A stretch of DNA of 64,000 bases from Histomonas meleagridis 2922-C6/04-290x (taxonomy: Eukaryota > Protista > Parabasalia). Below are positions 1 to 64,000 of the stretch, piece by piece (position 1 is the stretch's first letter; each line of letters begins with the position of its first letter). The position numbers and the translations under genes are program-made. Below the pieces are notes generated by a model. The model did not search any database. It was given only the letters and a program-made list of their open reading frames with translations, and was not told the DNA's origin. The stretch is from positions 124,001 to 188,000 of the forward strand of contig JAANOX010000033.1 of assembly GCA_020184695.1 (NCBI GenBank), read 5' to 3'.

Positions 1-2
1 TT

Positions 3-2555
3 TTACATGGTCAAATTGGTGCCGGAGGCTTTGGTACTGTATACAAAGCCACTCGTTTATCCACAGCTGAAGTTGTAGCTGTTAAAGAATTACGGAGTGA
101 TCGAATTACAGTTGGTTCATGGACTTCACTTTATGCCGAAGTAGAAACTATGGCTTCTGTTCGTCATCAGTTTGTTTTAGAGTTAGTTGGGGCGCACATA
201 ACAGAGCCATATCGCATCATCACAAGATTTTGCTCAGGGAAGTCACTTTTCGACCGTTTACATCGTTGTTCTGATCCATCAGCTCGATTATCGCCTACAC
301 GCTTAACTATTATAGCATATGAAGTAGCGGTAGGTATGGAACATTTACATTCAATGAATATAGTTCATAGAGATTTAAAAACGTTAAATATATTATTAGA
401 TGAAGAAGATGACGGTTGCGTAGCTGATTTTGGACTTAGTGGGATGATGAAAGACAACCAAGAGTTATGTGGAGGTGTAGGAACTCCTCATTATACAGCA
501 CCTGAAGTATTATCACATACAAGATATGGGCCAAAAGTAGATTCTTTCTCTTATGGCGTAGTACTCTGGGAAATGTTAATGCGGAAAGTACCTTTTGGAG
601 ACATGTCACATATGGCGATATATGAACATGTCGTTACACGAGGTTGGAGACTTCCAGTGCCAAATGAAACACCAGAAGGACTTAAGAAGATGATTACACG
701 TTGCTGGAGTAAGAATCCAAATGACCGACCAGACTTTTCCGAAATCGTCCAACATTTTGAATCTGGCGATGTCTTTTTCCCAGGAAGTGAAAAGATTAAT
801 TTCCAAGAGATCAAAATGACGAAACGATGTCCACCTTTAGATTTAGACTATGCGTTACCAGTTCTTAAGAATCCATCTGATCCTCATTTTTCAAGTGTTT
901 CATATTTCATTGTCTCCAAAGTCGATGAGAAACTTCGGAATCGATTACGTAGTGAACATATCATAGAAGAATTAAAGAACGCGAAAGTCAACATCGAAAT
1001 TGTACTTTTGTTAGCATCTATTTTATTAGACGAATCAGAATTTTCTGACTTCTTTGAGAACGGCGGGTTACATATGTTCAAAGAATGCATGAAGAAACAA
1101 AGAGCGCAAATGATTTCTGCAGCAGTTCGTTTTGGACTTAAAGTTCCTCAACAATTATTAGTTCAATTACAGCCATTTATACCCGACTTAATACAATTTC
1201 TAACATCTAATTCATGTTTAACTAATCATCATATATTACAATTCTTAACACGTTTTGATAGTTCGTTGTTAAAAGATTTTGTATATGAAATTAGTACGGC
1301 ATTAGTTGAAGTTGGAGATAAAGTTGATGACCAATCAACATTCGATGCGATTGTTGCATTGTTACCATTATGTCAAAAGACATTAAAAATAGAACAACTT
1401 CGTACATTCTATCAGTTGTTAAGTTGTAATTTCATTGTTCCTTCTGTTTTCATCCAAACATTAATAGCGGTAAATGACACCGAAAAAAGACCCGAATTAA
1501 TATTCGCGATTTTAAAGGCAACTGCAAACTCAAACGTAACAAGTGACTTCGTTGATCTGTTACAAGAATGTCCAGATGACGTTTTGGAACGTGTTTCGAA
1601 AATGCCGAATTTGTTCGATACTATACATGACTTACTTAATAAGGGCGATGTAGTAGCGCCACTATTCTTATTGTTTTGTATTGCGCCTATTCATGATGCA
1701 TCTATAGCTTTAGCTGATTCACAATTGATGCAATCATTGATACAAATGAAAACACATAAAACTCAAAGATTACAAATTTTTACAGTGCTATGTAAATTCG
1801 AAGACTTCTGTACAAAGTTAAAAGATATCGATGGGATTTTACATCTTTTAGTCTCATCATTAAGTGAAAAACAACATGTAAATAGTGCTGTAAGATTAAT
1901 TGGAGCTTTATCTTCACATCCAACGGGCTGTCAAATTTTGAATGACAACGGAGTTTTAGAATTGTTTACACAGCTTTTTTTGAGTTCATCGTGCGACGAT
2001 ATAGTTACAACGCAGACGATACTCAGAAATGTGGCAAAAAACGGTTGTGATATTCCTCAAGTCAGTTTGATCGTTTCGTGTTTGATGCAGGATATGATGT
2101 ATGACCACTCAAAGAAATGCGAGATAATGGACACATTAGTGGCCCTCGTTGAGACTGTGCCTGGCAGTGTGCAAGAACATGACTTACAAAGAATTGTAAT
2201 GCAACAGTTTAATCAGGATAACCCTTTGTTAATACTTCTATCGTTGCGGCTTTTTGCGGTTTGTGATGTGAATGTTTTGAGAAATATTTATCCTCAGTTA
2301 TTGGGGGCAATCCATGGGTTGCTAAATAACCCTCAGTTGCTGTTCCCAGAAATAATTGAGGCAGCTTTGAATGTGATTAATAACCTATCGAAACAATATG
2401 ATTTGTCTGAATTTTTGAAGAAAACTGAATTGATTCGATTTATAGATGAAGTTATTGAACTTCTTCCGGAGGGTGATAGTAGAATTGAAACTTTCAAAAA
2501 TATATCAAATAATTTGGTTCAAAAAAATATCGGTATGGACTCATCTTCACATTGA
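3..2555 (+). CDS. TKL-family protein kinase with C-terminal ARM/HEAT-like helical region (5'-partial)
   Basis: The frame is open from position 3, upstream of the supplied ATG at 150, and reads LHGQIGAGGFGTVYKA...VVAVKE (Gly loop, VAVK). HRDLKTLN, DFG, GTPHYTAPE and CW-P-RP-F follow. The Leu-rich helical C-terminus ends at TGA. Confidence 0.9.
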   Translation, partial: LHGQIGAGGFGTVYKATRLSTAEVVAVKELRSDRITVGSWTSLYAEVETMASVRHQFVLELVGAHITEPYRIITRFCSGKSLFDRLHRCSDPSARLSPTRLTIIAYEVAVGMEHLHSMNIVHRDLKTLNILLDEEDDGCVADFGLSGMMKDNQELCGGVGTPHYTAPEVLSHTRYGPKVDSFSYGVVLWEMLMRKVPFGDMSHMAIYEHVVTRGWRLPVPNETPEGLKKMITRCWSKNPNDRPDFSEIVQHFESGDVFFPGSEKINFQEIKMTKRCPPLDLDYALPVLKNPSDPHFSSVSYFIVSKVDEKLRNRLRSEHIIEELKNAKVNIEIVLLLASILLDESEFSDFFENGGLHMFKECMKKQRAQMISAAVRFGLKVPQQLLVQLQPFIPDLIQFLTSNSCLTNHHILQFLTRFDSSLLKDFVYEISTALVEVGDKVDDQSTFDAIVALLPLCQKTLKIEQLRTFYQLLSCNFIVPSVFIQTLIAVNDTEKRPELIFAILKATANSNVTSDFVDLLQECPDDVLERVSKMPNLFDTIHDLLNKGDVVAPLFLLFCIAPIHDASIALADSQLMQSLIQMKTHKTQRLQIFTVLCKFEDFCTKLKDIDGILHLLVSSLSEKQHVNSAVRLIGALSSHPTGCQILNDNGVLELFTQLFLSSSCDDIVTTQTILRNVAKNGCDIPQVSLIVSCLMQDMMYDHSKKCEIMDTLVALVETVPGSVQEHDLQRIVMQQFNQDNPLLILLSLRLFAVCDVNVLRNIYPQLLGAIHGLLNNPQLLFPEIIEAALNVINNLSKQYDLSEFLKKTELIRFIDEVIELLPEGDSRIETFKNISNNLVQKNIGMDSSSH

Positions 2556-2813
2556 AATGTCGTTTTTTTACAGGAAACTTAATAAAAAATCTGTATCTTT
2601 TAAATATTTTTCTTTTAGCGATAAGCAAATTTTCCTAAAAAGTTGTATTTTTAGGCGAATTGTAAGTAAAATAATAAAGAAAATAAGTGAAGGGATTTGA
2701 TATGTTGATGCTTTGGTTATTCGTGATGAAATTTTTCATACTTAAGAACATTGAGTTGAATGAAAATATAAAATGCCATTTAAAATTGTTCAGAATTCGA
2801 AAAATGTCATCAA

Positions 2814-4010
2814 ATGGACAACAAACTTGATGTTACGAAAATAAATTACAAAAATTTAAATGAATTAGAAGGTAAACTTAAAGGCAATAGTAAATATGAA
2901 ACAGCATGTAATTACAGAGATTTTTCAAAATCATTTTTTGCAAATACTATTGATCCTAATAATAATAATTCTCAATTTATTTTAAGAAGACCAAAAAAAC
3001 CATTAGGTTTTTTTACGCTTACAAAAAGTGTTCTTCGTACTAATTTTTTAGATACATTTACTAAATCAATTGATATAAAAGCATCTCCTACATTTGGAAA
3101 TAAAATAAGAAGCTTATCTAAATCTGTATTTACTCGAAATTATCAAAGTATTTCAACAAAATTTGTATTTGACAATCAAAAAACATTCTATGAATTATTA
3201 TGTTTATATTTTAATACTTATGTAATTGGTGACAATGATGACGAACTTGCAACAGCAAGAGCTATAGAATCTTGGAAAATTAGCCTTAAAGAACTTCCAC
3301 ATTTTTATCATTTAGCCGATGAGATTTTTTATAATCCTTCTCATCCAATTTTAATTTCATTACTTAATAATGATCCACAAGTAATGCAAGATATTAAAAC
3401 AGATGTGCTTGTTTCCCCATTTTTTTCACTTGGAAGAAACTTAACGTCCCCCGACACTTTTTCTAAAGCAAAATATAATTTTCTTGATAACTCTAAAAAC
3501 TATCTTCACAAAGGTGATGTATCAATTGTTCCTGTTCCTGAAGGTGTTAAAATAGATTCTGATCAAGAAATTACAGAATCATATGCAGAACTTATAGCTC
3601 AAAAGAAATGGGAATTAATTCTTGAAAAAATTTCAAAAGAAAACTATCGAACTATGAAAGAACAAAACCTTTATTCCTTAAAAGCAGCCGTTCTCTGTAA
3701 GTTAGGGAAGTATATGGACGCATTAGTCGAATGTAGAACAGCAATGTATTTACCAAAAATGTTCGAGAAAACAAAAAGCTTGCAAAACGCTATTTGGATG
3801 TTGATTGAAAGTGAGGACAAACCATTAGATGTGGATGGAATGGTAATGAACGATTTTGATGTTGATATGCCAATGGGAGATAAACCAAATGGCCTTGTAA
3901 TACCGCTGCCGCCTTTCGACTTTGGAAACAACTTTACAACCAAAAACCACTTAAAAAGATTTAATTTTCCATTGTTCGATTTGCCTCCTAAAAGAAAAAA
4001 GCTTCGATGA
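2814..4010 (+). CDS. Hypothetical protein with a possible single TPR-like helix pair near the C-terminus
   Basis: 398-codon ATG ORF. The segment YSLKAAVLCKLGKYMDALVECRTA is TPR-like. No other recognisable motif. Confidence 0.7.
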   Translation: MDNKLDVTKINYKNLNELEGKLKGNSKYETACNYRDFSKSFFANTIDPNNNNSQFILRRPKKPLGFFTLTKSVLRTNFLDTFTKSIDIKASPTFGNKIRSLSKSVFTRNYQSISTKFVFDNQKTFYELLCLYFNTYVIGDNDDELATARAIESWKISLKELPHFYHLADEIFYNPSHPILISLLNNDPQVMQDIKTDVLVSPFFSLGRNLTSPDTFSKAKYNFLDNSKNYLHKGDVSIVPVPEGVKIDSDQEITESYAELIAQKKWELILEKISKENYRTMKEQNLYSLKAAVLCKLGKYMDALVECRTAMYLPKMFEKTKSLQNAIWMLIESEDKPLDVDGMVMNDFDVDMPMGDKPNGLVIPLPPFDFGNNFTTKNHLKRFNFPLFDLPPKRKKLR

Positions 4011-4348
4011 AAGAAATCGATTCCGGAATCTTTGCTTAAGTTTGTATTTAGAGATGTTTTAAAAATATCATATTTATAAATTGCTATATAATAAAATATT
4101 TATTTCTTTATGAAACCTTTGAGCTAAAAAAAATTCGACATAAATTCAACTAAATTAAAGCGTAACAATTAAGATGGAAAAGATAAGTTTAATTTGCGAG
4201 TTTTATATTAATAAATGCTATGTTTTTCAAACTCGAATAATAAGGAAACATTTGCTGTGATTAATCCAAACAGGAACATGAAATTTACGTAAAAACGGGT
4301 ATTCTTTAGTTCGTTGATCAAAGAAAGAGACATATGATATGAAATAGT

Positions 4349-5038
4349 ATGGGAGAAAGAAGAGTTCAATCTAGCTACATCCCTTCTGATTTCGATCCAT
4401 CAAAAGTTGGCAGACGAAGCAAGCCACAACATGGCCAACATGATGTACGGTTCATGCTCCCAATGTCTATTCAATGTAAGAATTGTGGTGATTATATGTT
4501 TCAAGGAACAAAAGCTAACGCACGAAAAGAGTTATGTTATGATGAATTTTATTTAGATATTCCTGTTTATCGTATTTATTTCCATTGCAAAAATTGTTAT
4601 TCAGAAATCACAATCAAAACAGATCCAAAAAACTGTGATTACATTGTTGAACAGGGTGCCTCTAGGCATTTTGAGCCATGGAGGAAGGTTCAATTAGAAA
4701 ATGCAGAAGAGGCCAAAATGAAAATTCAGAAAAGCACAATAGAAGTTCTTGAATCAAACTTCAAAGTCAAAAACAGAGAAATACTTCAAGCTCAGGAAAT
4801 TGAGCGCCTCAGTTTACAAGCTCACAAAAGGAAAAAGGTAAAACCAAAAGATCTAATTAAAATTCATGAAGCAGAAGCAAAGACAAAGAACTTAACTGAT
4901 AGTGATATTAAACTTATAGAAGAGTTTGAAGAGAAGCCTACTAATAATGTGAACAAGAAAGAGAAGGTAAAAACGTTTTTTAAATTTGGAGCTGGTCATT
5001 TTGCAAAAAATTCAAACTTTGGTGTAATAGATGATTAA
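4349..5038 (+). CDS. YJU2: Splicing factor YJU2/CWC16 (CCDC94 family)
   Basis: MGERRVQSSYIPSDFDPSK, VRFMLPMSIQCKNCGDY and YRIYFHCKNCYSEITIKTDPKNCDYIVEQGASR (two CxxC zinc motifs) match the family N-terminus. Confidence 0.92.
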   Translation: MGERRVQSSYIPSDFDPSKVGRRSKPQHGQHDVRFMLPMSIQCKNCGDYMFQGTKANARKELCYDEFYLDIPVYRIYFHCKNCYSEITIKTDPKNCDYIVEQGASRHFEPWRKVQLENAEEAKMKIQKSTIEVLESNFKVKNREILQAQEIERLSLQAHKRKKVKPKDLIKIHEAEAKTKNLTDSDIKLIEEFEEKPTNNVNKKEKVKTFFKFGAGHFAKNSNFGVIDD

Positions 5039-5715
5039 AGCGTTTGTTGTTTGTTTAATAAAAATATTTCATGCTTTTTATTATAATTAATGATACGAGC
5101 TTTAATTTTTGCGCTTAAATTGAATAGTTAATTTCGGTTTGCATATCAAACGGTTGTTTTGAAAAAGTTTGTAACGCATAATTCAATAAGAAAAATTGTT
5201 TCCGTCTGAAAAATCAGCCGATAACCTTTGAAAAATTGTATTCGTTGACCAACGACGTGTTAACACCGGTTTGGTGTTAAAAATCAATAAAAATTTGTTT
5301 TTTACGAGCTTAAAATATTTAATCACCTAACACTCTTGGATTATTATTTTTGAGTCATCATTCTCTGATTATCGCTGATATATGAAGTGAACACTGGGAT
5401 TTATTAAAGAATAAGTTTTTTGTTCACCGGTGAACCTTCGGAAATTGAAAATTCTGTATCAATCTGGACGACATTTCAATATAGTTTGTGATAAAGAGAG
5501 TCGCTTCGGAATTCAATATTTGTGCGGCAACTTGATTGAATTTTCAATAGAAATAAAATTTTTATATCTATGAAAAAGTTGGATGGGGAAACCCATTCAA
5601 TCCATTCAAAATTTTCTTCCAACATGGCTTTCGTATGAAATTGAATAGCTAACGCTCCCGTTGTAAGTTTATAACAATATGAAAAATCCTACCGCAGAAA
5701 ACTCCCAATATCTCT

Positions 5716-5720
5716 TCATT
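5716..5720 (+). promoter_or_regulatory. Trichomonad initiator (Inr)-like element TCATT
   Basis: Matches the TCAYT/A consensus and ends 7 nt before the transporter ATG at 5728. The motif is short, so its position is the main support. Confidence 0.55.
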
Positions 5721-5727
5721 ATTTTTA

Positions 5728-6948
5728 ATGGGTTTCTTCAATAAGTATCTTGGTTTCGTATGCATCATATCCTTAGGGTCATTCCTTTGTGGTCAAGCCA
5801 TTGGATATTATTCTCCAGTTGGAACACCTTTCCAAGTCGAAATGCAAATCTCGAGCGAGCTTTCTAATTGGTTCAATACATTACATTCTCTTTGCGCTAT
5901 TCTTGGTGGTCCAATTAATCAGTTATTGATTCCAAAAATTGGATGCAAAAAGATGACATTTTCAACTTCAGTTGTTTGTGGTGTTGCTTGGGTTCTTCTT
6001 TCAATTACCAAAAGATCTTTTTATTGGCTAGGTTTTGTTGCAAGATGTATTCTTGGTTTATGCACAGGTTCATTTTCGGGAGTTTGTTCCATGTACATAG
6101 TTGAAATATCACCAGATGAATATCGTGGAGCATATGGAGTTGTTCATCAATTAATGATTACTATTGGTATTGCATGGGCTTATTTACTTGGTATTTTCTG
6201 TACATGGCGTTTACTTACTTATCTTTGCATCATTTTCCCATGTATTCTCTGTGTATTGATTTGGTTTGTTCCAGAAAGTCCACGTAGCAATTTGAATGAA
6301 GACAATGACGTTGAAAAAGAAAGTCTTTTCCAAAAGAAATTTGTTTATGCAATTGTTTCGTCGATTTGTCTTATTGTCTTCCAACAATTCTCAGGTATTA
6401 ATCCGATTTTAACAAACCTTCAACCAATCTTTACTGCATCAGGAATTGATTTAGAACCATCAATTTGTTCATTTATTACGGGTATTGCACAGGTTATTTC
6501 AACCTGCGTTGCATCATTCTTTGTGCAAAAATTGGGTCGTAGACCTTCATGGATTGTGTCAGCCATTGGACAAGCGGTCGGTCTATACTTAATGTGGGCA
6601 CAAGAAACATGGAAAATCAGCCCTTATCTTGCGCTCGTTTCATTGTTCATTGATGTTTTCTGCTTCGGATTAGCTTATGGACCTATTCCATGGTTAATTG
6701 TTCCAGAATTATTCCCTGATAGCGTTAGGACACTTGCGGTTTCACTTGGTACTGCATTGAACTGGTTAATGAGCTCAATTACTATATACATATGGCCGCC
6801 AATGTCTACATCTATGGGAAGTTGGGGATTCTTCTTCTTCGGAGCAATATGCACCATTTCTGTTGTATATGGATTCGTTTTCATGCCTGAAACTAAAGGA
6901 AAAGAAATTGGTGAAATAGAGGAAAAGAATACCGACGATGAAGTTTAG
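5728..6948 (+). CDS. MFS sugar porter (GLUT8/ERD6-like hexose transporter)
   Basis: About 12 hydrophobic segments. Sugar-porter motifs: MYIVEISPDEYRG, VPESPR, QQFSGIN, KLGRR, GPIPWLIVPELFP, PETKGK. Confidence 0.92.
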   Translation: MGFFNKYLGFVCIISLGSFLCGQAIGYYSPVGTPFQVEMQISSELSNWFNTLHSLCAILGGPINQLLIPKIGCKKMTFSTSVVCGVAWVLLSITKRSFYWLGFVARCILGLCTGSFSGVCSMYIVEISPDEYRGAYGVVHQLMITIGIAWAYLLGIFCTWRLLTYLCIIFPCILCVLIWFVPESPRSNLNEDNDVEKESLFQKKFVYAIVSSICLIVFQQFSGINPILTNLQPIFTASGIDLEPSICSFITGIAQVISTCVASFFVQKLGRRPSWIVSAIGQAVGLYLMWAQETWKISPYLALVSLFIDVFCFGLAYGPIPWLIVPELFPDSVRTLAVSLGTALNWLMSSITIYIWPPMSTSMGSWGFFFFGAICTISVVYGFVFMPETKGKEIGEIEEKNTDDEV

Positions 6949-7428
6949 TGAATGAATTATTATTAAAATTAAGTTATGAATATATTAAATTTTGGTTTTT
7001 GTAATTTTTTAGTAATTTTGCGAATTCTTTCTGTTTATGTAAAGAATTTTTGTGATATGTTCTTAATTAATTTCCCGAGTAAAATTTTTATAGATTTTGC
7101 ATATCTGATTCAATATGATATATGAAATTTTATAATTGTAATATTATATTCATATTTTTGATGTTTATAATATTAATGATAATTGATCTCATATTATTTC
7201 AATATTTAAAATAAAGCGAAAATTTCAACATAAATACCATGTAATGAATTACTGTAACATAATATTACTAAATATTTAACTTTATTTATATTAATAATCG
7301 GAATAGTTTGCATCGAGAATATTTGCCAAATTTTGAATGAATGACAGATGTAAACTTTTTGAAAAGTATCGAACACCGTTCGACACTTTTAAAATTTGGC
7401 TAGTTGAATTGCTACACAAAATTAAAAA

Positions 7429-8613
7429 ATGAACGAATCAGCTCAAGGAAAAGTAATTCAAAATTACATTCTTATTAAGTGCCTAAAAGAAAATACTGAA
7501 GGATCAACGTGGCTTGCACAGCATAAAATATGTCATAATAATGTTCTCATCAAAATTATTCCAAAAATTACTCTTGAAACAGAAACCATGAAGACTCAAT
7601 TTAACCGTGAAGTAAACATGGCCAAACAGCTTAGGCATCCATTTATTTCAGAATTTTATGAATGTTTTTCTGATGATAATTACTATTATTTGGTGGAAGA
7701 GTATGCTGAGAATGGAAGTATTCATGATTACATCACTGCTAATGGTCGTCTTACAGAAATTCAAGCTCGACGATATTTTTCTCAAATCATTCTTGTATTA
7801 GAATATCTTCATAATGATAAATACATAGCACACCGTGATCTTAATACCAACAACATTCTCCTTGATCGAAATTGTAATGTTCGTGTAACAAGTTTTGGAT
7901 TCAGTAATATCTTTACCAATCAAACTCCCGATTTAAAGACCGTATGTGGTCTCCCAGCGTATGCATCTCCTGAGATGATCAAAGGGAACTCGTACACCAA
8001 ATCCACGGACATATGGAGTTCGGGAATAATATTATATTTTTTAGTCACCGGAAATTTACCTTTTGAAGACGAAAACACGCAGCGCTTACTCCAAAAAATT
8101 GTTTATACTGACATACGTTATCCCTCATTTTTATCGATACCATTAGTTGATCTTCTCAAGAAGCTTTTACTTAAAGATCCCGAAAAGCGCCTAACACTTG
8201 AAGGGATCAAAGAGCACATCTGGTTCAGTCAATGTGAGTATAATGTCATTGAGCAATTTAAGGCCAATTACGATTCACAAAGTAATGTCATCGACAAAGA
8301 AATTGTACAAAAAATGTCGGAAGATGGCGTCGACTGCAGTTTATTCAACGAAACATTAAATGAAATCGACGAAAGCAACGAATATTTGATATTATACAAA
8401 CAATTACTAAGGCAAAAAGATGACGGACTCAATGAACGACTTAACTGCGCAGCTCGTCAGCTACAAAAAGGCAAATGCCGCAAAGAAGGCTCTTGTTTTC
8501 TAACGCAAGCAATAGTAATAACAACGCGAAGAACATTCGCGGCTCGATGCTATCAGATAAAAGCGCCGGCTTGCTCGGATTCCCTTCAGCAAATCCGCAG
8601 CAGCAGCAAATGA
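7429..8613 (+). CDS. CAMK/AMPK-like probable pseudokinase; C-terminal tail probably frameshifted
   Basis: The kinase fold is recognisable (LRHPFI, HRDL, YASPE, DIWSSGIILY, LPFED). The Gly loop is lost (LKENTEGSTW), HRDLKxxN reads HRDLNTNN and DFG reads SFG. Confidence 0.85.
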   Translation: MNESAQGKVIQNYILIKCLKENTEGSTWLAQHKICHNNVLIKIIPKITLETETMKTQFNREVNMAKQLRHPFISEFYECFSDDNYYYLVEEYAENGSIHDYITANGRLTEIQARRYFSQIILVLEYLHNDKYIAHRDLNTNNILLDRNCNVRVTSFGFSNIFTNQTPDLKTVCGLPAYASPEMIKGNSYTKSTDIWSSGIILYFLVTGNLPFEDENTQRLLQKIVYTDIRYPSFLSIPLVDLLKKLLLKDPEKRLTLEGIKEHIWFSQCEYNVIEQFKANYDSQSNVIDKEIVQKMSEDGVDCSLFNETLNEIDESNEYLILYKQLLRQKDDGLNERLNCAARQLQKGKCRKEGSCFLTQAIVITTRRTFAARCYQIKAPACSDSLQQIRSSSK

Positions 8614-8774
8614 AGGAAATGTTCCCCGGATCGCTGAGCCCACCGCGAATGGTGAAGACTTTGCCACTACAGAGCCACGTGACTGCGCCGCCAAGAAGGT
8701 TGTCGAGGCCGGTGGCGGTGAGAAGGCCTATAAGTGGAATGCCGGACTTAATGCACAAAAGTCAAGAAATGTAA
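8475..8774 (+). other. Probable out-of-frame C-terminal tail of the 7429 kinase
   Basis: Overlaps the kinase 3' end in another frame and encodes a Pro/Ser/Arg-rich low-complexity tail (SPPR...APPRRLSRPVAVRRP). The raised GC continues to its stop at 8774. Confidence 0.55.
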
Positions 8775-9146
8775 AGTAAATTAATGTATTCTTTAAACGT
8801 TTATAAGCATTAGGAAACGAAATAAATGTTGTTACTTAGTAAATTGCGTTGTGCAAAACATTATCAACTTTGCATTCATTGTATTGGTGATTATATAGTT
8901 TGAAAATGCAATGAAACGATTAGATAAATTAATAAATTGAGATGGGGAATCGTATGTATCGATCTTGTTACGTTAGGTGTTGAAATGGTAGAGTAGCCAA
9001 TTTTGGATTTCAACGCATCTAAAAAGATCTTGCTTTAATAGTTTTTAAAAAAATTTAGTACAATGCTTTCATTTATTTATGCTTTAAAGGTTTCTTTCTA
9101 TGATTACTGTACAGTTTTTATTAGAATTTAAGAGTAAAATTGATCT

Positions 9147-10538
9147 TTAAAATAAAATTAGCATGAGAAAAGAAGAAATACTTACACCAAATACAAGTGC
9201 TTTTGTTATTGAAGAAGACTTTGGCTGAAATGAATTTGATGATGTATTTGATTGTGTGTATGATTTGGAATATATGTTAGAATTTGTTTTTGTTGAAGAG
9301 AATGTATGTGTTGGGGAAAATGTATTCGATTTTGTAAATGATTTTGTTGGCCACGGATTACAATTTTCTATTGTTGTTCCAATTGATACATTAAGTTTAC
9401 CAAATGTTGTTGAATTATAAGTCTCTAATGTCATTACGCATTTTATAGGAGAACCTTTAAATGCATCTTTATTAACATTAGGTTCTGAGTGACCATAATA
9501 ATAAACACAAGTAAGAGAAATACAATTTTCAAATGCTTGACTTTCAATTGATTTTACACTTCCACTTATTATAACTACTGATAAATTAGTGCAATTTCCA
9601 AAGGTTTTCCCACTAATTAAAGTCAATGAATTTGGAATTTCAATTTTTTTAAGAGAAACACATAAATAAAATGCACCATAATCAATTTTAGTTAAGTTGT
9701 TTCCAAAAATAACATTTGTCAATTTACTACAAATAGCAAATGCATTCTCTCCAATTACATGAAGTGAATTTGGTAATTTAATTTCTTTAAGTGAAATACA
9801 ACAAGCAAATGAATTTGAACCAATTTCTGTTAATTTTTCATTAAAAATTACTTCTGATAATGCACTGCGACTTTGAAATGCATGAATTCCAATTATAGAA
9901 AATGATTTAGGGAATATAATTCTTTTAAGTAAATAGCAATCAAGAAAGGCACTTCTAGAAATTTTGGTAAGCTTTTCTCCAAAAATAACTTCTGTTAATA
10001 TCCGACATTTTTCAAATGCAGATTCTTCAATTATAAAAATTGAATTTGGTAATTTAATCTTTTCAAGTGAAAAGCATTCATAAAATGTATATTTGTTAAT
10101 TACTGTTATATTTTCTCCTAAAATAACGTTTGATAATTTTGAGCAAAAAGAAAATGTATATTCCTCAATAGTTACCGAATTTGATAAATTAATGCTTTCA
10201 AGTAATGAACATCGACCGAATGCGTTTTTCTTGATTTTGATTAATTTTTCATTAAAAATAACTTTTGATAATTTTGTGCATTGATAAAATGCTGAACTAC
10301 CAATTGAAGTAACTGAATTTCCAATTTTAACAGAGGCTAAATTAGTCCAACCTTTAAATTCATCAGAAGGTATTTCAATAACTCCATCAGCAATAACCAA
10401 AAATAATGCCTCTGTTTTATATTGTTTTGCTTTTTCAAAATCTTTTTGTGTTTGTATCGTAAGTGTTTTTGTATTATTATCAAATATATCAGTTTGAAAT
10501 GCTCGAATTATAAGATTGCAAAATATAAGAGAAATCAT
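9147..10538 (-). CDS. BspA-like (TpLRR/LRR_5) surface protein
   Basis: N-terminal hydrophobic signal, about 13 repeats of the type LxxIxLPNSLxxIGxxAFxxC, the cap CVYYYGHSEP, an S/T-rich stalk and a terminal hydrophobic segment followed directly by the stop. Confidence 0.92.
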   Translation of the reverse strand: MISLIFCNLIIRAFQTDIFDNNTKTLTIQTQKDFEKAKQYKTEALFLVIADGVIEIPSDEFKGWTNLASVKIGNSVTSIGSSAFYQCTKLSKVIFNEKLIKIKKNAFGRCSLLESINLSNSVTIEEYTFSFCSKLSNVILGENITVINKYTFYECFSLEKIKLPNSIFIIEESAFEKCRILTEVIFGEKLTKISRSAFLDCYLLKRIIFPKSFSIIGIHAFQSRSALSEVIFNEKLTEIGSNSFACCISLKEIKLPNSLHVIGENAFAICSKLTNVIFGNNLTKIDYGAFYLCVSLKKIEIPNSLTLISGKTFGNCTNLSVVIISGSVKSIESQAFENCISLTCVYYYGHSEPNVNKDAFKGSPIKCVMTLETYNSTTFGKLNVSIGTTIENCNPWPTKSFTKSNTFSPTHTFSSTKTNSNIYSKSYTQSNTSSNSFQPKSSSITKALVFGVSISSFLMLILF

Positions 10539-10867
10539 TTATATTTATAATAAAACATAAATGAATATGAATTGTATAAACAAAAAATAAGACACAAAAC
10601 TAAATTAAATTATATCAAGACATTAAAAATAAGTTCAGTCAAAATTTTCCCATTATTTATATTGTACACATCTTGAGCATGCGCTTTTTTATGTACTTTA
10701 ATATATATACTTCAGAAAAAATGAAAAAATTGGACTCGCATTTTGTTAATTTCCAACCAGCAGCCTTTTAAATGAAATAAAAGGATAAATACAATATGTA
10801 ATTAAAAAAGATTTAGGAAAATAATATTTATATACTTCATACAAAAACAATTTATTTTTAAATGTAA

Positions 10868-11629
10868 CTATGAAATTGAAGACTTGATTACAGGATCATG
10901 ATAAATATCTTCTTTGCTCTGTTCTTCCAAAAACTTTTTTGATTTTTTGAGAATTTTAATTACGTTGTTTGCTTCTTCAAAGGAGAAAAATTGCTTTGGT
11001 TCATATATTCTTGTATATGTATTATGTTTTGTTTGTTCATGTCTTCTTTTTGTTTCAGTGCTTTTGCATTTTAAGTAAGAAAACATTTCTTGATCTTCTT
11101 TTTGGGTGATGGAATCAAATGGTTTGTTTTTACTTTTTTCAACTTTGAGAATTTCTTCAATTTCATTAATGCTGCGATGGATTTCCATTGTTTGTGTGTC
11201 TTTAAAGTTTTCAATATGATGTTTTATCAAAGTTCTATTTTTTTTAACTTCTTTAAGGAGTTCTTTGCATTGATCTTTTATCACAACCAATCGTTCTTTG
11301 TCTCTTCTTCGTTTTTCTAATAATAAATTTTTTTCATTTGAGAATGTTTTACAATTTTCGCAAACATCTTGAATTATTGATAAAAGATAAACTTGTTGAT
11401 GACTAATTTTTGAATATTCTTTTAATGGCTTTTGTATAACTGTTGATAAAATTCCTATGCTTTTTTTGTAAAAATCATTCCAGCCACTTATCTCATTTTT
11501 AATTATATGATATTTCTTTTGTAGCTCTCGTAATTCATTTGATAGCTTTGTCACTTGTTGTTGCTTACTGTCGATTTCTTTTTTATCTTCTTTGTTTTGT
11601 GGGTTTTCTTCTGTTTGCTGTAGTTCCAT
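10868..11629 (-). CDS. Hypothetical coiled-coil protein
   Basis: 253-codon ATG ORF, K/E/Q-rich with heptad-like character. No family motif recognised. Confidence 0.7.
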   Translation of the reverse strand: MELQQTEENPQNKEDKKEIDSKQQQVTKLSNELRELQKKYHIIKNEISGWNDFYKKSIGILSTVIQKPLKEYSKISHQQVYLLSIIQDVCENCKTFSNEKNLLLEKRRRDKERLVVIKDQCKELLKEVKKNRTLIKHHIENFKDTQTMEIHRSINEIEEILKVEKSKNKPFDSITQKEDQEMFSYLKCKSTETKRRHEQTKHNTYTRIYEPKQFFSFEEANNVIKILKKSKKFLEEQSKEDIYHDPVIKSSIS

Positions 11630-11848
11630 TGCCTTAACGTCTTTTTACCTATTGATTATTTCCAATAAAGCTATTCTTCATTATTATCAGTTAAAATCCT
11701 CCTTACATAAATCTGCTTATTAACCAGAGATTAAATGATCAACTTCAACCAAAAGCAGCATATATCATATTTCACTTTCAAAGATCAAAAACATATTTTT
11801 CATTCTTTTTTATTATCATTCAAACATATTATTAAACATAATTTTCAT

Positions 11849-13042
11849 TTATTCTTGTAAAAGGTTTTGCTCAATCTTTTCTCTATTCTTCGTCATAACA
11901 GCGCTAATGCTTTGCAGCCCATCCATTGCACCATTATTTGGGTCAATCTTTAATGCTTCATGAAAAGCTTCTCTTGCTTTTTGGTATTCTTGTATCATGA
12001 AGTAGCAATAAGCCATACGTATGAAAGCTTTTGCATATTTTGGATTAATTTCAATTGCACGTTCGCAATCTTTTATAGCCAAAGGAATCTCTCCAAGTTT
12101 CGAATATGCCACTGCTCTACTTGTATATAATGAATGATTATTCGGAGCGCGTTTAATAGCTTCTGTATAACATTTTATTGCTTCGGGATATTGGCCTTTT
12201 TCGAAGAATTCATTTCCTTCTTTTTTGGCTTTAATAGAAAGCTCTGGATCTAAATATTGTTCTGTTTTACGCTTCATAAGAAGGTCTTCAAGACGCTTCT
12301 TTTCGCGACTTATTTGCGGATCTTGTTTTTCAATAAGTGCAAAGTTTAATGCTTCGACACCTTTCTCAAGATTTCCAAGAGCAACATAATTAACAGATAT
12401 CTTTTGATATGCACGTGAAATATGTTCATATGGTGCAGAATTATCACGGCCAATTTTAATGGATTCTTTACAGATATCTATGGCTTCTTGATATTTCTTT
12501 TGTCGTGAAAGAACTGTAGATTTGTTGGTGTGATAAAGAACATTGGTTGGATCAAGTTTAATGGCAGCTTCATAATGTGAAAGAGCTGATTCTAAATTAC
12601 CATTCTTGAAATATAGATTACCAGCATTTTTCTCTTCTTCAGCTTTTTCCTTTTGTTCTTTTGTCGGCTTTGGGAATTCTTTTTTATGGTTTAAATGAGG
12701 TTTAAATGATTCTAATTGAATCTCTTTTTCAAATGGTTTGATAAGAACTTCAAGAACTTTCATTAAGTTTGCATCATTTTGATACTTGAAGGCATTTTCT
12801 GGACTGGTTTTGAGATCATCGATAATTTGGATAAATGAAGGATCACTAATTATATGAGCAATACTTGGAATCATTTTAAGAATGTCAAGTACTTGTGGAG
12901 CAAAGAGTTGATCCATTCCAAATCCTATCTGTGATTGAATTTTTTGAGTTTTTTTAAGGAATTTGTTTTCCCTTTCTTTTACTGATTCATAATTAATTGT
13001 ACTCTGTAGTTCTAAACTTTCTTGTGTTTGTGATGAAGACAT
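11849..13042 (-). CDS. STI1: Sti1/Hop-like co-chaperone, truncated (DP1-TPR2A-TPR2B only)
   Basis: First ATG at 13042 (the supplied 13102 start is TTG). DP domain DPSFIQIIDDLKTSPEN...DANLMKVL, TPR2A EKNAGNLYFK...LDPTNVLYHTNK and TPR2B KKEGNEFFEKGQYPEAIKCYTEAIKRAP align by eye to Hop. Confidence 0.8.
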   Translation of the reverse strand: MSSSQTQESLELQSTINYESVKERENKFLKKTQKIQSQIGFGMDQLFAPQVLDILKMIPSIAHIISDPSFIQIIDDLKTSPENAFKYQNDANLMKVLEVLIKPFEKEIQLESFKPHLNHKKEFPKPTKEQKEKAEEEKNAGNLYFKNGNLESALSHYEAAIKLDPTNVLYHTNKSTVLSRQKKYQEAIDICKESIKIGRDNSAPYEHISRAYQKISVNYVALGNLEKGVEALNFALIEKQDPQISREKKRLEDLLMKRKTEQYLDPELSIKAKKEGNEFFEKGQYPEAIKCYTEAIKRAPNNHSLYTSRAVAYSKLGEIPLAIKDCERAIEINPKYAKAFIRMAYCYFMIQEYQKAREAFHEALKIDPNNGAMDGLQSISAVMTKNREKIEQNLLQE

Positions 13043-13525
13043 AAAAAATTGTGGATGTTTCCCAAACCGCTGGCTGATTATATTTTCGAATGAAAAATTC
13101 AAACTTATTATTTTTCATTCTATTTTTGTGAGAAATTTGTTTGTTAACAGAAATCAGATACAATCCTCAGAATTTTGAATTGAGACAACAGTAATAAAAT
13201 TCTGACTCCAGAAAGTCACACTAAGAAAGTTAAACGGTATTTCTCACCAGCGGCAAACTTTATTTCATTAACTTGTTAAAGCTATAAATATAAAAATATT
13301 TTGATCACAAGGAAACAAAAGAATTCCATCATTTCGATGCATAAAAATTGCATCATAAAATGACTAACGGCTTAATTCGGGTTGCCCCATGCTTAAGGGC
13401 TGTTACTGTTCGTATTGACAAGCGAAGATGCTAAAAATGATATCATTTTGTTTGTGTTCACCAAAAATAAAAATTTTTATTCATTTTAATTTTTTCCTTT
13501 AAAATCTTTTTATCACATTTTAACT

Positions 13526-16500
13526 TTATTCGTCTCTCATAATATATATTAATATAAATTCAGCCAATAACATTATTACTGCAAAGAAAACCATTGCCAT
13601 CTCTGTCACTTTCTTCTCTTTAGCTCTTCTTATTGAGTCCATTCGTATTTCGGATAGTCTTTTGTTTGTCTTGTCAATTCTCTCATTAATTTCATTGTCA
13701 TTTATGTTTGGATTATTTTCGAGCCATTTTCTTGCATCATTTAATTCATTAATCATTTCGTCCGCGTACTTTTTCTTTAGATTCATATAGCTTGGAATTT
13801 CCTCAATTGAGTTATCAATGCTCGAAAGCGCGTGATCATAACGATCTTTGTTGCGAAGAATATTGGCTACTTTCTCATCACTATCTTCACGTTTTTGATT
13901 GATTACTTGAGCATCGTTACATGTGTCGACATTATCTTTGAACCAATTTTCGGTATAATAAATTTCTTGAAGTGCTTTTTTGATTTTAGGGTTCGTTTGA
14001 TCATATGAATCTGATAAAAGTAGTTCTCGTGTTAATGTTATGTATTCTTTCATATCTTTGATTGCATATTCAAGTTGTTCTTGTTTTAGAATGGAATTTT
14101 GCACATTTCTTTTTGTTTCTTCTAATTTGTTTTTGATTTGGTCAAGATCAGGATCAATGTTTTTTTGAAGCCATTCATTGGATTCTTTAATTATATTGAT
14201 TGCATTTTGGATATGTTTTTTAGTTGTGTCGTATTTATTTTTAATTATTTCATTCGTTTCTTGATTATAATCGTTTAACTCTTGTTTTATACGTTCAATA
14301 TGATTTTGTTCTTCAAGTAATTCTTCGATATTTTGTTTCGTTTCTTCAAATTTGTTGTTGATTAATTCAAGATCGGAAATTTCGTTTTCTTGAATCCATT
14401 TTTTGGTTTCATCAATTATTTTAATTACATTTTTGACATTCTTTTTAGTATCATCATATTGATCTTCGATTCTATTAGTTACTTCATAAATATATTCATT
14501 AATTCCCAAAATTGCTAAGTCAATTGGATCATTTGTCTCGAATAAATGTTGTACTCTTTTTTGCGTTTCATCAAATTTATCATTTATCTCTTCAAGACTA
14601 GGATCAGAATTTTCAAGCCAAACTTTCGCATTTTGAAGTTCACCAAGCGCTTTTTGTATGTTGCGTTTACTTTTGTCTTCTTCGTTGACTGAATTTGATT
14701 TTTCTTCTATATAACTAATGAATTTTTTAATTGTTTCTTCAATTTGTTGTTGATTTCCGAATAAATCTTTGAGTTTTAATTCAATTTCATTAAATTCATT
14801 ATCAATTTGTTCATAATTTGGATCATTGTTTTCTTGAATCCATTTTTCTAAGTCATTTATTAATTCGCATACTTTTTTAATGTTATTTTTATTTTTGTTA
14901 TAATTCGTTTCAATTAATTCTCGTTTTTCAGTGATATAATTTTTAATTTCATTTATTGAATTATCGATTTTCTTTTGATCATCAAATAAATTTTGGATTT
15001 TTTCTTTATTTTCATTGATTTTAGATTCGATTGTTTCCGTCTTTATATTAGTATCTGGATAACTTTCATTAATCCATTTTTTAGTTTGATCAAGGACACT
15101 AATTATATTTTTGATGTTTTTCTTATTTTTGTCATAATCATTCTCAATTAATTCAATAATTTGAGATTCATATTGATTAAATGCATCAATTGGATCATCC
15201 TTATTAAGTAATTCATTCATTTGTTCTTTGATTTCAATTATTTTATTTTTGATTTCAGTTATTTCATCATTTACATCAGATGTATTAAGTAACTTTTGTT
15301 TTTGAATCCAATTTTCAACTTCATCTAATTTTTGAAATGCATCTTTGATATATCTTTTATTTTGGTCACATTTCTTTAAATTTGAGACTTCATTTTGGAT
15401 ATATTCCATTAAAATTTTCTTCACACTTAAAAATTCCATAAGTTGTTCATCTTCTTCTTTTAATTTATCAATTTCTTCATCATTAAGTCTTCCTTTATTA
15501 CTTGTAATTGTAATTCCATTTGATTGTTTAGTTGCTTCGGATTCAGCTTTAACAGTAAGAATACCATTTTCATCAACATTGAAAGTAACAGAAATATCAT
15601 TATTGGTATTATTAGCATCATAAGTTTCATTCTCAAGTCTAAATTTCCCAAGTTCAAAGTTATTTGCAAGCACAGGATCTTCTCCTTGATAAATATTAAT
15701 TATTATATTTTTTGATTTTTTGAATTCATATTCTTTTTTCTGAGATGTTGGAATTGTTGTGCCACGTTTTAGTATAATATCCATAAAATAATCACCATTT
15801 TGTTTCTTAGCTTTAATGCCAAGTGAATGTGGAATTACATCTCGTATAATTAATTTTTCTTTTTCGTCGGGATTCGTAAGATTTGCTGCTATTAGTGCTG
15901 CGCCTTGTGCAACTGCTGTTTCTGGATCAATGCCTCGAAGTGGGTCTTTTCCAAAGTATTCCCAAAGCATTTCACGTACATATGGGATTTTGGATGAACC
16001 ACCAACAAGGACAATATCATCAATGTCTTCAGGTTCCATATTAATCTCATTAATGAGATTTTTAATAGTGGCTAATGTTGTTTGAAATAGAACCTTATTC
16101 ATATTTTCGAATTCTTCGCGTGTTATAGATTCTTTGAAATCAATTCCATGATATAAATTTGGACAATACAAATCGGTTTTGTTCATTTGCGATAAATTAA
16201 TTTTTCCCTTTTCGCATTCACCCTTTAATATACTTCTCGCTCGTAAATCTTTGCTGATGTCGCAATTATTTTTTTCGTTGAAGATTTTGATGAAATGCTC
16301 AACCATGTTGTTATCAAAATCTTGACCACCAAGATGCATATTACCATCTGTCGCTAAGACTGTGTAACAATTGTCTTCGGCTTCAAGAATTGAAACATCA
16401 AATGTACCACCACCAAGGTCATACACGAGAACATGTTTCTTTCCTGGTGACTTGTTATTGTAACAATATGCAATAGCTGCAGCCGTTGGTTCATTGATAA

Positions 16501-17011
16501 TTCGGATGACATTTAAACCTGCAAGTTTGCCTGCATCTTTTGTTGCTTGACGTTGACCGTCATTAAATGATGCTGGAACTGTAATGACCGCATCAACAAC
16601 TTCATAGCCAAGATATTCCTCAGAAGCTTCTTTTGATTTCTTTAAGATTTGTGCTGAAATTTGTTCTGGATATAAATATATGTTTCCCCATTTAATGATG
16701 GGACGACCATATGGCCCTGGCTTTACCTTAAATGGCCAAGTATGAAGAGCTTCTATATTTGAAATATTTGAGTATTGAAGACCAATCAAGCGCTTAATAT
16801 CAAAAAATGTATATTCAGGATTCATAGGCGCTCCGTCTTTTGCAGGATCACCAACAAGCACTTCATCATCTGTATAAGAAACTATTGATGGAATTGCGTA
16901 TTTATCATTAAACTTTATATTCTCGACTCCATTTCCGTTGTTTTTATAAGCAGCACTAGTGTATGTGGTACCAAGATCTATTCCAATTGCAGTGCACTTC
17001 TTTGGTTGCAT
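13526..17011 (-). CDS. Atypical Hsp70 A: ATPase + SBD-beta + 8 helical repeats + C-terminal TM anchor
   Basis: ATG at 17011 (the supplied 17065 start is GTG). Motifs: GIDLGTT, TVPASFNDGQRQATKDAG, EPTAAA, DLGGGTFDVS, LVGGSSKIP, SBD-beta TFNVDENGILTV. C-terminus MAMVFFAVIMLLAEFILIYIMRDE. Confidence 0.93.
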   Translation of the reverse strand: MQPKKCTAIGIDLGTTYTSAAYKNNGNGVENIKFNDKYAIPSIVSYTDDEVLVGDPAKDGAPMNPEYTFFDIKRLIGLQYSNISNIEALHTWPFKVKPGPYGRPIIKWGNIYLYPEQISAQILKKSKEASEEYLGYEVVDAVITVPASFNDGQRQATKDAGKLAGLNVIRIINEPTAAAIAYCYNNKSPGKKHVLVYDLGGGTFDVSILEAEDNCYTVLATDGNMHLGGQDFDNNMVEHFIKIFNEKNNCDISKDLRARSILKGECEKGKINLSQMNKTDLYCPNLYHGIDFKESITREEFENMNKVLFQTTLATIKNLINEINMEPEDIDDIVLVGGSSKIPYVREMLWEYFGKDPLRGIDPETAVAQGAALIAANLTNPDEKEKLIIRDVIPHSLGIKAKKQNGDYFMDIILKRGTTIPTSQKKEYEFKKSKNIIINIYQGEDPVLANNFELGKFRLENETYDANNTNNDISVTFNVDENGILTVKAESEATKQSNGITITSNKGRLNDEEIDKLKEEDEQLMEFLSVKKILMEYIQNEVSNLKKCDQNKRYIKDAFQKLDEVENWIQKQKLLNTSDVNDEITEIKNKIIEIKEQMNELLNKDDPIDAFNQYESQIIELIENDYDKNKKNIKNIISVLDQTKKWINESYPDTNIKTETIESKINENKEKIQNLFDDQKKIDNSINEIKNYITEKRELIETNYNKNKNNIKKVCELINDLEKWIQENNDPNYEQIDNEFNEIELKLKDLFGNQQQIEETIKKFISYIEEKSNSVNEEDKSKRNIQKALGELQNAKVWLENSDPSLEEINDKFDETQKRVQHLFETNDPIDLAILGINEYIYEVTNRIEDQYDDTKKNVKNVIKIIDETKKWIQENEISDLELINNKFEETKQNIEELLEEQNHIERIKQELNDYNQETNEIIKNKYDTTKKHIQNAINIIKESNEWLQKNIDPDLDQIKNKLEETKRNVQNSILKQEQLEYAIKDMKEYITLTRELLLSDSYDQTNPKIKKALQEIYYTENWFKDNVDTCNDAQVINQKREDSDEKVANILRNKDRYDHALSSIDNSIEEIPSYMNLKKKYADEMINELNDARKWLENNPNINDNEINERIDKTNKRLSEIRMDSIRRAKEKKVTEMAMVFFAVIMLLAEFILIYIMRDE
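13650..15430 (-). repeat. Eight degenerate ~75-codon helical repeats inside Hsp70 A
   Basis: Trp codons (plus-strand CCA at 15308, 15074, 14840, 14618, 14396, 14171, 13943, 13724) recur every 219-234 nt. Each lies in a helix-W-x-(E/D/K)-N-like context followed by another amphipathic helix. Boundaries are approximate. Confidence 0.85.
15881..16623 (-). repeat. Left arm of inverted near-identical patches shared by the two Hsp70 genes
   Basis: By-eye alignment: 16466-16623 is the exact reverse complement of 19346-19503 (158 bp). 16193-16433 matches 19536-19776 (241 bp, 1 mismatch seen). About 15881-16030 matches about 19940-20088 with a few mismatches. Confidence 0.88.
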
Positions 17012-17780
17012 GCAAAAATAATGGTAAAATATGCCAAATACAAAAAACTGACGTAACCGTAACACTTTTCAATTTCTTTGTTAAAATGAGATCTAGATTC
17101 TCTTACATATTTAATATAAATGAATATATATTCTCACATTATGATATATATACTTTAAATTATCACATAGATTTAAAATCAATTTCGTCATAAGAAATTC
17201 ATATTTTGACATTAGAAAATCAATAACTTTTTGATCTAAAATTTTAGATCGAATGGCAGCTGATCAAATATCATTCATTCAAACACGATATAGTGTCAAA
17301 TATATTTGACAAAAAGTGTACTTAACTTGAAAAATAAATAAAAATCATTTTTTTACGAAATTCGCTCCTTAGATATTTTTAATCCTAGTACTTACATTTA
17401 CATACTTATTTCAATGAAGTATGTCAATTAAAATATCTTTTATCGGCTTATATTTAAGACATCATATTTTTAAAATTCAATATATATTTGGTGGAATCGT
17501 CCATTTTTTTCAATAAATTTGAATGAAGCAAACAATATTTAAAGGTATGATGGAATACCTAATGAATATATTTTTTAGCCTTTCTGTTCGTTATTTTTGT
17601 TAATTATGCTTTTTGATATAAATTGGCAAAAATTAATTGAGTAGTTTATTCAAATTATCCCTTCAATCGTTCTCATTCAAATCCGATTGCCCCCCTTATC
17701 AAACGTTCTACCGAATTGAAATGAAACTAGAGACATTTTAATAAGTGACATGATTATCAAATCCCCAGTAAAATTTTTAT

Positions 17781-18560
17781 TTATATCTGCAAAACATTAT
17801 TTCGCATTTCTTCGTTAACTGGTTCAAATTCTTCTGTTGATGTAATATTTTTGTTTGAACTTTTCACATTGTTTCGCATTTTACTTCTTCGAATTAATGT
17901 TATAACAAATCCTGTAATTAAAAGAACAATAGTAATTGAGCCACAGATAATACCAAACAATCCTAACGATGGTATTTTTGCATTTTGTGTTTCTGTTTGT
18001 TTAACTGCATATAATTTATTATAAGAAAATGCGATATTTGAAGTATTTGCAGTTATAAATTTATTCGAATTTGTAAATGTATTTGATTTAGTAAATGTAT
18101 TCGAAAATGTATTTGTTGGTGGAAGACATTCATTGACAGTTTTATCACTGAATGTAAATGATGTTATCATATTAGATCTCACTTGTATATTCTGAAATGC
18201 ATTTTCACCAATAATTGGTGAGCTTTCTCCATTATAACATTTAAGTTGATCGTAATCTTGAAATGTTTCATCTCCAATTGTCTTTAAATTCTCTCCCAAT
18301 GTGACCCATTCTAAATTAGTACATGTACAAAATGCACGATATTCATTCGTTGTAATTAATGTTGGAATTGTAACTGTATCACTAATTTGCACCGTTTCAA
18401 GCATTCAATTTTGGAATTGATGTGACTCCACTTGAAACAATAATATTTAATGCGTTCGTATTATAACTTTATAAATTGGCTATATTATCAGACCTTGTAA
18501 TTGCAATTGTTTGTGTATTATAATTTCATGATACTGAATGTGAATATTAGAAAAACCATA
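17781..18560 (-). pseudogene. Decayed BspA-like surface protein gene between the two Hsp70s
   Basis: The ORF 17781-18404 has LRR remnants (LEWVTLGENLKTIGDETF), an SNTF stalk and the TM GIICGSITIVLLITGFVITLI. The BspA-type N-terminus (NALNIIVSSGVTSIP) lies upstream in another frame with stops. The 5' boundary is approximate. Confidence 0.75.
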
Positions 18561-18928
18561 AGCAACGAATTAATTAAAATTTCGTATACTTCAATCTTAT
18601 ATTTTATTATATTATTTCTTAATAAATTTAAAATAAAAGTTAAAAGAAAAACTATAACTATTGAGCAAATTATATAATTTAGATTATAACTATCAGAAAT
18701 ATGTATCAATAATGTCTGAATTTGCATAAACAATTTCACGTCATTAGGAGAGAGCTTATGACCTGTTGGTCTTATTTTTGATATAATAAATGATTCATCA
18801 ATGCGCCTTCTATCGTTCCTGTATTACTCAGAAATTATTTAACCGTCAATTTCAACGTTCACCTCAACTCGAGTTTGGCATATTTTGCTTTTGCGGTTTT
18901 AGAATGCAGTTTGGCATTTTTAATTGAA

Positions 18929-18933
18929 TCATT
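18929..18933 (+). promoter_or_regulatory. Inr-like element TCATT
   Basis: TCAYT/A consensus starting 20 nt upstream of the Hsp70 B ATG at 18949. Confidence 0.5.
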
Positions 18934-18948
18934 TTTTAATTTGCTAGG

Positions 18949-21900
18949 ATGAAAAATAACAAACGACATACAACTGTAGGTATTGATCTTGGTACCACAT
19001 ACTCCTCTATTTCTTTATGTATTGATGGACAAACTACAATAATTGCTGATAATTCGGGAAATTCTGCAATACCTTCATATGTTACTTTTTACAAAGATGG
19101 TATATTAGTTGGCTCTTCCGCAAAGAACTACGCGCCTATATGTCCACAAAACACAATTTTTGATTCAAAGCGTATGATTGGGCTAAAATACAAAGATATT
19201 GTAGAAGAAAAAATGTATTGGCCATTCGAAGTTGTTGAAAGAGAAAACGGACTTCCAAAAATTAAGGTTAATTGGTGCGATAAAATTCGCTTCTTCTATC
19301 CAGAACAGATTTCAGCACAAATCTTAAAACAACTTAAAACAAATGCTGAGGAATATCTTGGCTATGAAGTTGTTGATGCGGTCATTACAGTTCCAGCATC
19401 ATTTAATGACGGTCAACGTCAAGCAACAAAAGATGCAGGCAAACTTGCAGGTTTAAATGTCATCCGAATTATCAATGAACCAACGGCTGCAGCTATTGCA
19501 TATGGTGTTCATAACAATTCACCAGAAAAGAAGCTTGTTCTCGTGTATGACCTTGGTGGTGGTACATTTGATGTTTCAATTCTTGAAGCCGAAGACAATT
19601 GTTACACAGTCTTAGCGACAGATGGTAATATGCATCTTGGTGGTCAAGATTTTGATAACAACATGGTTAAGCATTTCATCAAAATCTTCAACGAAAAAAA
19701 TAATTGCGACATCAGCAAAGATTTACGAGCGAGAAGTATATTAAAAGGTGAATGCGAAAAGGGAAAAATTAATTTAACAGGTCTTAAAACTGTACCAATC
19801 AAATGTCCAAAACTTTATAATGGAATTGATCTTGAAGCTGTTATAACACGCGAAGAATTCGAAGATATGAATAAGGATCTATTTCAAACAACATTAACCA
19901 CAATTAAAAACGTTCTTATACGCATTGGAAAGACCCCTAAAGACATTGATGATATTGTCCTTGTTGGTGGTTCATCCAAAATCCCATATGTACGTAAAAT
20001 GCTTAAAGCATACTTTGGAAAAGACCCACTTCGAGGCATTGATCCAGAAACAGCAGTTGCACAAGGCGCAGCACTTATAGCAGCAAATATAGCAGAAGGC
20101 GAAGAAAAGAAGTTTAAATTTAAAGATATTCTTCATCATTCTTTAGGTCTCAAAGTTGGAAGGGATCAAATGGATTTTGTATTAAAAGCAGGCAGAGATA
20201 TTCCATGTAATGAAACAGCAACATATCGTACAATAGATACTAATCAAAATAGAATGGATTTAGACGTTTATGAAGGCGAAAATGTGAGTGTAACCAAAAA
20301 TCAATTTCTTGGAAAAATAATGATTGAAGGTATTCCACCTGGTCCACCTGGATCACAAAAAATTGATGTTAATTTTCAAATTGATGAAAATAACATTTTG
20401 ATTATTAATGGAAAATTACAAAATTCGGATCAAAATAATTTACTTGAAATTATGTTAAATAAGTCGAATCTTACTGAACAAGAAGTAATTGAAATTTCCG
20501 AACAAGAAAAAATAGATAATGAATACTTTGAGAAACTTGAAAAGACAAAAGATGATTTAATGAATTATATTAGTGAAATTAAGAATGAAATTAATAATTA
20601 TGATGATAAAGACAATCAAAATATTAGAGATGCTGAAGATAAGATTAATGAACTTGAAATATGGTTTGAAAATACTGATAATGAATATACTCTTAAATCA
20701 ATTAATGAAAAATTAAATCAAACGAAAGAAGTAATTCAACAATTACTTATACCAAAACCAACATATAAATTGAATATGTATATTAAACAAATAAATGGTA
20801 ATGAATTAACAATTCCTTTAAGTAAACAACTTCAAAATATAAAAGCAGATATAGAAAATTGGATCAATGATAACAAAGATGTTGGCGAAGATGAAGTTAC
20901 AATTAAACATAACGAAACTAAAGACAAAATCGATGATTTGTTTAACATACAAAATCAAATTAATGAATCGATTAAAGAATTCAATGAATACATTCAAAAA
21001 GAAAAAGATTCAATTGAAGAAAATCAAGAATTATATCATTATATTAAATTAGAATTACAAAAAGTAATTAATGAATCCGAAGATTTTATTGACCATGAAA
21101 AAGATAACTTCGACAATTCAAATGAAATTTCATCAAAATATAATGAAATCAAAGATAAAATCAAACATTTATATGATCAACAAGACAAATTAAAAGATTT
21201 AATTAATGAATTTAATGATTATCTTCAAAAGACAAAAGATGAAAATAACGAATTAACAAATAACATTAAACAAAAACTTGAACGATTAATTGAAGAAGGA
21301 GAAAATTATCTAAATTATGAAAAAGATAATTATAATTTGGATGATGTTAATAAGAAATATAATGAAATCAAAGATAAAGTGAATAAATTATTAAACAAAG
21401 ATAAAGAAATCAAAGGAAAAATTCAACAATTTAATGAATATATCCAAAACACAAAAGATCAAATCAAAGACAATAAACAAAAGATAATCAACGAAGTTAA
21501 AGTAGAAGTTGAAAGTAAAATCGAAAATGTCGAAAATTGGTTACAAGAAGAACATAAATTAAAAGAAATCAATTCGGAATTCGATAAATTCACGCAAGAT
21601 ATCAAACTTTTAATTGGGGAACTTATTATTTACCCTGAGCCAACACCAACGCCAACGCCCGATAACAACGAAGAAAAGTCAGAAATCGAGATTGTAAAAT
21701 CATGTTTCAATGATTACATTCAAGAAACATTGGATGACATCGATAGTGGCTGTTATAATCGCGCAGAAGTGGAGAAACAAAAAGAAGCAAAGAACGTACT
21801 GACTGAAGCGAAGAATTGGGTTAATAATGATGAGCTGTCTGTCAAAGAAGTGAACGAAAAATTGGATCAAATCAAAAAAGAAGTCCTCGATTTGATTGGA

Positions 21901-22020
21901 AAGCCAGACAAAAATCCACCGTATCCAAAGATGAGGCGTTTGCCAATTGTGAAAGTGACAATCGGAGCTATTTCACTTCTGGTAATCATCGAATTTATCT
22001 TCGCTTTCTTCTGTAAGTGA
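18949..22020 (+). CDS. Atypical Hsp70 B: ATPase + SBD-beta + 6 helical repeats + C-terminal TM anchor
   Basis: Motifs: GIDLGTTYS, TVPASFNDGQRQATKDAG, DLGGGTFDVS, LVGGSSKIP, SBD-beta GIPPGPPGSQKIDVNFQIDENNIL. PEPTPTPTP linker. C-terminus IVKVTIGAISLLVIIEFIFAFFCK. Confidence 0.93.
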   Translation: MKNNKRHTTVGIDLGTTYSSISLCIDGQTTIIADNSGNSAIPSYVTFYKDGILVGSSAKNYAPICPQNTIFDSKRMIGLKYKDIVEEKMYWPFEVVERENGLPKIKVNWCDKIRFFYPEQISAQILKQLKTNAEEYLGYEVVDAVITVPASFNDGQRQATKDAGKLAGLNVIRIINEPTAAAIAYGVHNNSPEKKLVLVYDLGGGTFDVSILEAEDNCYTVLATDGNMHLGGQDFDNNMVKHFIKIFNEKNNCDISKDLRARSILKGECEKGKINLTGLKTVPIKCPKLYNGIDLEAVITREEFEDMNKDLFQTTLTTIKNVLIRIGKTPKDIDDIVLVGGSSKIPYVRKMLKAYFGKDPLRGIDPETAVAQGAALIAANIAEGEEKKFKFKDILHHSLGLKVGRDQMDFVLKAGRDIPCNETATYRTIDTNQNRMDLDVYEGENVSVTKNQFLGKIMIEGIPPGPPGSQKIDVNFQIDENNILIINGKLQNSDQNNLLEIMLNKSNLTEQEVIEISEQEKIDNEYFEKLEKTKDDLMNYISEIKNEINNYDDKDNQNIRDAEDKINELEIWFENTDNEYTLKSINEKLNQTKEVIQQLLIPKPTYKLNMYIKQINGNELTIPLSKQLQNIKADIENWINDNKDVGEDEVTIKHNETKDKIDDLFNIQNQINESIKEFNEYIQKEKDSIEENQELYHYIKLELQKVINESEDFIDHEKDNFDNSNEISSKYNEIKDKIKHLYDQQDKLKDLINEFNDYLQKTKDENNELTNNIKQKLERLIEEGENYLNYEKDNYNLDDVNKKYNEIKDKVNKLLNKDKEIKGKIQQFNEYIQNTKDQIKDNKQKIINEVKVEVESKIENVENWLQEEHKLKEINSEFDKFTQDIKLLIGELIIYPEPTPTPTPDNNEEKSEIEIVKSCFNDYIQETLDDIDSGCYNRAEVEKQKEAKNVLTEAKNWVNNDELSVKEVNEKLDQIKKEVLDLIGKPDKNPPYPKMRRLPIVKVTIGAISLLVIIEFIFAFFCK
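19346..20088 (+). repeat. Right arm of inverted near-identical patches shared by the two Hsp70 genes
   Basis: Reverse complement of the patches at 15881-16623 (see that entry). Confidence 0.88.
20550..21900 (+). repeat. Six degenerate helical repeats inside Hsp70 B
   Basis: In-frame W/F/Y codons at 20662, 20860, 21085, 21307, 21538 and 21817 (spacing 66-93 codons) sit in the same helical context as in Hsp70 A. Boundaries are approximate. Confidence 0.8.
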
Positions 22021-22583
22021 TCCATCTGATTGGATTCATCTTTAAAAGTAAAAGATCAATAATTTTGGAAGGTGTTATTTTGTTTTTGAGATAAATAAAA
22101 CATTAGAACATTGGAATTACGCAAGCAGTCGAAATGAATGAAACATTTGCTGAAGTTCTGAATAAATGGGAACAAAAGTGCAAATGTTTTTAATACATAA
22201 ATAGAAAAAAAAAACTTTCGATTTCTGCAATTTGTATATAGCGATCTTCCTACGATCTTGATATCATGAATATATAATATATATACATAGTTGCATCTAT
22301 GATTAAATAAATCTAAGAATAATATCACAATTAGCACAAGATAAATTTATTCTTTCATGAAAGTGACAAAAATCGACTTTTGCATGGTTTATATCGAACG
22401 ATAAAGGCAACGATAAGTGATGATAGAAGCGAATTTGAAATTCAAATATTATCAAATTTTATATATAGAAATTATTCATGTCGGTTCAAATGTGACAAAT
22501 ATCAATTTAAGCGCACTCAAATTTTTAGCGACAACTGGTTTATAAAACATGAATTTTACATCAAAAATAAAAATATTTTTATA

Positions 22584-25500
22584 TTATGAATTTTGTTTCG
22601 TCACCAAAGAATTTGAAGATTGTCCATAAAAGACTTCAAATTCCTTTTCGTCCTTTCCGACTATCATGATTGCCTTATCTGAAGCGCCATAAGCTCTGTC
22701 AATTCCACATTGTGGGTTTGTCTTCAAAAATACAGTACCATTCACAGAACACAAAAACAAAGTATTTTCACTCCAACACCACAAATATCCATTATCCTCA
22801 TCGAACGCACAGCCATTTATTATTTCATCGAATTCTATAACTTTAATTATAACTGATCTTATGAAATCCCATAACACAACTTTTTTCTCAAATGACGTAG
22901 CACACAAATAATCCGTTTCATCAATAGCACTTGATGGTTTTGTATTAGCTACAAAGTAATTCAAGAACATTATATCAAATGGTTTCTTTTTCTTCTTATA
23001 CAAAACTCTATACACAGACGACACTCCAAAGTCATGATCTATAACCAAATAATTACCATTCATTGAAGAATTGATTGAAACAGCAGACAAAAACGAAGAA
23101 TCCTCGAGGATCAGGGGCACCCCTCCAATTTGAATACGTAAAACCGTTGATTTTGGCAAAATCTGTGATTTGAATTGGCAAATGAACGTTGAGCAATTTT
23201 CGGTTTTATAAACCTTAGAAATCTGCTTTTTGAATGGTTGATTTAACGGTATTTTCTTACCTGTCAACAAGTTTTTGAATGTGTTTGATATCCATCTGTT
23301 TAAGTTTATATTTGTTTTAGTGATTTCATCTCTGTTTTCTATGATTGCTTGATAAGCCTCATTCCCTTTAAATACCTCAGGTATTGTGAAATGAGCGAAA
23401 GTAAAAGAAAGAACAAATTCTTCATTACAAATATTAAAAGGATAAATCTTTTCGAAGTTTAACAAAGTTTCGGTGTACAACGAAGGGAATATAATACCAT
23501 TTTCATCATCGATTAAGTTCGACGAATATCTTCCATCGATATAATTAAGTTTTAATAAGAAATCATATGAAGATATTTCGCCATTTAACCATTCTTGAAG
23601 GAAGTTTTGTAGGTTTAAATCATCGAACAAGAACTTTGTTTTAGGCGAATAATCAATTGGCTTCTTGTTCTTAAAGAATGCAAATGCATCTTTAGGTAAA
23701 TCTAAAAGGGAAAACTCAGCTGTATGTTGTATGATTAAATGAAGCATGTTTTCATGTATAGAACTATGAAGGATTTCATTAGTGTTATATTTAAGTATTG
23801 GATGTCCACAAAAGAATGAATATTTTCCATATTCTTTAAGGAAAAGCGATTTAAGAAAGTCATCAAATTCTTTGGTAGGTTCATAATCATTTAATATTAA
23901 ATGATGTTCTGTTTCATTATATGTGGCTAACAATAATATACAGATTTTGGTATTAAATATAAATAAAACACATTCAAACACTTGTGAATATCGTGAAAAT
24001 TTGGTATTAAATGCTTTCTTAAAGATACTTTGTTTTTGATGGAAATTTATAAATGTATATAATGGTATCGTTTTAGATGTAGAGATTATTGAATTATAAT
24101 AAGAAGGATTTACAAAGTCTATTAATGGTAAAAGTGGTGTTTTAGTTTTGATTTTCTCATATGGAAGTAAAGTTGCCAATTTTGTCCTATCGTCGTTCAT
24201 CGGCATTTTTTCAATTAAATTCGGTTGTAAAATTCGAGAAGGATACATCGGCTGAGATAAACCTGCCAATCTTCTTTCTTGTTCTATTGAATATACATTA
24301 TAATCAGAGAGGACACAAGATAACTCAGAAATCCATACATTAGAAGCAAGACTTTCACATACTCTAATTGAAGCTGTAATTGTAAAATCAAACATAAATT
24401 GTATAATTTCTTTAATTTCTTTTTCATGATAATTAATTAACTTTTTAATTATAGTTTGCTTAACATAAGGTATTGAATATTGTAAATAAATAACAAAATC
24501 ATTATAATAACTATCAACATTAAAGTTAATAATATTTTGGAATTTTGATGTGAAATTATGATATAGCGGAACGATAAGCGTATTTAAATAGTTTACAAAC
24601 TCATCGTCTATGTCAATTGTATTTGAAAAGAATTGTTCTTGACCGTTTTTGACGAATTGAGAAATCACATCATAAACGATTTGAGCTTGAGGATGTTTAA
24701 TTTCTTTCACAAAGAACATAGCAAACGATTTTTGGGAGAAATATTCATTATATAATAACCCGAATAAATAAGAAGCATTTGGAGAGAATGAAGTAATATG
24801 AGGATATAATAATATAAACAAAAACAAAGAAAATTTCTTTTTACGATTTAATTGTTGATCGCCCAAAATATTAATTGATCTTCCAAGTGTTGATAACGAA
24901 TTAATGTTAACGAATTGGAATAATATTCCAAATAATACACGTATTGATCTAATAACAATTTTTTGATTAAATTTCGATAAAACTTTTTCGATGAAATCAA
25001 ACAAAGTAGAAATTAAATTCTGTTTAAAGTGATTTGAAACACTTAAAACTTTTGATATAATACATAAAACACAAGAAATCGATTCAGGTTTAATATCCTT
25101 TAAGTATAATGTAAGAGATTCTAATAAATCTGGTAAAATTTTCATCATCAATTGAAAAGGAATTTCTTCGTATTGAAAAGGCGAAAAAAATAAAATGGAA
25201 TTTAACATATTAACTAAATGATTTAATTGTTGATTAATATTACTTGTGATGAAAGAAAGCATAAATTGATGATAATTCATTTTACATAACAAGATAATTT
25301 TATCTTCAATAGTTATTTCATTATTTTGATTTAATTTTACATTACATTTAATGATACAATTATTAATTTGTTTAATTATTTCATTTATTGATTTGGTCTC
25401 TAAAAAGTTTTGATCATTAAAATTTGTTGTTAATGAATATAATTTATTATCAATATTAAAATCATTAATTAATATTTGACAAAAACGATTATATATAATA

Positions 25501-28500
25501 TCTTTCTCTTCAATATTTATATTATCTTCTAAATTCGTTGGGATTTCGATTTGATCAATCGATAATATAAATGGACAATAAATGACTATCGGATTAATTA
25601 TATCATTTGAAGGAATTGTTTTTATTGGAATTGACTTAAATAATGACGAAAGAATATTAAATCCATCGATAACAAATTTTTCTAAAAATGGAATTAAATC
25701 TTTTTCTTGTTTAGTAGAATAACTATACGATAATATAATCGAACCACATAAAACTAATGAAATTGTTGGTACTAAAGCTTTTTCATATGAAATTCTTGAA
25801 TTAGAAAACAAGTTTAATAATGAAATTTCATTATCATCGAAACTATTTGATTTATTATTCATTGTTAATAATGAAAATAGACCAATCCAAATTGATTTTT
25901 GATCAATAACTCGATCTATTTGTAATGGTATATCATATTCGAAATTAGGAAAAGCTGATTTTAAGTCAAACAAAATTTGGAATAATATAAATATTTCATC
26001 AGATGTACCATATGATAATATATGATCAATTAATTCTTGACTAAAATAATTAGTCTCAAGTAATGATCGATGTTTTTCAATTGATTTTAATAATAAAGTT
26101 CGTTGTAATGAAGTAAAATAATTCATAGATTCATTCTGTGATTTTATTGAGAATACATATAATAAAACAAATTTAATTTTATCTTCCATTTTATATTTAA
26201 AGAATATATTTATCATAAATTCAAAAAATTCTTCAACTGGATATGTCTTAGGATAAACAGTTGATATTAATACTAAATAAAATAAACATGTTTTCCTTAT
26301 GAAATATTTGTTAGCTAATTCTTTTGTCTTTAAGTTCTTTGTAATTAAAAATAAAATTGTTTTAACAGAATCAGGTAAAATTTTCATCCATAATTCAACA
26401 TCAAGTGTTAATGAATATATTCGTTTTATTATTTCATCTTCTGGTAAATTTTGGAATATGAAATCAATAATTAAAGTGAAATGTTGTGTATTTAAATTAG
26501 AACTTAATATCTTTATTGTATATATGAAATAATCCCAAAAATTCGGGACTTTAAAGTTATTAATTTTCAAAAAGTTTAATGATATATTTATTAATTTATA
26601 TAATGTGTTAGAATCATTAGTTTTAGATATTAATTTAAAAAATCTTGATAAAAAAATTGGTATTTTTAAAAAGTATAAAAATCCTTGATAAGGTACTAAT
26701 GTAGTATTTTTACCAATTTGAAATTCTTTTAAATGTGAACCTAATAAAATACAATTTTTAAATTTTCCTATATTACCAGGACCATTTTTAATGATATCAT
26801 CAATTATTTTATTTGGAGTTTTAACTTGTTCCATAAAACATTGGATATTTGATGATAAAAACCATGGAGAATCAACAAACTCATCTTTAACACCAAATAT
26901 TGTTGTTGAAATTTTGATTTCATTTGATATATGAAATTTTTGATCATCAATTAATATATTTAATGTTTCTCCATGATAATTTATCGGATTTGTTGTAACA
27001 AATATTAAATGCCATTGATTAACTTTAAAGTTTTGAATAACTTTTTGTATTTTTTTGTATTTTATTGTTAAAGTTTCATTCTCTATTTCAATTAATATTG
27101 AACCTGCTTGAAACATATTTAAAGGTTTTATAAAATTCGAAGATGATTTAAACCAAAAATATATCGAATAATATGGAATATTAATTTCGATATAAGAAAA
27201 TTGTTTATTTGGAAAGAATTCATATAAAGGGAAATGATCAGAATTAACATCAACGAATTCGGAAATGTTTTCAGGATTTTTTAACATTGAAGAAGCAGTT
27301 TCTAAAGTTAAATATCTATTTGCTATTTTTGATAAATTAATTTGTGTATTATTAATCTTTTGATACATTGGTATTGCATATTTACCAATATTTACATAAT
27401 CGAATTGAGATCGAGTATCTATAGGTTGATTTAAGAATGGTATTAATGCTGGTAATGTAAATGGTTCTTTTTTATTATTACCATTAAACATTTGTAAATA
27501 TAATTGATTACTCATATGGAATAAAGGATGTTCTATATTTAACTTTAATAACATTTCATTTAACTTCTTTTTAAATCCATTCGTTGCTAAAAATATAACA
27601 AAATTTGTTAAATCTTGATCAGTAAATTCAGGATTTCCAAATAATGGCTCAAGTAATAAAAGTCCATTAATTTTTATAATCAATGATATCATAAAAGAAT
27701 TACCTACAACTAAAGACATAACAGATGCAAATAATTCTCGTGAATAAGCTTCGGGTAACTTCTTAAAAAACATTATGAATTGTGCTTCTTCTGGATTTAT
27801 AGTTAACATATTAGTAATAAGTTTTATAAATAAATCTATTGGTATTATATATTTCGATGTTGACATTAATTTCGATATTAAAATAGGCTTTTGATCAATA
27901 CTTTTTGTATAAATAAATATTAAAAGGTTTTGAAATGAGATAAATTTGCTTAAAATTGTTCCTAATTCTTCAGATGTTAAATCAGCTAAATAAAAGTTAA
28001 TTAATGAATTTATGGATTCTTCATCTGTTGATATTAAATTGTCTGTAAGCATCTTTTGTAAGATTGGATCAAGTAATTCAAATTCAGGCTTTAAAAAATT
28101 TAATAATTTCAAAAAAATGGTTGTAACGGATTCAAAATTACAATTAACTAATCCTGAAAATAATTGTATTAACATCGGCTTAAAGCCATCTATCCTAAAA
28201 TGTGTATATGAAAAAATATCAACAAAATGGAAATAACGGTTCATCTTTTTGATGTTGATCGTATCGTCGTTTACCAATTCAATTAAAACCGAAAACATGA
28301 AATTATAAACGGATTTGGAAGAATATGAATTATTAAGCTGAAGAGAGATGAATTGGGAAACAGGTTGATTTGGTAAACATGATTCTTTATAGTCATGACT
28401 CTTCATAAGCCTTATAAAGATTATTTTAAAATCATCAGTATCTGTTGAAATAGATTGGAAAATAGTAAAAATTCCATTGACTTTAAGAAGATTATTCATA

Positions 28501-29162
28501 ATTGGACAATAAAATGAAAACTTTTGAATGAAAATGGAGAAAAAATTTAAGACATTAAGAAGTGGTTGTTTGTTTAATACTTTTTGTTTTATAAAGTCAT
28601 GAATATTGGTTACTATTTCCGATGCATGTTGAAGATTAGAATTGTTTTTGAATTGAATAAGATCAAATGAATTATTAAACATTTCAATATATGCTTGATA
28701 TTTTTCATCTATGAATACTGTTGTAACTAGTTCAACAATACATGGATCAAGAACATAATCAAATAAAAAGTCTGGTAAATTTATTAAATGAGAAAAAAGT
28801 TTAAGAGCATTAGCTTTTATGTCTTGATTTTCGGTTTCTTCCATTATGTACTTAAAGAGCATAGTTGTTTTTGGTGTAATAGGTAATTTCTTATGAACAA
28901 ATGAAAATACTAAAAAAGAAGAATAAATTTCATTAATAACATCTGGGTTTGTTATATATGTTTGAAATTTGTTTGTTATCTTTTCACATAAAATCCAACT
29001 AGCTTTTTTGTAATCTTGATTTTCAAGATCGTCTTCAATTATTCGAGAAAACATCTTTATAAATCGAATAAGGGAAACATCGTTGAGATTAATATCATTG
29101 TTTTGGAGAAGTTGATTTATTGTCGAAGTAAAAAAAGTGATATCGCTATTTCCCTCTTCCAT
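22584..29162 (-). CDS. Large BEACH-family-like protein with a degenerate BEACH domain and C-terminal WD40 repeats
   Basis: 2192-codon ATG ORF with a helical N-terminus and a ConA-like segment (YSIYFWFKS...VNQWHLIFVT). It retains the BEACH start EWLNGEISSYDFLLKLNYIDGR and ends in WD40-like repeats (KKVVLWD). Confidence 0.75.
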   Translation of the reverse strand: MEEGNSDITFFTSTINQLLQNNDINLNDVSLIRFIKMFSRIIEDDLENQDYKKASWILCEKITNKFQTYITNPDVINEIYSSFLVFSFVHKKLPITPKTTMLFKYIMEETENQDIKANALKLFSHLINLPDFLFDYVLDPCIVELVTTVFIDEKYQAYIEMFNNSFDLIQFKNNSNLQHASEIVTNIHDFIKQKVLNKQPLLNVLNFFSIFIQKFSFYCPIMNNLLKVNGIFTIFQSISTDTDDFKIIFIRLMKSHDYKESCLPNQPVSQFISLQLNNSYSSKSVYNFMFSVLIELVNDDTINIKKMNRYFHFVDIFSYTHFRIDGFKPMLIQLFSGLVNCNFESVTTIFLKLLNFLKPEFELLDPILQKMLTDNLISTDEESINSLINFYLADLTSEELGTILSKFISFQNLLIFIYTKSIDQKPILISKLMSTSKYIIPIDLFIKLITNMLTINPEEAQFIMFFKKLPEAYSRELFASVMSLVVGNSFMISLIIKINGLLLLEPLFGNPEFTDQDLTNFVIFLATNGFKKKLNEMLLKLNIEHPLFHMSNQLYLQMFNGNNKKEPFTLPALIPFLNQPIDTRSQFDYVNIGKYAIPMYQKINNTQINLSKIANRYLTLETASSMLKNPENISEFVDVNSDHFPLYEFFPNKQFSYIEINIPYYSIYFWFKSSSNFIKPLNMFQAGSILIEIENETLTIKYKKIQKVIQNFKVNQWHLIFVTTNPINYHGETLNILIDDQKFHISNEIKISTTIFGVKDEFVDSPWFLSSNIQCFMEQVKTPNKIIDDIIKNGPGNIGKFKNCILLGSHLKEFQIGKNTTLVPYQGFLYFLKIPIFLSRFFKLISKTNDSNTLYKLINISLNFLKINNFKVPNFWDYFIYTIKILSSNLNTQHFTLIIDFIFQNLPEDEIIKRIYSLTLDVELWMKILPDSVKTILFLITKNLKTKELANKYFIRKTCLFYLVLISTVYPKTYPVEEFFEFMINIFFKYKMEDKIKFVLLYVFSIKSQNESMNYFTSLQRTLLLKSIEKHRSLLETNYFSQELIDHILSYGTSDEIFILFQILFDLKSAFPNFEYDIPLQIDRVIDQKSIWIGLFSLLTMNNKSNSFDDNEISLLNLFSNSRISYEKALVPTISLVLCGSIILSYSYSTKQEKDLIPFLEKFVIDGFNILSSLFKSIPIKTIPSNDIINPIVIYCPFILSIDQIEIPTNLEDNINIEEKDIIYNRFCQILINDFNIDNKLYSLTTNFNDQNFLETKSINEIIKQINNCIIKCNVKLNQNNEITIEDKIILLCKMNYHQFMLSFITSNINQQLNHLVNMLNSILFFSPFQYEEIPFQLMMKILPDLLESLTLYLKDIKPESISCVLCIISKVLSVSNHFKQNLISTLFDFIEKVLSKFNQKIVIRSIRVLFGILFQFVNINSLSTLGRSINILGDQQLNRKKKFSLFLFILLYPHITSFSPNASYLFGLLYNEYFSQKSFAMFFVKEIKHPQAQIVYDVISQFVKNGQEQFFSNTIDIDDEFVNYLNTLIVPLYHNFTSKFQNIINFNVDSYYNDFVIYLQYSIPYVKQTIIKKLINYHEKEIKEIIQFMFDFTITASIRVCESLASNVWISELSCVLSDYNVYSIEQERRLAGLSQPMYPSRILQPNLIEKMPMNDDRTKLATLLPYEKIKTKTPLLPLIDFVNPSYYNSIISTSKTIPLYTFINFHQKQSIFKKAFNTKFSRYSQVFECVLFIFNTKICILLLATYNETEHHLILNDYEPTKEFDDFLKSLFLKEYGKYSFFCGHPILKYNTNEILHSSIHENMLHLIIQHTAEFSLLDLPKDAFAFFKNKKPIDYSPKTKFLFDDLNLQNFLQEWLNGEISSYDFLLKLNYIDGRYSSNLIDDENGIIFPSLYTETLLNFEKIYPFNICNEEFVLSFTFAHFTIPEVFKGNEAYQAIIENRDEITKTNINLNRWISNTFKNLLTGKKIPLNQPFKKQISKVYKTENCSTFICQFKSQILPKSTVLRIQIGGVPLILEDSSFLSAVSINSSMNGNYLVIDHDFGVSSVYRVLYKKKKKPFDIMFLNYFVANTKPSSAIDETDYLCATSFEKKVVLWDFIRSVIIKVIEFDEIINGCAFDEDNGYLWCWSENTLFLCSVNGTVFLKTNPQCGIDRAYGASDKAIMIVGKDEKEFEVFYGQSSNSLVTKQNS

Positions 29163-29238
29163 TTCAACGTTAAGATTAAACGGCTAAAAGACGATAGACT
29201 CAATTGTAAAGCATTCAAAGGTGTATTTCATAAAGATT

Positions 29239-30591
29239 TTATTGTAAATAAGACATTAAAGGAATAACTGCAACATTCGAATCTTCAAAACAAGCAGCAA
29301 CATAATTTCCAGATGGGTCCCATTTTATATCAAAAAGAGGACTTGACCCTTGGAAAGAAGCGACCAAATTTCCCGTTTCTAGATCGGAAACAACAATAAG
29401 CCCACTATTTCCACCAGAAACCAAGAATTTTCCATTTGAAGTCATTGACAAAGAAATCACATTTCCTAAATGATGATAAATTTCTCTAATCAATTCTCCA
29501 GATATAGCATCACACATATAAACAAATCCGTCATGTGACGATGATATAACCAAATTACTGTAAACAGGTGACCATTTCAAACAAGTAATACCACTTTGAT
29601 GGTATTGCAAAACGGTTATTGTTGTAAATTGTGGGGTGACCCAAATTCGTATCGTATTATCTTCACTTCCAGATGCAAGTAAAGAAGAATCACAATTCCA
29701 TGCTACAACACTAACATGATTTGTATGTCCTCCTAATAAAAAATGGTCTCCTTTTACCGAGCAAATTCCAACTGTTCTATCGCCTGAACCTGCTGCAAAT
29801 GTTGTGTTATCTTTCCACGCAATATCTAAAATTGCTTCTTCTGAATTAAAAACATGTTCAACTGATAATGTATTAACATTCCATAGAACAGTTGTTTTAT
29901 CTGCACTCCAGGAAACTAAATATGTGCCTGCTGGATTAAATTTTATATTAAAAACGCTTTTTGTATGTTCGCGAAATTCGCCAATTAATGTTCCGCTACC
30001 TTTATATATACGTACAAAATAATCAAAAGAACCAGCTGCAAATAAATCGCTGTTGGAACTCCAATCAATGGAAGAGATTCCATGTTCTTCTGGATTCTGA
30101 TTTGATGTTTGAATGATTTGATTTCCTGTGTATTTACCATCTCCTAGATACCAGATAATAATAGAACCATCTTCACTTCCAGAAGCAAGACTTTTGCCAT
30201 CTGAAGACCAATCACAAGCATAAACTATCTTTTTGTGACCGTGAAGAATTAATGAATTTGAGGCATCTAGTTTTAAAAATGAACGGATATGTGGATTATA
30301 ATTTGATGAAAAGATATGCGCATCATCTGCAAACATTTCTTCGATTTCATTGATAGATTTATGTAATGGATGTTCGGGATTTGATTTAGCTTCTTTAATG
30401 ATTTTTTCAAGTCTGTTAAATAAAAGCGCTTTTTGAAGTAAAGTTATAAGAGTATTTGATGGAATCTGTGAATCTGTAGAATCAAAACTATCTAACATAG
30501 ATTCTTTCTTAAAAATAAAGGCCGAATGTTGAAAGCCATTTTCGTTCATGTAACGCCATATGATTTTATTGATTTCTTGTGGAAGCGCCAT
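29239..30591 (-). CDS. TBL1: LisH-WD40 protein, TBL1/SIF2-like
   Basis: N-terminal LisH EINKIIWRYMNENGFQHSAFIF and LITLLQKAL, then about 8 WD40 repeats (GHKKIVYACDWS...LASGSEDGSIIIW). Confidence 0.8.
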   Translation of the reverse strand: MALPQEINKIIWRYMNENGFQHSAFIFKKESMLDSFDSTDSQIPSNTLITLLQKALLFNRLEKIIKEAKSNPEHPLHKSINEIEEMFADDAHIFSSNYNPHIRSFLKLDASNSLILHGHKKIVYACDWSSDGKSLASGSEDGSIIIWYLGDGKYTGNQIIQTSNQNPEEHGISSIDWSSNSDLFAAGSFDYFVRIYKGSGTLIGEFREHTKSVFNIKFNPAGTYLVSWSADKTTVLWNVNTLSVEHVFNSEEAILDIAWKDNTTFAAGSGDRTVGICSVKGDHFLLGGHTNHVSVVAWNCDSSLLASGSEDNTIRIWVTPQFTTITVLQYHQSGITCLKWSPVYSNLVISSSHDGFVYMCDAISGELIREIYHHLGNVISLSMTSNGKFLVSGGNSGLIVVSDLETGNLVASFQGSSPLFDIKWDPSGNYVAACFEDSNVAVIPLMSYLQ

Positions 30592-31295
30592 CCGAACCTG
30601 GATTTTGACAAACGTTCTCGAAAAATAAAGTATACAAACATGACATCACAAAACTGTCCAACACTTCACCCCAATTTGAGAGTTCGCACAATTTAGTTTA
30701 AAATTAGTTTGTTTATTCTAAAGATAAAAATAACACACTTTAAATGCGCACATAAAAATTAATATATGAAATTAATTTGCATCGAAATGATATCATAAAA
30801 TTTTTGCATTTTATCAAGAGTGGAATGATGTTAAAATAATACTATTTTTCATGCATTAGAAATTTTTGTTGATAAAATTTATTTAATGTAAAGTGATGCA
30901 GAAAGGTTTCCCAAACAGATCTTCAGTTTTTGAATATAAATCCGATGATTTTTCATTCATTCGATTCTATCGTTGGGAAATTTTTTTCAAATTTGGGGTT
31001 AACAAAGAATAGGAAACACTTTTTTAGTACTATTGTTTGATATAAATCAATACTGATACAGAATTAATTAATATTCTAATTTATGAATTCATTATTTTTA
31101 TTTGTTATTTTTAGTCTAAGTCAATTTACATAAAAAAGAAAAATATGATAAATTCATGAAGAAATCACATGAAATATTAAAGCATTATGAAGAACTACTT
31201 AAATAAAATGTTAAATCATTAACAGGACAAGTCAATAAAAATCCAAAAAATGATTAAATATTGCTAAATTGAACTAATTTGAATGTACAAATAAA

Positions 31296-33426
31296 ATGTT
31301 GATTTTGCCTTCCTTATATATCCTTAGTATAAGTTCTGATAGAACATCTCAGGTTCTTCTATTTCTTCATATTTTCCGAAGAACTAATACTGAATGCAAA
31401 ATACAATACAACATATGCAAATGGGGCTGGTGGAGTTTATCTCAATTGGACAATTAATGATCAAGAAAAAAATCAAACTGATTCTTATAAAATATTTTTG
31501 GAAACGAAAAGCGGCTGGGAACCAGTTAGCACGCACAAATGGGGAACTACTATAAATGTTTTGAATATTTATCCATCATATAGTATCACTGGTACAGCTT
31601 TGATTAACATTGATGAATGCTATCCTTTTTTAACAAATGAAGAAGTATATATGAGCTTTACGTCTGGTTCTATATCAAATTATCCCAAATCAGCTTCTTT
31701 AAAAGTTTGGATGGAAGGTGGCTATATTGAAAACGATAATTACGATGCTTGTGGTGCTGATTCTAATGGTGAACAAATTATTGATGTAACACTCAAATCT
31801 ATAGATGATTTTGAAAAAGAGTTGGAAAACTCCAATCAAACATGGTTGTACCATTTTGATGTAACTGCTTTTGGATTTTGGGATTATAGTGACTGCTACT
31901 CAATCAAAACAGAAACAGCAGAAGGAGTTATCAGTGATTACATTAAAAAAGGATATGGCTTTATTACTGGACATGATTCGATCACCTCTGGTTTTGAAGA
32001 TGATAAAGGTAATGCCGAAGGTATCGTTGCTATTCGAAAGTTGTTCAATATTACAGTTAAAGAACATGATAAAGATTATTTCAATTACATACAGTCTGAC
32101 AAAATAGAAGTTCACAAGCAAGGATTACTATTAATGTACCCATGGAACCTCATTAATAGGGAAGAAGAAGATGAATCAAATAATTTTTCTCACACTTCGC
32201 ATCATAAAGCTCATGGTGATATTTGGTTTTCATTTGCTAGTACCCCCGAATATGATACAACCAAGTGCAATGAAACAGATAATTTCTATCTTATCACATT
32301 TGGAAACACAGCAATGGTTCAAACAGGTCACACTGGTTCGGCAACATCTTTTGAACGAAAAATCCTTGCCAACACTATATTTTATCTTAAGCAAAGAACT
32401 AATGAAACTGAGTTTGAAGATCATTATCTTAATTTGCCTGACACATAGCAACCAGAAATTAATGACATAGTAATAGATCAAGCAAATTATTTAATAACAA
32501 TTGAAGCAAATGTTGGTACACAATATACATTTAAAGTTGTTGCATATAATAGTACAGGCCAAAGCATCAATGAGTCAGAAGTTGTTGTTAATGTTACAAA
32601 AGGAATCGCTTATTATAATTATACATATAGCGCTAATGCTAATTGTGAGTTACATGATTTAACAAATATAACTTATGATAATACTATTAAATTTACAACT
32701 AATGATGTTGTGGATCAAATGTATCTTCATGTTGCTTAAACAGATAATAAAAATATCACAGGAAATATTACTACAGTTCGACTAAATTTCTCCACGAATA
32801 CATTTTCCCAATCGAATACATATTCACAGTCGAATACATTTACTCAATCAAATTCATTTTCAGAGTCAAACACGTTTACACAGTCCAACACATTTTCTGA
32901 ATCAAATACATATACGAAGTCGAATTCATTTACAAATTCTAATTCATTTTCAGAGTCCAATTCTTTCACTTCTTCATTTCCATTTGGTGCGTCACTCAGT
33001 TTTTCGTTTATTCTCACAATATATTCGTCTGACATAAGTTCATTTACCCAAATTATCCGCACTCAGTATTTATCCGATTCGACATTAATATTTTATGAAT
33101 ATTCAATTATTCACATGACTACAATCATTAGTTTTTATTCAGATTATTATACATTTGTATTTCAATCTTTATATCGTATTAGTGATGAACCTGTTTTAAA
33201 CAGTGTATCTCTTATTGGGATTATATGTGGATCTATAGCTTTAGTGTTAATCATCATTGGTGTTATGGTTTGGTTATTTAGAATTAGTAAAAAAGATAAA
33301 TCAGATTCGGAACTTAATGGAAAGTTTAGTGATTCGTTAAGTTCCAATTTAGAAAAAGAACAGCAATATGAAATGATACAAACAATAGGAGAAATGGCAA
33401 AAGAAGATGATGATCAATGGATGTAA
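31296..33426 (+). pseudogene. Disrupted type-I membrane surface protein with a non-LRR ectodomain, hexapeptide stalk, TM and acidic tail
   Basis: One reading frame runs from 31333 to 33426, interrupted only by TAG (32446) and TAA (32737). It joins the supplied ORFs 31498-32448 and 33115-33426. The candidate ATG at 31296 is one base out of frame. TM GIICGSIALVLIIIGVMVWLF; tail EDDDQWM. Confidence 0.8.
32794..32973 (+). repeat. Ten degenerate 18-bp (hexapeptide SN[TS][FY][ST]x) tandem repeats
   Basis: Translation: TNTFSQ SNTYSQ SNTFTQ SNSFSE SNTFTQ SNTFSE SNTYTK SNSFTN SNSFSE SNSFTS. Confidence 0.9.
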
Positions 33427-34900
33427 TGTTTGAATAAAGTATAGATATCGTTTATTCCTAATATTAAATTTTCAAAATTATTCGTTGTACTAAAACTTTA
33501 TCCATCTATAAAAAGTTTAGAACAGCATTTGTTTGAACTCAATTACATAATTAATGTTCCATGGAATCATGATTTTAAAATTCATTTTATATCAATGTCG
33601 GAGTAAAAAATGTAAGTAATTTTGAATATGATAATTACCTACAGTTGAAGATTTCTAGTGACTTCGTAAAAATGCCAAAATAAAATCAAGGTTCCAATTC
33701 TATTTCAAAATAAAATCATTTGTTCTTCAATATATGTTTAATATATTTTTATATAAAAAATACACAATGTAGATTTGCTGTATTAAGAACGAACTAATTC
33801 AAAATGAAATTTCTCCCTAAAGTGTATTATCAAAATGGTTGCAACTGCTACATAACACAAAATATTTAATGTTTTTTTGTTTTCTGTGCATATTCTTGTG
33901 CTGACACAATTTTCTTCTGGATTTTCACTTTACAGAAAAAATTTCAGTTCGAAGTCCAATTATTCAATAACTGTACAATCATGTTTTTTGATGGTTTCTC
34001 TCAATTTCTCGCCTGAGGCGAATCATTGACGAAATAATTCAAAGGAAATAAGAAATGCCATATTATTTGAAATCATTTTACACTTTTTCAAAAGTGCTAT
34101 GGTTTCGAACGATCAATATTGGTTAAAATCAATTTTTCAACAGGTTTAAAATCAAACCGTTGTTGGCTGCATTCAAAATTCAATGATTTGTTAATTGTAT
34201 TGAAATTAACTTTTTGTATGTTTTAATTCATCGTGTTTTCTTGGTTGCGGACGATGTCTTCTTCTTTCTTTTATTTTTTGACAGGATTTTAATACAATTT
34301 AATTATGGAACTATCTGTCACTTTTTATTAGAAAACATTGAGTTTCAGCTTTGTGAACATCTTCCGATCGCAAAAATCATAAAACATGCATCAGCAAAAG
34401 TTTAACCAATGAAATAATCAAAAGGCGAAGCGGTTGAAGCTCTCTGTATCGTTTTTGACTGATTTATCAATAAGTTTCTCAAGTTTTCTCACGAATGTGT
34501 ATTCATTTCTCAAACTTTCAAACATTACACTTGCCTTACTTCGAAATCCAAAGAGGACATATACTTTACATCCTCATCCCATGAAAAAGCGAATATATCC
34601 ATTAAAGTAACAAATTTTATTATTCTAAAAGATAATGAAACCTATACATTCAATATCAGTGCAGGAAAATATCATTGGCATTTCCCTTCATTAGAATTAC
34701 CAATTTCATATGTTAAACATTATTTCAAATTCTTTTCTTTTGTACTTAATCATTTTACATTAAAAGAACACTTAGCATTTTCAATGAATAATATTTTCAT
34801 AAAGAAAATGTTCAAATTCATTCAAGTTATTCAAGTTCTGATGCATAACATTTTTATTTTTTAGGATTTTTATTATTTTTTGAAATTAAACTTTTAATAA

Positions 34901-35604
34901 ACAAATTGAAAACATGCGAAAAAAAAAAAAAAAAAAATATTTTAATTTTTGTTATATTTTTCATAAATTCATTTCAAATATTATATGATAATAACTCAAC
35001 ATTAATAATAACAAATTTAAATGATTTTGAACAAATTGATCAATATAAAAACGTCACGAAATTTGTAAACATTAGTGAAGGAATTTATTCGATTCCAGGT
35101 GATGTATTTTCAGGATGGCCATTAGTTATTTCAGTTAATTTTGGTAATTCTATATCAGATATTGGTGGTTATGTGTTTTTGTCATGTTCTAATTTAGAAA
35201 GGATAATATTTGGCGGAAATGTTACAACGATTGGTGGTTCAGCATTTTCATTGTGTTCATCCATCAAAAGCATTACAATTCCAAATTCAGTCACAAAAAT
35301 TGGAAGTTCAGCATTTTCATTATGTTCTAATTTAAGAATATTAACACTTGGGTCTGGAATAAGAGAAATTGGAGAATCAGCATTTGGTAATTGTAATTCA
35401 CTTGAATGCATTTATTATTATGGAGATACAGAACCAAATATTGGAGAAGGTGCATTTTATAATGTTACAACAAGTGTTATCACATATCCAACATATGTAG
35501 GAAGTAAATTTGGAAATTTAGATGTTGACAAAGACAACGCAGAAGGAAACTGCAGCCCGATTGCAACAATTTCATTTTCTTCATCACACACATTCAGTCG
35601 AAGT
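34901..35604 (+). repeat. Recent direct duplication, copy 1 (5' part of a BspA gene)
   Basis: Near-identical to 38576-39163 apart from a 117-bp segment (35271-35387) missing in copy 2, a +1 T in copy 2 and a few substitutions. The lengths agree: 704-117+1=588. Confidence 0.92.
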
Positions 35605-36090
35605 AATACATTCACTGGATCATATCAAAGTGATTTAACATTTTCATTTTCATATACATTAACATATACATTGACAATTACAAATTCATTTACTTATTCT
35701 GAAACGAAAACAAGATCACTTTCATTGTCCATATTTAATTCAACATTTTCTTATGTTGAAACAGAATTTATTTATTATGATTACACAGTTATTATGTATT
35801 CGACATATTATAATTATTATTCAAATTTCATTACAATGTTTCACACGAACATTTTACAAACAAATGGACTTACAACTAATGCATTGATTGGAATTATTTG
35901 CGGATCAATTGCATTTGTGTTAATAATTGTTGGAATTGTTATATTCTTAATAAAAAGTAATAACAAAAAAGTAAAATCGACATCGAAATTACAATTTAAG
36001 GATACAACTACATCAAGTACAAAACAAATGGAGGACGTAAATACTTTAGTTGAAGATATTGTTCAAGAAGATGAAGACAATTGGCTATAA
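34906..36090 (+). CDS. BspA-like surface protein: full open frame but no in-frame ATG at the 5' end (possible pseudogene)
   Basis: Signal-like ILIFVIFFINS, LRRs (SITIPNSVTKIGSSAFSLC), stalk, TM GIICGSIAFVLIIVGIVIFLI and tail EDEDNWL. The supplied start is TTG, and the nearby ATG at 34914 is out of frame. Confidence 0.75.
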   Translation: MKTCEKKKKKNILIFVIFFINSFQILYDNNSTLIITNLNDFEQIDQYKNVTKFVNISEGIYSIPGDVFSGWPLVISVNFGNSISDIGGYVFLSCSNLERIIFGGNVTTIGGSAFSLCSSIKSITIPNSVTKIGSSAFSLCSNLRILTLGSGIREIGESAFGNCNSLECIYYYGDTEPNIGEGAFYNVTTSVITYPTYVGSKFGNLDVDKDNAEGNCSPIATISFSSSHTFSRSNTFTGSYQSDLTFSFSYTLTYTLTITNSFTYSETKTRSLSLSIFNSTFSYVETEFIYYDYTVIMYSTYYNYYSNFITMFHTNILQTNGLTTNALIGIICGSIAFVLIIVGIVIFLIKSNNKKVKSTSKLQFKDTTTSSTKQMEDVNTLVEDIVQEDEDNWL

Positions 36091-36547
36091 TTTGATGTAA
36101 AATAAAATATATTTTTTATTTGATATATCGTAATATAAAAAAATATGAAATGATTCGTAATGAGAAATGATAATATTTGAAATGTTAATCGATTAACAAT
36201 TTGTTTATATATATTAATATTGTTTTGAGGTAAAAATGTGATTATATTAAAGCAGACACTTTTCATTGATAAATGATTTATAGTTTGTAATAGAAATTTA
36301 AATTTAAGTACTCCCTTTTGGTATCATTGGTTATTAGTTAATTATCAATTTTTTAAATATAACAATAATTATAAATATTAATATTATAATTACATTGGGA
36401 ATTTTTATTTTTTTCAAAATATTTTGAATCATCCAAATTCGATTGTTTACAATTATCTAACAGCGGTTTATATCAAATAGTTTCTTCGGAAAAAAATCGA
36501 TTTTAGTTCAGGGCTTAGGTTGAAAATCAAAGGAAACAAAGCCAAAA

Positions 36548-37090
36548 ATGCTGTTGCTGTTGCTCTATTTTTCATGAATTCTTTTCAAATATTTTTCGAT
36601 GATTGTAATTTTACACTTTTAATAGTTAATTCATATGAATTCATTTGCAAAATCAGTTACATATATTCATTTTTGTAACACTGTAAATCATATCGGAAAT
36701 TCAGTATTTTTATCATACTCATATTTTGGAGGAAATGTTACAACAATTCGTAATTCAGCATTTTCATTTTGTCCATCACTAATAAATGCTACACTTCCGA
36801 ATTCGGTTCAAAACATTGAGATTCAGCGTTTTCTAATTGTTATAATTTAACAATATTAACACTTGGAACATAACTAAAAGAAGCCAGCGACACCGAATGA
36901 CGTAACCTTTTATAATTTTGGCAATTCAGAACCGTATATTGTCATCAGTTATTACATATTTAACAATATTTGGACATTTCCAGTGAATAATGAATATGCT
37001 GTGGTGCGTGTTCACCAATTTCAACACATTCATTTACAAAATCGAATACATTTTCAATTTCTAATTCATTTTACACGACAACGCACAGTC
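36548..37090 (+). pseudogene. Heavily decayed BspA paralog
   Basis: ATG CTG TTG CTG TTG CTC signal followed by a frameshift. Remnants FFMNSFQIFFDD, FGGNVTTIRNSAFSFCPSLINATLPNSV and SFTKSNTFSISNSF lie in shifting frames and resemble the 34906 gene. The 3' boundary is approximate. Confidence 0.75.
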
Positions 37091-37413
37091 ACAAAAATTT
37101 AATACTTTTTATGAGCTGAAGTATTTTTCTTCTCTTTGTTTTTCTATAATATTAATTGACATTCTTCACATTATTATATTAAAAGCATTATTAAAAGAAA
37201 TTAGACTAATTTTTTTAGTTATTCAAAAATATATTTAGAAATTTATGGAATCCCATCAAAAGCTAAAGAGAATAACTTTACAAAGCGAAGTATTGCTCCT
37301 GACCAAAACGATCGATATCGTCCACACAATAGTCGTCATTAAGGTAATAAACTCAATAAATGTTTTTAGCAAAACGTGATTTATAAAGACAAAGAACCAA
37401 ATCTAAACAATAC

Positions 37414-37812
37414 CTAAATTTGGCGAGCGAGTCTTGCAGTTTCGTAGCAACGCTTTTCGAAATCATCTTTATCAACAAACACCCTTGTATGTTTTGCTGT
37501 TCCCACAATCCCTTTTTCGTCCGATGCTTCAATTTCAAAATGAATACCATCTTTATCAATATCAACAATTCTTGATATAACAGAAACATTAGAGCCTAAC
37601 CTTGAAGGTCTTTGATAAAACAATTTCATTTTTGCGCTTATCGATGTTTGTCCACTAATAAGGCATGCAATCTCTACTGCTTTGCACGATGCTTCCTCCA
37701 TCAACGATGAACGCACAGCAGTTGATAAAGCGTTTACAAAGCCGGCCTTTAGGTTTGTTGCAAGGTGTTCGTTTTTCACCTGAATTGTTACTTTTCCTGT
37801 AGAATCAGCCAT
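37414..37812 (-). CDS. Hot-dog-fold thioesterase, fluoroacetyl-CoA thioesterase (FlK)-like
   Basis: The pattern TGKVTIQVKNEHLA...ALSTAVRSSLMEEASCKAV...FEIEASDEKGIVGTAKHTRVFVDKDDF follows the recalled FlK consensus (ATP..IALMExAA...FEVEAxDExGxIGxGxHxRxxVD). Confidence 0.75.
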   Translation of the reverse strand: MADSTGKVTIQVKNEHLATNLKAGFVNALSTAVRSSLMEEASCKAVEIACLISGQTSISAKMKLFYQRPSRLGSNVSVISRIVDIDKDGIHFEIEASDEKGIVGTAKHTRVFVDKDDFEKRCYETARLARQI

Positions 37813-38271
37813 ATTTTAACGATATGCGTCAATATAATATAATTACAATTAATTTAGAAGTATTTAGATATGGACCTTAATACTTACACACATACATTAA
37901 TATATTTCATTTAAAAATATGATAAATCTTGAAGGAAATGTTTAATATGTCATTAAAAATTCATATCTCTTGAAATTAATGAAATTTAATAACTTAAAAC
38001 ATGTTTACCACCAACAAAGATGTATCATTACGACCACCAGACTCAGTTTTATCGCGTGCATTCATTATATTATTTAAAAGTGACTTTATAATCATTTCAA
38101 GCGCCACCTTTTGTAGGAGCCTTTAATTATTGAAATAAAATTTCAGGTTAAATTGAAAAACTTCAAAAAAAACAACAACAAATTTCTTATATGTTAACCG
38201 TATGATTTTTAACTTTTGTATTAGCCGATGTGTATTTGGTTAAGGCCTTCGACTATATCAGGTCTTGAATC

Positions 38272-39751
38272 ATGAGAATTCTTCATTTGTTGCTCGTTTC
38301 GTCCATTACAAAGCAATTTAGTAACAGTATTATACCAGAAAGCCCATTCCTTACGACTATAAAAATATCAAATATGAAAAAGAGCCTTTGCAAAGAAGGA
38401 CTTGCGCATAGTAAATTTCTTTGTTTTTCATTGATGCAAAACGATAAAAAAGACCGACCACTTAAATTCAATGCTTTTGCTCGTTTAACCGCCGTTTTTT
38501 CAATGATATTAGTGGTTTATGTCAATATTTTTCAGAAAAAACCACTTTTTCTTCAGAAATTTTTGTTGACCAATTACAAATTGAAAACATGCGAAAAGAA
38601 AAAACAAAAAAATATTTTAATTTTTGTTATATTTTTCATAAATTCATTTCAAATATTATATGATAATAACTCAACATTAATAATAACAAATTTAAATGAT
38701 TTTGAACAAATTGATCAATATAAAAACGTCACGAAATTTGTAAACATTAGTGAAGGAATTTATTCGATTCCAGGTGATGTATTTTCAGGATGGCCATTAG
38801 TTATTTCAGTTAATTTTGGTAATTCTATATCAGATATTGGTGGTTATGTGTTTTTGTCATGTTCTAATTTAGAAACGATTATATTTGGCGGAAATGTTAC
38901 AACGATTGGTGGTTCAGCATTTTCATTGTGTTCATCCATCAAAAGTAATTGTAATTCACTTGAATGCATTTTATTATTATGGAGATACAGAACCAAATAT
39001 TGGAGAAGGTGCATTTTATAATGTTACAACAAGTGTTATCACATATCCAACATATGTAGGAAGTAAATTTGGAAATTTAGATGTTGACAAAGACAACGCA
39101 GAAGGAAACTGCAGCCCGATTGCAACAATTTCATTTTCTTCATCACGCACATTCAGTCGAAGTGATACATATTCTGATTCAAATACATTTTCAGCGCCGC
39201 ATTCATTCACTAGTAATAATACATATTCAAAATCGAATGCATTTACTGAATCATTTCAAAATGATTTAACGAAATCTTTTTCATACTTATTAACGGTCAC
39301 ATTATCGTTTACACATTCGTTTACTTGTTATGAAATGCAAACGAAATCACTTTCACTATTTACAATTAATTCGTCGTATATTTATATTGAAACAGAATTT
39401 ATTTATTATGATTACACAGTTATTATTTATTCGACATATTATATTTATTATTCGAACTTCTTTACATTTATTTATAATAACGAATTTCAAACAAAAGATA
39501 ATAAAACAACAATTATCATAATAATCGTTTGCGTTATTGTTGTTGTTATTATTATAATTTCATTACTAATTATATTATTGATACGAATTAAAAATAAAAA
39601 AGAAGAAATTGCTGAAAATGAAATTTCAGAACAACAAAATGATAATAACCAAACAACAAACACATTCACAACAGGAATATCTATATCAAATATTGAAGAA
39701 GACCCATTTGCAGATGATTTCAAAGAAGACAAATTCATTGTGCAAATGTAA
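38272..39751 (+). pseudogene. BspA-like gene, copy 2, split by a +1 frameshift
   Basis: The supplied ORFs 38272-39021 and 38885-39751 are one gene, broken by TTTT at 38969-38972 (TTT in copy 1). It has an in-frame 117-bp LRR deletion, its own TM (IIIIIVCVIVVVIIIISLLIILLI) and tail EEDPFADDFKEDKFIVQM. Confidence 0.8.
38576..39163 (+). repeat. Recent direct duplication, copy 2
   Basis: Near-identical to 34901-35604 (see that entry). Confidence 0.92.
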
Positions 39752-40479
39752 TTAAGATAATAAATAATAAAATATAGTATGTTCTAAAGTAAATCATTTT
39801 TAGTTTCGTGTTTTTTGTTTTTAAAAAACTTCTGAAATCAGATGGTGAGTACCAACAAGCAAAAATTATGAAATCATAAGTGAAATATTTATTTTTTCAG
39901 TCAAAACCGATCAAGCTGCAAGACGATACGACTTATTTTGACAATAATTTGCCATAAACTGTTATTAGGGGCGCCCTGTAAATTTCATTTAAAGTAAACT
40001 ATATAAATCGGAGTTTGTAAATCTATATAAATGGCCAGTTGGTTGTAACATCATGTTTGAAAATCATAAAAATTATAGATAAATATTATGAATATATTCA
40101 TTCACCATATTTTATCTCAATCAAAATTTTCTTATTGAATTTAATGATTATGATTTCATAAGAAGATGATCATTTGTGATTGATTTCATATACCATTTTT
40201 TCTAATTTAAATTTAACATGATAATTCAAGCGGAAATTATATAATAAATTATTATAATATACGGAAAATTTTTTTCTCCCTTTTTTCGGAAACAACATAA
40301 TAAACTTGAAGTTTATGTAGTGTTATTTTATGTATCAACAAGAAATTATTAAATTTATTATATACATAGAGATATATGAAAAACAAAATCATGTTTTTTC
40401 GAAAGTATTGAAAAAATTGATTTTGATCTTACCCCTTAAGAATCCCAAAACATATGTTATTTTTAGAAAATTTAAGTTT

Positions 40480-40943
40480 ATTTAACAAAATTCGTGTATT
40501 AAATACTCAATTAAGATAATAATTACAGGTATAACCAGCACTATAGATAGTCGACTAATAAATCAATTCCAAGACCCAAAGAAGCTTTTGTTGCAGAACA
40601 ATCAGGAATTAATGTCTTGTCACATTTAGGGTTGACTGAAAAGTTTATCAGTACGGAAGCAACACATATTTCAGCAATTTTTGAAACGCCAAAAATAATA
40701 AGAAAAATAATAAGAACCCTATCATCTTCATCAGCAACAGCAAAAATTACAAAAAGAATTATGGTGGCAAATATTGAAGCTGCGGGTAATATTGTATTTG
40801 TAAGTGATAATTGATAAGGAGTATTTTCAACTTTTAAGTTATTTTTTGAAATAATCACGCTACCATAAATTGAATTATGGGAGCTAATTCAGTAACTTGA
40901 AATATACCTAAAAATATGACGAAAGCTCTCCAACTGTTTCCAT
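40480..40943 (-). pseudogene. Possible frameshifted small multi-pass membrane protein gene
   Basis: The supplied ORF 40541-40858 starts at GTG and has two TM-like segments. More hydrophobic segments (VIFLGIFQVTELAPIIQFMV upstream, TIVLVIPVIIILIEYL downstream) lie in neighbouring frames. There is an ATG near 40943. Confidence 0.35.
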
Positions 40944-41274
40944 TTTGCAGAAACAAATTAATTTTATAACAATTCTAAAATTTTTGATAAGGTTATCAAA
41001 CGACTTCTGAAAAATTGTTATGCCTTTGGAGAAAAACCCACTAATAAAAGGTTGTCATCCCTTATCGGCGACGTAAAGTAGTAAATACAGAGCCCCCGGA
41101 ATGATTTATGCCAAAAAAATTGAATAAAAATATTACAGCCAGCTTATTCAATGAGTTTAAATGTCAGAAGTAAATGAAGACGAACTTTTATCAGATTTTC
41201 CATCAGACCGCACTAAGAATGAATGCATATTACTGGTTGTTTGTTTTACTTCACTATTCATATCTTTCATCATT

Positions 41275-42411
41275 TCATTTTATGTTGAATTTTGCTACAT
41301 TGCGAAAGCAGATCAAATAACTATGTTTTAATCCTGTACCATTGAATCCATAGTTAAAAAAGTTTTTAATTTGATTCATTGTTCCTTCTACAGTGAAGTG
41401 TGTATAATACATTTTCCTGATTCTATTTCTCATATTTTCTAATTCACTTTCATTCATTTTATCTATTTTATCAAGTATTACCTCTAATCCGTCATTTTTT
41501 GTTATGAATCCGAAATCATTCCATCCAATAGAATCATAATAAGGAACCCAAGGAATATCATTATACACATAAATTGGTATTAAGCCCATTTGAAGTGTTT
41601 CTGTTAGTCGAAAAGAATTTCTTCCATTTCCACGCGGACATAAAACAGATTTCGAATTTTTATATATTTCAGTCCATGAACGATTTTCGGTCTGTCCATA
41701 ATAGAATCTGTCGCCAAGTTTTTCGGTTGCGATTTTTATCATTTCTTTTCTCACTGGATGTGTAACCACTCGACCCATAAATACTGCAGTATATTTTGGG
41801 TTAGGATTAGGTTTAACTATGTTATAATCTTGCAAAAATAAATTTATTGGAATGTGGCCAATGCCGCCCGGTGCTAAAATTAGTACATTTTCTGGAACTT
41901 TTATGTTTCTATCACTTGTTTCAAGGCCTTCATCTAAACTACTTAAAGTTACATATAAGAAATCTTTATTAATAAGTTCCCATAGCCCTTTGACAAAGTC
42001 ACAATATGCATCTAGTCCTTGATTAAAATATAAATCAACATACTTAACGAAAATTGGAACGAAAATACCAAAGTCTTCAATAGGTTTGTCGTGGAATTCA
42101 TCATACCAATATTCTTCTACTTGTCGACCACAATACCCTGAATAACATGTTCCACCAACAGGTGGATAATGGGTTTTGATATAGTTTTGAATGATATCAT
42201 ATTGTTCTTTTCTTGATTTGGAATCTGTGATATAATGTGAATTTTGTGAAATGTTCATACATTGTAATACAGAATGAATATGATATTGACCTAAAAGAAT
42301 GTCACAATAAACGCTTGTAATTGTTGTCAAATTTAACTCCTTTTTCAAAAAAATGATCGATATAATTGCATTAATAATTATGGTGAACACGAAAGTGATA
42401 ACTTCATTCAT
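41275..42411 (-). CDS. Exostosin-family (GT47) glycosyltransferase, type II membrane protein
   Basis: ATG at 42411 followed by an N-terminal TM anchor. GT47 signature SKSVLCPRGNGRNSFRLTETLQMGLIPIYV. Confidence 0.85.
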   Translation of the reverse strand: MNEVITFVFTIIINAIISIIFLKKELNLTTITSVYCDILLGQYHIHSVLQCMNISQNSHYITDSKSRKEQYDIIQNYIKTHYPPVGGTCYSGYCGRQVEEYWYDEFHDKPIEDFGIFVPIFVKYVDLYFNQGLDAYCDFVKGLWELINKDFLYVTLSSLDEGLETSDRNIKVPENVLILAPGGIGHIPINLFLQDYNIVKPNPNPKYTAVFMGRVVTHPVRKEMIKIATEKLGDRFYYGQTENRSWTEIYKNSKSVLCPRGNGRNSFRLTETLQMGLIPIYVYNDIPWVPYYDSIGWNDFGFITKNDGLEVILDKIDKMNESELENMRNRIRKMYYTHFTVEGTMNQIKNFFNYGFNGTGLKHSYLICFRNVAKFNIK

Positions 42412-42653
42412 AAAGGGTTCAAAAAGTCCAAAGACGATACGTTCAAAAACCACCGAAACTCGTGTGTACGATGTACTCGGAATTTATTCCATGATGGAAA
42501 GTACCTTATGTGCAATATAGATGGATTAAGGCCTCATCTGTTGAACTATTCTATGATTTTCGCACATGGAAGGAGGCTCCTCCACATATAAAGTGATATT
42601 TAAATTAATGGAAATTTATTACTCTTTATTTAATTGTAAAATTTATGTTTTTT

Positions 42654-43988
42654 TTAATTCAATGTAATAATCTTTGCTCCTCTAGTACCACCAGAAGCAG
42701 CTATTGATTTCTTTACTTTCTTATTTACAGCCACAAATTTCTGTTTCATTAATTTCTTTTCCGCTCTTCTTTGTCTGTTATATTCTTTTACTGCCTTTTT
42801 TCTAGCTTTAGCTTCTTCTTTAGTTTCATTTTGTTTTGGCATTACATTAGGCTGTACTATTTTAGGTTTTTCTTCTTCATCTTCTTTTTTAACTTTATTT
42901 TGTTTCTTCTTTATTTGGATTCCTTCTTCACGTAACTTAACTGGACGATTTTCAAGATTAGACATTGTTTCTAATATTGACTGGCAATCCCATTTTTCTT
43001 TTTTCTTTTCATTTTCTTCTTCTTCCTCATATTCTTCTTCTTCATTTTCTATGTTTTCTTCATTTGGTACAAGTATTGAATCGTCTGTCACTTTTTGTGC
43101 TGATGTGGATTTTCCGCTTGGAACATATTTCTCGTGCGGGTTTTGGAATTGTTTGAAGTCTTCGATGATATCATCCCATGAAAAGTTTCCGCCATCTTCT
43201 TCTTCTTCATTTAAAAGATCTTCTTCTTCATCATTATATACAGTATTTAGAAGATATTCAACTTTTTCTTCAACCATATCCATGGCTTCAGAACGGTGTG
43301 ATATATGACTTGAATGTGATGTGGCTGCACTCATACGGGAACGAGCTATAGAACGCTTTGTTCCAAGTTCTTGATCAACAACTTCTTTCTCATCAGCATC
43401 CTCTGTATCATCTTCTTCGGCTTCAGCATCAAGACATTTAGCTATGAAATCATCATCAAGTACATCAGCATTGGGATCATCCATAGCAAGAAGAACATCT
43501 GGATCAATTTCTCCACCAAGAAGATTTTCTGTATCATTAACAAGCTTAGGCATGGATGGGTCAGCTTCGGTTCCAAAAAGTTCTTTGTCAAAACCAAGGG
43601 TTTGAACATATTCATCAACATTACTTATTTCGCGAGTTTTGAGATCATGAATGGAACCATCTGGTGCTACAAAAATACCGTCATCTGTTTCTTCATCAAT
43701 ACATTTGAAATATTGGGAATAATCGTGTCCATCATCTGGCATTCCAAATATTGAATTGTAACGAGATCCAATTCCTTTCTTTGACTTTTTCTTTTGAATT
43801 GCCTTCTTTTGTTGGTCAGGAGTCATTTGTTTAGCTAACTCATCTACAATACTTGAATCTACATCAGCACCAATATATATTGGAACAAGAACGTGACTCG
43901 GTGCATTTGGATCTGCACTAAGTGGATCATCGAGAGACCTTTGAACGAGCTGAAAAGTAACTGTCTTCCTTTTAGCTGCCTTTGACAT
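42654..43988 (-). CDS. LTV1: 40S ribosome biogenesis factor LTV1
   Basis: N-terminal KTVTFQLVQRSLDDPL..DPNAPSHVL, GxxDDGHDYSQYFK, and C-terminal WDCQSILETMSNLENRP and KEEAKARKKAVKE match the family. Confidence 0.9.
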   Translation of the reverse strand: MSKAAKRKTVTFQLVQRSLDDPLSADPNAPSHVLVPIYIGADVDSSIVDELAKQMTPDQQKKAIQKKKSKKGIGSRYNSIFGMPDDGHDYSQYFKCIDEETDDGIFVAPDGSIHDLKTREISNVDEYVQTLGFDKELFGTEADPSMPKLVNDTENLLGGEIDPDVLLAMDDPNADVLDDDFIAKCLDAEAEEDDTEDADEKEVVDQELGTKRSIARSRMSAATSHSSHISHRSEAMDMVEEKVEYLLNTVYNDEEEDLLNEEEEDGGNFSWDDIIEDFKQFQNPHEKYVPSGKSTSAQKVTDDSILVPNEENIENEEEEYEEEEENEKKKEKWDCQSILETMSNLENRPVKLREEGIQIKKKQNKVKKEDEEEKPKIVQPNVMPKQNETKEEAKARKKAVKEYNRQRRAEKKLMKQKFVAVNKKVKKSIAASGGTRGAKIITLN

Positions 43989-44643
43989 AAGATTTTAGGC
44001 TGATTTTGGTCAACCTCTGGTCATTCTTTAACGGTCTCTATTTGAGAAACTTTGTTTGAATAAAAAACGAATAAAAAAATTGGATTTCTAGTATGATGTT
44101 CATTGTTTAAGAATTTTTCAACCCAAAAAGATTTTAGCACTTGGATTACTAAGCTCTACCCAAATGATAGGAATAAAACTTTAAAAATTTTGAGAAAAAT
44201 ATAATTTTAACAAGCTACTACAATTGGTATAATAACAAATTTTACAAAGTTTTCTTTGAGATTAAGATTTATTAAGATGCATAAGTGTTCTTACATATGT
44301 ACATCATATGACAAAGGTTAATTAATCGCCAATTATTCCTGAACAAGAAAGAATTGAAGTTAAAGCAAAGGATATTTTATTATTATATTTAATATTTATT
44401 TTAATATTTTGGTATTTCGAAATAATATTTGGAATTTATGTAAATTATTTTTGACATCATTTTTTCATGCAGTAGATAAATAAAAGACTTACTTCTGGAA
44501 AAGCAAAAGAATCTTTTCATTTCAACATAAATACAAATTTTGTGATATACCATCAATTAAAAAAATGTTTGAAAGACATATTATTTTATTTATAAAACAT
44601 TTTTAATATTATTTTCAGATTTCCATTAGCGTCAACAACTTTA

Positions 44644-45915
44644 TTATAAGTCATCTCTTTCTCTAAACCCGCGACTATCGAGCGATCTTACTACGTTATT
44701 ATCAATCTTCTTCTTATGTGTTTCACTATAAATTCCATCTTTATCACCGAACGTGTTACCATTTGCATCTCTTGTGAACTGTTTACTTCTTCCAACATCC
44801 ATAATGCCCCAGTCGCGTTGCTTTTCCCATCTATCGTTCCCGCCCCACCTTTCGAATACTTTATCTTCGAGCGGTTTCACATCAAAGTAAACCTCTTTCG
44901 CCATTTCCTGCGCATATGTAAAGTTATCGGTGACAAGGAAATTGTCGAAAATGGTACCTGCGTTATCTTGCAATATATCAATGCCAAGATAACATAAGTC
45001 ATCGAATTTGCCGAAGTCTTCATCAGGTGAATAATCTGGATTAAGAATCTTACGTGGACGCCATATACCCATATAATTAGGGTTTTGAACCTCCCGTGGT
45101 TTCCAAATACCCATATAATGTGGATTGGGTATCATAGGAGGAGTCCATGTCCCATCAATTTCGTCATTCCACAATGACGGTTTTTCGGCATTTGTGTCTG
45201 GAATAAGTTTACGGTCATCCCAATTATCAGGCTTCTTGTCTTCTTGATCAATAACCCATTCTCGGTCATCCCAGTCTGATGGCTTACGATCATATGGATC
45301 TAAAATGTATTTGGGTCCTTCATAATCGAAATCTTCCTTGAAGGTAGAATGGTGAATTTCATTGCCATCTTTGTAAATGGTAAATGAACCATCGCCAAAG
45401 AGACGAAGTGTGAATAAATGAGTATGACCATCACGATCTGGATCAAGATTAGCATTCATGTTAAAGTTGGTGCCATTCCGATTAATGAGGAGTTTAATGT
45501 TGTGAGTATGTGCGTGGCAAATATCGGGACCGAACATTAAAGAATATGGTGTACCACCTGTAAAGCGTTTTTGATCAAAACCATCAGGAAACAGCTTCAA
45601 GTAAAGGCCACCACAGATTACTGGTTTATCTTGCTTGTTTGTATATTGTACAATTAATTCATGATCTTTTTCATTTTTTCCCCAACATTTTTGGAAACGA
45701 GCGCTAATACAATAATGCTTATAGTTATCAAGGGTTTTAATCCCGCGCTGAATATTTGGATCTCCTGGTGTCGATCCAGATGTAATTTGCCATCTACCAA
45801 AAGGTTTGCCGGGTGGATGTTTTTCTGATTTCACCCACCTTCGTTCCCATCCTCTGTCAAATCTTTCTTCAAAAAAAACCTCGCAAATTGTGGAGAAAAA
45901 AATCGCGAAAATCAT
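44644..45915 (-). CDS. CALR: Calreticulin-like ER lectin chaperone
   Basis: Signal peptide, VFFEERFD..W..RW, CGGLYLKLF, LMFGPDIC, P-domain repeats (KPSDWDDRE, KPDNWDD, GTWTPPMIPNP, GIWKPREVQNPNY), GTIFDNFLVTD and a C-terminal RDDL. Confidence 0.9.
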   Translation of the reverse strand: MIFAIFFSTICEVFFEERFDRGWERRWVKSEKHPPGKPFGRWQITSGSTPGDPNIQRGIKTLDNYKHYCISARFQKCWGKNEKDHELIVQYTNKQDKPVICGGLYLKLFPDGFDQKRFTGGTPYSLMFGPDICHAHTHNIKLLINRNGTNFNMNANLDPDRDGHTHLFTLRLFGDGSFTIYKDGNEIHHSTFKEDFDYEGPKYILDPYDRKPSDWDDREWVIDQEDKKPDNWDDRKLIPDTNAEKPSLWNDEIDGTWTPPMIPNPHYMGIWKPREVQNPNYMGIWRPRKILNPDYSPDEDFGKFDDLCYLGIDILQDNAGTIFDNFLVTDNFTYAQEMAKEVYFDVKPLEDKVFERWGGNDRWEKQRDWGIMDVGRSKQFTRDANGNTFGDKDGIYSETHKKKIDNNVVRSLDSRGFRERDDL

Positions 45916-46187
45916 TTGTCACTTTTTCCTTCTGGTCGGAGGTTTTTTTCTTTCATTTCTTGCAATAAACACCTTCCAAAGAATTTTTTATTTTTCATTA
46001 ATTTCATCTTCTTAATATTCACTTCAAATTGTAAATAGATTGTACATATAAAATGTTTAAAATTATACATAAAATTATTATTTTTGATGTTTATTTTTTT
46101 AATGTTTTTATCAGCCCAAGATCCTCACAATCTATAAAATCCAGATGATTAACTTGTATTAAAGTTTTATAACTTCACATTTATATA

Positions 46188-47135
46188 ATGATGCAAATTA
46201 TCTTATTAGCCTTTCTTTCTGTTCATGCACATCAACGATATTTTGCAAATAACAAAACACTTCAAATTCTTCACCCAAACAAGTTTAGAAGGTCGTTTCC
46301 TTTTGAAGTGAATCATTTAATTGTAGATGGTAATGTTGAGAAAATACCAAAAAATGCATTTTTCTTTTGGCTTTCTCTTTTAACAGTATACATTGGTGAT
46401 TCAGTCACTAAAATTGGTACTGGTGCATTTGGGATGTGTTTAAATCTACAAAGAATTATTGTTGGGAAACAATTAAAATTTATTGATGATTACTCATTTT
46501 ATCATTGTGTTAGTTTAGATTATACGGTTTTCCCAAACACTCTAGTTAAAATTGGACGTAACTCATTCACTAAATGCAAAAGTTTAGAAAATATTTCGCT
46601 TGGAAATGTAAAAGCAATTGGAATATATGCATTTTATTCATGTATTAAATTAAAGGAAATTATTATTCCTAATGATGTTATTAAAATCAATGATTTTGTA
46701 TTTTGTGATTGTAATAATCTTGAATCAGTTTTATTTGGAGAAAATCTCGAAACTATTGGATTATGGACATTTGGTAATTGTGAGAATTTGTTAAATATTA
46801 CAATTCCTAATTCTGTAAAAAGTATTGGCGATTATTCATTTTACAATTGTAATAATTTAATAGAAGTAATCATTGGAAAAAATGTGGGTTCTTTTGGTGA
46901 TTTTGCTTTTAATGGTTGTAGCAAATTAAAACATATATATTATTGTGGAATAAATGAACCTAAGTTTGGTAATGATGTATTTGGAGGCGTCCCTGAATCA
47001 ACTGTTGTTATTACACCAGTTTTATACCCAAAAAATTCATTTGATACCCTTGAAGCGAGAAGTGACGACGGAGCGAATAAGTGTGGACCTGAGCCATTTC
47101 CAGTTTCACTAAATGATGAAAATATGAAAAGTTAA
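46188..47135 (+). CDS. BspA-like LRR protein without stalk or TM (predicted secreted)
   Basis: Signal MMQIILLAFLSVHA, about 8 LRR_5 repeats and the cap HIYYCGINEP. It stops after NKCGPEP with no hydrophobic anchor. Inr-like TCACA at 46175-46179. Confidence 0.88.
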   Translation: MMQIILLAFLSVHAHQRYFANNKTLQILHPNKFRRSFPFEVNHLIVDGNVEKIPKNAFFFWLSLLTVYIGDSVTKIGTGAFGMCLNLQRIIVGKQLKFIDDYSFYHCVSLDYTVFPNTLVKIGRNSFTKCKSLENISLGNVKAIGIYAFYSCIKLKEIIIPNDVIKINDFVFCDCNNLESVLFGENLETIGLWTFGNCENLLNITIPNSVKSIGDYSFYNCNNLIEVIIGKNVGSFGDFAFNGCSKLKHIYYCGINEPKFGNDVFGGVPESTVVITPVLYPKNSFDTLEARSDDGANKCGPEPFPVSLNDENMKS

Positions 47136-47313
47136 ATCAGTAATTATTAGTCAAGGTTTCAAATAAAATTGAAATCAAGTTTTGAATTTACCAAAAATCG
47201 ACTTTATTTCTATTGTGTAATTAGAGCTATTCCTGAGCGATTTTTTTTGTTATGTGAAAAAAACGAAAGTCATTTATAAAAAAGTGACGTTTTTTATAAA
47301 ATCTTTTTTATAA

Positions 47314-47943
47314 ATGGGGGAAATGCAAGATATACCGTTCTTAATATCAGCTGACTTAGGAGAGTGTCTTGCAAACATGGAATTGCTTGATGCAGTTGTT
47401 TGTGAAAATGTACAATTAAATGATTATATCCCAAAAAATTCAGTAACAGCGCCACCAATTAAAACACGTGCAGGAAAAAGAACGTATTTAGATCCAGAAA
47501 CATTAACAAAGGCTTCTATAAATTCTGGAGTTCAGCGAATTAGAAGATCTTCCGCAAATGTAAATAATTCTTCTCCAGGAAAAGAAAAAGAATATTTGAG
47601 ATCACGAGCTGCTGAACTAGAGTCAACAATAGAACAACAAATGAAACAAATTGCAACTTTAAACAGAAGAAAAGCACAATTAGAACGTCAGTTATCTGAC
47701 CAAAGAGCACGAGGTCGGATAAGTTCTAATTTGGGCGTTCCTACAGAGCATTCAAAAAAGCAAACACATGATTCAACAGATAACGATGCAAACATTGCAT
47801 ATTGGAAAGAGCTTTACGAAGAAATGGAAAAGAAATATCAAGCACTGCATGACACCTTGTCGTCTAAAGGTGTTATTTTGAGGGTTTCAGCAAGGAAATC
47901 GAGAGCAATTCCACCACCAAAAGGTGCACCTCAATTTGATTAA
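47314..47943 (+). CDS. Hypothetical protein with a central coiled coil
   Basis: 209-codon ATG ORF with the heptad segment LRSRAAELESTIEQQMKQIATLNRRKAQLERQL. Confidence 0.72.
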   Translation: MGEMQDIPFLISADLGECLANMELLDAVVCENVQLNDYIPKNSVTAPPIKTRAGKRTYLDPETLTKASINSGVQRIRRSSANVNNSSPGKEKEYLRSRAAELESTIEQQMKQIATLNRRKAQLERQLSDQRARGRISSNLGVPTEHSKKQTHDSTDNDANIAYWKELYEEMEKKYQALHDTLSSKGVILRVSARKSRAIPPPKGAPQFD

Positions 47944-48594
47944 TTATGCGAAATATTCTTGTCATTTTATATTAAACATGTTTTTAGTGTTCTTTTCTAC
48001 ATAATTATTATCTAATTTAAAATGATCATTTTAAATTTATTTAATATTAAATCAATTAGAAACAATTAATTTGACTTTCATTTTCATGTATTAAACAGAT
48101 TGGTAAATTTGGATGTAATTTATTCATGCATTATTAATAAGTTCAAATGACAAATTAATTTAATTATTCAATAAATTATCAAATAAGTTCTGAACTGTTA
48201 TTTCAAAACACGTATTAATTTGGCAATAAAAAATGAAATAATCATCTTTCAAATTGATTTCTTTTAACTTAATGAGGAAATAATTTATTTCTGCTCAACC
48301 ATTTTCATAAACAAAAAAAGTATTAATCCAAGTAATTTGCATAATTTTCAAATAGTTATTAAAAAAAACTTTAGATCTCTATTAAGATCGTAAATCAAAT
48401 GATTATTTTTAACGATACATTTAAAGAGGTCGTTTATTTAAGTGACCAATTATTTTTATGACCGCTAGACAGCCGTTAAATTTAACTCAAACCAGAATGA
48501 TCAGCCACAAAAATTAACGAATCCGACCATTTAGTACACAATTTTTGAAATCATAACCGGCCTTTTTTTAACGAAAAAATTCAAAGTGTTCATA

Positions 48595-48599
48595 TCACT
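48595..48599 (+). promoter_or_regulatory. Inr element TCACT
   Basis: Exact TCAYT consensus starting 12 nt upstream of the GAPDH ATG. Confidence 0.65.
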
Positions 48600-48606
48600 T
48601 TGCAAA

Positions 48607-49677
48607 ATGGTTAAAGTTGCCATTAATGGTTTCGGTCGTATCGGACGTCTTGTTTTCCGTGCATGCCGTCTTCTCTATCCAAACGAAGTTCAAGTTGTCG
48701 CCATCCACGATCTTTGCGATATGAAGACAAACGTTCATCTTCTCAAATACGATACAGCCCACAGAAAGTTCCCAGAAGAAATCAAGATCACTGGTGATGA
48801 TACATTCCAAGTTGGTGAAGGCGAAAACGCCTGGACCGTCAAGAATCTTGGTGGCCGTCTTAACCCATCCCAACTCCCATGGAAGGAATTAGGTGTTGAT
48901 GTTGTTCTTGAATCCACCGGTATCTTCCGTACAAAGGCTGTTGTTGAAGATGGCAAGGTTACAAAGGATGGCTATGATGGCCACATCATCGCTGGTGCCA
49001 AGAAGGTTGTTCTTTCTGTTCCATCCCAAGACCAAATCGAATGCACACTTGTTCTCGGTGTTAATGATGAAGATCTCAAACCAGAAACAAAGTGCATCTC
49101 CAACGCCTCATGCACAACCAACTGCCTTGCCCCAGTTGCTAAGACAATCAACGACGCCTTCGGCATCAAGAACGGTTTCATGACCACAGTCCACTCATAC
49201 ACAAACGATCAAGTCGTTACCGATGTTATGCACAAGGATCTCCGCCGTGCACGTGCCGCCTGCATGAACATCATCCCAACATCCACTGGTGCTGCCATCG
49301 CCCTCCCACGTGTCGTCAAGGCACTCCCACCAAAGTCCATGGACGGTCTCTCACTCCGTGCCCCAACAATCACTGGCTCACTCGTCGATGTCACAATGAA
49401 TGTTAAGAAGGAAGTGACAAAGGAAGAAGTTAACGAAGTCCTCAAGAAGGCCTGCGAAACCGAACAACTTAAGGGAATCATGAAGTTCTCAATGGAACCA
49501 CTCGTTTCATCCGATATCATCGATGACTCACACTCATCAATCGTTGATGGCCTCTCCACAATGGTCCTTCCAAACCCAGACGGTGGCTCACTCGTCAAGG
49601 TTCTCTCATGGTACGATAACGAATGGATGTACAGCTGCCGTTGCGCTGATATCTTCCACCGCCTCGGAAAGCTCTAA
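48607..49677 (+). CDS. GAPDH: Glyceraldehyde-3-phosphate dehydrogenase (parabasalid type)
   Basis: ATG at 48607. Motifs VAINGFGRIGR, active-site SNASCTTNCLAP, IIPTSTGAA and SWYDNEW. Strong C-ending codon bias typical of a highly expressed gene. Confidence 0.97.
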   Translation: MVKVAINGFGRIGRLVFRACRLLYPNEVQVVAIHDLCDMKTNVHLLKYDTAHRKFPEEIKITGDDTFQVGEGENAWTVKNLGGRLNPSQLPWKELGVDVVLESTGIFRTKAVVEDGKVTKDGYDGHIIAGAKKVVLSVPSQDQIECTLVLGVNDEDLKPETKCISNASCTTNCLAPVAKTINDAFGIKNGFMTTVHSYTNDQVVTDVMHKDLRRARAACMNIIPTSTGAAIALPRVVKALPPKSMDGLSLRAPTITGSLVDVTMNVKKEVTKEEVNEVLKKACETEQLKGIMKFSMEPLVSSDIIDDSHSSIVDGLSTMVLPNPDGGSLVKVLSWYDNEWMYSCRCADIFHRLGKL

Positions 49678-50559
49678 ACAAATTACAGCAATAATTTTTT
49701 TTTTGAAATTCTCTGTTATTTATGTAAGGTTTTGTACTTCGCAGTGATGAATATTTTGATATTTACTCTCTTCCAAGAGTAATAAATATCTTCTATTATT
49801 AATGAAAAAGCGCAATTTCAATGTTTTAAAGAAGGGAAATGTGATATGAAATGCTTATTATTACAGGGATAATGTCTGGATGGAGGTTAATTATAAATAT
49901 ATATAAAAAATTATTAATATAAATAAATTATTTATTTTCATTAATTTTTTTCGAAAACCATGAAAATTAATTTTCGCTTAAAATATATTTATCTGGATTT
50001 TTGGTGTTGGAATTCTGTTTCGTATAAGAGACTTTTGTTTGTCGAAATATTTCCAGCTTTATTTTAATTAAGTTAACAAAAAAAATTCACTTTGATGAAA
50101 TTCGTTATCCATAAATGATGAATTATTTTGTTCATATGTTTCCACCTGCAGTTGCATATTTAGATGTATTTTTAATATTATAACTATTTAATAACAAATA
50201 TTTAAAACATTCAACCGAACTAAAAAAAAGTTACTTGTGGGAATGGTGGGGTAGATGTTACTAAATCTCATAAAATAATGGTTTAATCATTTGGACTAAA
50301 GTCAAAATCATTATATGTGATATTTCTTGAAGCTTTTCAAATTCATCACTTCGAGGTACTTTCGCAATTAACAAGCTTATATAAAATCAATTTGGGATAA
50401 TGATTTCATTTATCTCTAAATACTCATTTGCTTTCAAAGCCAAATTAAAATAATAGTTAAAAGGAGTAAAAAACTGTTTAATTAAACGTGTGACATGAAA
50501 ATTGCTAAAATTTTTCATATTTCTCATCAATTTTTGTAAATAATTTATCGCAGAAATAC

Positions 50560-51270
50560 AAATTTTCATCATAACTATGTTGCACCATTACATTTTCAAT
50601 TTTATTTTCACTTCCAAATACAAAATTATCTACAGGTCAACTATTACCATAATATTATATGCATTTTAAATTAATACAGTAAGAAAATGCACCATATCCA
50701 ATCAAACGAACATTTCCTCTATTGATCAAATTAACGAATTTTCTTCAGACACTTATTATCAATTAGATAATAATATATTATTACATGATCTAAATGCATT
50801 GTTTTCAATTGTTGTTATATATGTTAAGTTGTTACATCTATAAAATGCTTCTTCACAAATAATTTCAACTTTTGATCCAAGTATTAATCTTTCGATGCTT
50901 TCACATTCGTAAAATGCTCTTTGATAAATAATTCGTACTTTTAGTTCAATGTTTAATTCTTTTATGCTCATGCAACCTTGAAATAAAGATTCTCCAATAG
51001 TTTGTACATTTTAGACCTAATGTTAAATCTTTTAAGATTTTCCAAAAGATAAATTCACATTGTTCAATTGAACTTTCTACAATAGTTTGTGCATTTTCAC
51101 CTTTTGTAACTTTTTCTAAGTTATAGATATAACATCTATAAAATGAATATTCGCCAATTGTTTTAATATTATCACGAATTGTAATTTCCTTTAAACTTTC
51201 ATAAAAACTAAATGCATTATTACCAATTGTTTCTATGCCTTTACCAAAATGAACTGTTTCTTAAAATCAA
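50560..51270 (-). pseudogene. Decayed BspA-like LRR gene
   Basis: LRR_5 remnants in shifting frames with stops: TVHFGKGIETIGNNAF, EITIRDNIKTIGEYSFY, ERLILGSKVEIICEEAFYRCNNL. Boundaries are approximate. Confidence 0.75.
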
Positions 51271-51365
51271 AATTACATAAAACTTAAACTACTAATTAAT
51301 TTCTCAAATAATTGACAACAAACGTCATATAATTCATAAAAGAAAAATTCAGTTCAATTGGCTAT

Positions 51366-52310
51366 TTATGCAATTGGGACGCAAGCCATTGATGCAACAC
51401 CGCATTGGTTGTTCTTGTCTTTGACCATGCGGATGTAACCATCTTCACCCCATGATTTACCCCATGAGTTACGAACGATCCAATAGTTTGTTGTACCTTC
51501 TGTTCCATAACCAACGCAGCCAACGCCATGATCGAGTGATGTTGATGAGCAGCGTGATTCATCATAGATACCACTGGAATAAAGTTGGAAGCTAAAGTGG
51601 GAAGCATCGATAGCAATGCATGTTGGACCATAGTTTGTAACCTTAGCAGCGAGATCTTCTTCATCATATTCAGCAACTTCGACATAGCTTGAGATTGAAC
51701 CAACAGCTTTTGATGCATCGAATTTGCATGTTCCTTGAACAGCCTTATATGGATAATCATCTTCAAGCATGAATTTACCATCTTGGTATTTGATAACATA
51801 ATCATAAGCATATGTCATAAGACCACCATTGCATCCATAGCAAGTAGTAACACAATCAACAAGGTTTTGTTCGGATAAGGAAAGGAGTTTACCTGTCTTT
51901 AAGAAGTATGCACCTTCAGCACCTTGGATGGCAGAGAATGCCCAGCATGAACCACAGCTAGCTTGATCTTTGATATCATTAACAGCACCTTTTTCACGCC
52001 AGTCGAGGGAACCATTGGTCTTGAAGTTAGATTTCTTTCCGTTGCTAGCTTTGATTTGTGGAGCAAATCCAAGAAGTGATTTATATTCAGATGGTGTATA
52101 AGCAGAGAATTTGTTCATAGAAAGCTTGAAGGTAGATGCTTGGTTGTGTTCTTGAACGAGACGTTGGTTGGCCATCCATACACCGAAACGTGTTTGATAT
52201 TCATCGCCAGTATAAATTTGGTTTGTTGAACGCATCCATGAAACAAAAGATTTTTCTTCGTGTTCTTGGTAATATGCTGAGAATGCAGCAGATAAGAGCA
52301 AAGTTAACAT
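51366..52310 (-). CDS. Cathepsin L-like cysteine peptidase (papain family C1A)
   Basis: Signal peptide, I29 prodomain (FKLSMNKFSAYTPSEY), LDWREKG, catalytic QASCGSCWAF, LDHGVGCVGY and WIVRNSWG. Confidence 0.96.
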   Translation of the reverse strand: MLTLLLSAAFSAYYQEHEEKSFVSWMRSTNQIYTGDEYQTRFGVWMANQRLVQEHNQASTFKLSMNKFSAYTPSEYKSLLGFAPQIKASNGKKSNFKTNGSLDWREKGAVNDIKDQASCGSCWAFSAIQGAEGAYFLKTGKLLSLSEQNLVDCVTTCYGCNGGLMTYAYDYVIKYQDGKFMLEDDYPYKAVQGTCKFDASKAVGSISSYVEVAEYDEEDLAAKVTNYGPTCIAIDASHFSFQLYSSGIYDESRCSSTSLDHGVGCVGYGTEGTTNYWIVRNSWGKSWGEDGYIRMVKDKNNQCGVASMACVPIA

Positions 52311-53296
52311 TTTGTGAAGTCAAAAAAAGCAATAATTGATGTTAACAAAAATTGAAGCAAGTGGTTAACTCCAGTTCATTGAAAATTGTATTTCAACCAC
52401 ATTTATAAACTCCTCAATATTCAAGATATTGATTGGGAATTTTCTATCAAAAAGGTCTGAATTGTGAGGTGTACAGTAGTACTTGGTTTTCGACAATAAG
52501 ATTAGAAAATTTTCACAATTCAGTTCCTTAGGAGGGCAACAAATAAATTTAGATCAATTTTACATTAAATTAAATATGAGAAAAGATGATCTGCTTCATG
52601 ATATTGAAGTCAATCTAATAGATCATGATGCTATCAGAAGATCGTATATATCAAAAATTATATATTAATTTAATGAATCACATTTGGAAAATAAGCACCA
52701 AAAGCTTTTTTTATCATATATCGATATATGATATTACAAATCATAATTATATCAAATATTGGTTCAAAAACCATCTTCTTGTTAATGTTTAGGAAAAAAA
52801 TTTGTTATTATTTCATATATAAATTACCAAAATTACATTTTATAACACTATGATATAATTTTCAGAGTTTCTTTACTCTACAAAATACTGCATTCGTACT
52901 TTTCTTAAAACAATGGAATTTTAATATAAATTTAAAAGTTGTTATAAAATAAATTTTTTTACTTCTCTTACTATATTGTTTGATCTTATTTCCATGAACG
53001 TACACTCATTTTCAATCAAATATCTTATAACATTTATTTTCTTATATAATTTCCAAATTCTATGAAACTGAATAATTTGATGAACTAAGTATCAGTTTTA
53101 CTTATCATAATATTGTTTTAAAATGGAACGTTATGGTGAAATTTTATCTAAAAATAAAATATTTTACAATAAAGAAGAGCATATTTATATAAACTTTTTT
53201 TTCTAAAGAAATTTTTATTATTATTTTATTACTAATTATTTACTAAATTATAATTATTTTTATTACAAACAAAAATATTAATTTAATAGTTTTTTC

Positions 53297-54205
53297 CTAT
53301 TGCGGAAAGTATATTTCCTTAATTGATTCTGGAAAATCATCAAAGTATGGATGATTTAACGCATCTTTAGCATTTATTCTTTTATGTGGATTTAAGCATA
53401 ACATTTTAGACACGAGATCTTTTAAGTTAAGATCATCTGTATCAATTATTTTTGGATTTTCTATTACTGGAATATCATTCAAAGGAAAAGCCGCTAATTT
53501 TGGATACATTTTCATTATTTCTTCACTTGGTTTACCAAATAATTTGAAAATTTCGATTACAATTCCTTCATATGAATCAGAATAAAATGTAATTTTTCGA
53601 TTAACCATTTCTGCAATGACACAACCAGCACTCCAGATGTCAGCAGATATATCATAGTAATCATATTCAAGAAGAATTTCGGGTGGACGATATGATGGTG
53701 AAATAACATCAGCGGTCATATTTCCTACTGGTAAAGAAAATGCTCGAGCAAGACCAAAATCACATATCTTAAGATGGCCGTCGGCATCTAATAGAAGATT
53801 GTGTGGTTTTATATCTCGATGAATAATATGATGTGAATGAAGATAATAAAGTCCTGATAATAATTGATATGCATATGATTTAACTAATTGAGGGTGTATT
53901 GGTGGTAAACGTTGATTGAATATATATCGAAATAAATTTGTATTCATATACTCGATAATAATTACTAAACGCTTACCTTCAACTGAAGCACCTTCGAATG
54001 AGACTATAGCAGGATGGTCACATTGCCTAAGTACATCAAGTTCTCTAATTGTTGATGAAGATGGTCCTTCTTCTTCATGCTCTAATCGAATATATTTTAT
54101 TGCAACAACTTTATTTGTTACAAGATGGACTGCTTTATATACATCACCATAGGTTCCTTCTCCAAGCTTGCCCTCTATTTTATATGACGCTGTTATATCA
54201 ATCAT
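53297..54205 (-). CDS. Cyclin-dependent kinase (CMGC/CDK-like, PSSTIRE helix)
   Basis: GEGTYGDVYKA, VAIK, PSSTIRE, HRDIKPHNLL, DFGLARAF, YRPPE and ALNHPYF. Confidence 0.92.
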   Translation of the reverse strand: MIDITASYKIEGKLGEGTYGDVYKAVHLVTNKVVAIKYIRLEHEEEGPSSSTIRELDVLRQCDHPAIVSFEGASVEGKRLVIIIEYMNTNLFRYIFNQRLPPIHPQLVKSYAYQLLSGLYYLHSHHIIHRDIKPHNLLLDADGHLKICDFGLARAFSLPVGNMTADVISPSYRPPEILLEYDYYDISADIWSAGCVIAEMVNRKITFYSDSYEGIVIEIFKLFGKPSEEIMKMYPKLAAFPLNDIPVIENPKIIDTDDLNLKDLVSKMLCLNPHKRINAKDALNHPYFDDFPESIKEIYFPQ

Positions 54206-54370
54206 GATTGTGCCAATTTGAAAAGATGACGTTTATAATTGTTCTTTTTTGAACACAAAAAAATTCTTTAGTTTACATGAGGTTCGTTGGTTTGTAAGGG
54301 AAAGAAACGTTTTCGACCGTTAAATACAACCGTCCATAAATCCACCGGATTTTTTTACAGAAAATTGTTT

Positions 54371-57300
54371 ATGCTCAATTCCAATCAAACATGTGATTTT
54401 GAACCTAGATATTCATTAACACAACAAATTAGTTCTATGGAATCGGATGCTATTATAGAAAATTGTATTCAAGCATTCTCATGTAATTTACCAAAACAAG
54501 CAACACTTCTTCAATATGATGCACAGTTAATAAAAGAATTCTTGGACAGTAATCAATCCTTTTCAAAGATGACTTTACTTTCTATTTTTTTTGATTTTTA
54601 TTCATTACTTCAAATTGACATTGAGTCAAATCCATTATACATATTAGCAATTCGAAAGCTATTTGCCATAGGATATTTTGCCAAACAACTTGATAAAGAA
54701 AATCAACTCGTGCAAATATCCAAAATACCAGATTTAATTAATCTCATAATTGAAAACTTTAATCAAAATCCCGAATTATCAACAGTTACATCAACAGCTG
54801 TTGCATATGTTTTATCATCCATTGCGTTTAAATATCGTGGAATTCATATTATTAAGCCACAATATCAAATATATTTTGAAATTCTTCAACTTTCTTTTAT
54901 CTATTGTAAAGTTCCAAACACAATTTCATCAAGTAACATTGGCTTGTTTAATTATTTCTTTATGCATACAGTTTATTCATTTCATCCATTCGATCAACTT
55001 TCACAAAATTTTCTTGAAATTTTTTCGAATGTTTTACAAAATGTTTTATTATCATTTCGTTTTACACCAAAACAAAACTTTAACTTTTTTTCTTTATGTA
55101 GTCATTTATTAGTATTCTTAAAAAATGAATCTATTTCTGATATTCGATTTTATGTTTATTCGTTGATTGCAACAATTCTTTCACATGATGAATCATCAAT
55201 AGAAATAATTTTTAATGATGTTAGTGTTGAAATTATATCAAATTATATATTATCAGTTATTAAACAAAATCCTTTAAATAAAGAAACAATTTATGTAAAA
55301 CCAAATCCACCTATAGTTGTTGAAGCAGTAAATATTAAGAGAAATGAAATAATTAATGAAATAACATTCGAACATGAAATTAAAGCAATAGAAAAACCAA
55401 TCACAAAAACATTTAATGAACCTCAACTTTATAAAGATTTAAATATACCAAAGAAGTTAACACAAATATTAAATATAACATTTAATATATGTAAAACATC
55501 AAATAAAATGTCTTTTTCAGAATATAATTCATTATTCCTTAATAAGATGATTCGAATTCATAATAAAAGTGAAGAAAATATTGATTTAATATATTTTATA
55601 ATTCATTGGGTGAAAGAATTAAATAAATTTGATTTTAATAATTCGATAATTATATTAGCACGTGAGAAAATATTTAAATTTTTGATTGAATCGATTTTTA
55701 GAAAATATCGAACAAAAGATTTGATACAATATATTTGTGAATTTTATCCATATATATTAAATGAAAAACCGAATAACTTAGAGTTTATGAATGATTTTTG
55801 GTTATATTTTGTGAATTCGCTTTATTCTTCTAATTTTGATGAAGAGTTTATTAATAGTGCATGTGATTGTTTATTAGTTTCAATAACATTAATAAAACAA
55901 TCATTTCAAATAGTATTATTTAACCAGTTATTATCCAATTTAATGACTTATATTCGGAATAAACATATAAATTCTATAATACAAAAGAATGAAAATGTTA
56001 AATTAATTGAATCTTCGCGTTTATCATTTCTTAAGTTTTTAGATGTGCTTTTTATGTTTCCTGCATATAGACAATATTTATTTAAATCAATTTCATTTGT
56101 TGAATCATTATTACAAATGTTATTTGAGAATAATTTAAGAAATTATACTTTTGAGAAAGTTAAATTTGCTATAACATCGTTAACAGCTGATTCTTCTACA
56201 CTTGAATATATATTTGTATTCTTTCAAACTATTTTTAATAATAATGATGATTCTTATCTCGTATTAAAGGAATCAATTTTTAATTTGATTTTGAATTGTA
56301 TACAATCAAATAGTATCGAAATTGCAAAAGTATTTTTGAAAATTAATTTCTTCGACACTTTAATTTCTTATGATGAATCGATGAAAGATAAAAAATCCGC
56401 TTTAAATCTGATTGAATTATTTAGAATATTTTCATTAATTAAAGGAGATATAAAACAATATATATCAGAAGCTGATTTGTTTTCGAAACTTTATATAGTC
56501 ATCGATTCATTATTCAAGGATAAAATCGATGAAGAATTATTAAATAATTTATGGTCAATAGTTTTTGGTAATGAAAATCCGAAAACTACAAAATTAATAG
56601 TTAATGCTGCACCTTTACCATTAATATTTCATTTATTAGAAAAATATCCAAAAGAAAATTTGGAATTTTTAAACTTTTTAATAATTTGTTGTGAAAAGAA
56701 TATAACTTCAACATTAGAAATTAATAGTAGTGATTTCCCATCACATTTAATCCAAAGTATATATAAATATCGTAAATCTTATGAAATTGATCCGATATTT
56801 AAAAGTATATTAAGTTTATTTACAACGTTATCAATATATTCAATGAAAGGTAAAGATATGCAATCATTAATACAAAACTTTAGTTCATTACCTGGTAATT
56901 ATAAACCAACGTTTTATTTAGATTTAATACCTTCTTTATTATCTATATTCCAAACTCCTTATGATGGACCTTCTTCTTTTATTAATTTTAATAATGATAA
57001 TTATGAATTAAAATGTAAACCATTTAATATCGATACTTTGGATTTTTCATTTGGTATTGATATTGAATTTAAAGAAAATAGTAAATTACCAAAAACAATT
57101 TTATTTATTCAAATGGATAATAGTTGTTATTTAAAGATAAATTATTTTGAACAAAAAATTACTGTTCAAATGCAAAGTAAAAATCAAATTAATAAAATTC
57201 CTTTTAATTATATATTTCCTTTAAATAATTGGTATCAAATCATTATCCAATATAATAATTATAAGAAATTTATGCAATTATATGTAAATGGTCAAGAAAT

Positions 57301-60300
57301 TGAAACCGTTCCAATAAAAAATGGTTATGATTTTAAACTAAAAAATATCGCATTACAAACTTTAATTGCTAAAAACTTAATATGTAATATTGGTTATTTC
57401 TTTTTATCTAAAAATAACTTAAATTTAGATACTATACAACTTTTAAATCAATTTCCTCGTTCATATGTAACAACATTTAATAAAATTGAAAAAAAAGAAT
57501 TTCCTTCTGAATATAAAAACTTGTTTAATTTAGATAGAAATATGATATTTTTATGTAATCCAGCAATATCTTATCAAGGGAATTTAGTTAACTTGAAATC
57601 AAAAGGAATATTTATAACTAAAGGAACAATTTTTGGTTATTCACCATTAGCTAAAGATATAATGTATTGTGCAGGTGGTGTTGAATCTATATTACCATTA
57701 TTTGCGCAACTTGATATGCCAATATTACCTAAACCTGGTGAACAAGTACAATATAAATTTAATAATTCATTATTACCTTTCTTATTAGAAATTTTAAGAA
57801 GTATGTTATTTAATTCTTCGAAAAATCAAGAAGAATTTTATCAAAGAAAAGGATTTTTCGTTTTGGGTTATTTATTAAGTAAAGCTACAAATCAACATTT
57901 TTCGTTACATTCTGTTTCTGTTTTATCTAAATTGTTATATAACTTGGAATATTCCCCTTTAACTCAACAAATGATTAATAACATTTTATTAAATGCTAAA
58001 ATTTGGGTTTATTTACCTGAAGAAATTCAATTAGAATTATATTCTATATTACCCGAATATTTTAAAACTTTAAATATTAATCAAAAAGATTTATTTCTAA
58101 AGTTTTTACCATTTTCGAAATTATTACATATAATAAAAATTAATTTTTGGAGTATTTTTGATAATAAACAAATTTCATTAAATGATTCACCAAAAATTGA
58201 TCAAATAACTAAAGAAGAAATTCCACGGAATTTCCAATCAATAGAATTAAGAAATTCATTTTGGGATTTAGCATATCAAATTTCATTACATTATTTCACT
58301 GACATTGATGCGAAAACATTATTTTTGTTTTCATTTGATGTTAATGATTATATATTAGAGTTTGAAACATTAAAATTATTATTAAAAATGTTATATTCAA
58401 AGAATCAAGTTTTAATTGATTGTATTAAGCGTGAATTTAAATTTATTTCATTTTTCTCATTAATAATTTCTACAAATGAATATATATGTTCATGTTGTAT
58501 ACATCTTTTTGTATATTTCTTAAAACTTCCTGAAGATCAATCATCACAAATCTTATATCCTTATAGTATAAATGAATGGATAACAGCAATTATAAAGACA
58601 ATATCAATGAATAATCCAACAACAATTTTTTCTGATATAATTTTTGGTTATTTGTTTGGATTTTTTAATGAGAACATTCATAATAAATCGTTTGAGTTTT
58701 TGCCTTCAATTCGTATATCTAAAGATGAATCATTAAATGATTATGAGATTAAAATGCCCGAATTTTTACCATTAGCTTTATTATCTATTACTGATTTAAG
58801 TGATGGTGATTCATTCATTTATTTGTCTGCTTTAGATCGTTCATTTACTAAAAATAATAAAATTATTCCGACAATTAAAGATTTTGATCATCCATTTTTA
58901 ATGTATATTATCCATAAACATCAAAATGAAGGAATTAATCATTTTGAACATTTAAGGATTTGTGTATATATTTTATCTAATTATTATTTTAAATATAATC
59001 AACCATTTACATTAAATGAATATATTTCATTGTTTTCTATTAGAACTGGAATAGATTTTACTTATATATTAAGATATATTTTATTATATTTAACTGATTT
59101 ACTTAATAGTATACAATATTCTGTACCGAAACAAACATATTATAACTTTTATAAAACAGTTTTTGAATTTTTATTTATAATTCCAAGTTATGATAAATAT
59201 TATAAAGTTTCATTTAATGAAAATGTAACTAATAATAATCATAAAGAAAAAATTACATTCCAAAATTTACATCAATTAAAATATTTAAATGATCGAACTC
59301 AAATAAATTATACTTATGGTACAAGAACGACTAAAGAAGGAGATTGGATTGATTATGAATTAGCGCATAAATTTTTACAATATATGCAAATTAATGAAAT
59401 ATTATTTAAAGTTAAACCTTCATTTATATCAATACCAGAAAAATGTTTTCATCCATTATATATGTATACATTTACTTTATCGATTGGAATTCATCATATA
59501 AAATATTTTAATAATCTTTCGAAATATATTAAACCTTTATTACATTTAATTAAAATACCAAATAAGAAAGATTATGATATATTTCAATATATTGTAAATA
59601 TTATTGTAGGTTTAATTAAATATATACAAATTACTAAAAACGAACAAGAATTACAAAACTTATTTTCATTGATAAAACAATTTGATACAATTATAAATTA
59701 TCAATTTCATATTCATATCGAAAATTATTATGATCTCTTTAAAACGACAATATTTACATCTGATATAACAATACAACAATTTCTTAAGAAATATTCGCAA
59801 AACGAAAATAACTTAATACAATATGCAAAACGATTATCAAAATCTGAAACGAAATCATTACAAAACATATCATTTAATAATGAAAAGTTTGCAGAACATT
59901 TTCAAGAGTTAAATATCTTTAATTCACAAGACAAAATATTAACATTAAATAAATTAAGTCGATATAAATTAATTGATTTAGCATCATCATTTCGAAATGA
60001 TAATTTACAAGGTTCTAAAACGTATAAATCAATATGGAGAACTTTATCAAGTGAAGGAGGACCTTGGTATCAACCAGAACAAAGTAATAATCAACATCAT
60101 TATAAACTTGATAATATAATATTAAAAACTTTTAAGCGCCCAAGACTTAAAGAGAATTTCTCATATAATGATCATAAAGATGCTTCTTTATTAAGAGATA
60201 CTGGCGATTTAAACATAGCTAATGAGAAATATAATGAACATTTGAAACAATTAAGAATTATTAATTTTGGTAACTTAGATCAAAGTGTTATCCAAATGAT

Positions 60301-62443
60301 TTCGAATGATGATGAAGAAAATAATCAAATTGCAAATATAGATATCGAAGAAATTATTATTAGCGCGACTGTTAAAAGAGTTACAATGAAAGAAACTGTA
60401 TCAGGAACATTAATTATTAGTCGAAGAAACTTAAGTTTTAATAATGAAAATAAATATTTAAGAATTCCATTATCAAAAATTCGTTATATATATTTAAGAA
60501 AATATTTACATATTTCAGATTCAATCGAAATATTTACTGTAAATAAAGTGTATTTCTTCGCATTCGTTGATGGTGATCAAAGACATCAAGTTCTTCAAAA
60601 AATTAAAAACTTGAAATTGAAAAATTTGAAGTTTTTACAAATGAATCCTTCCGATATAAATAAAGAATTAAAGAACTTAATGGATAAATGGTGTAATGGA
60701 AAAATATCTAACTTTGATTACCTAATGAAATTAAATGTTTTGTCTGGTCGAAGTTATAATGATATTTCTCAATATCCTGTTTTCCCATGGGTTTTAAGTG
60801 ATTATTATTCAGATAAGCTTGATTTATCAAAAGAATCTATTTATAGAGATTTAACTAAGCCTATTGGCGCTTTAAATCAAGAAAGATTAAATTCTTTATT
60901 AGACAGAATCGAACCTTCTTTTGAAAATTCGCCAAATTATTTGTATTCAACTTTTTATTCATCGTCGGCGGTTATCATCGGCTATTTAATTAGACTGGAG
61001 CCGTTTACTTCCCTTCATATTGAATTGCAAAATGGTCGATTCGATACGACAAGTCGATTATTTAACTCAATCCCTGGAGCTTGGGAATCTGTTAATAGAG
61101 AAAGCGATTTTAGAGAATTAATTCCCGAGTTCTTTTATTTGCCAGAATTTTTAATAAATAGAAATGAATTTGATCTTGGAAAAGGCGTATCTGACGTTAT
61201 ATTACCAAAATGGGCTTCATCACCCGCAGATTTCATTGAAAAACATAGAGCTTCATTAGAATCTCCATTTGTTTCTGTAATGTTGCCTGCATGGATTGAT
61301 ATGATTTTCGGAGTTACTTCACGTGGAATTAAAGCACAAAAGATTTACAATGTTTTCCATCCTCTATTCTTTGAAGAATGTATTACACCTGAATTAGCAA
61401 AAAATCCTCAAGAATTTTTAATAGCTCAAGAATATGCTGCTTGTTTTGGTCAAGCCCCAACTCAAATTTTCAATGAACCACATAAACAAATTATTGTTGT
61501 TCATCCTAACCTAACAATTTCTAAAGCCATATTCCCAATTATTCTAAAAGAACCAATTTTCAAATTTAACGAAAAAATTTTATTGGCCGATACCTATCGT
61601 GGCGGTTATTTGGCGGTTACCCAAAAATATGAAACGGTTTTCATAAAACATGGAAAAGAATCAAAAAGATTTAGCTTAGAAATGAGTTCACCAGGTGATA
61701 ATCAATTTGATTTAGAGTTTTCTGGTGCAAGGAAAACTGTTGCTGTGTATAATGGAATTATTGTTTCATCTGTTCCATGGGATTGTTCATTTCTTGTAAC
61801 TTCATTTGATTATTCTAAACCATTATCAGTAAAGCGATTGCATACTAAATCATTAAGAGCAATTGCAATGACAAAAAAATTTACTGCAACTGCATCAAAT
61901 GATTGTACAATTGTTGTTTGGAAAAAACAAGCACAAAAACAACATGTAATTATATCAAAGCATAGAAGTAGTATTGAAGATGTTGCAATTGATGAAGATT
62001 TGGATGTAATAGTTTCTTGTTCAATAGATGGAACAATAATTACATCATCATTATCAAATGGGGTACACCTAAAGACGTTAAAGATATCTGACATTGGGGT
62101 GCCCAAAGAATTAAAGGTGACTTCCTCCGGAAAAGTGGCAGTTCTATTTGAATTAGCTGGAAAAAGTACAATCAAAATATTCGATCAAAACTTGGAATTA
62201 ATTAATGAAAGTGAGTTTGAGGACTTAATCGAATCTTGGTGTATGTTTGATTATCCTGATTTTAGACAATATATGGCAATCATGTTTAATTCAGATAAAT
62301 TTGTGATTTTTGGAATTCCTTATTTCGAAGTTATGTTCGAAACAAAATGTAAAAAACATATAATGACAATGAAATACATTAAAAAGACATCTGTATTATT
62401 AATGACAAATGAAGATGGCAATTTAATGCAATTACAATTATAA
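54371..62443 (+). CDS. BEACH-domain protein (ARM/ConA-like, DUF4704-like, PH, BEACH, WD40)
   Basis: First ATG at 54371. Intact BEACH: WCNGKISNFDYLMKLNVLSGRSYNDISQYPVFPW, YSTFYSS, FDTTSRLFNSI, RELIPEFFYLPEFL, LPKWA, WIDMIFG, FGQAPTQIF. PH precedes it and WD40 follows. Confidence 0.93.
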   Translation: MLNSNQTCDFEPRYSLTQQISSMESDAIIENCIQAFSCNLPKQATLLQYDAQLIKEFLDSNQSFSKMTLLSIFFDFYSLLQIDIESNPLYILAIRKLFAIGYFAKQLDKENQLVQISKIPDLINLIIENFNQNPELSTVTSTAVAYVLSSIAFKYRGIHIIKPQYQIYFEILQLSFIYCKVPNTISSSNIGLFNYFFMHTVYSFHPFDQLSQNFLEIFSNVLQNVLLSFRFTPKQNFNFFSLCSHLLVFLKNESISDIRFYVYSLIATILSHDESSIEIIFNDVSVEIISNYILSVIKQNPLNKETIYVKPNPPIVVEAVNIKRNEIINEITFEHEIKAIEKPITKTFNEPQLYKDLNIPKKLTQILNITFNICKTSNKMSFSEYNSLFLNKMIRIHNKSEENIDLIYFIIHWVKELNKFDFNNSIIILAREKIFKFLIESIFRKYRTKDLIQYICEFYPYILNEKPNNLEFMNDFWLYFVNSLYSSNFDEEFINSACDCLLVSITLIKQSFQIVLFNQLLSNLMTYIRNKHINSIIQKNENVKLIESSRLSFLKFLDVLFMFPAYRQYLFKSISFVESLLQMLFENNLRNYTFEKVKFAITSLTADSSTLEYIFVFFQTIFNNNDDSYLVLKESIFNLILNCIQSNSIEIAKVFLKINFFDTLISYDESMKDKKSALNLIELFRIFSLIKGDIKQYISEADLFSKLYIVIDSLFKDKIDEELLNNLWSIVFGNENPKTTKLIVNAAPLPLIFHLLEKYPKENLEFLNFLIICCEKNITSTLEINSSDFPSHLIQSIYKYRKSYEIDPIFKSILSLFTTLSIYSMKGKDMQSLIQNFSSLPGNYKPTFYLDLIPSLLSIFQTPYDGPSSFINFNNDNYELKCKPFNIDTLDFSFGIDIEFKENSKLPKTILFIQMDNSCYLKINYFEQKITVQMQSKNQINKIPFNYIFPLNNWYQIIIQYNNYKKFMQLYVNGQEIETVPIKNGYDFKLKNIALQTLIAKNLICNIGYFFLSKNNLNLDTIQLLNQFPRSYVTTFNKIEKKEFPSEYKNLFNLDRNMIFLCNPAISYQGNLVNLKSKGIFITKGTIFGYSPLAKDIMYCAGGVESILPLFAQLDMPILPKPGEQVQYKFNNSLLPFLLEILRSMLFNSSKNQEEFYQRKGFFVLGYLLSKATNQHFSLHSVSVLSKLLYNLEYSPLTQQMINNILLNAKIWVYLPEEIQLELYSILPEYFKTLNINQKDLFLKFLPFSKLLHIIKINFWSIFDNKQISLNDSPKIDQITKEEIPRNFQSIELRNSFWDLAYQISLHYFTDIDAKTLFLFSFDVNDYILEFETLKLLLKMLYSKNQVLIDCIKREFKFISFFSLIISTNEYICSCCIHLFVYFLKLPEDQSSQILYPYSINEWITAIIKTISMNNPTTIFSDIIFGYLFGFFNENIHNKSFEFLPSIRISKDESLNDYEIKMPEFLPLALLSITDLSDGDSFIYLSALDRSFTKNNKIIPTIKDFDHPFLMYIIHKHQNEGINHFEHLRICVYILSNYYFKYNQPFTLNEYISLFSIRTGIDFTYILRYILLYLTDLLNSIQYSVPKQTYYNFYKTVFEFLFIIPSYDKYYKVSFNENVTNNNHKEKITFQNLHQLKYLNDRTQINYTYGTRTTKEGDWIDYELAHKFLQYMQINEILFKVKPSFISIPEKCFHPLYMYTFTLSIGIHHIKYFNNLSKYIKPLLHLIKIPNKKDYDIFQYIVNIIVGLIKYIQITKNEQELQNLFSLIKQFDTIINYQFHIHIENYYDLFKTTIFTSDITIQQFLKKYSQNENNLIQYAKRLSKSETKSLQNISFNNEKFAEHFQELNIFNSQDKILTLNKLSRYKLIDLASSFRNDNLQGSKTYKSIWRTLSSEGGPWYQPEQSNNQHHYKLDNIILKTFKRPRLKENFSYNDHKDASLLRDTGDLNIANEKYNEHLKQLRIINFGNLDQSVIQMISNDDEENNQIANIDIEEIIISATVKRVTMKETVSGTLIISRRNLSFNNENKYLRIPLSKIRYIYLRKYLHISDSIEIFTVNKVYFFAFVDGDQRHQVLQKIKNLKLKNLKFLQMNPSDINKELKNLMDKWCNGKISNFDYLMKLNVLSGRSYNDISQYPVFPWVLSDYYSDKLDLSKESIYRDLTKPIGALNQERLNSLLDRIEPSFENSPNYLYSTFYSSSAVIIGYLIRLEPFTSLHIELQNGRFDTTSRLFNSIPGAWESVNRESDFRELIPEFFYLPEFLINRNEFDLGKGVSDVILPKWASSPADFIEKHRASLESPFVSVMLPAWIDMIFGVTSRGIKAQKIYNVFHPLFFEECITPELAKNPQEFLIAQEYAACFGQAPTQIFNEPHKQIIVVHPNLTISKAIFPIILKEPIFKFNEKILLADTYRGGYLAVTQKYETVFIKHGKESKRFSLEMSSPGDNQFDLEFSGARKTVAVYNGIIVSSVPWDCSFLVTSFDYSKPLSVKRLHTKSLRAIAMTKKFTATASNDCTIVVWKKQAQKQHVIISKHRSSIEDVAIDEDLDVIVSCSIDGTIITSSLSNGVHLKTLKISDIGVPKELKVTSSGKVAVLFELAGKSTIKIFDQNLELINESEFEDLIESWCMFDYPDFRQYMAIMFNSDKFVIFGIPYFEVMFETKCKKHIMTMKYIKKTSVLLMTNEDGNLMQLQL

Positions 62444-62821
62444 AATGTTTGAATAAAAATATTATGTTTTATCTTTTTGCAATGTTAAATTGTTGTGTAT
62501 GAAGAAACAAAAAATTGGAAAAATAATAATAATGTACGTTAAAGAGTGATTCAAAGCCGTTTCTATTTGTGGGATATTTACGGTTATAATTGAAAAAGTT
62601 ATCTTCACAAAACCGGAAAAGAAACAAACAAAATCTTGGTAAATCATATTTTTATATGTATTATCTCTTTAAAATAAAATCATCCAACTCTTTAGCTAAC
62701 ATTAAAACCTTCTTCCACATTGATTTTGATGAAAGATGAATTAATTTTTTGCACATTTTTAGGGAAAAGTGCCAATGATCCAACAAACGGTTTTAAAGAA
62801 AAACTAGTTTTCCAAATTTTA

Positions 62822-63577
62822 ATGATGAATCGCCCAGAGCTAAAAGCAATATGTATCACGGCTAAAAGTGGTATATCTTTATTCTCAGCCGACTTTGAAG
62901 GTAATTCTCGAAATCTTAGATCTTTTGGTGGTCTTATTACAGCAATGAACGATCTTTCAAATCGATCTGTGGGTGCACCAGTCTCATACATGGTAATGCT
63001 TACTACAGCCATTACAATTGTTCAATCTGAAGAAACAGGAATTAAAGTCATTCTTTTCCATGACGCAACATTTTACAGATCTTTAGCACATTGTATTGCT
63101 ACACAAGTTTTACGTGCGTTCCTTGAACGCTTTAATCCAGAAACATTGAACGTGACTGATTCCTCTAATTTCAGAAGATTTAATTCAGGTCTAGGACCTG
63201 CTATCCGGTCTGCATCAAACATCATTTTACATAACCTAATAGACAAGCTCAGAGGCGCTATACAATTTGCCGTTATTTTCAGTGATGGCGACGCTATATA
63301 TACATATCCATCAAATGCAGATTCCATTTCAGTTGCGGCAAATCTTCAACAGCTTCAATTTGCTCTACAGGAAGTTGCTAATTTGACACAAGATGTGCCA
63401 TACGAACTTGTTATTGAAGGCGGACAAATCTTTTCACATATTGTTCTGTTCGGCGCAACGACAGTGGTCCTTCAGATTCGAGCAGCGTCACACTCTCCGA
63501 GTGTGATTGCACAGGTGAAGGAAACACTGTCAATGCTTAGTCTTTGTTTCCAAACAGCAGAAAGCCTCATGGCTTAA
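62822..63577 (+). CDS. Hypothetical protein, possible longin-like + roadblock/profilin-like domains
   Basis: Likely ATG at 62822/62825; an earlier in-frame ATG exists at 62729. The alternating beta/alpha pattern LKAICITAKSGISLFS...FGGLITAM...VILFHD...IATQVLRAFLERF is longin-like. The fold call is an inference. Confidence 0.7.
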   Translation: MMNRPELKAICITAKSGISLFSADFEGNSRNLRSFGGLITAMNDLSNRSVGAPVSYMVMLTTAITIVQSEETGIKVILFHDATFYRSLAHCIATQVLRAFLERFNPETLNVTDSSNFRRFNSGLGPAIRSASNIILHNLIDKLRGAIQFAVIFSDGDAIYTYPSNADSISVAANLQQLQFALQEVANLTQDVPYELVIEGGQIFSHIVLFGATTVVLQIRAASHSPSVIAQVKETLSMLSLCFQTAESLMA

Positions 63578-63702
63578 GATTCTTTCTATAATAAATACAA
63601 AAATTCTTATAAAATTGTTTTAGAAATTGCAACTCTTTTGATGTTTTTGTTGTTATTTTTTTTATTTTGCGAAAAAGTACGTTAATTTCGGGGTGTCCCA
63701 TT

Positions 63703-64000
63703 ATGCAAGCAAAGAAGAAAAATCAACAGCAAACCCAGAAATTATTAGAAAAGAGAAAGAAAACAAAATCTATTTTCGAAACAGAAGAAGTTGTTGAAAG
63801 GCAAAGAGTTCAAAGAGCAAAACAAAGAAATCAAAAAATTTTTTCTTATAAACAGCATTTAAGAGAAACATTCCATAAAATAGATAATGTTCCATATAGT
63901 TATAATGCATCATCGATTTACCAAAATAATGGACATAGTATAGCATTCATTGGTTCAAATCATCAACCAAAAAATTATAATAAATTCACGCCAAAAAGAA
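63703..64000 (+). CDS. Hypothetical protein, 3'-partial
   Basis: The ATG at 63703 opens a frame with no stop to the window end (MQAKKKNQQQTQKLLEKRKK...). It is not in the supplied track. Confidence 0.55.
   Translation, partial: MQAKKKNQQQTQKLLEKRKKTKSIFETEEVVERQRVQRAKQRNQKIFSYKQHLRETFHKIDNVPYSYNASSIYQNNGHSIAFIGSNHQPKNYNKFTPKR

What the first reader, a model, noticed from the sequence alone, without database searches (positions are those of the whole stretch)
13526..22020. Head-to-head pair of tail-anchored Hsp70s on long helical stalks: candidate undescribed membrane-tethered chaperone system
Seen: two divergent genes (1161 and 1023 aa). Each has all Hsp70 ATPase motifs and an SBD-beta, then 450-600 aa of helical repeats, then one hydrophobic segment within a few residues of the C-terminus. 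The domain starts 7-9 residues after Met, so there is no signal peptide, and there is no EEVD or KDEL. Established: canonical Hsp70s are soluble and about 650 aa, and this topology defines tail-anchored proteins with the bulk facing the cytosol. Inference: ATP-driven chaperone heads held away from an organelle surface (ER or hydrogenosome) by a spacer, perhaps for protein import, membrane quality control or coat remodelling. I know of no characterised Hsp70 with this architecture, but I cannot search.
Basis: partly seen in the sequence, partly recalled or inferred. Interest (0 to 1): 0.88.

Follow-up and report, generated by a model that had tools for sequence, protein, structure and literature searches.

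The report
Tail-anchored Hsp70s on multiplied-lid stalks
Two neighbouring genes of a gut parasite (almost certainly Histomonas meleagridis) encode intact Hsp70 chaperones whose own small helical "lid" domain has been copied 5-7 extra times into a long stalk that ends in a membrane anchor; this design is almost undescribed and would fix the chaperone directly to a membrane.

Summary
Gene A (13526-17011, minus strand, 1161 aa) and gene B (18949-22020, plus strand, 1023 aa) are intact, divergently oriented ORFs. Each has a full Hsp70 NBD, SBD-beta and lid (Pfam E about 1e-150), with catalytic residues conserved. Neither has an N-terminal hydrophobic segment, EEVD or KDEL. Each has one strongly hydrophobic 20-21-residue segment 1-3 residues from the C-terminus.

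New here: the stalk is not a generic coiled coil. It is a tandem amplification of the Hsp70 lid three-helix bundle, with 7 extra copies in A and 5 in B. Support comes from an HMM built from extra units only (68 canonical Hsp70 lids hit, 0 decoys), hhalign (E 5.7e-6) and fold matches to solved Hsp70 lids.

A third paralog (1013 aa) in the same genome has the same plan. RNA contigs join SBD, stalk, anchor and 3'UTR.

The family is not wholly undescribed. A 2023 paper notes three ~1000-aa Trichomonas vaginalis Hsp70s with a C-terminal domain "without known homology" that co-purify with ER-hydrogenosome tether (ERMES) baits. I could not fetch those sequences.

Another first-stage note on this same stretch also proposed lid amplification. 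Membrane insertion, location and function remain inferred.

Verdict: new variant of a known kind, moderately high interest.

The parts
13526..17011 (-). Gene A, 1161-aa tail-anchored multi-lid Hsp70 (protein P0001)
   Evidence: ORF. Pfam HSP70 E 1.2e-151. RNA contigs cover 13412-15446 and 14215-15923 with 0 differences.
15872..17011 (-). Gene A nucleotide-binding domain (aa 1-380)
   Evidence: D10, K71, E175, D199, T204, D206 and K271 equivalents are conserved. Model pLDDT is above 90 here.
15497..15859 (-). Gene A SBD-beta (aa about 385-505)
   Evidence: Covered by the Pfam HSP70 match. The model shows beta strands at 388-491. Pocket loops are diverged and the linker reads KLIIRDV.
15206..15481 (-). 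Gene A native lid (aa 511-602: helices A/B, C, D; Trp568)
   Evidence: Model helices 511-546, 553-571 and 577-602. Hit by the HMM built from extra units, i-E 3.3e-8.
13634..15202 (-). Gene A stalk: 7 extra lid-bundle units of about 75 aa (aa 604-1126; Trp646, 724, 798, 872, 947, 1023, 1096)
13538..13600 (-). Gene A C-terminal transmembrane segment (aa 1138-1158, MAMVFFAVIMLLAEFILIYIM), followed by RDE and the stop codon
   Evidence: Maximum KD19 is 2.67; this is the only hydrophobic segment. It lies inside RNA contig X4 record 8.
18949..22020 (+). Gene B, 1023-aa tail-anchored multi-lid Hsp70 (protein P0003)
   Evidence: ORF. Pfam HSP70 E 9.5e-160. RNA runs hold 0.89-0.97 of its sampled words.
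20521..20757 (+). Gene B native lid (aa 525-603)
   Evidence: Hit by the HMM built from gene A's extra units, i-E 2.6e-11.
20767..21906 (+). Gene B stalk: 5 extra lid units (aa 607-986). Two have F/Y in place of Trp. A PTPTPTP linker lies before the last unit.
21955..22014 (+). Gene B C-terminal transmembrane segment (aa 1003-1022, VTIGAISLLVIIEFIFAFFC), followed by K and the stop codon
   Evidence: Maximum KD19 is 2.52.
16193..16675 (.). Gene-conversion tract, arm in gene A (partner 19294-19776 in gene B). Further arms: 15861-16033 with 19936-20108, and 16059-16165 with 19804-19910.
   Evidence: The inverted repeat is 483 nt and 95% complementary. Third-codon-position identity is 0.9-1.0 inside the tract against about 0.45 outside. 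RNA contigs cross between A and B at this tract (joints).
17026..17038 (-). TTTGGCATATTTT motif, 15-27 nt upstream of gene A's ATG
   Evidence: An identical copy at 18874-18886 (+) lies 63-75 nt upstream of gene B's ATG. Variants lie upstream of the P0122 and P0129 genes.
18874..18886 (+). TTTGGCATATTTT motif upstream of gene B, with a second variant TTTGGCATTTTTA at 18910-18922

Best explanation
Genes A and B, with a third paralog elsewhere in the genome, belong to a parabasalid-specific family of Hsp70 chaperones.

Shown:
- Each protein has a catalytically intact Hsp70 ATPase domain, an SBD-beta and the native lid.
- The native lid is followed by 5-7 further copies of the lid's three-helix bundle (helix B C-terminal half, helix C, helix D).
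- The protein ends in a single hydrophobic helix, with 1-4 residues after it.
- The genes are transcribed, and the pair is being homogenised by gene conversion in the ATPase domain.

Inferred:
- The proteins are made in the cytosol and inserted post-translationally by the C-terminal helix as tail-anchored proteins.
- The most likely target is the ER or an ER-derived membrane.
- The ATP-driven head therefore works in the cytosol at the end of a rod of lid bundles. In the model, long helices run from one bundle into the next, as in spectrin. About 4 nm per bundle would give roughly 25-35 nm; this was not measured.
- This would place Hsp70 at a membrane surface permanently, without J-protein or TPR receptors. 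It could hold or hand over unfolded clients such as organelle precursors. It might act at ER-hydrogenosome contacts, where the probable T. vaginalis counterparts co-purify with ERMES.
For: Hsp70 identity and intact catalytic residues.

Single C-terminal TMD and no N-terminal hydrophobic segment. Gene B has no possible in-frame N-terminal extension.

Periodic units.

Lid origin of the stalk:
- An HMM built only from 17 extra units hits residues about 535-603 of canonical Hsp70s. It hits 68 real proteins and 0 reversed decoys at E<0.1, best 2e-8.
- hhalign of extra units against canonical lids gives probability 85.5% and E 5.7e-6, with Trp aligned on Trp.
- The AF2 model of one extra unit has pLDDT 88. 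Its top Foldseek matches are 3LOF, 4PO2, BiP, PfHsp70-x, DnaK and Sse1 lids.
- VIA-align gives Z 11.4 to BiP 547-629.
- Language-model neighbours of the tail carry HYOU1_C and HSP70 C-terminal domains (a lead only).

The full-length model shows alternating helices of about 45 and about 20 residues.

The family forms a clade with 99% SH-aLRT support, outside BiP and outside canonical cytosolic Hsp70. Paralog P0002 has the same plan.

Transcription:
- RNA contigs run from aa 363 to 932 and from aa 522 through the stop codon into the 3'UTR, with 0 differences. Flanking intergenic DNA has zero depth.
- RNA runs hold 0.81-0.97 of the sampled words of both genes.

ER-side hint: T. vaginalis Hsp70-1/2/3 are 996-1009 aa, with a C-terminal 398-406 aa of no known homology. 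They were pulled down by 3-4 ERMES baits together with DnaJs, Rabs and coatomer (PMC10648710).
Against: - No experiment shows membrane insertion, topology or location.
- No dedicated TM or signal-peptide predictor was available; only hydropathy was used.
- Both TMDs contain a Glu (AEFI in A, IEFI in B).
- I could not obtain the T. vaginalis sequences, so their orthology, lid repeats and anchor are untested.
- The co-IP lists in that paper are rich in abundant endomembrane proteins and may reflect nonspecific co-purification.
- The interdomain linker is partly charged (KLIIRDV, KFKFKDI). The SBD-beta pocket loops are diverged. Canonical allostery and peptide binding are therefore not assured.
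- The three-helix-bundle fold alone is weakly discriminating: de novo bundles score Z 9.2-9.6.
- The first ~265 nt of gene A are not covered by the RNA contigs that were shown.
- Rod geometry rests on a model whose tail pLDDT is 55-90.
Confidence: 0.7

Rival explanations
1. The architecture is the same, but the anchor sits in the hydrogenosome outer membrane. The Hsp70 then acts as a built-in import motor or receptor for hydrogenosomal precursors, in place of the missing Tom70/Tom20-type receptors.
For: Parabasalid hydrogenosomes carry many tail-anchored proteins. These include chaperone-like receptors Tom36 and Tom46 with Hsp20 and TPR domains (PMC6334971; PMC3174187). ERMES baits that pulled down the T. 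vaginalis long Hsp70s span the ER-hydrogenosome contact.
Against: The hydrogenosomal membrane proteome paper lists only 'cytosolic HSP70' as adhering material and no Hsp70 among its 12 C-tail-anchored proteins. The TMDs here are long (20-21 aa) and very hydrophobic (KD 2.5-2.7). Their C-terminal tails are short and not strongly basic (RDE, K). From general knowledge of tail-anchor sorting, not tested here, that profile favours the ER.
Confidence: 0.15
2. The C-terminal hydrophobic helix is not a membrane anchor. It is an oligomerisation or client-mimicking element. The proteins would be soluble, rod-shaped Hsp70 oligomers, or self-inhibited by binding their own tail.
For: Each TMD contains a Glu. 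Hsp70 SBDs bind hydrophobic peptides. Isolated Hsp70 lids crystallise as oligomers (multi-chain entry 3LOF).
Against: A hydrophobic stretch of 20-21 residues with KD above 2.5, preceded by a basic cluster and placed 1-4 residues from the end, is conserved in position in three diverged paralogs. It also occurs in a one-lid paralog, P0252. The probable T. vaginalis counterparts co-purify with membrane baits.
Confidence: 0.08
3. The genes are decaying or non-chaperone derivatives: structural proteins that merely reuse an Hsp70 scaffold, or pseudogenes.
For: The genome holds truncated or degenerate copies. P0122 is 392 aa. P0129 is 500 aa and has lost the T204 and D206 equivalents. The linker and pocket have diverged in A and B.
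Against: The ORFs run 1023-1161 codons uninterrupted in ~30% G+C DNA. All catalytic residues are intact in A, B and P0002. The genes are transcribed. Gene conversion maintains the ATPase core.
Confidence: 0.05
4. The proteins are luminal or secreted BiP-like chaperones held by a C-terminal anchor.
For: BiP chains are among the best solved matches.
Against: There is no N-terminal hydrophobic segment, and gene B has no room for an upstream extension. There is no xDEL ending. In the tree the BiP clade (100% support) excludes them.
Confidence: 0.02

Closest known systems
Trichomonas vaginalis Hsp70-1/-2/-3 (TVAG_291920, TVAG_479220, TVAG_107710), described in PMC10648710
   Same: Parabasalid Hsp70 paralogs that form their own cluster. 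They are about 1000 aa with a C-terminal extension of about 400 aa, matching gene B (1023 aa) and P0002 (1013 aa). They associate with endomembrane/ERMES pull-downs.
   Different: The paper calls the extension 'without known homology' and mentions no transmembrane segment. I could not retrieve the sequences, so orthology, lid repeats and anchor are untested. Gene A is longer (1161 aa, 8 lids in all).
Canonical cytosolic Hsp70/Hsc70 (HSPA1A/HSPA8, Ssa)
   Same: NBD, linker, SBD-beta and one lid. About 40-42% identity over the first 600 residues. Catalytic residues are conserved.
   Different: The canonical proteins have one lid, a disordered tail ending in EEVD, and are soluble. Here there are 6-8 lids, no EEVD, and a C-terminal TMD. 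The linker is partly charged and the pocket loops are diverged.
Membrane recruitment of Hsp70 by anchored co-chaperones (ER DNAJB12/14 and yeast Hlj1; Tom70; parabasalid Tom36/Tom46)
   Same: The presumed outcome is the same: Hsp70 activity concentrated at the cytosolic face of an organelle.
   Different: In those systems the anchor is on the J-protein or TPR receptor and Hsp70 is recruited transiently. Here the anchor is part of the Hsp70 polypeptide.
Hsp110/Grp170 (Sse1, HYOU1)
   Same: Hsp70-superfamily members enlarged at the C-terminal helical domain. The Sse1 lid matches the repeat unit (Z 9.9). HYOU1_C clusters are nearest by language-model features.
   Different: Hsp110 is enlarged by insertions and an extended single lid, not tandem lid copies, and has no TMD. 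The heads here are closer to Hsp70 proper.
Spectrin-type rods (tandem three-helix bundles joined by continuous helices)
   Same: In the model, helices of about 45 residues run from one bundle into the next, which is the connectivity that makes spectrin repeats a rod.
   Different: There is no sequence relationship. The units here are about 75 aa and derive from the Hsp70 lid. The geometry is only predicted.

Membership tests
Hsp70 (PF00012) | Actin-like NBD with the catalytic/phosphate-binding residues (D10, K71, E175, D199, T204, D206 in human numbering) | tested here: met
   All are conserved in A, B and P0002. Pfam E is 1e-150 to 1e-160.
Hsp70 (PF00012) | SBD-beta sandwich followed by an alpha-helical lid | tested here: met
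   The Pfam match runs to profile position 594 of 599. The model shows strands at 388-491 and lid helices at 511-602.
Hsp70 (PF00012) | Hydrophobic interdomain linker (DLLLLDV) that couples ATPase and substrate binding | tested here: inconclusive
   A has KLIIRDV, B has KFKFKDI and P0002 has KIKFTDV. The linker is partly hydrophobic with charges inserted.
Hsp70 (PF00012) | ATP hydrolysis and peptide binding | not testable with these tools
   This needs recombinant protein.
Canonical cytosolic Hsp70 (Hsc70/Ssa type) | C-terminal EEVD motif for TPR co-chaperones | tested here: not met
   A ends in ...IYIMRDE and B ends in ...FAFFCK.
BiP/Grp78 | N-terminal signal peptide, C-terminal K/HDEL, and placement in the BiP clade | tested here: not met
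   There is no N-terminal hydrophobic segment and no xDEL ending. The BiP clade (100% support) excludes them.
Tail-anchored membrane proteins | Single TMD within about 30 residues of the C-terminus, with no other TMD | tested here: met
   Hydropathy scan: the only windows with KD19 above 1.6 lie at 1134-1160 in A and 996-1023 in B. P0002 and P0252 show the same.
Tail-anchored membrane proteins | No N-terminal signal sequence, so the bulk faces the cytosol | tested here: met
   Maximum KD12 in the first 40 residues is 0.8 to 1.2. Gene B has no in-frame start codon upstream after the preceding stop. Only hydropathy was used, not a trained predictor.
Tail-anchored membrane proteins | Post-translational, carbonate-resistant membrane insertion (GET or another pathway) | not testable with these tools
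   This needs fractionation and protease protection.
T. vaginalis long Hsp70 cluster (PMC10648710) | About 1000 aa, with a C-terminal extension of about 400 aa beyond the Hsp70 domain | tested here: met
   B is 1023 aa and P0002 is 1013 aa, against 996-1009 aa in T. vaginalis. A is longer.
T. vaginalis long Hsp70 cluster (PMC10648710) | Sequence orthology of head and tail | not tested
   Three database searches and two metagenome pattern scans did not return the T. vaginalis proteins.
Hsp110/Grp170 | Closest sequence relatives are Hsp110-type, with a long acidic insertion in SBD-beta | tested here: not met
   The best solved matches are Hsp70, Hsc70, BiP and Ssb. SBD-beta has only a 4-residue insertion in A.
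Spectrin-like repeat rod | Consecutive three-helix bundles linked by one continuous helix | tested here: inconclusive
   The model's helix pattern fits: 658-703, 708-727, 733-773, and so on. Tail pLDDT is 55-90, and I had no access to coordinates.

The most novel reading that the evidence does not exclude
Parabasalids may have a new way to localise Hsp70. The chaperone is itself tail-anchored. It stands on a rigid, spectrin-like rod built from copies of its own lid, which would fix the ATPase head roughly 25-35 nm from the ER surface. At that distance it could span ER-hydrogenosome contact sites beside ERMES. It would then act as a molecular fishing rod or ruler that hands precursor proteins between cytosol, ER and hydrogenosome. 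Stalk length (6 or 8 lids) would set the working distance.
Probability: 0.25. Interest if true: 0.8.

Novelty: new variant of a known kind. Interest (0 to 1): 0.62.

Why it matters
Hsp70s are normally soluble. They are brought to membranes by anchored J-proteins or TPR receptors.

A genetically tail-anchored Hsp70 would be a distinct solution to placing chaperone activity at an organelle surface. Its spacer is made by multiplying the Hsp70 lid. That would be an unusual example of a regulatory subdomain reused as a structural repeat.

The finding gives a sequence-based explanation for the 'domain without known homology' reported on T. vaginalis Hsp70s that co-purify with ERMES. It yields direct experiments in a transfectable relative: tagging, anchor deletion and lid-number variants.

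The organisms are veterinary and human parasites (blackhead disease of turkeys; trichomoniasis). The family appears absent from their hosts.

Tried and rejected
- Pfam scans of isolated stalk units and of the whole stalk gave only sub-threshold noise. Even the native lid alone does not hit PF00012. A PDB sequence search with the stalk found nothing. The lid origin only appeared with a custom HMM, hhalign and fold comparison.
- A word-indexed search with A's tail found only P0002. A whole-B search and a search with the NBD signature region of P0002 were swamped by canonical Hsp70s and tandem-fusion gene models.
- The exhaustive representative search listed no further multi-lid, TM-bearing member among its best 150. 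Most long hits are head-to-tail Hsp70 fusions, not this architecture.
- A metagenome scan for GNMHLGGQDFD gave 0 hits.
- A metagenome scan for I[VI]LVGGSSKIPY[VI] gave 21 loci. Most are bacterial. Three AT-rich ~1000-aa Hsp70s have unrelated helical tails, with no lid-HMM hit and no TMD.
- The AFDB and ESM Atlas fold searches with the full model matched only the Hsp70 head. The one exception is a 1137-aa entry that I could not inspect.
- TRF found no ~225-nt DNA tandem repeat, so the amplification is old or fast-diverged, not recent.
- The downstream TPR genes of A and of P0194 share only generic TPR similarity, so I rejected a duplicated Hsp70-TPR gene pair.
- I rejected a hidden signal peptide. 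A's 18-codon upstream extension has no ATG, and it coincides with a DNA motif also found upstream of B.
Full report
**What is there.**
One search shows two long, uninterrupted ORFs on opposite strands that point away from each other.
- Gene A runs 13526-17011 on the minus strand and gives 1161 aa from its first ATG. The ORF continues 18 codons upstream to a GTG, with no ATG in that stretch.
- Gene B runs 18949-22020 on the plus strand and gives 1023 aa.
- The window has about 30% G+C, so ORFs this long are not chance.
- A 207-aa BspA-type LRR ORF with its own TMD (17781-18404, minus strand) lies between the two 5' ends. The genes are therefore divergent but not strictly adjacent.

**Organism.**
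- The paralogs and relatives recovered all map to Histomonas meleagridis assemblies GCA_020186115.1 and GCA_020184695.1.
- The window's own proteins are masked in the databases but show the same 'two contigs' pattern.
- The runs holding the sequence are two DNA samples from 2021, RNA from 2023 and a 2013 cDNA library carrying a SMART adaptor.
- I therefore treat the window as H. meleagridis, a tritrichomonad parabasalid. This is an inference.

**The heads are real Hsp70s.**
- Pfam HSP70 covers residues 8-602 of A (E 1.2e-151) and 10-598 of B (E 9.5e-160).
- The best solved relatives are human Hsp70/Hsc70, BiP and Ssb, at about 40% identity.
- In a 60-sequence alignment, A keeps every nearly invariant catalytic position.
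- A column-by-column check shows the D10, K71, E175, D199, GGG, T204, D206, K271 and GG338/339 equivalents intact in A, B and the paralog P0002.
- The interdomain linker is only partly hydrophobic (KLIIRDV, KFKFKDI, KIKFTDV, against DLLLLDV).
- The SBD-beta pocket loops are diverged. Canonical allostery and client specificity are therefore open questions.

**Topology signals.**
- A 19-residue Kyte-Doolittle scan finds one hydrophobic segment per protein. In A it is 1138-1158 (MAMVFFAVIMLLAEFILIYIM), followed by RDE. In B it is 1003-1022 (VTIGAISLLVIIEFIFAFFC), followed by K.
- Both segments are preceded by basic clusters.
- The first 40 residues are not hydrophobic.
- Gene B's ATG is the first possible start after an in-frame stop.
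- A's upstream 18 codons overlap a DNA motif that also precedes gene B. I read that stretch as regulatory or 5'UTR sequence, not as a signal peptide.
- Neither protein ends in EEVD or xDEL.
- These are the sequence criteria of tail-anchored proteins. Insertion itself is untested.

**The stalk is an amplified lid.**
- In A, Trp residues recur every 73-78 residues in a context (…kkal.el.ea..Wl..N……ei..k..e.k.ki..l) that resembles the helix C/D region of Hsp70 lids.
- An HMM built from A's seven extra units finds the native lids of A (i-E 3.3e-8) and B (2.6e-11). It also finds five extra units each in B and in P0002.
- A second HMM was built only from these 17 extra units, with no native lid included. 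Searched against 371 other Hsp70s plus their reversed sequences, it hit 68 real proteins and 0 decoys at E<0.1, best 2e-8. The hits always fell at residues about 535-603, which is the lid helical bundle.
- hhalign of the extra-unit alignment against 15 canonical lids gives probability 85.5% and E 5.7e-6 over 69 columns, with Trp aligned on Trp580.
- AlphaFold2 on one extra unit, using only the extra-unit alignment, gives a three-helix bundle with pLDDT 88.
- Most of the top Foldseek matches for that bundle among 350,542 PDB chains are Hsp70-superfamily lids: 3LOF, 4PO2, BiP, PfHsp70-x, DnaK and Sse1. TM-scores are about 0.7. No individual E-value is below 0.6.
- VIA-align gives Z 11.4, rmsd 1.7 Å over 79 residues, to BiP 547-629.
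- De novo three-helix bundles score Z 9.2-9.6. The fold match on its own is therefore weak, and the sequence evidence carries the argument.
- Isolated units do not hit Pfam's HSP70 model. That probably explains why the T. vaginalis extension was called 'without known homology'.
- No DNA-level tandem repeat remains, and units are about 30% identical. The amplification is therefore not recent.

**Shape.**
- The full-length model of A has mean pLDDT 81: above 90 in the head and 55-90 in the tail.
- The tail is entirely helical, alternating helices of about 45 and about 20 residues. The last helix of one bundle thus runs on as the first helix of the next, which is the connectivity of spectrin rods.
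- A length of about 4 nm per unit (about 25-35 nm overall) is my estimate from helix lengths. It was not measured.

**Family and distribution.**
- P0002 (1013 aa) lies elsewhere in the genome with no partner gene. It has the same plan: head, native lid, five extra units and a terminal TMD.
- In a maximum-likelihood tree of the first 540 residues, A, B and P0002 form one clade with two truncated copies (P0122, 392 aa, 80% identical to A; P0129, 500 aa). Support is SH-aLRT 99. The clade lies outside BiP (100) and outside canonical cytosolic Hsp70 (98).
- The same genome has a one-lid Hsp70 with a terminal hydrophobic segment (P0252, 658 aa). It also has two 719-aa Hsp70s with low-complexity tails ending in CTIC and CIIF (P0150, P0194).
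- No member from another organism was recovered. I searched with the exhaustive representative search, three word-indexed searches, two metagenome scans, AFDB clusters and the ESM Atlas.
- These searches were dominated by canonical Hsp70s, so absence is not shown.

**Literature.**
- PMC10648710 (BMC Biol 2023) reports that T. vaginalis Hsp70-1, -2 and -3 form a distinct cluster among 41 paralogs. These are TVAG_291920 (1009 aa), TVAG_479220 (996 aa) and TVAG_107710.
- They carry a C-terminal domain of 398-406 residues 'without known homology'. They were pulled down by 3-4 ERMES baits together with two DnaJ proteins.
- Their size matches gene B and P0002. I could not obtain their sequences, so I propose but did not test that they are the same family.
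- The phrase 'tail-anchored Hsp70' occurs nowhere in the searchable library. 'Membrane-bound Hsp70' there refers to lipid-associated tumour-cell Hsp70.
- Parabasalid hydrogenosomes are known to use tail-anchored chaperone-like receptors, Tom36 and Tom46.

**Expression.**
- Five RNA-type runs hold 0.31-0.86 of gene A's sampled words and 0.89-0.97 of gene B's.
- When laid on 13300-19299, one RNA contig covers 13412-15446 with no differences. That spans aa 522 to the stop codon, the TMD and about 114 nt of 3'UTR.
- Another contig covers 14215-15923 (aa 363-932).
- The intergenic stretches 16900-17300 and 18300-18700 have zero depth in all runs, which argues against DNA carry-over.
- The conserved ATPase region is fragmented, because contigs jump between A and B.
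- The first ~265 nt of A are not covered by the contigs shown. Full-length 5' ends are therefore not demonstrated.

**Concerted evolution.**
- A and B share inverted arms of 483 nt (95%), 173 nt (91%) and 107 nt (86%) within the ATPase domain.
- Third-codon-position identity is 0.9-1.0 in codons 123-272 and 333-377, against about 0.45 elsewhere. This is a mosaic gene-conversion pattern.

**Interpretation.**
- I rate the architecture at about 0.85-0.9: a cytosolic-type, catalytically intact Hsp70 with an amplified-lid stalk and a tail-anchor signal.
- The location (ER or ER-derived membrane, head in the cytosol) and the role (a resident membrane-surface chaperone, possibly at ER-hydrogenosome contacts) are inferences. 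They rest on TMD properties and the T. vaginalis co-IP data. Overall confidence in the combined statement is 0.7.
- The rivals are a hydrogenosomal outer-membrane anchor, a non-membrane role for the hydrophobic tail, decay, and luminal residence. Each is listed with its tests.

**Novelty.**
- Hsp70 is a known kind, and long parabasalid Hsp70s have been noted in the literature.
- The tail anchor and the stalk built from multiplied lids are, as far as the tools could show, undescribed.
- I class the finding as a new variant of a known kind.
- Another first-stage note on this same stretch (s1-319278) proposed the lid amplification independently. I tested it here and it holds.

Noticed in passing
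window 16193-16675 / 19294-19776 (also 15861-16033 / 19936-20108 and 16059-16165 / 19804-19910): Mosaic gene conversion between the two inverted paralogs, restricted to the ATPase domain. Nucleotide identity is 95% and synonymous sites are nearly identical, while the rest of the genes is saturated. RNA-assembly contigs switch between the genes here.
   Followed up: yes
window 17026-17038 (-) and 18874-18886 (+); L002 about 5955-5990; L003 about 4945: An identical 13-mer, TTTGGCATATTTT, lies upstream of both genes' start codons; these are the only two exact copies in 64 kb. TTGGCAT(A/G/T)TTT variants lie upstream of the truncated paralogs P0122 and P0129, but not of P0002 or P0252. It may be a family-specific promoter or 5'UTR element.
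   Followed up: partly
window 11849-13102 (-): Directly downstream of gene A on the same strand is a Hop/STI1-like co-chaperone gene (TPR clamp repeats plus an STI1/HOP DP domain), although A lacks an EEVD tail. The CaaX-type Hsp70 P0194 is also followed by a TPR gene (L006 5646-7376), but the two TPR proteins share only generic TPR similarity.
   Followed up: partly
L004 3001-4977 (protein P0252, H. meleagridis): A 658-aa Hsp70 with a single lid and a terminal hydrophobic segment (KKLIIIGIVIFLLLLIIIV). It could represent the one-lid tail-anchored state. Its D199 equivalent is Asn, and an HSP20 gene lies 2.5 kb away. T. vaginalis Hsp70s of exactly 658 aa (TVAG_163000, TVAG_300470) also appear in the ERMES pull-downs.
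   Followed up: partly
L006 3001-5160 (P0194) and protein P0150 (H. meleagridis): Two 719-aa Hsp70 paralogs with long N/Q/E-rich low-complexity tails ending in CTIC and CIIF. These endings look like CaaX prenylation boxes, a possible second route to membrane attachment of Hsp70 in this genome.
   Followed up: no
L002 6001-7179 (P0122) and L003 5001-6503 (P0129): Truncated relatives of gene A. P0122 stops after the NBD and is 80% identical to A. P0129 ends within SBD-beta and has lost the T204 and D206 equivalents. They are probably decaying copies. BspA-like genes flank P0122, as in the window.
   Followed up: partly
window 17781-18404 (-), with an 18-nt tandem repeat at 18056-18105: A short BspA-type LRR ORF with a TMD lies between the two Hsp70 genes. 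RNA depth over 17900-18300 is very high, with many loose ends, which points to a multi-copy family collapsing in the assemblies.
   Followed up: no
window 22584-29162 (-): A 2192-aa ORF converges on the 3' end of gene B. It was not analysed.
   Followed up: no
L011, L018, L027 (metagenome contigs, 15-24% G+C): Three ~1000-aa Hsp70 ORFs from very AT-rich metagenome contigs. They have long helical C-terminal regions unrelated to the lid repeats and no TMD. L018 ends with a J-domain-like '...YFHPDHYKDN' motif. They appear to be a different kind of extended Hsp70.
   Followed up: partly
AlphaFold DB entry A0A1Y2CI02: A 1137-aa 'HSP70-domain-containing protein' aligned to the gene A model from end to end (residues 4-1136, 25% identity). 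The organism was not shown and the sequence could not be retrieved. It may be an independent Hsp70 with a long helical tail.
   Followed up: no
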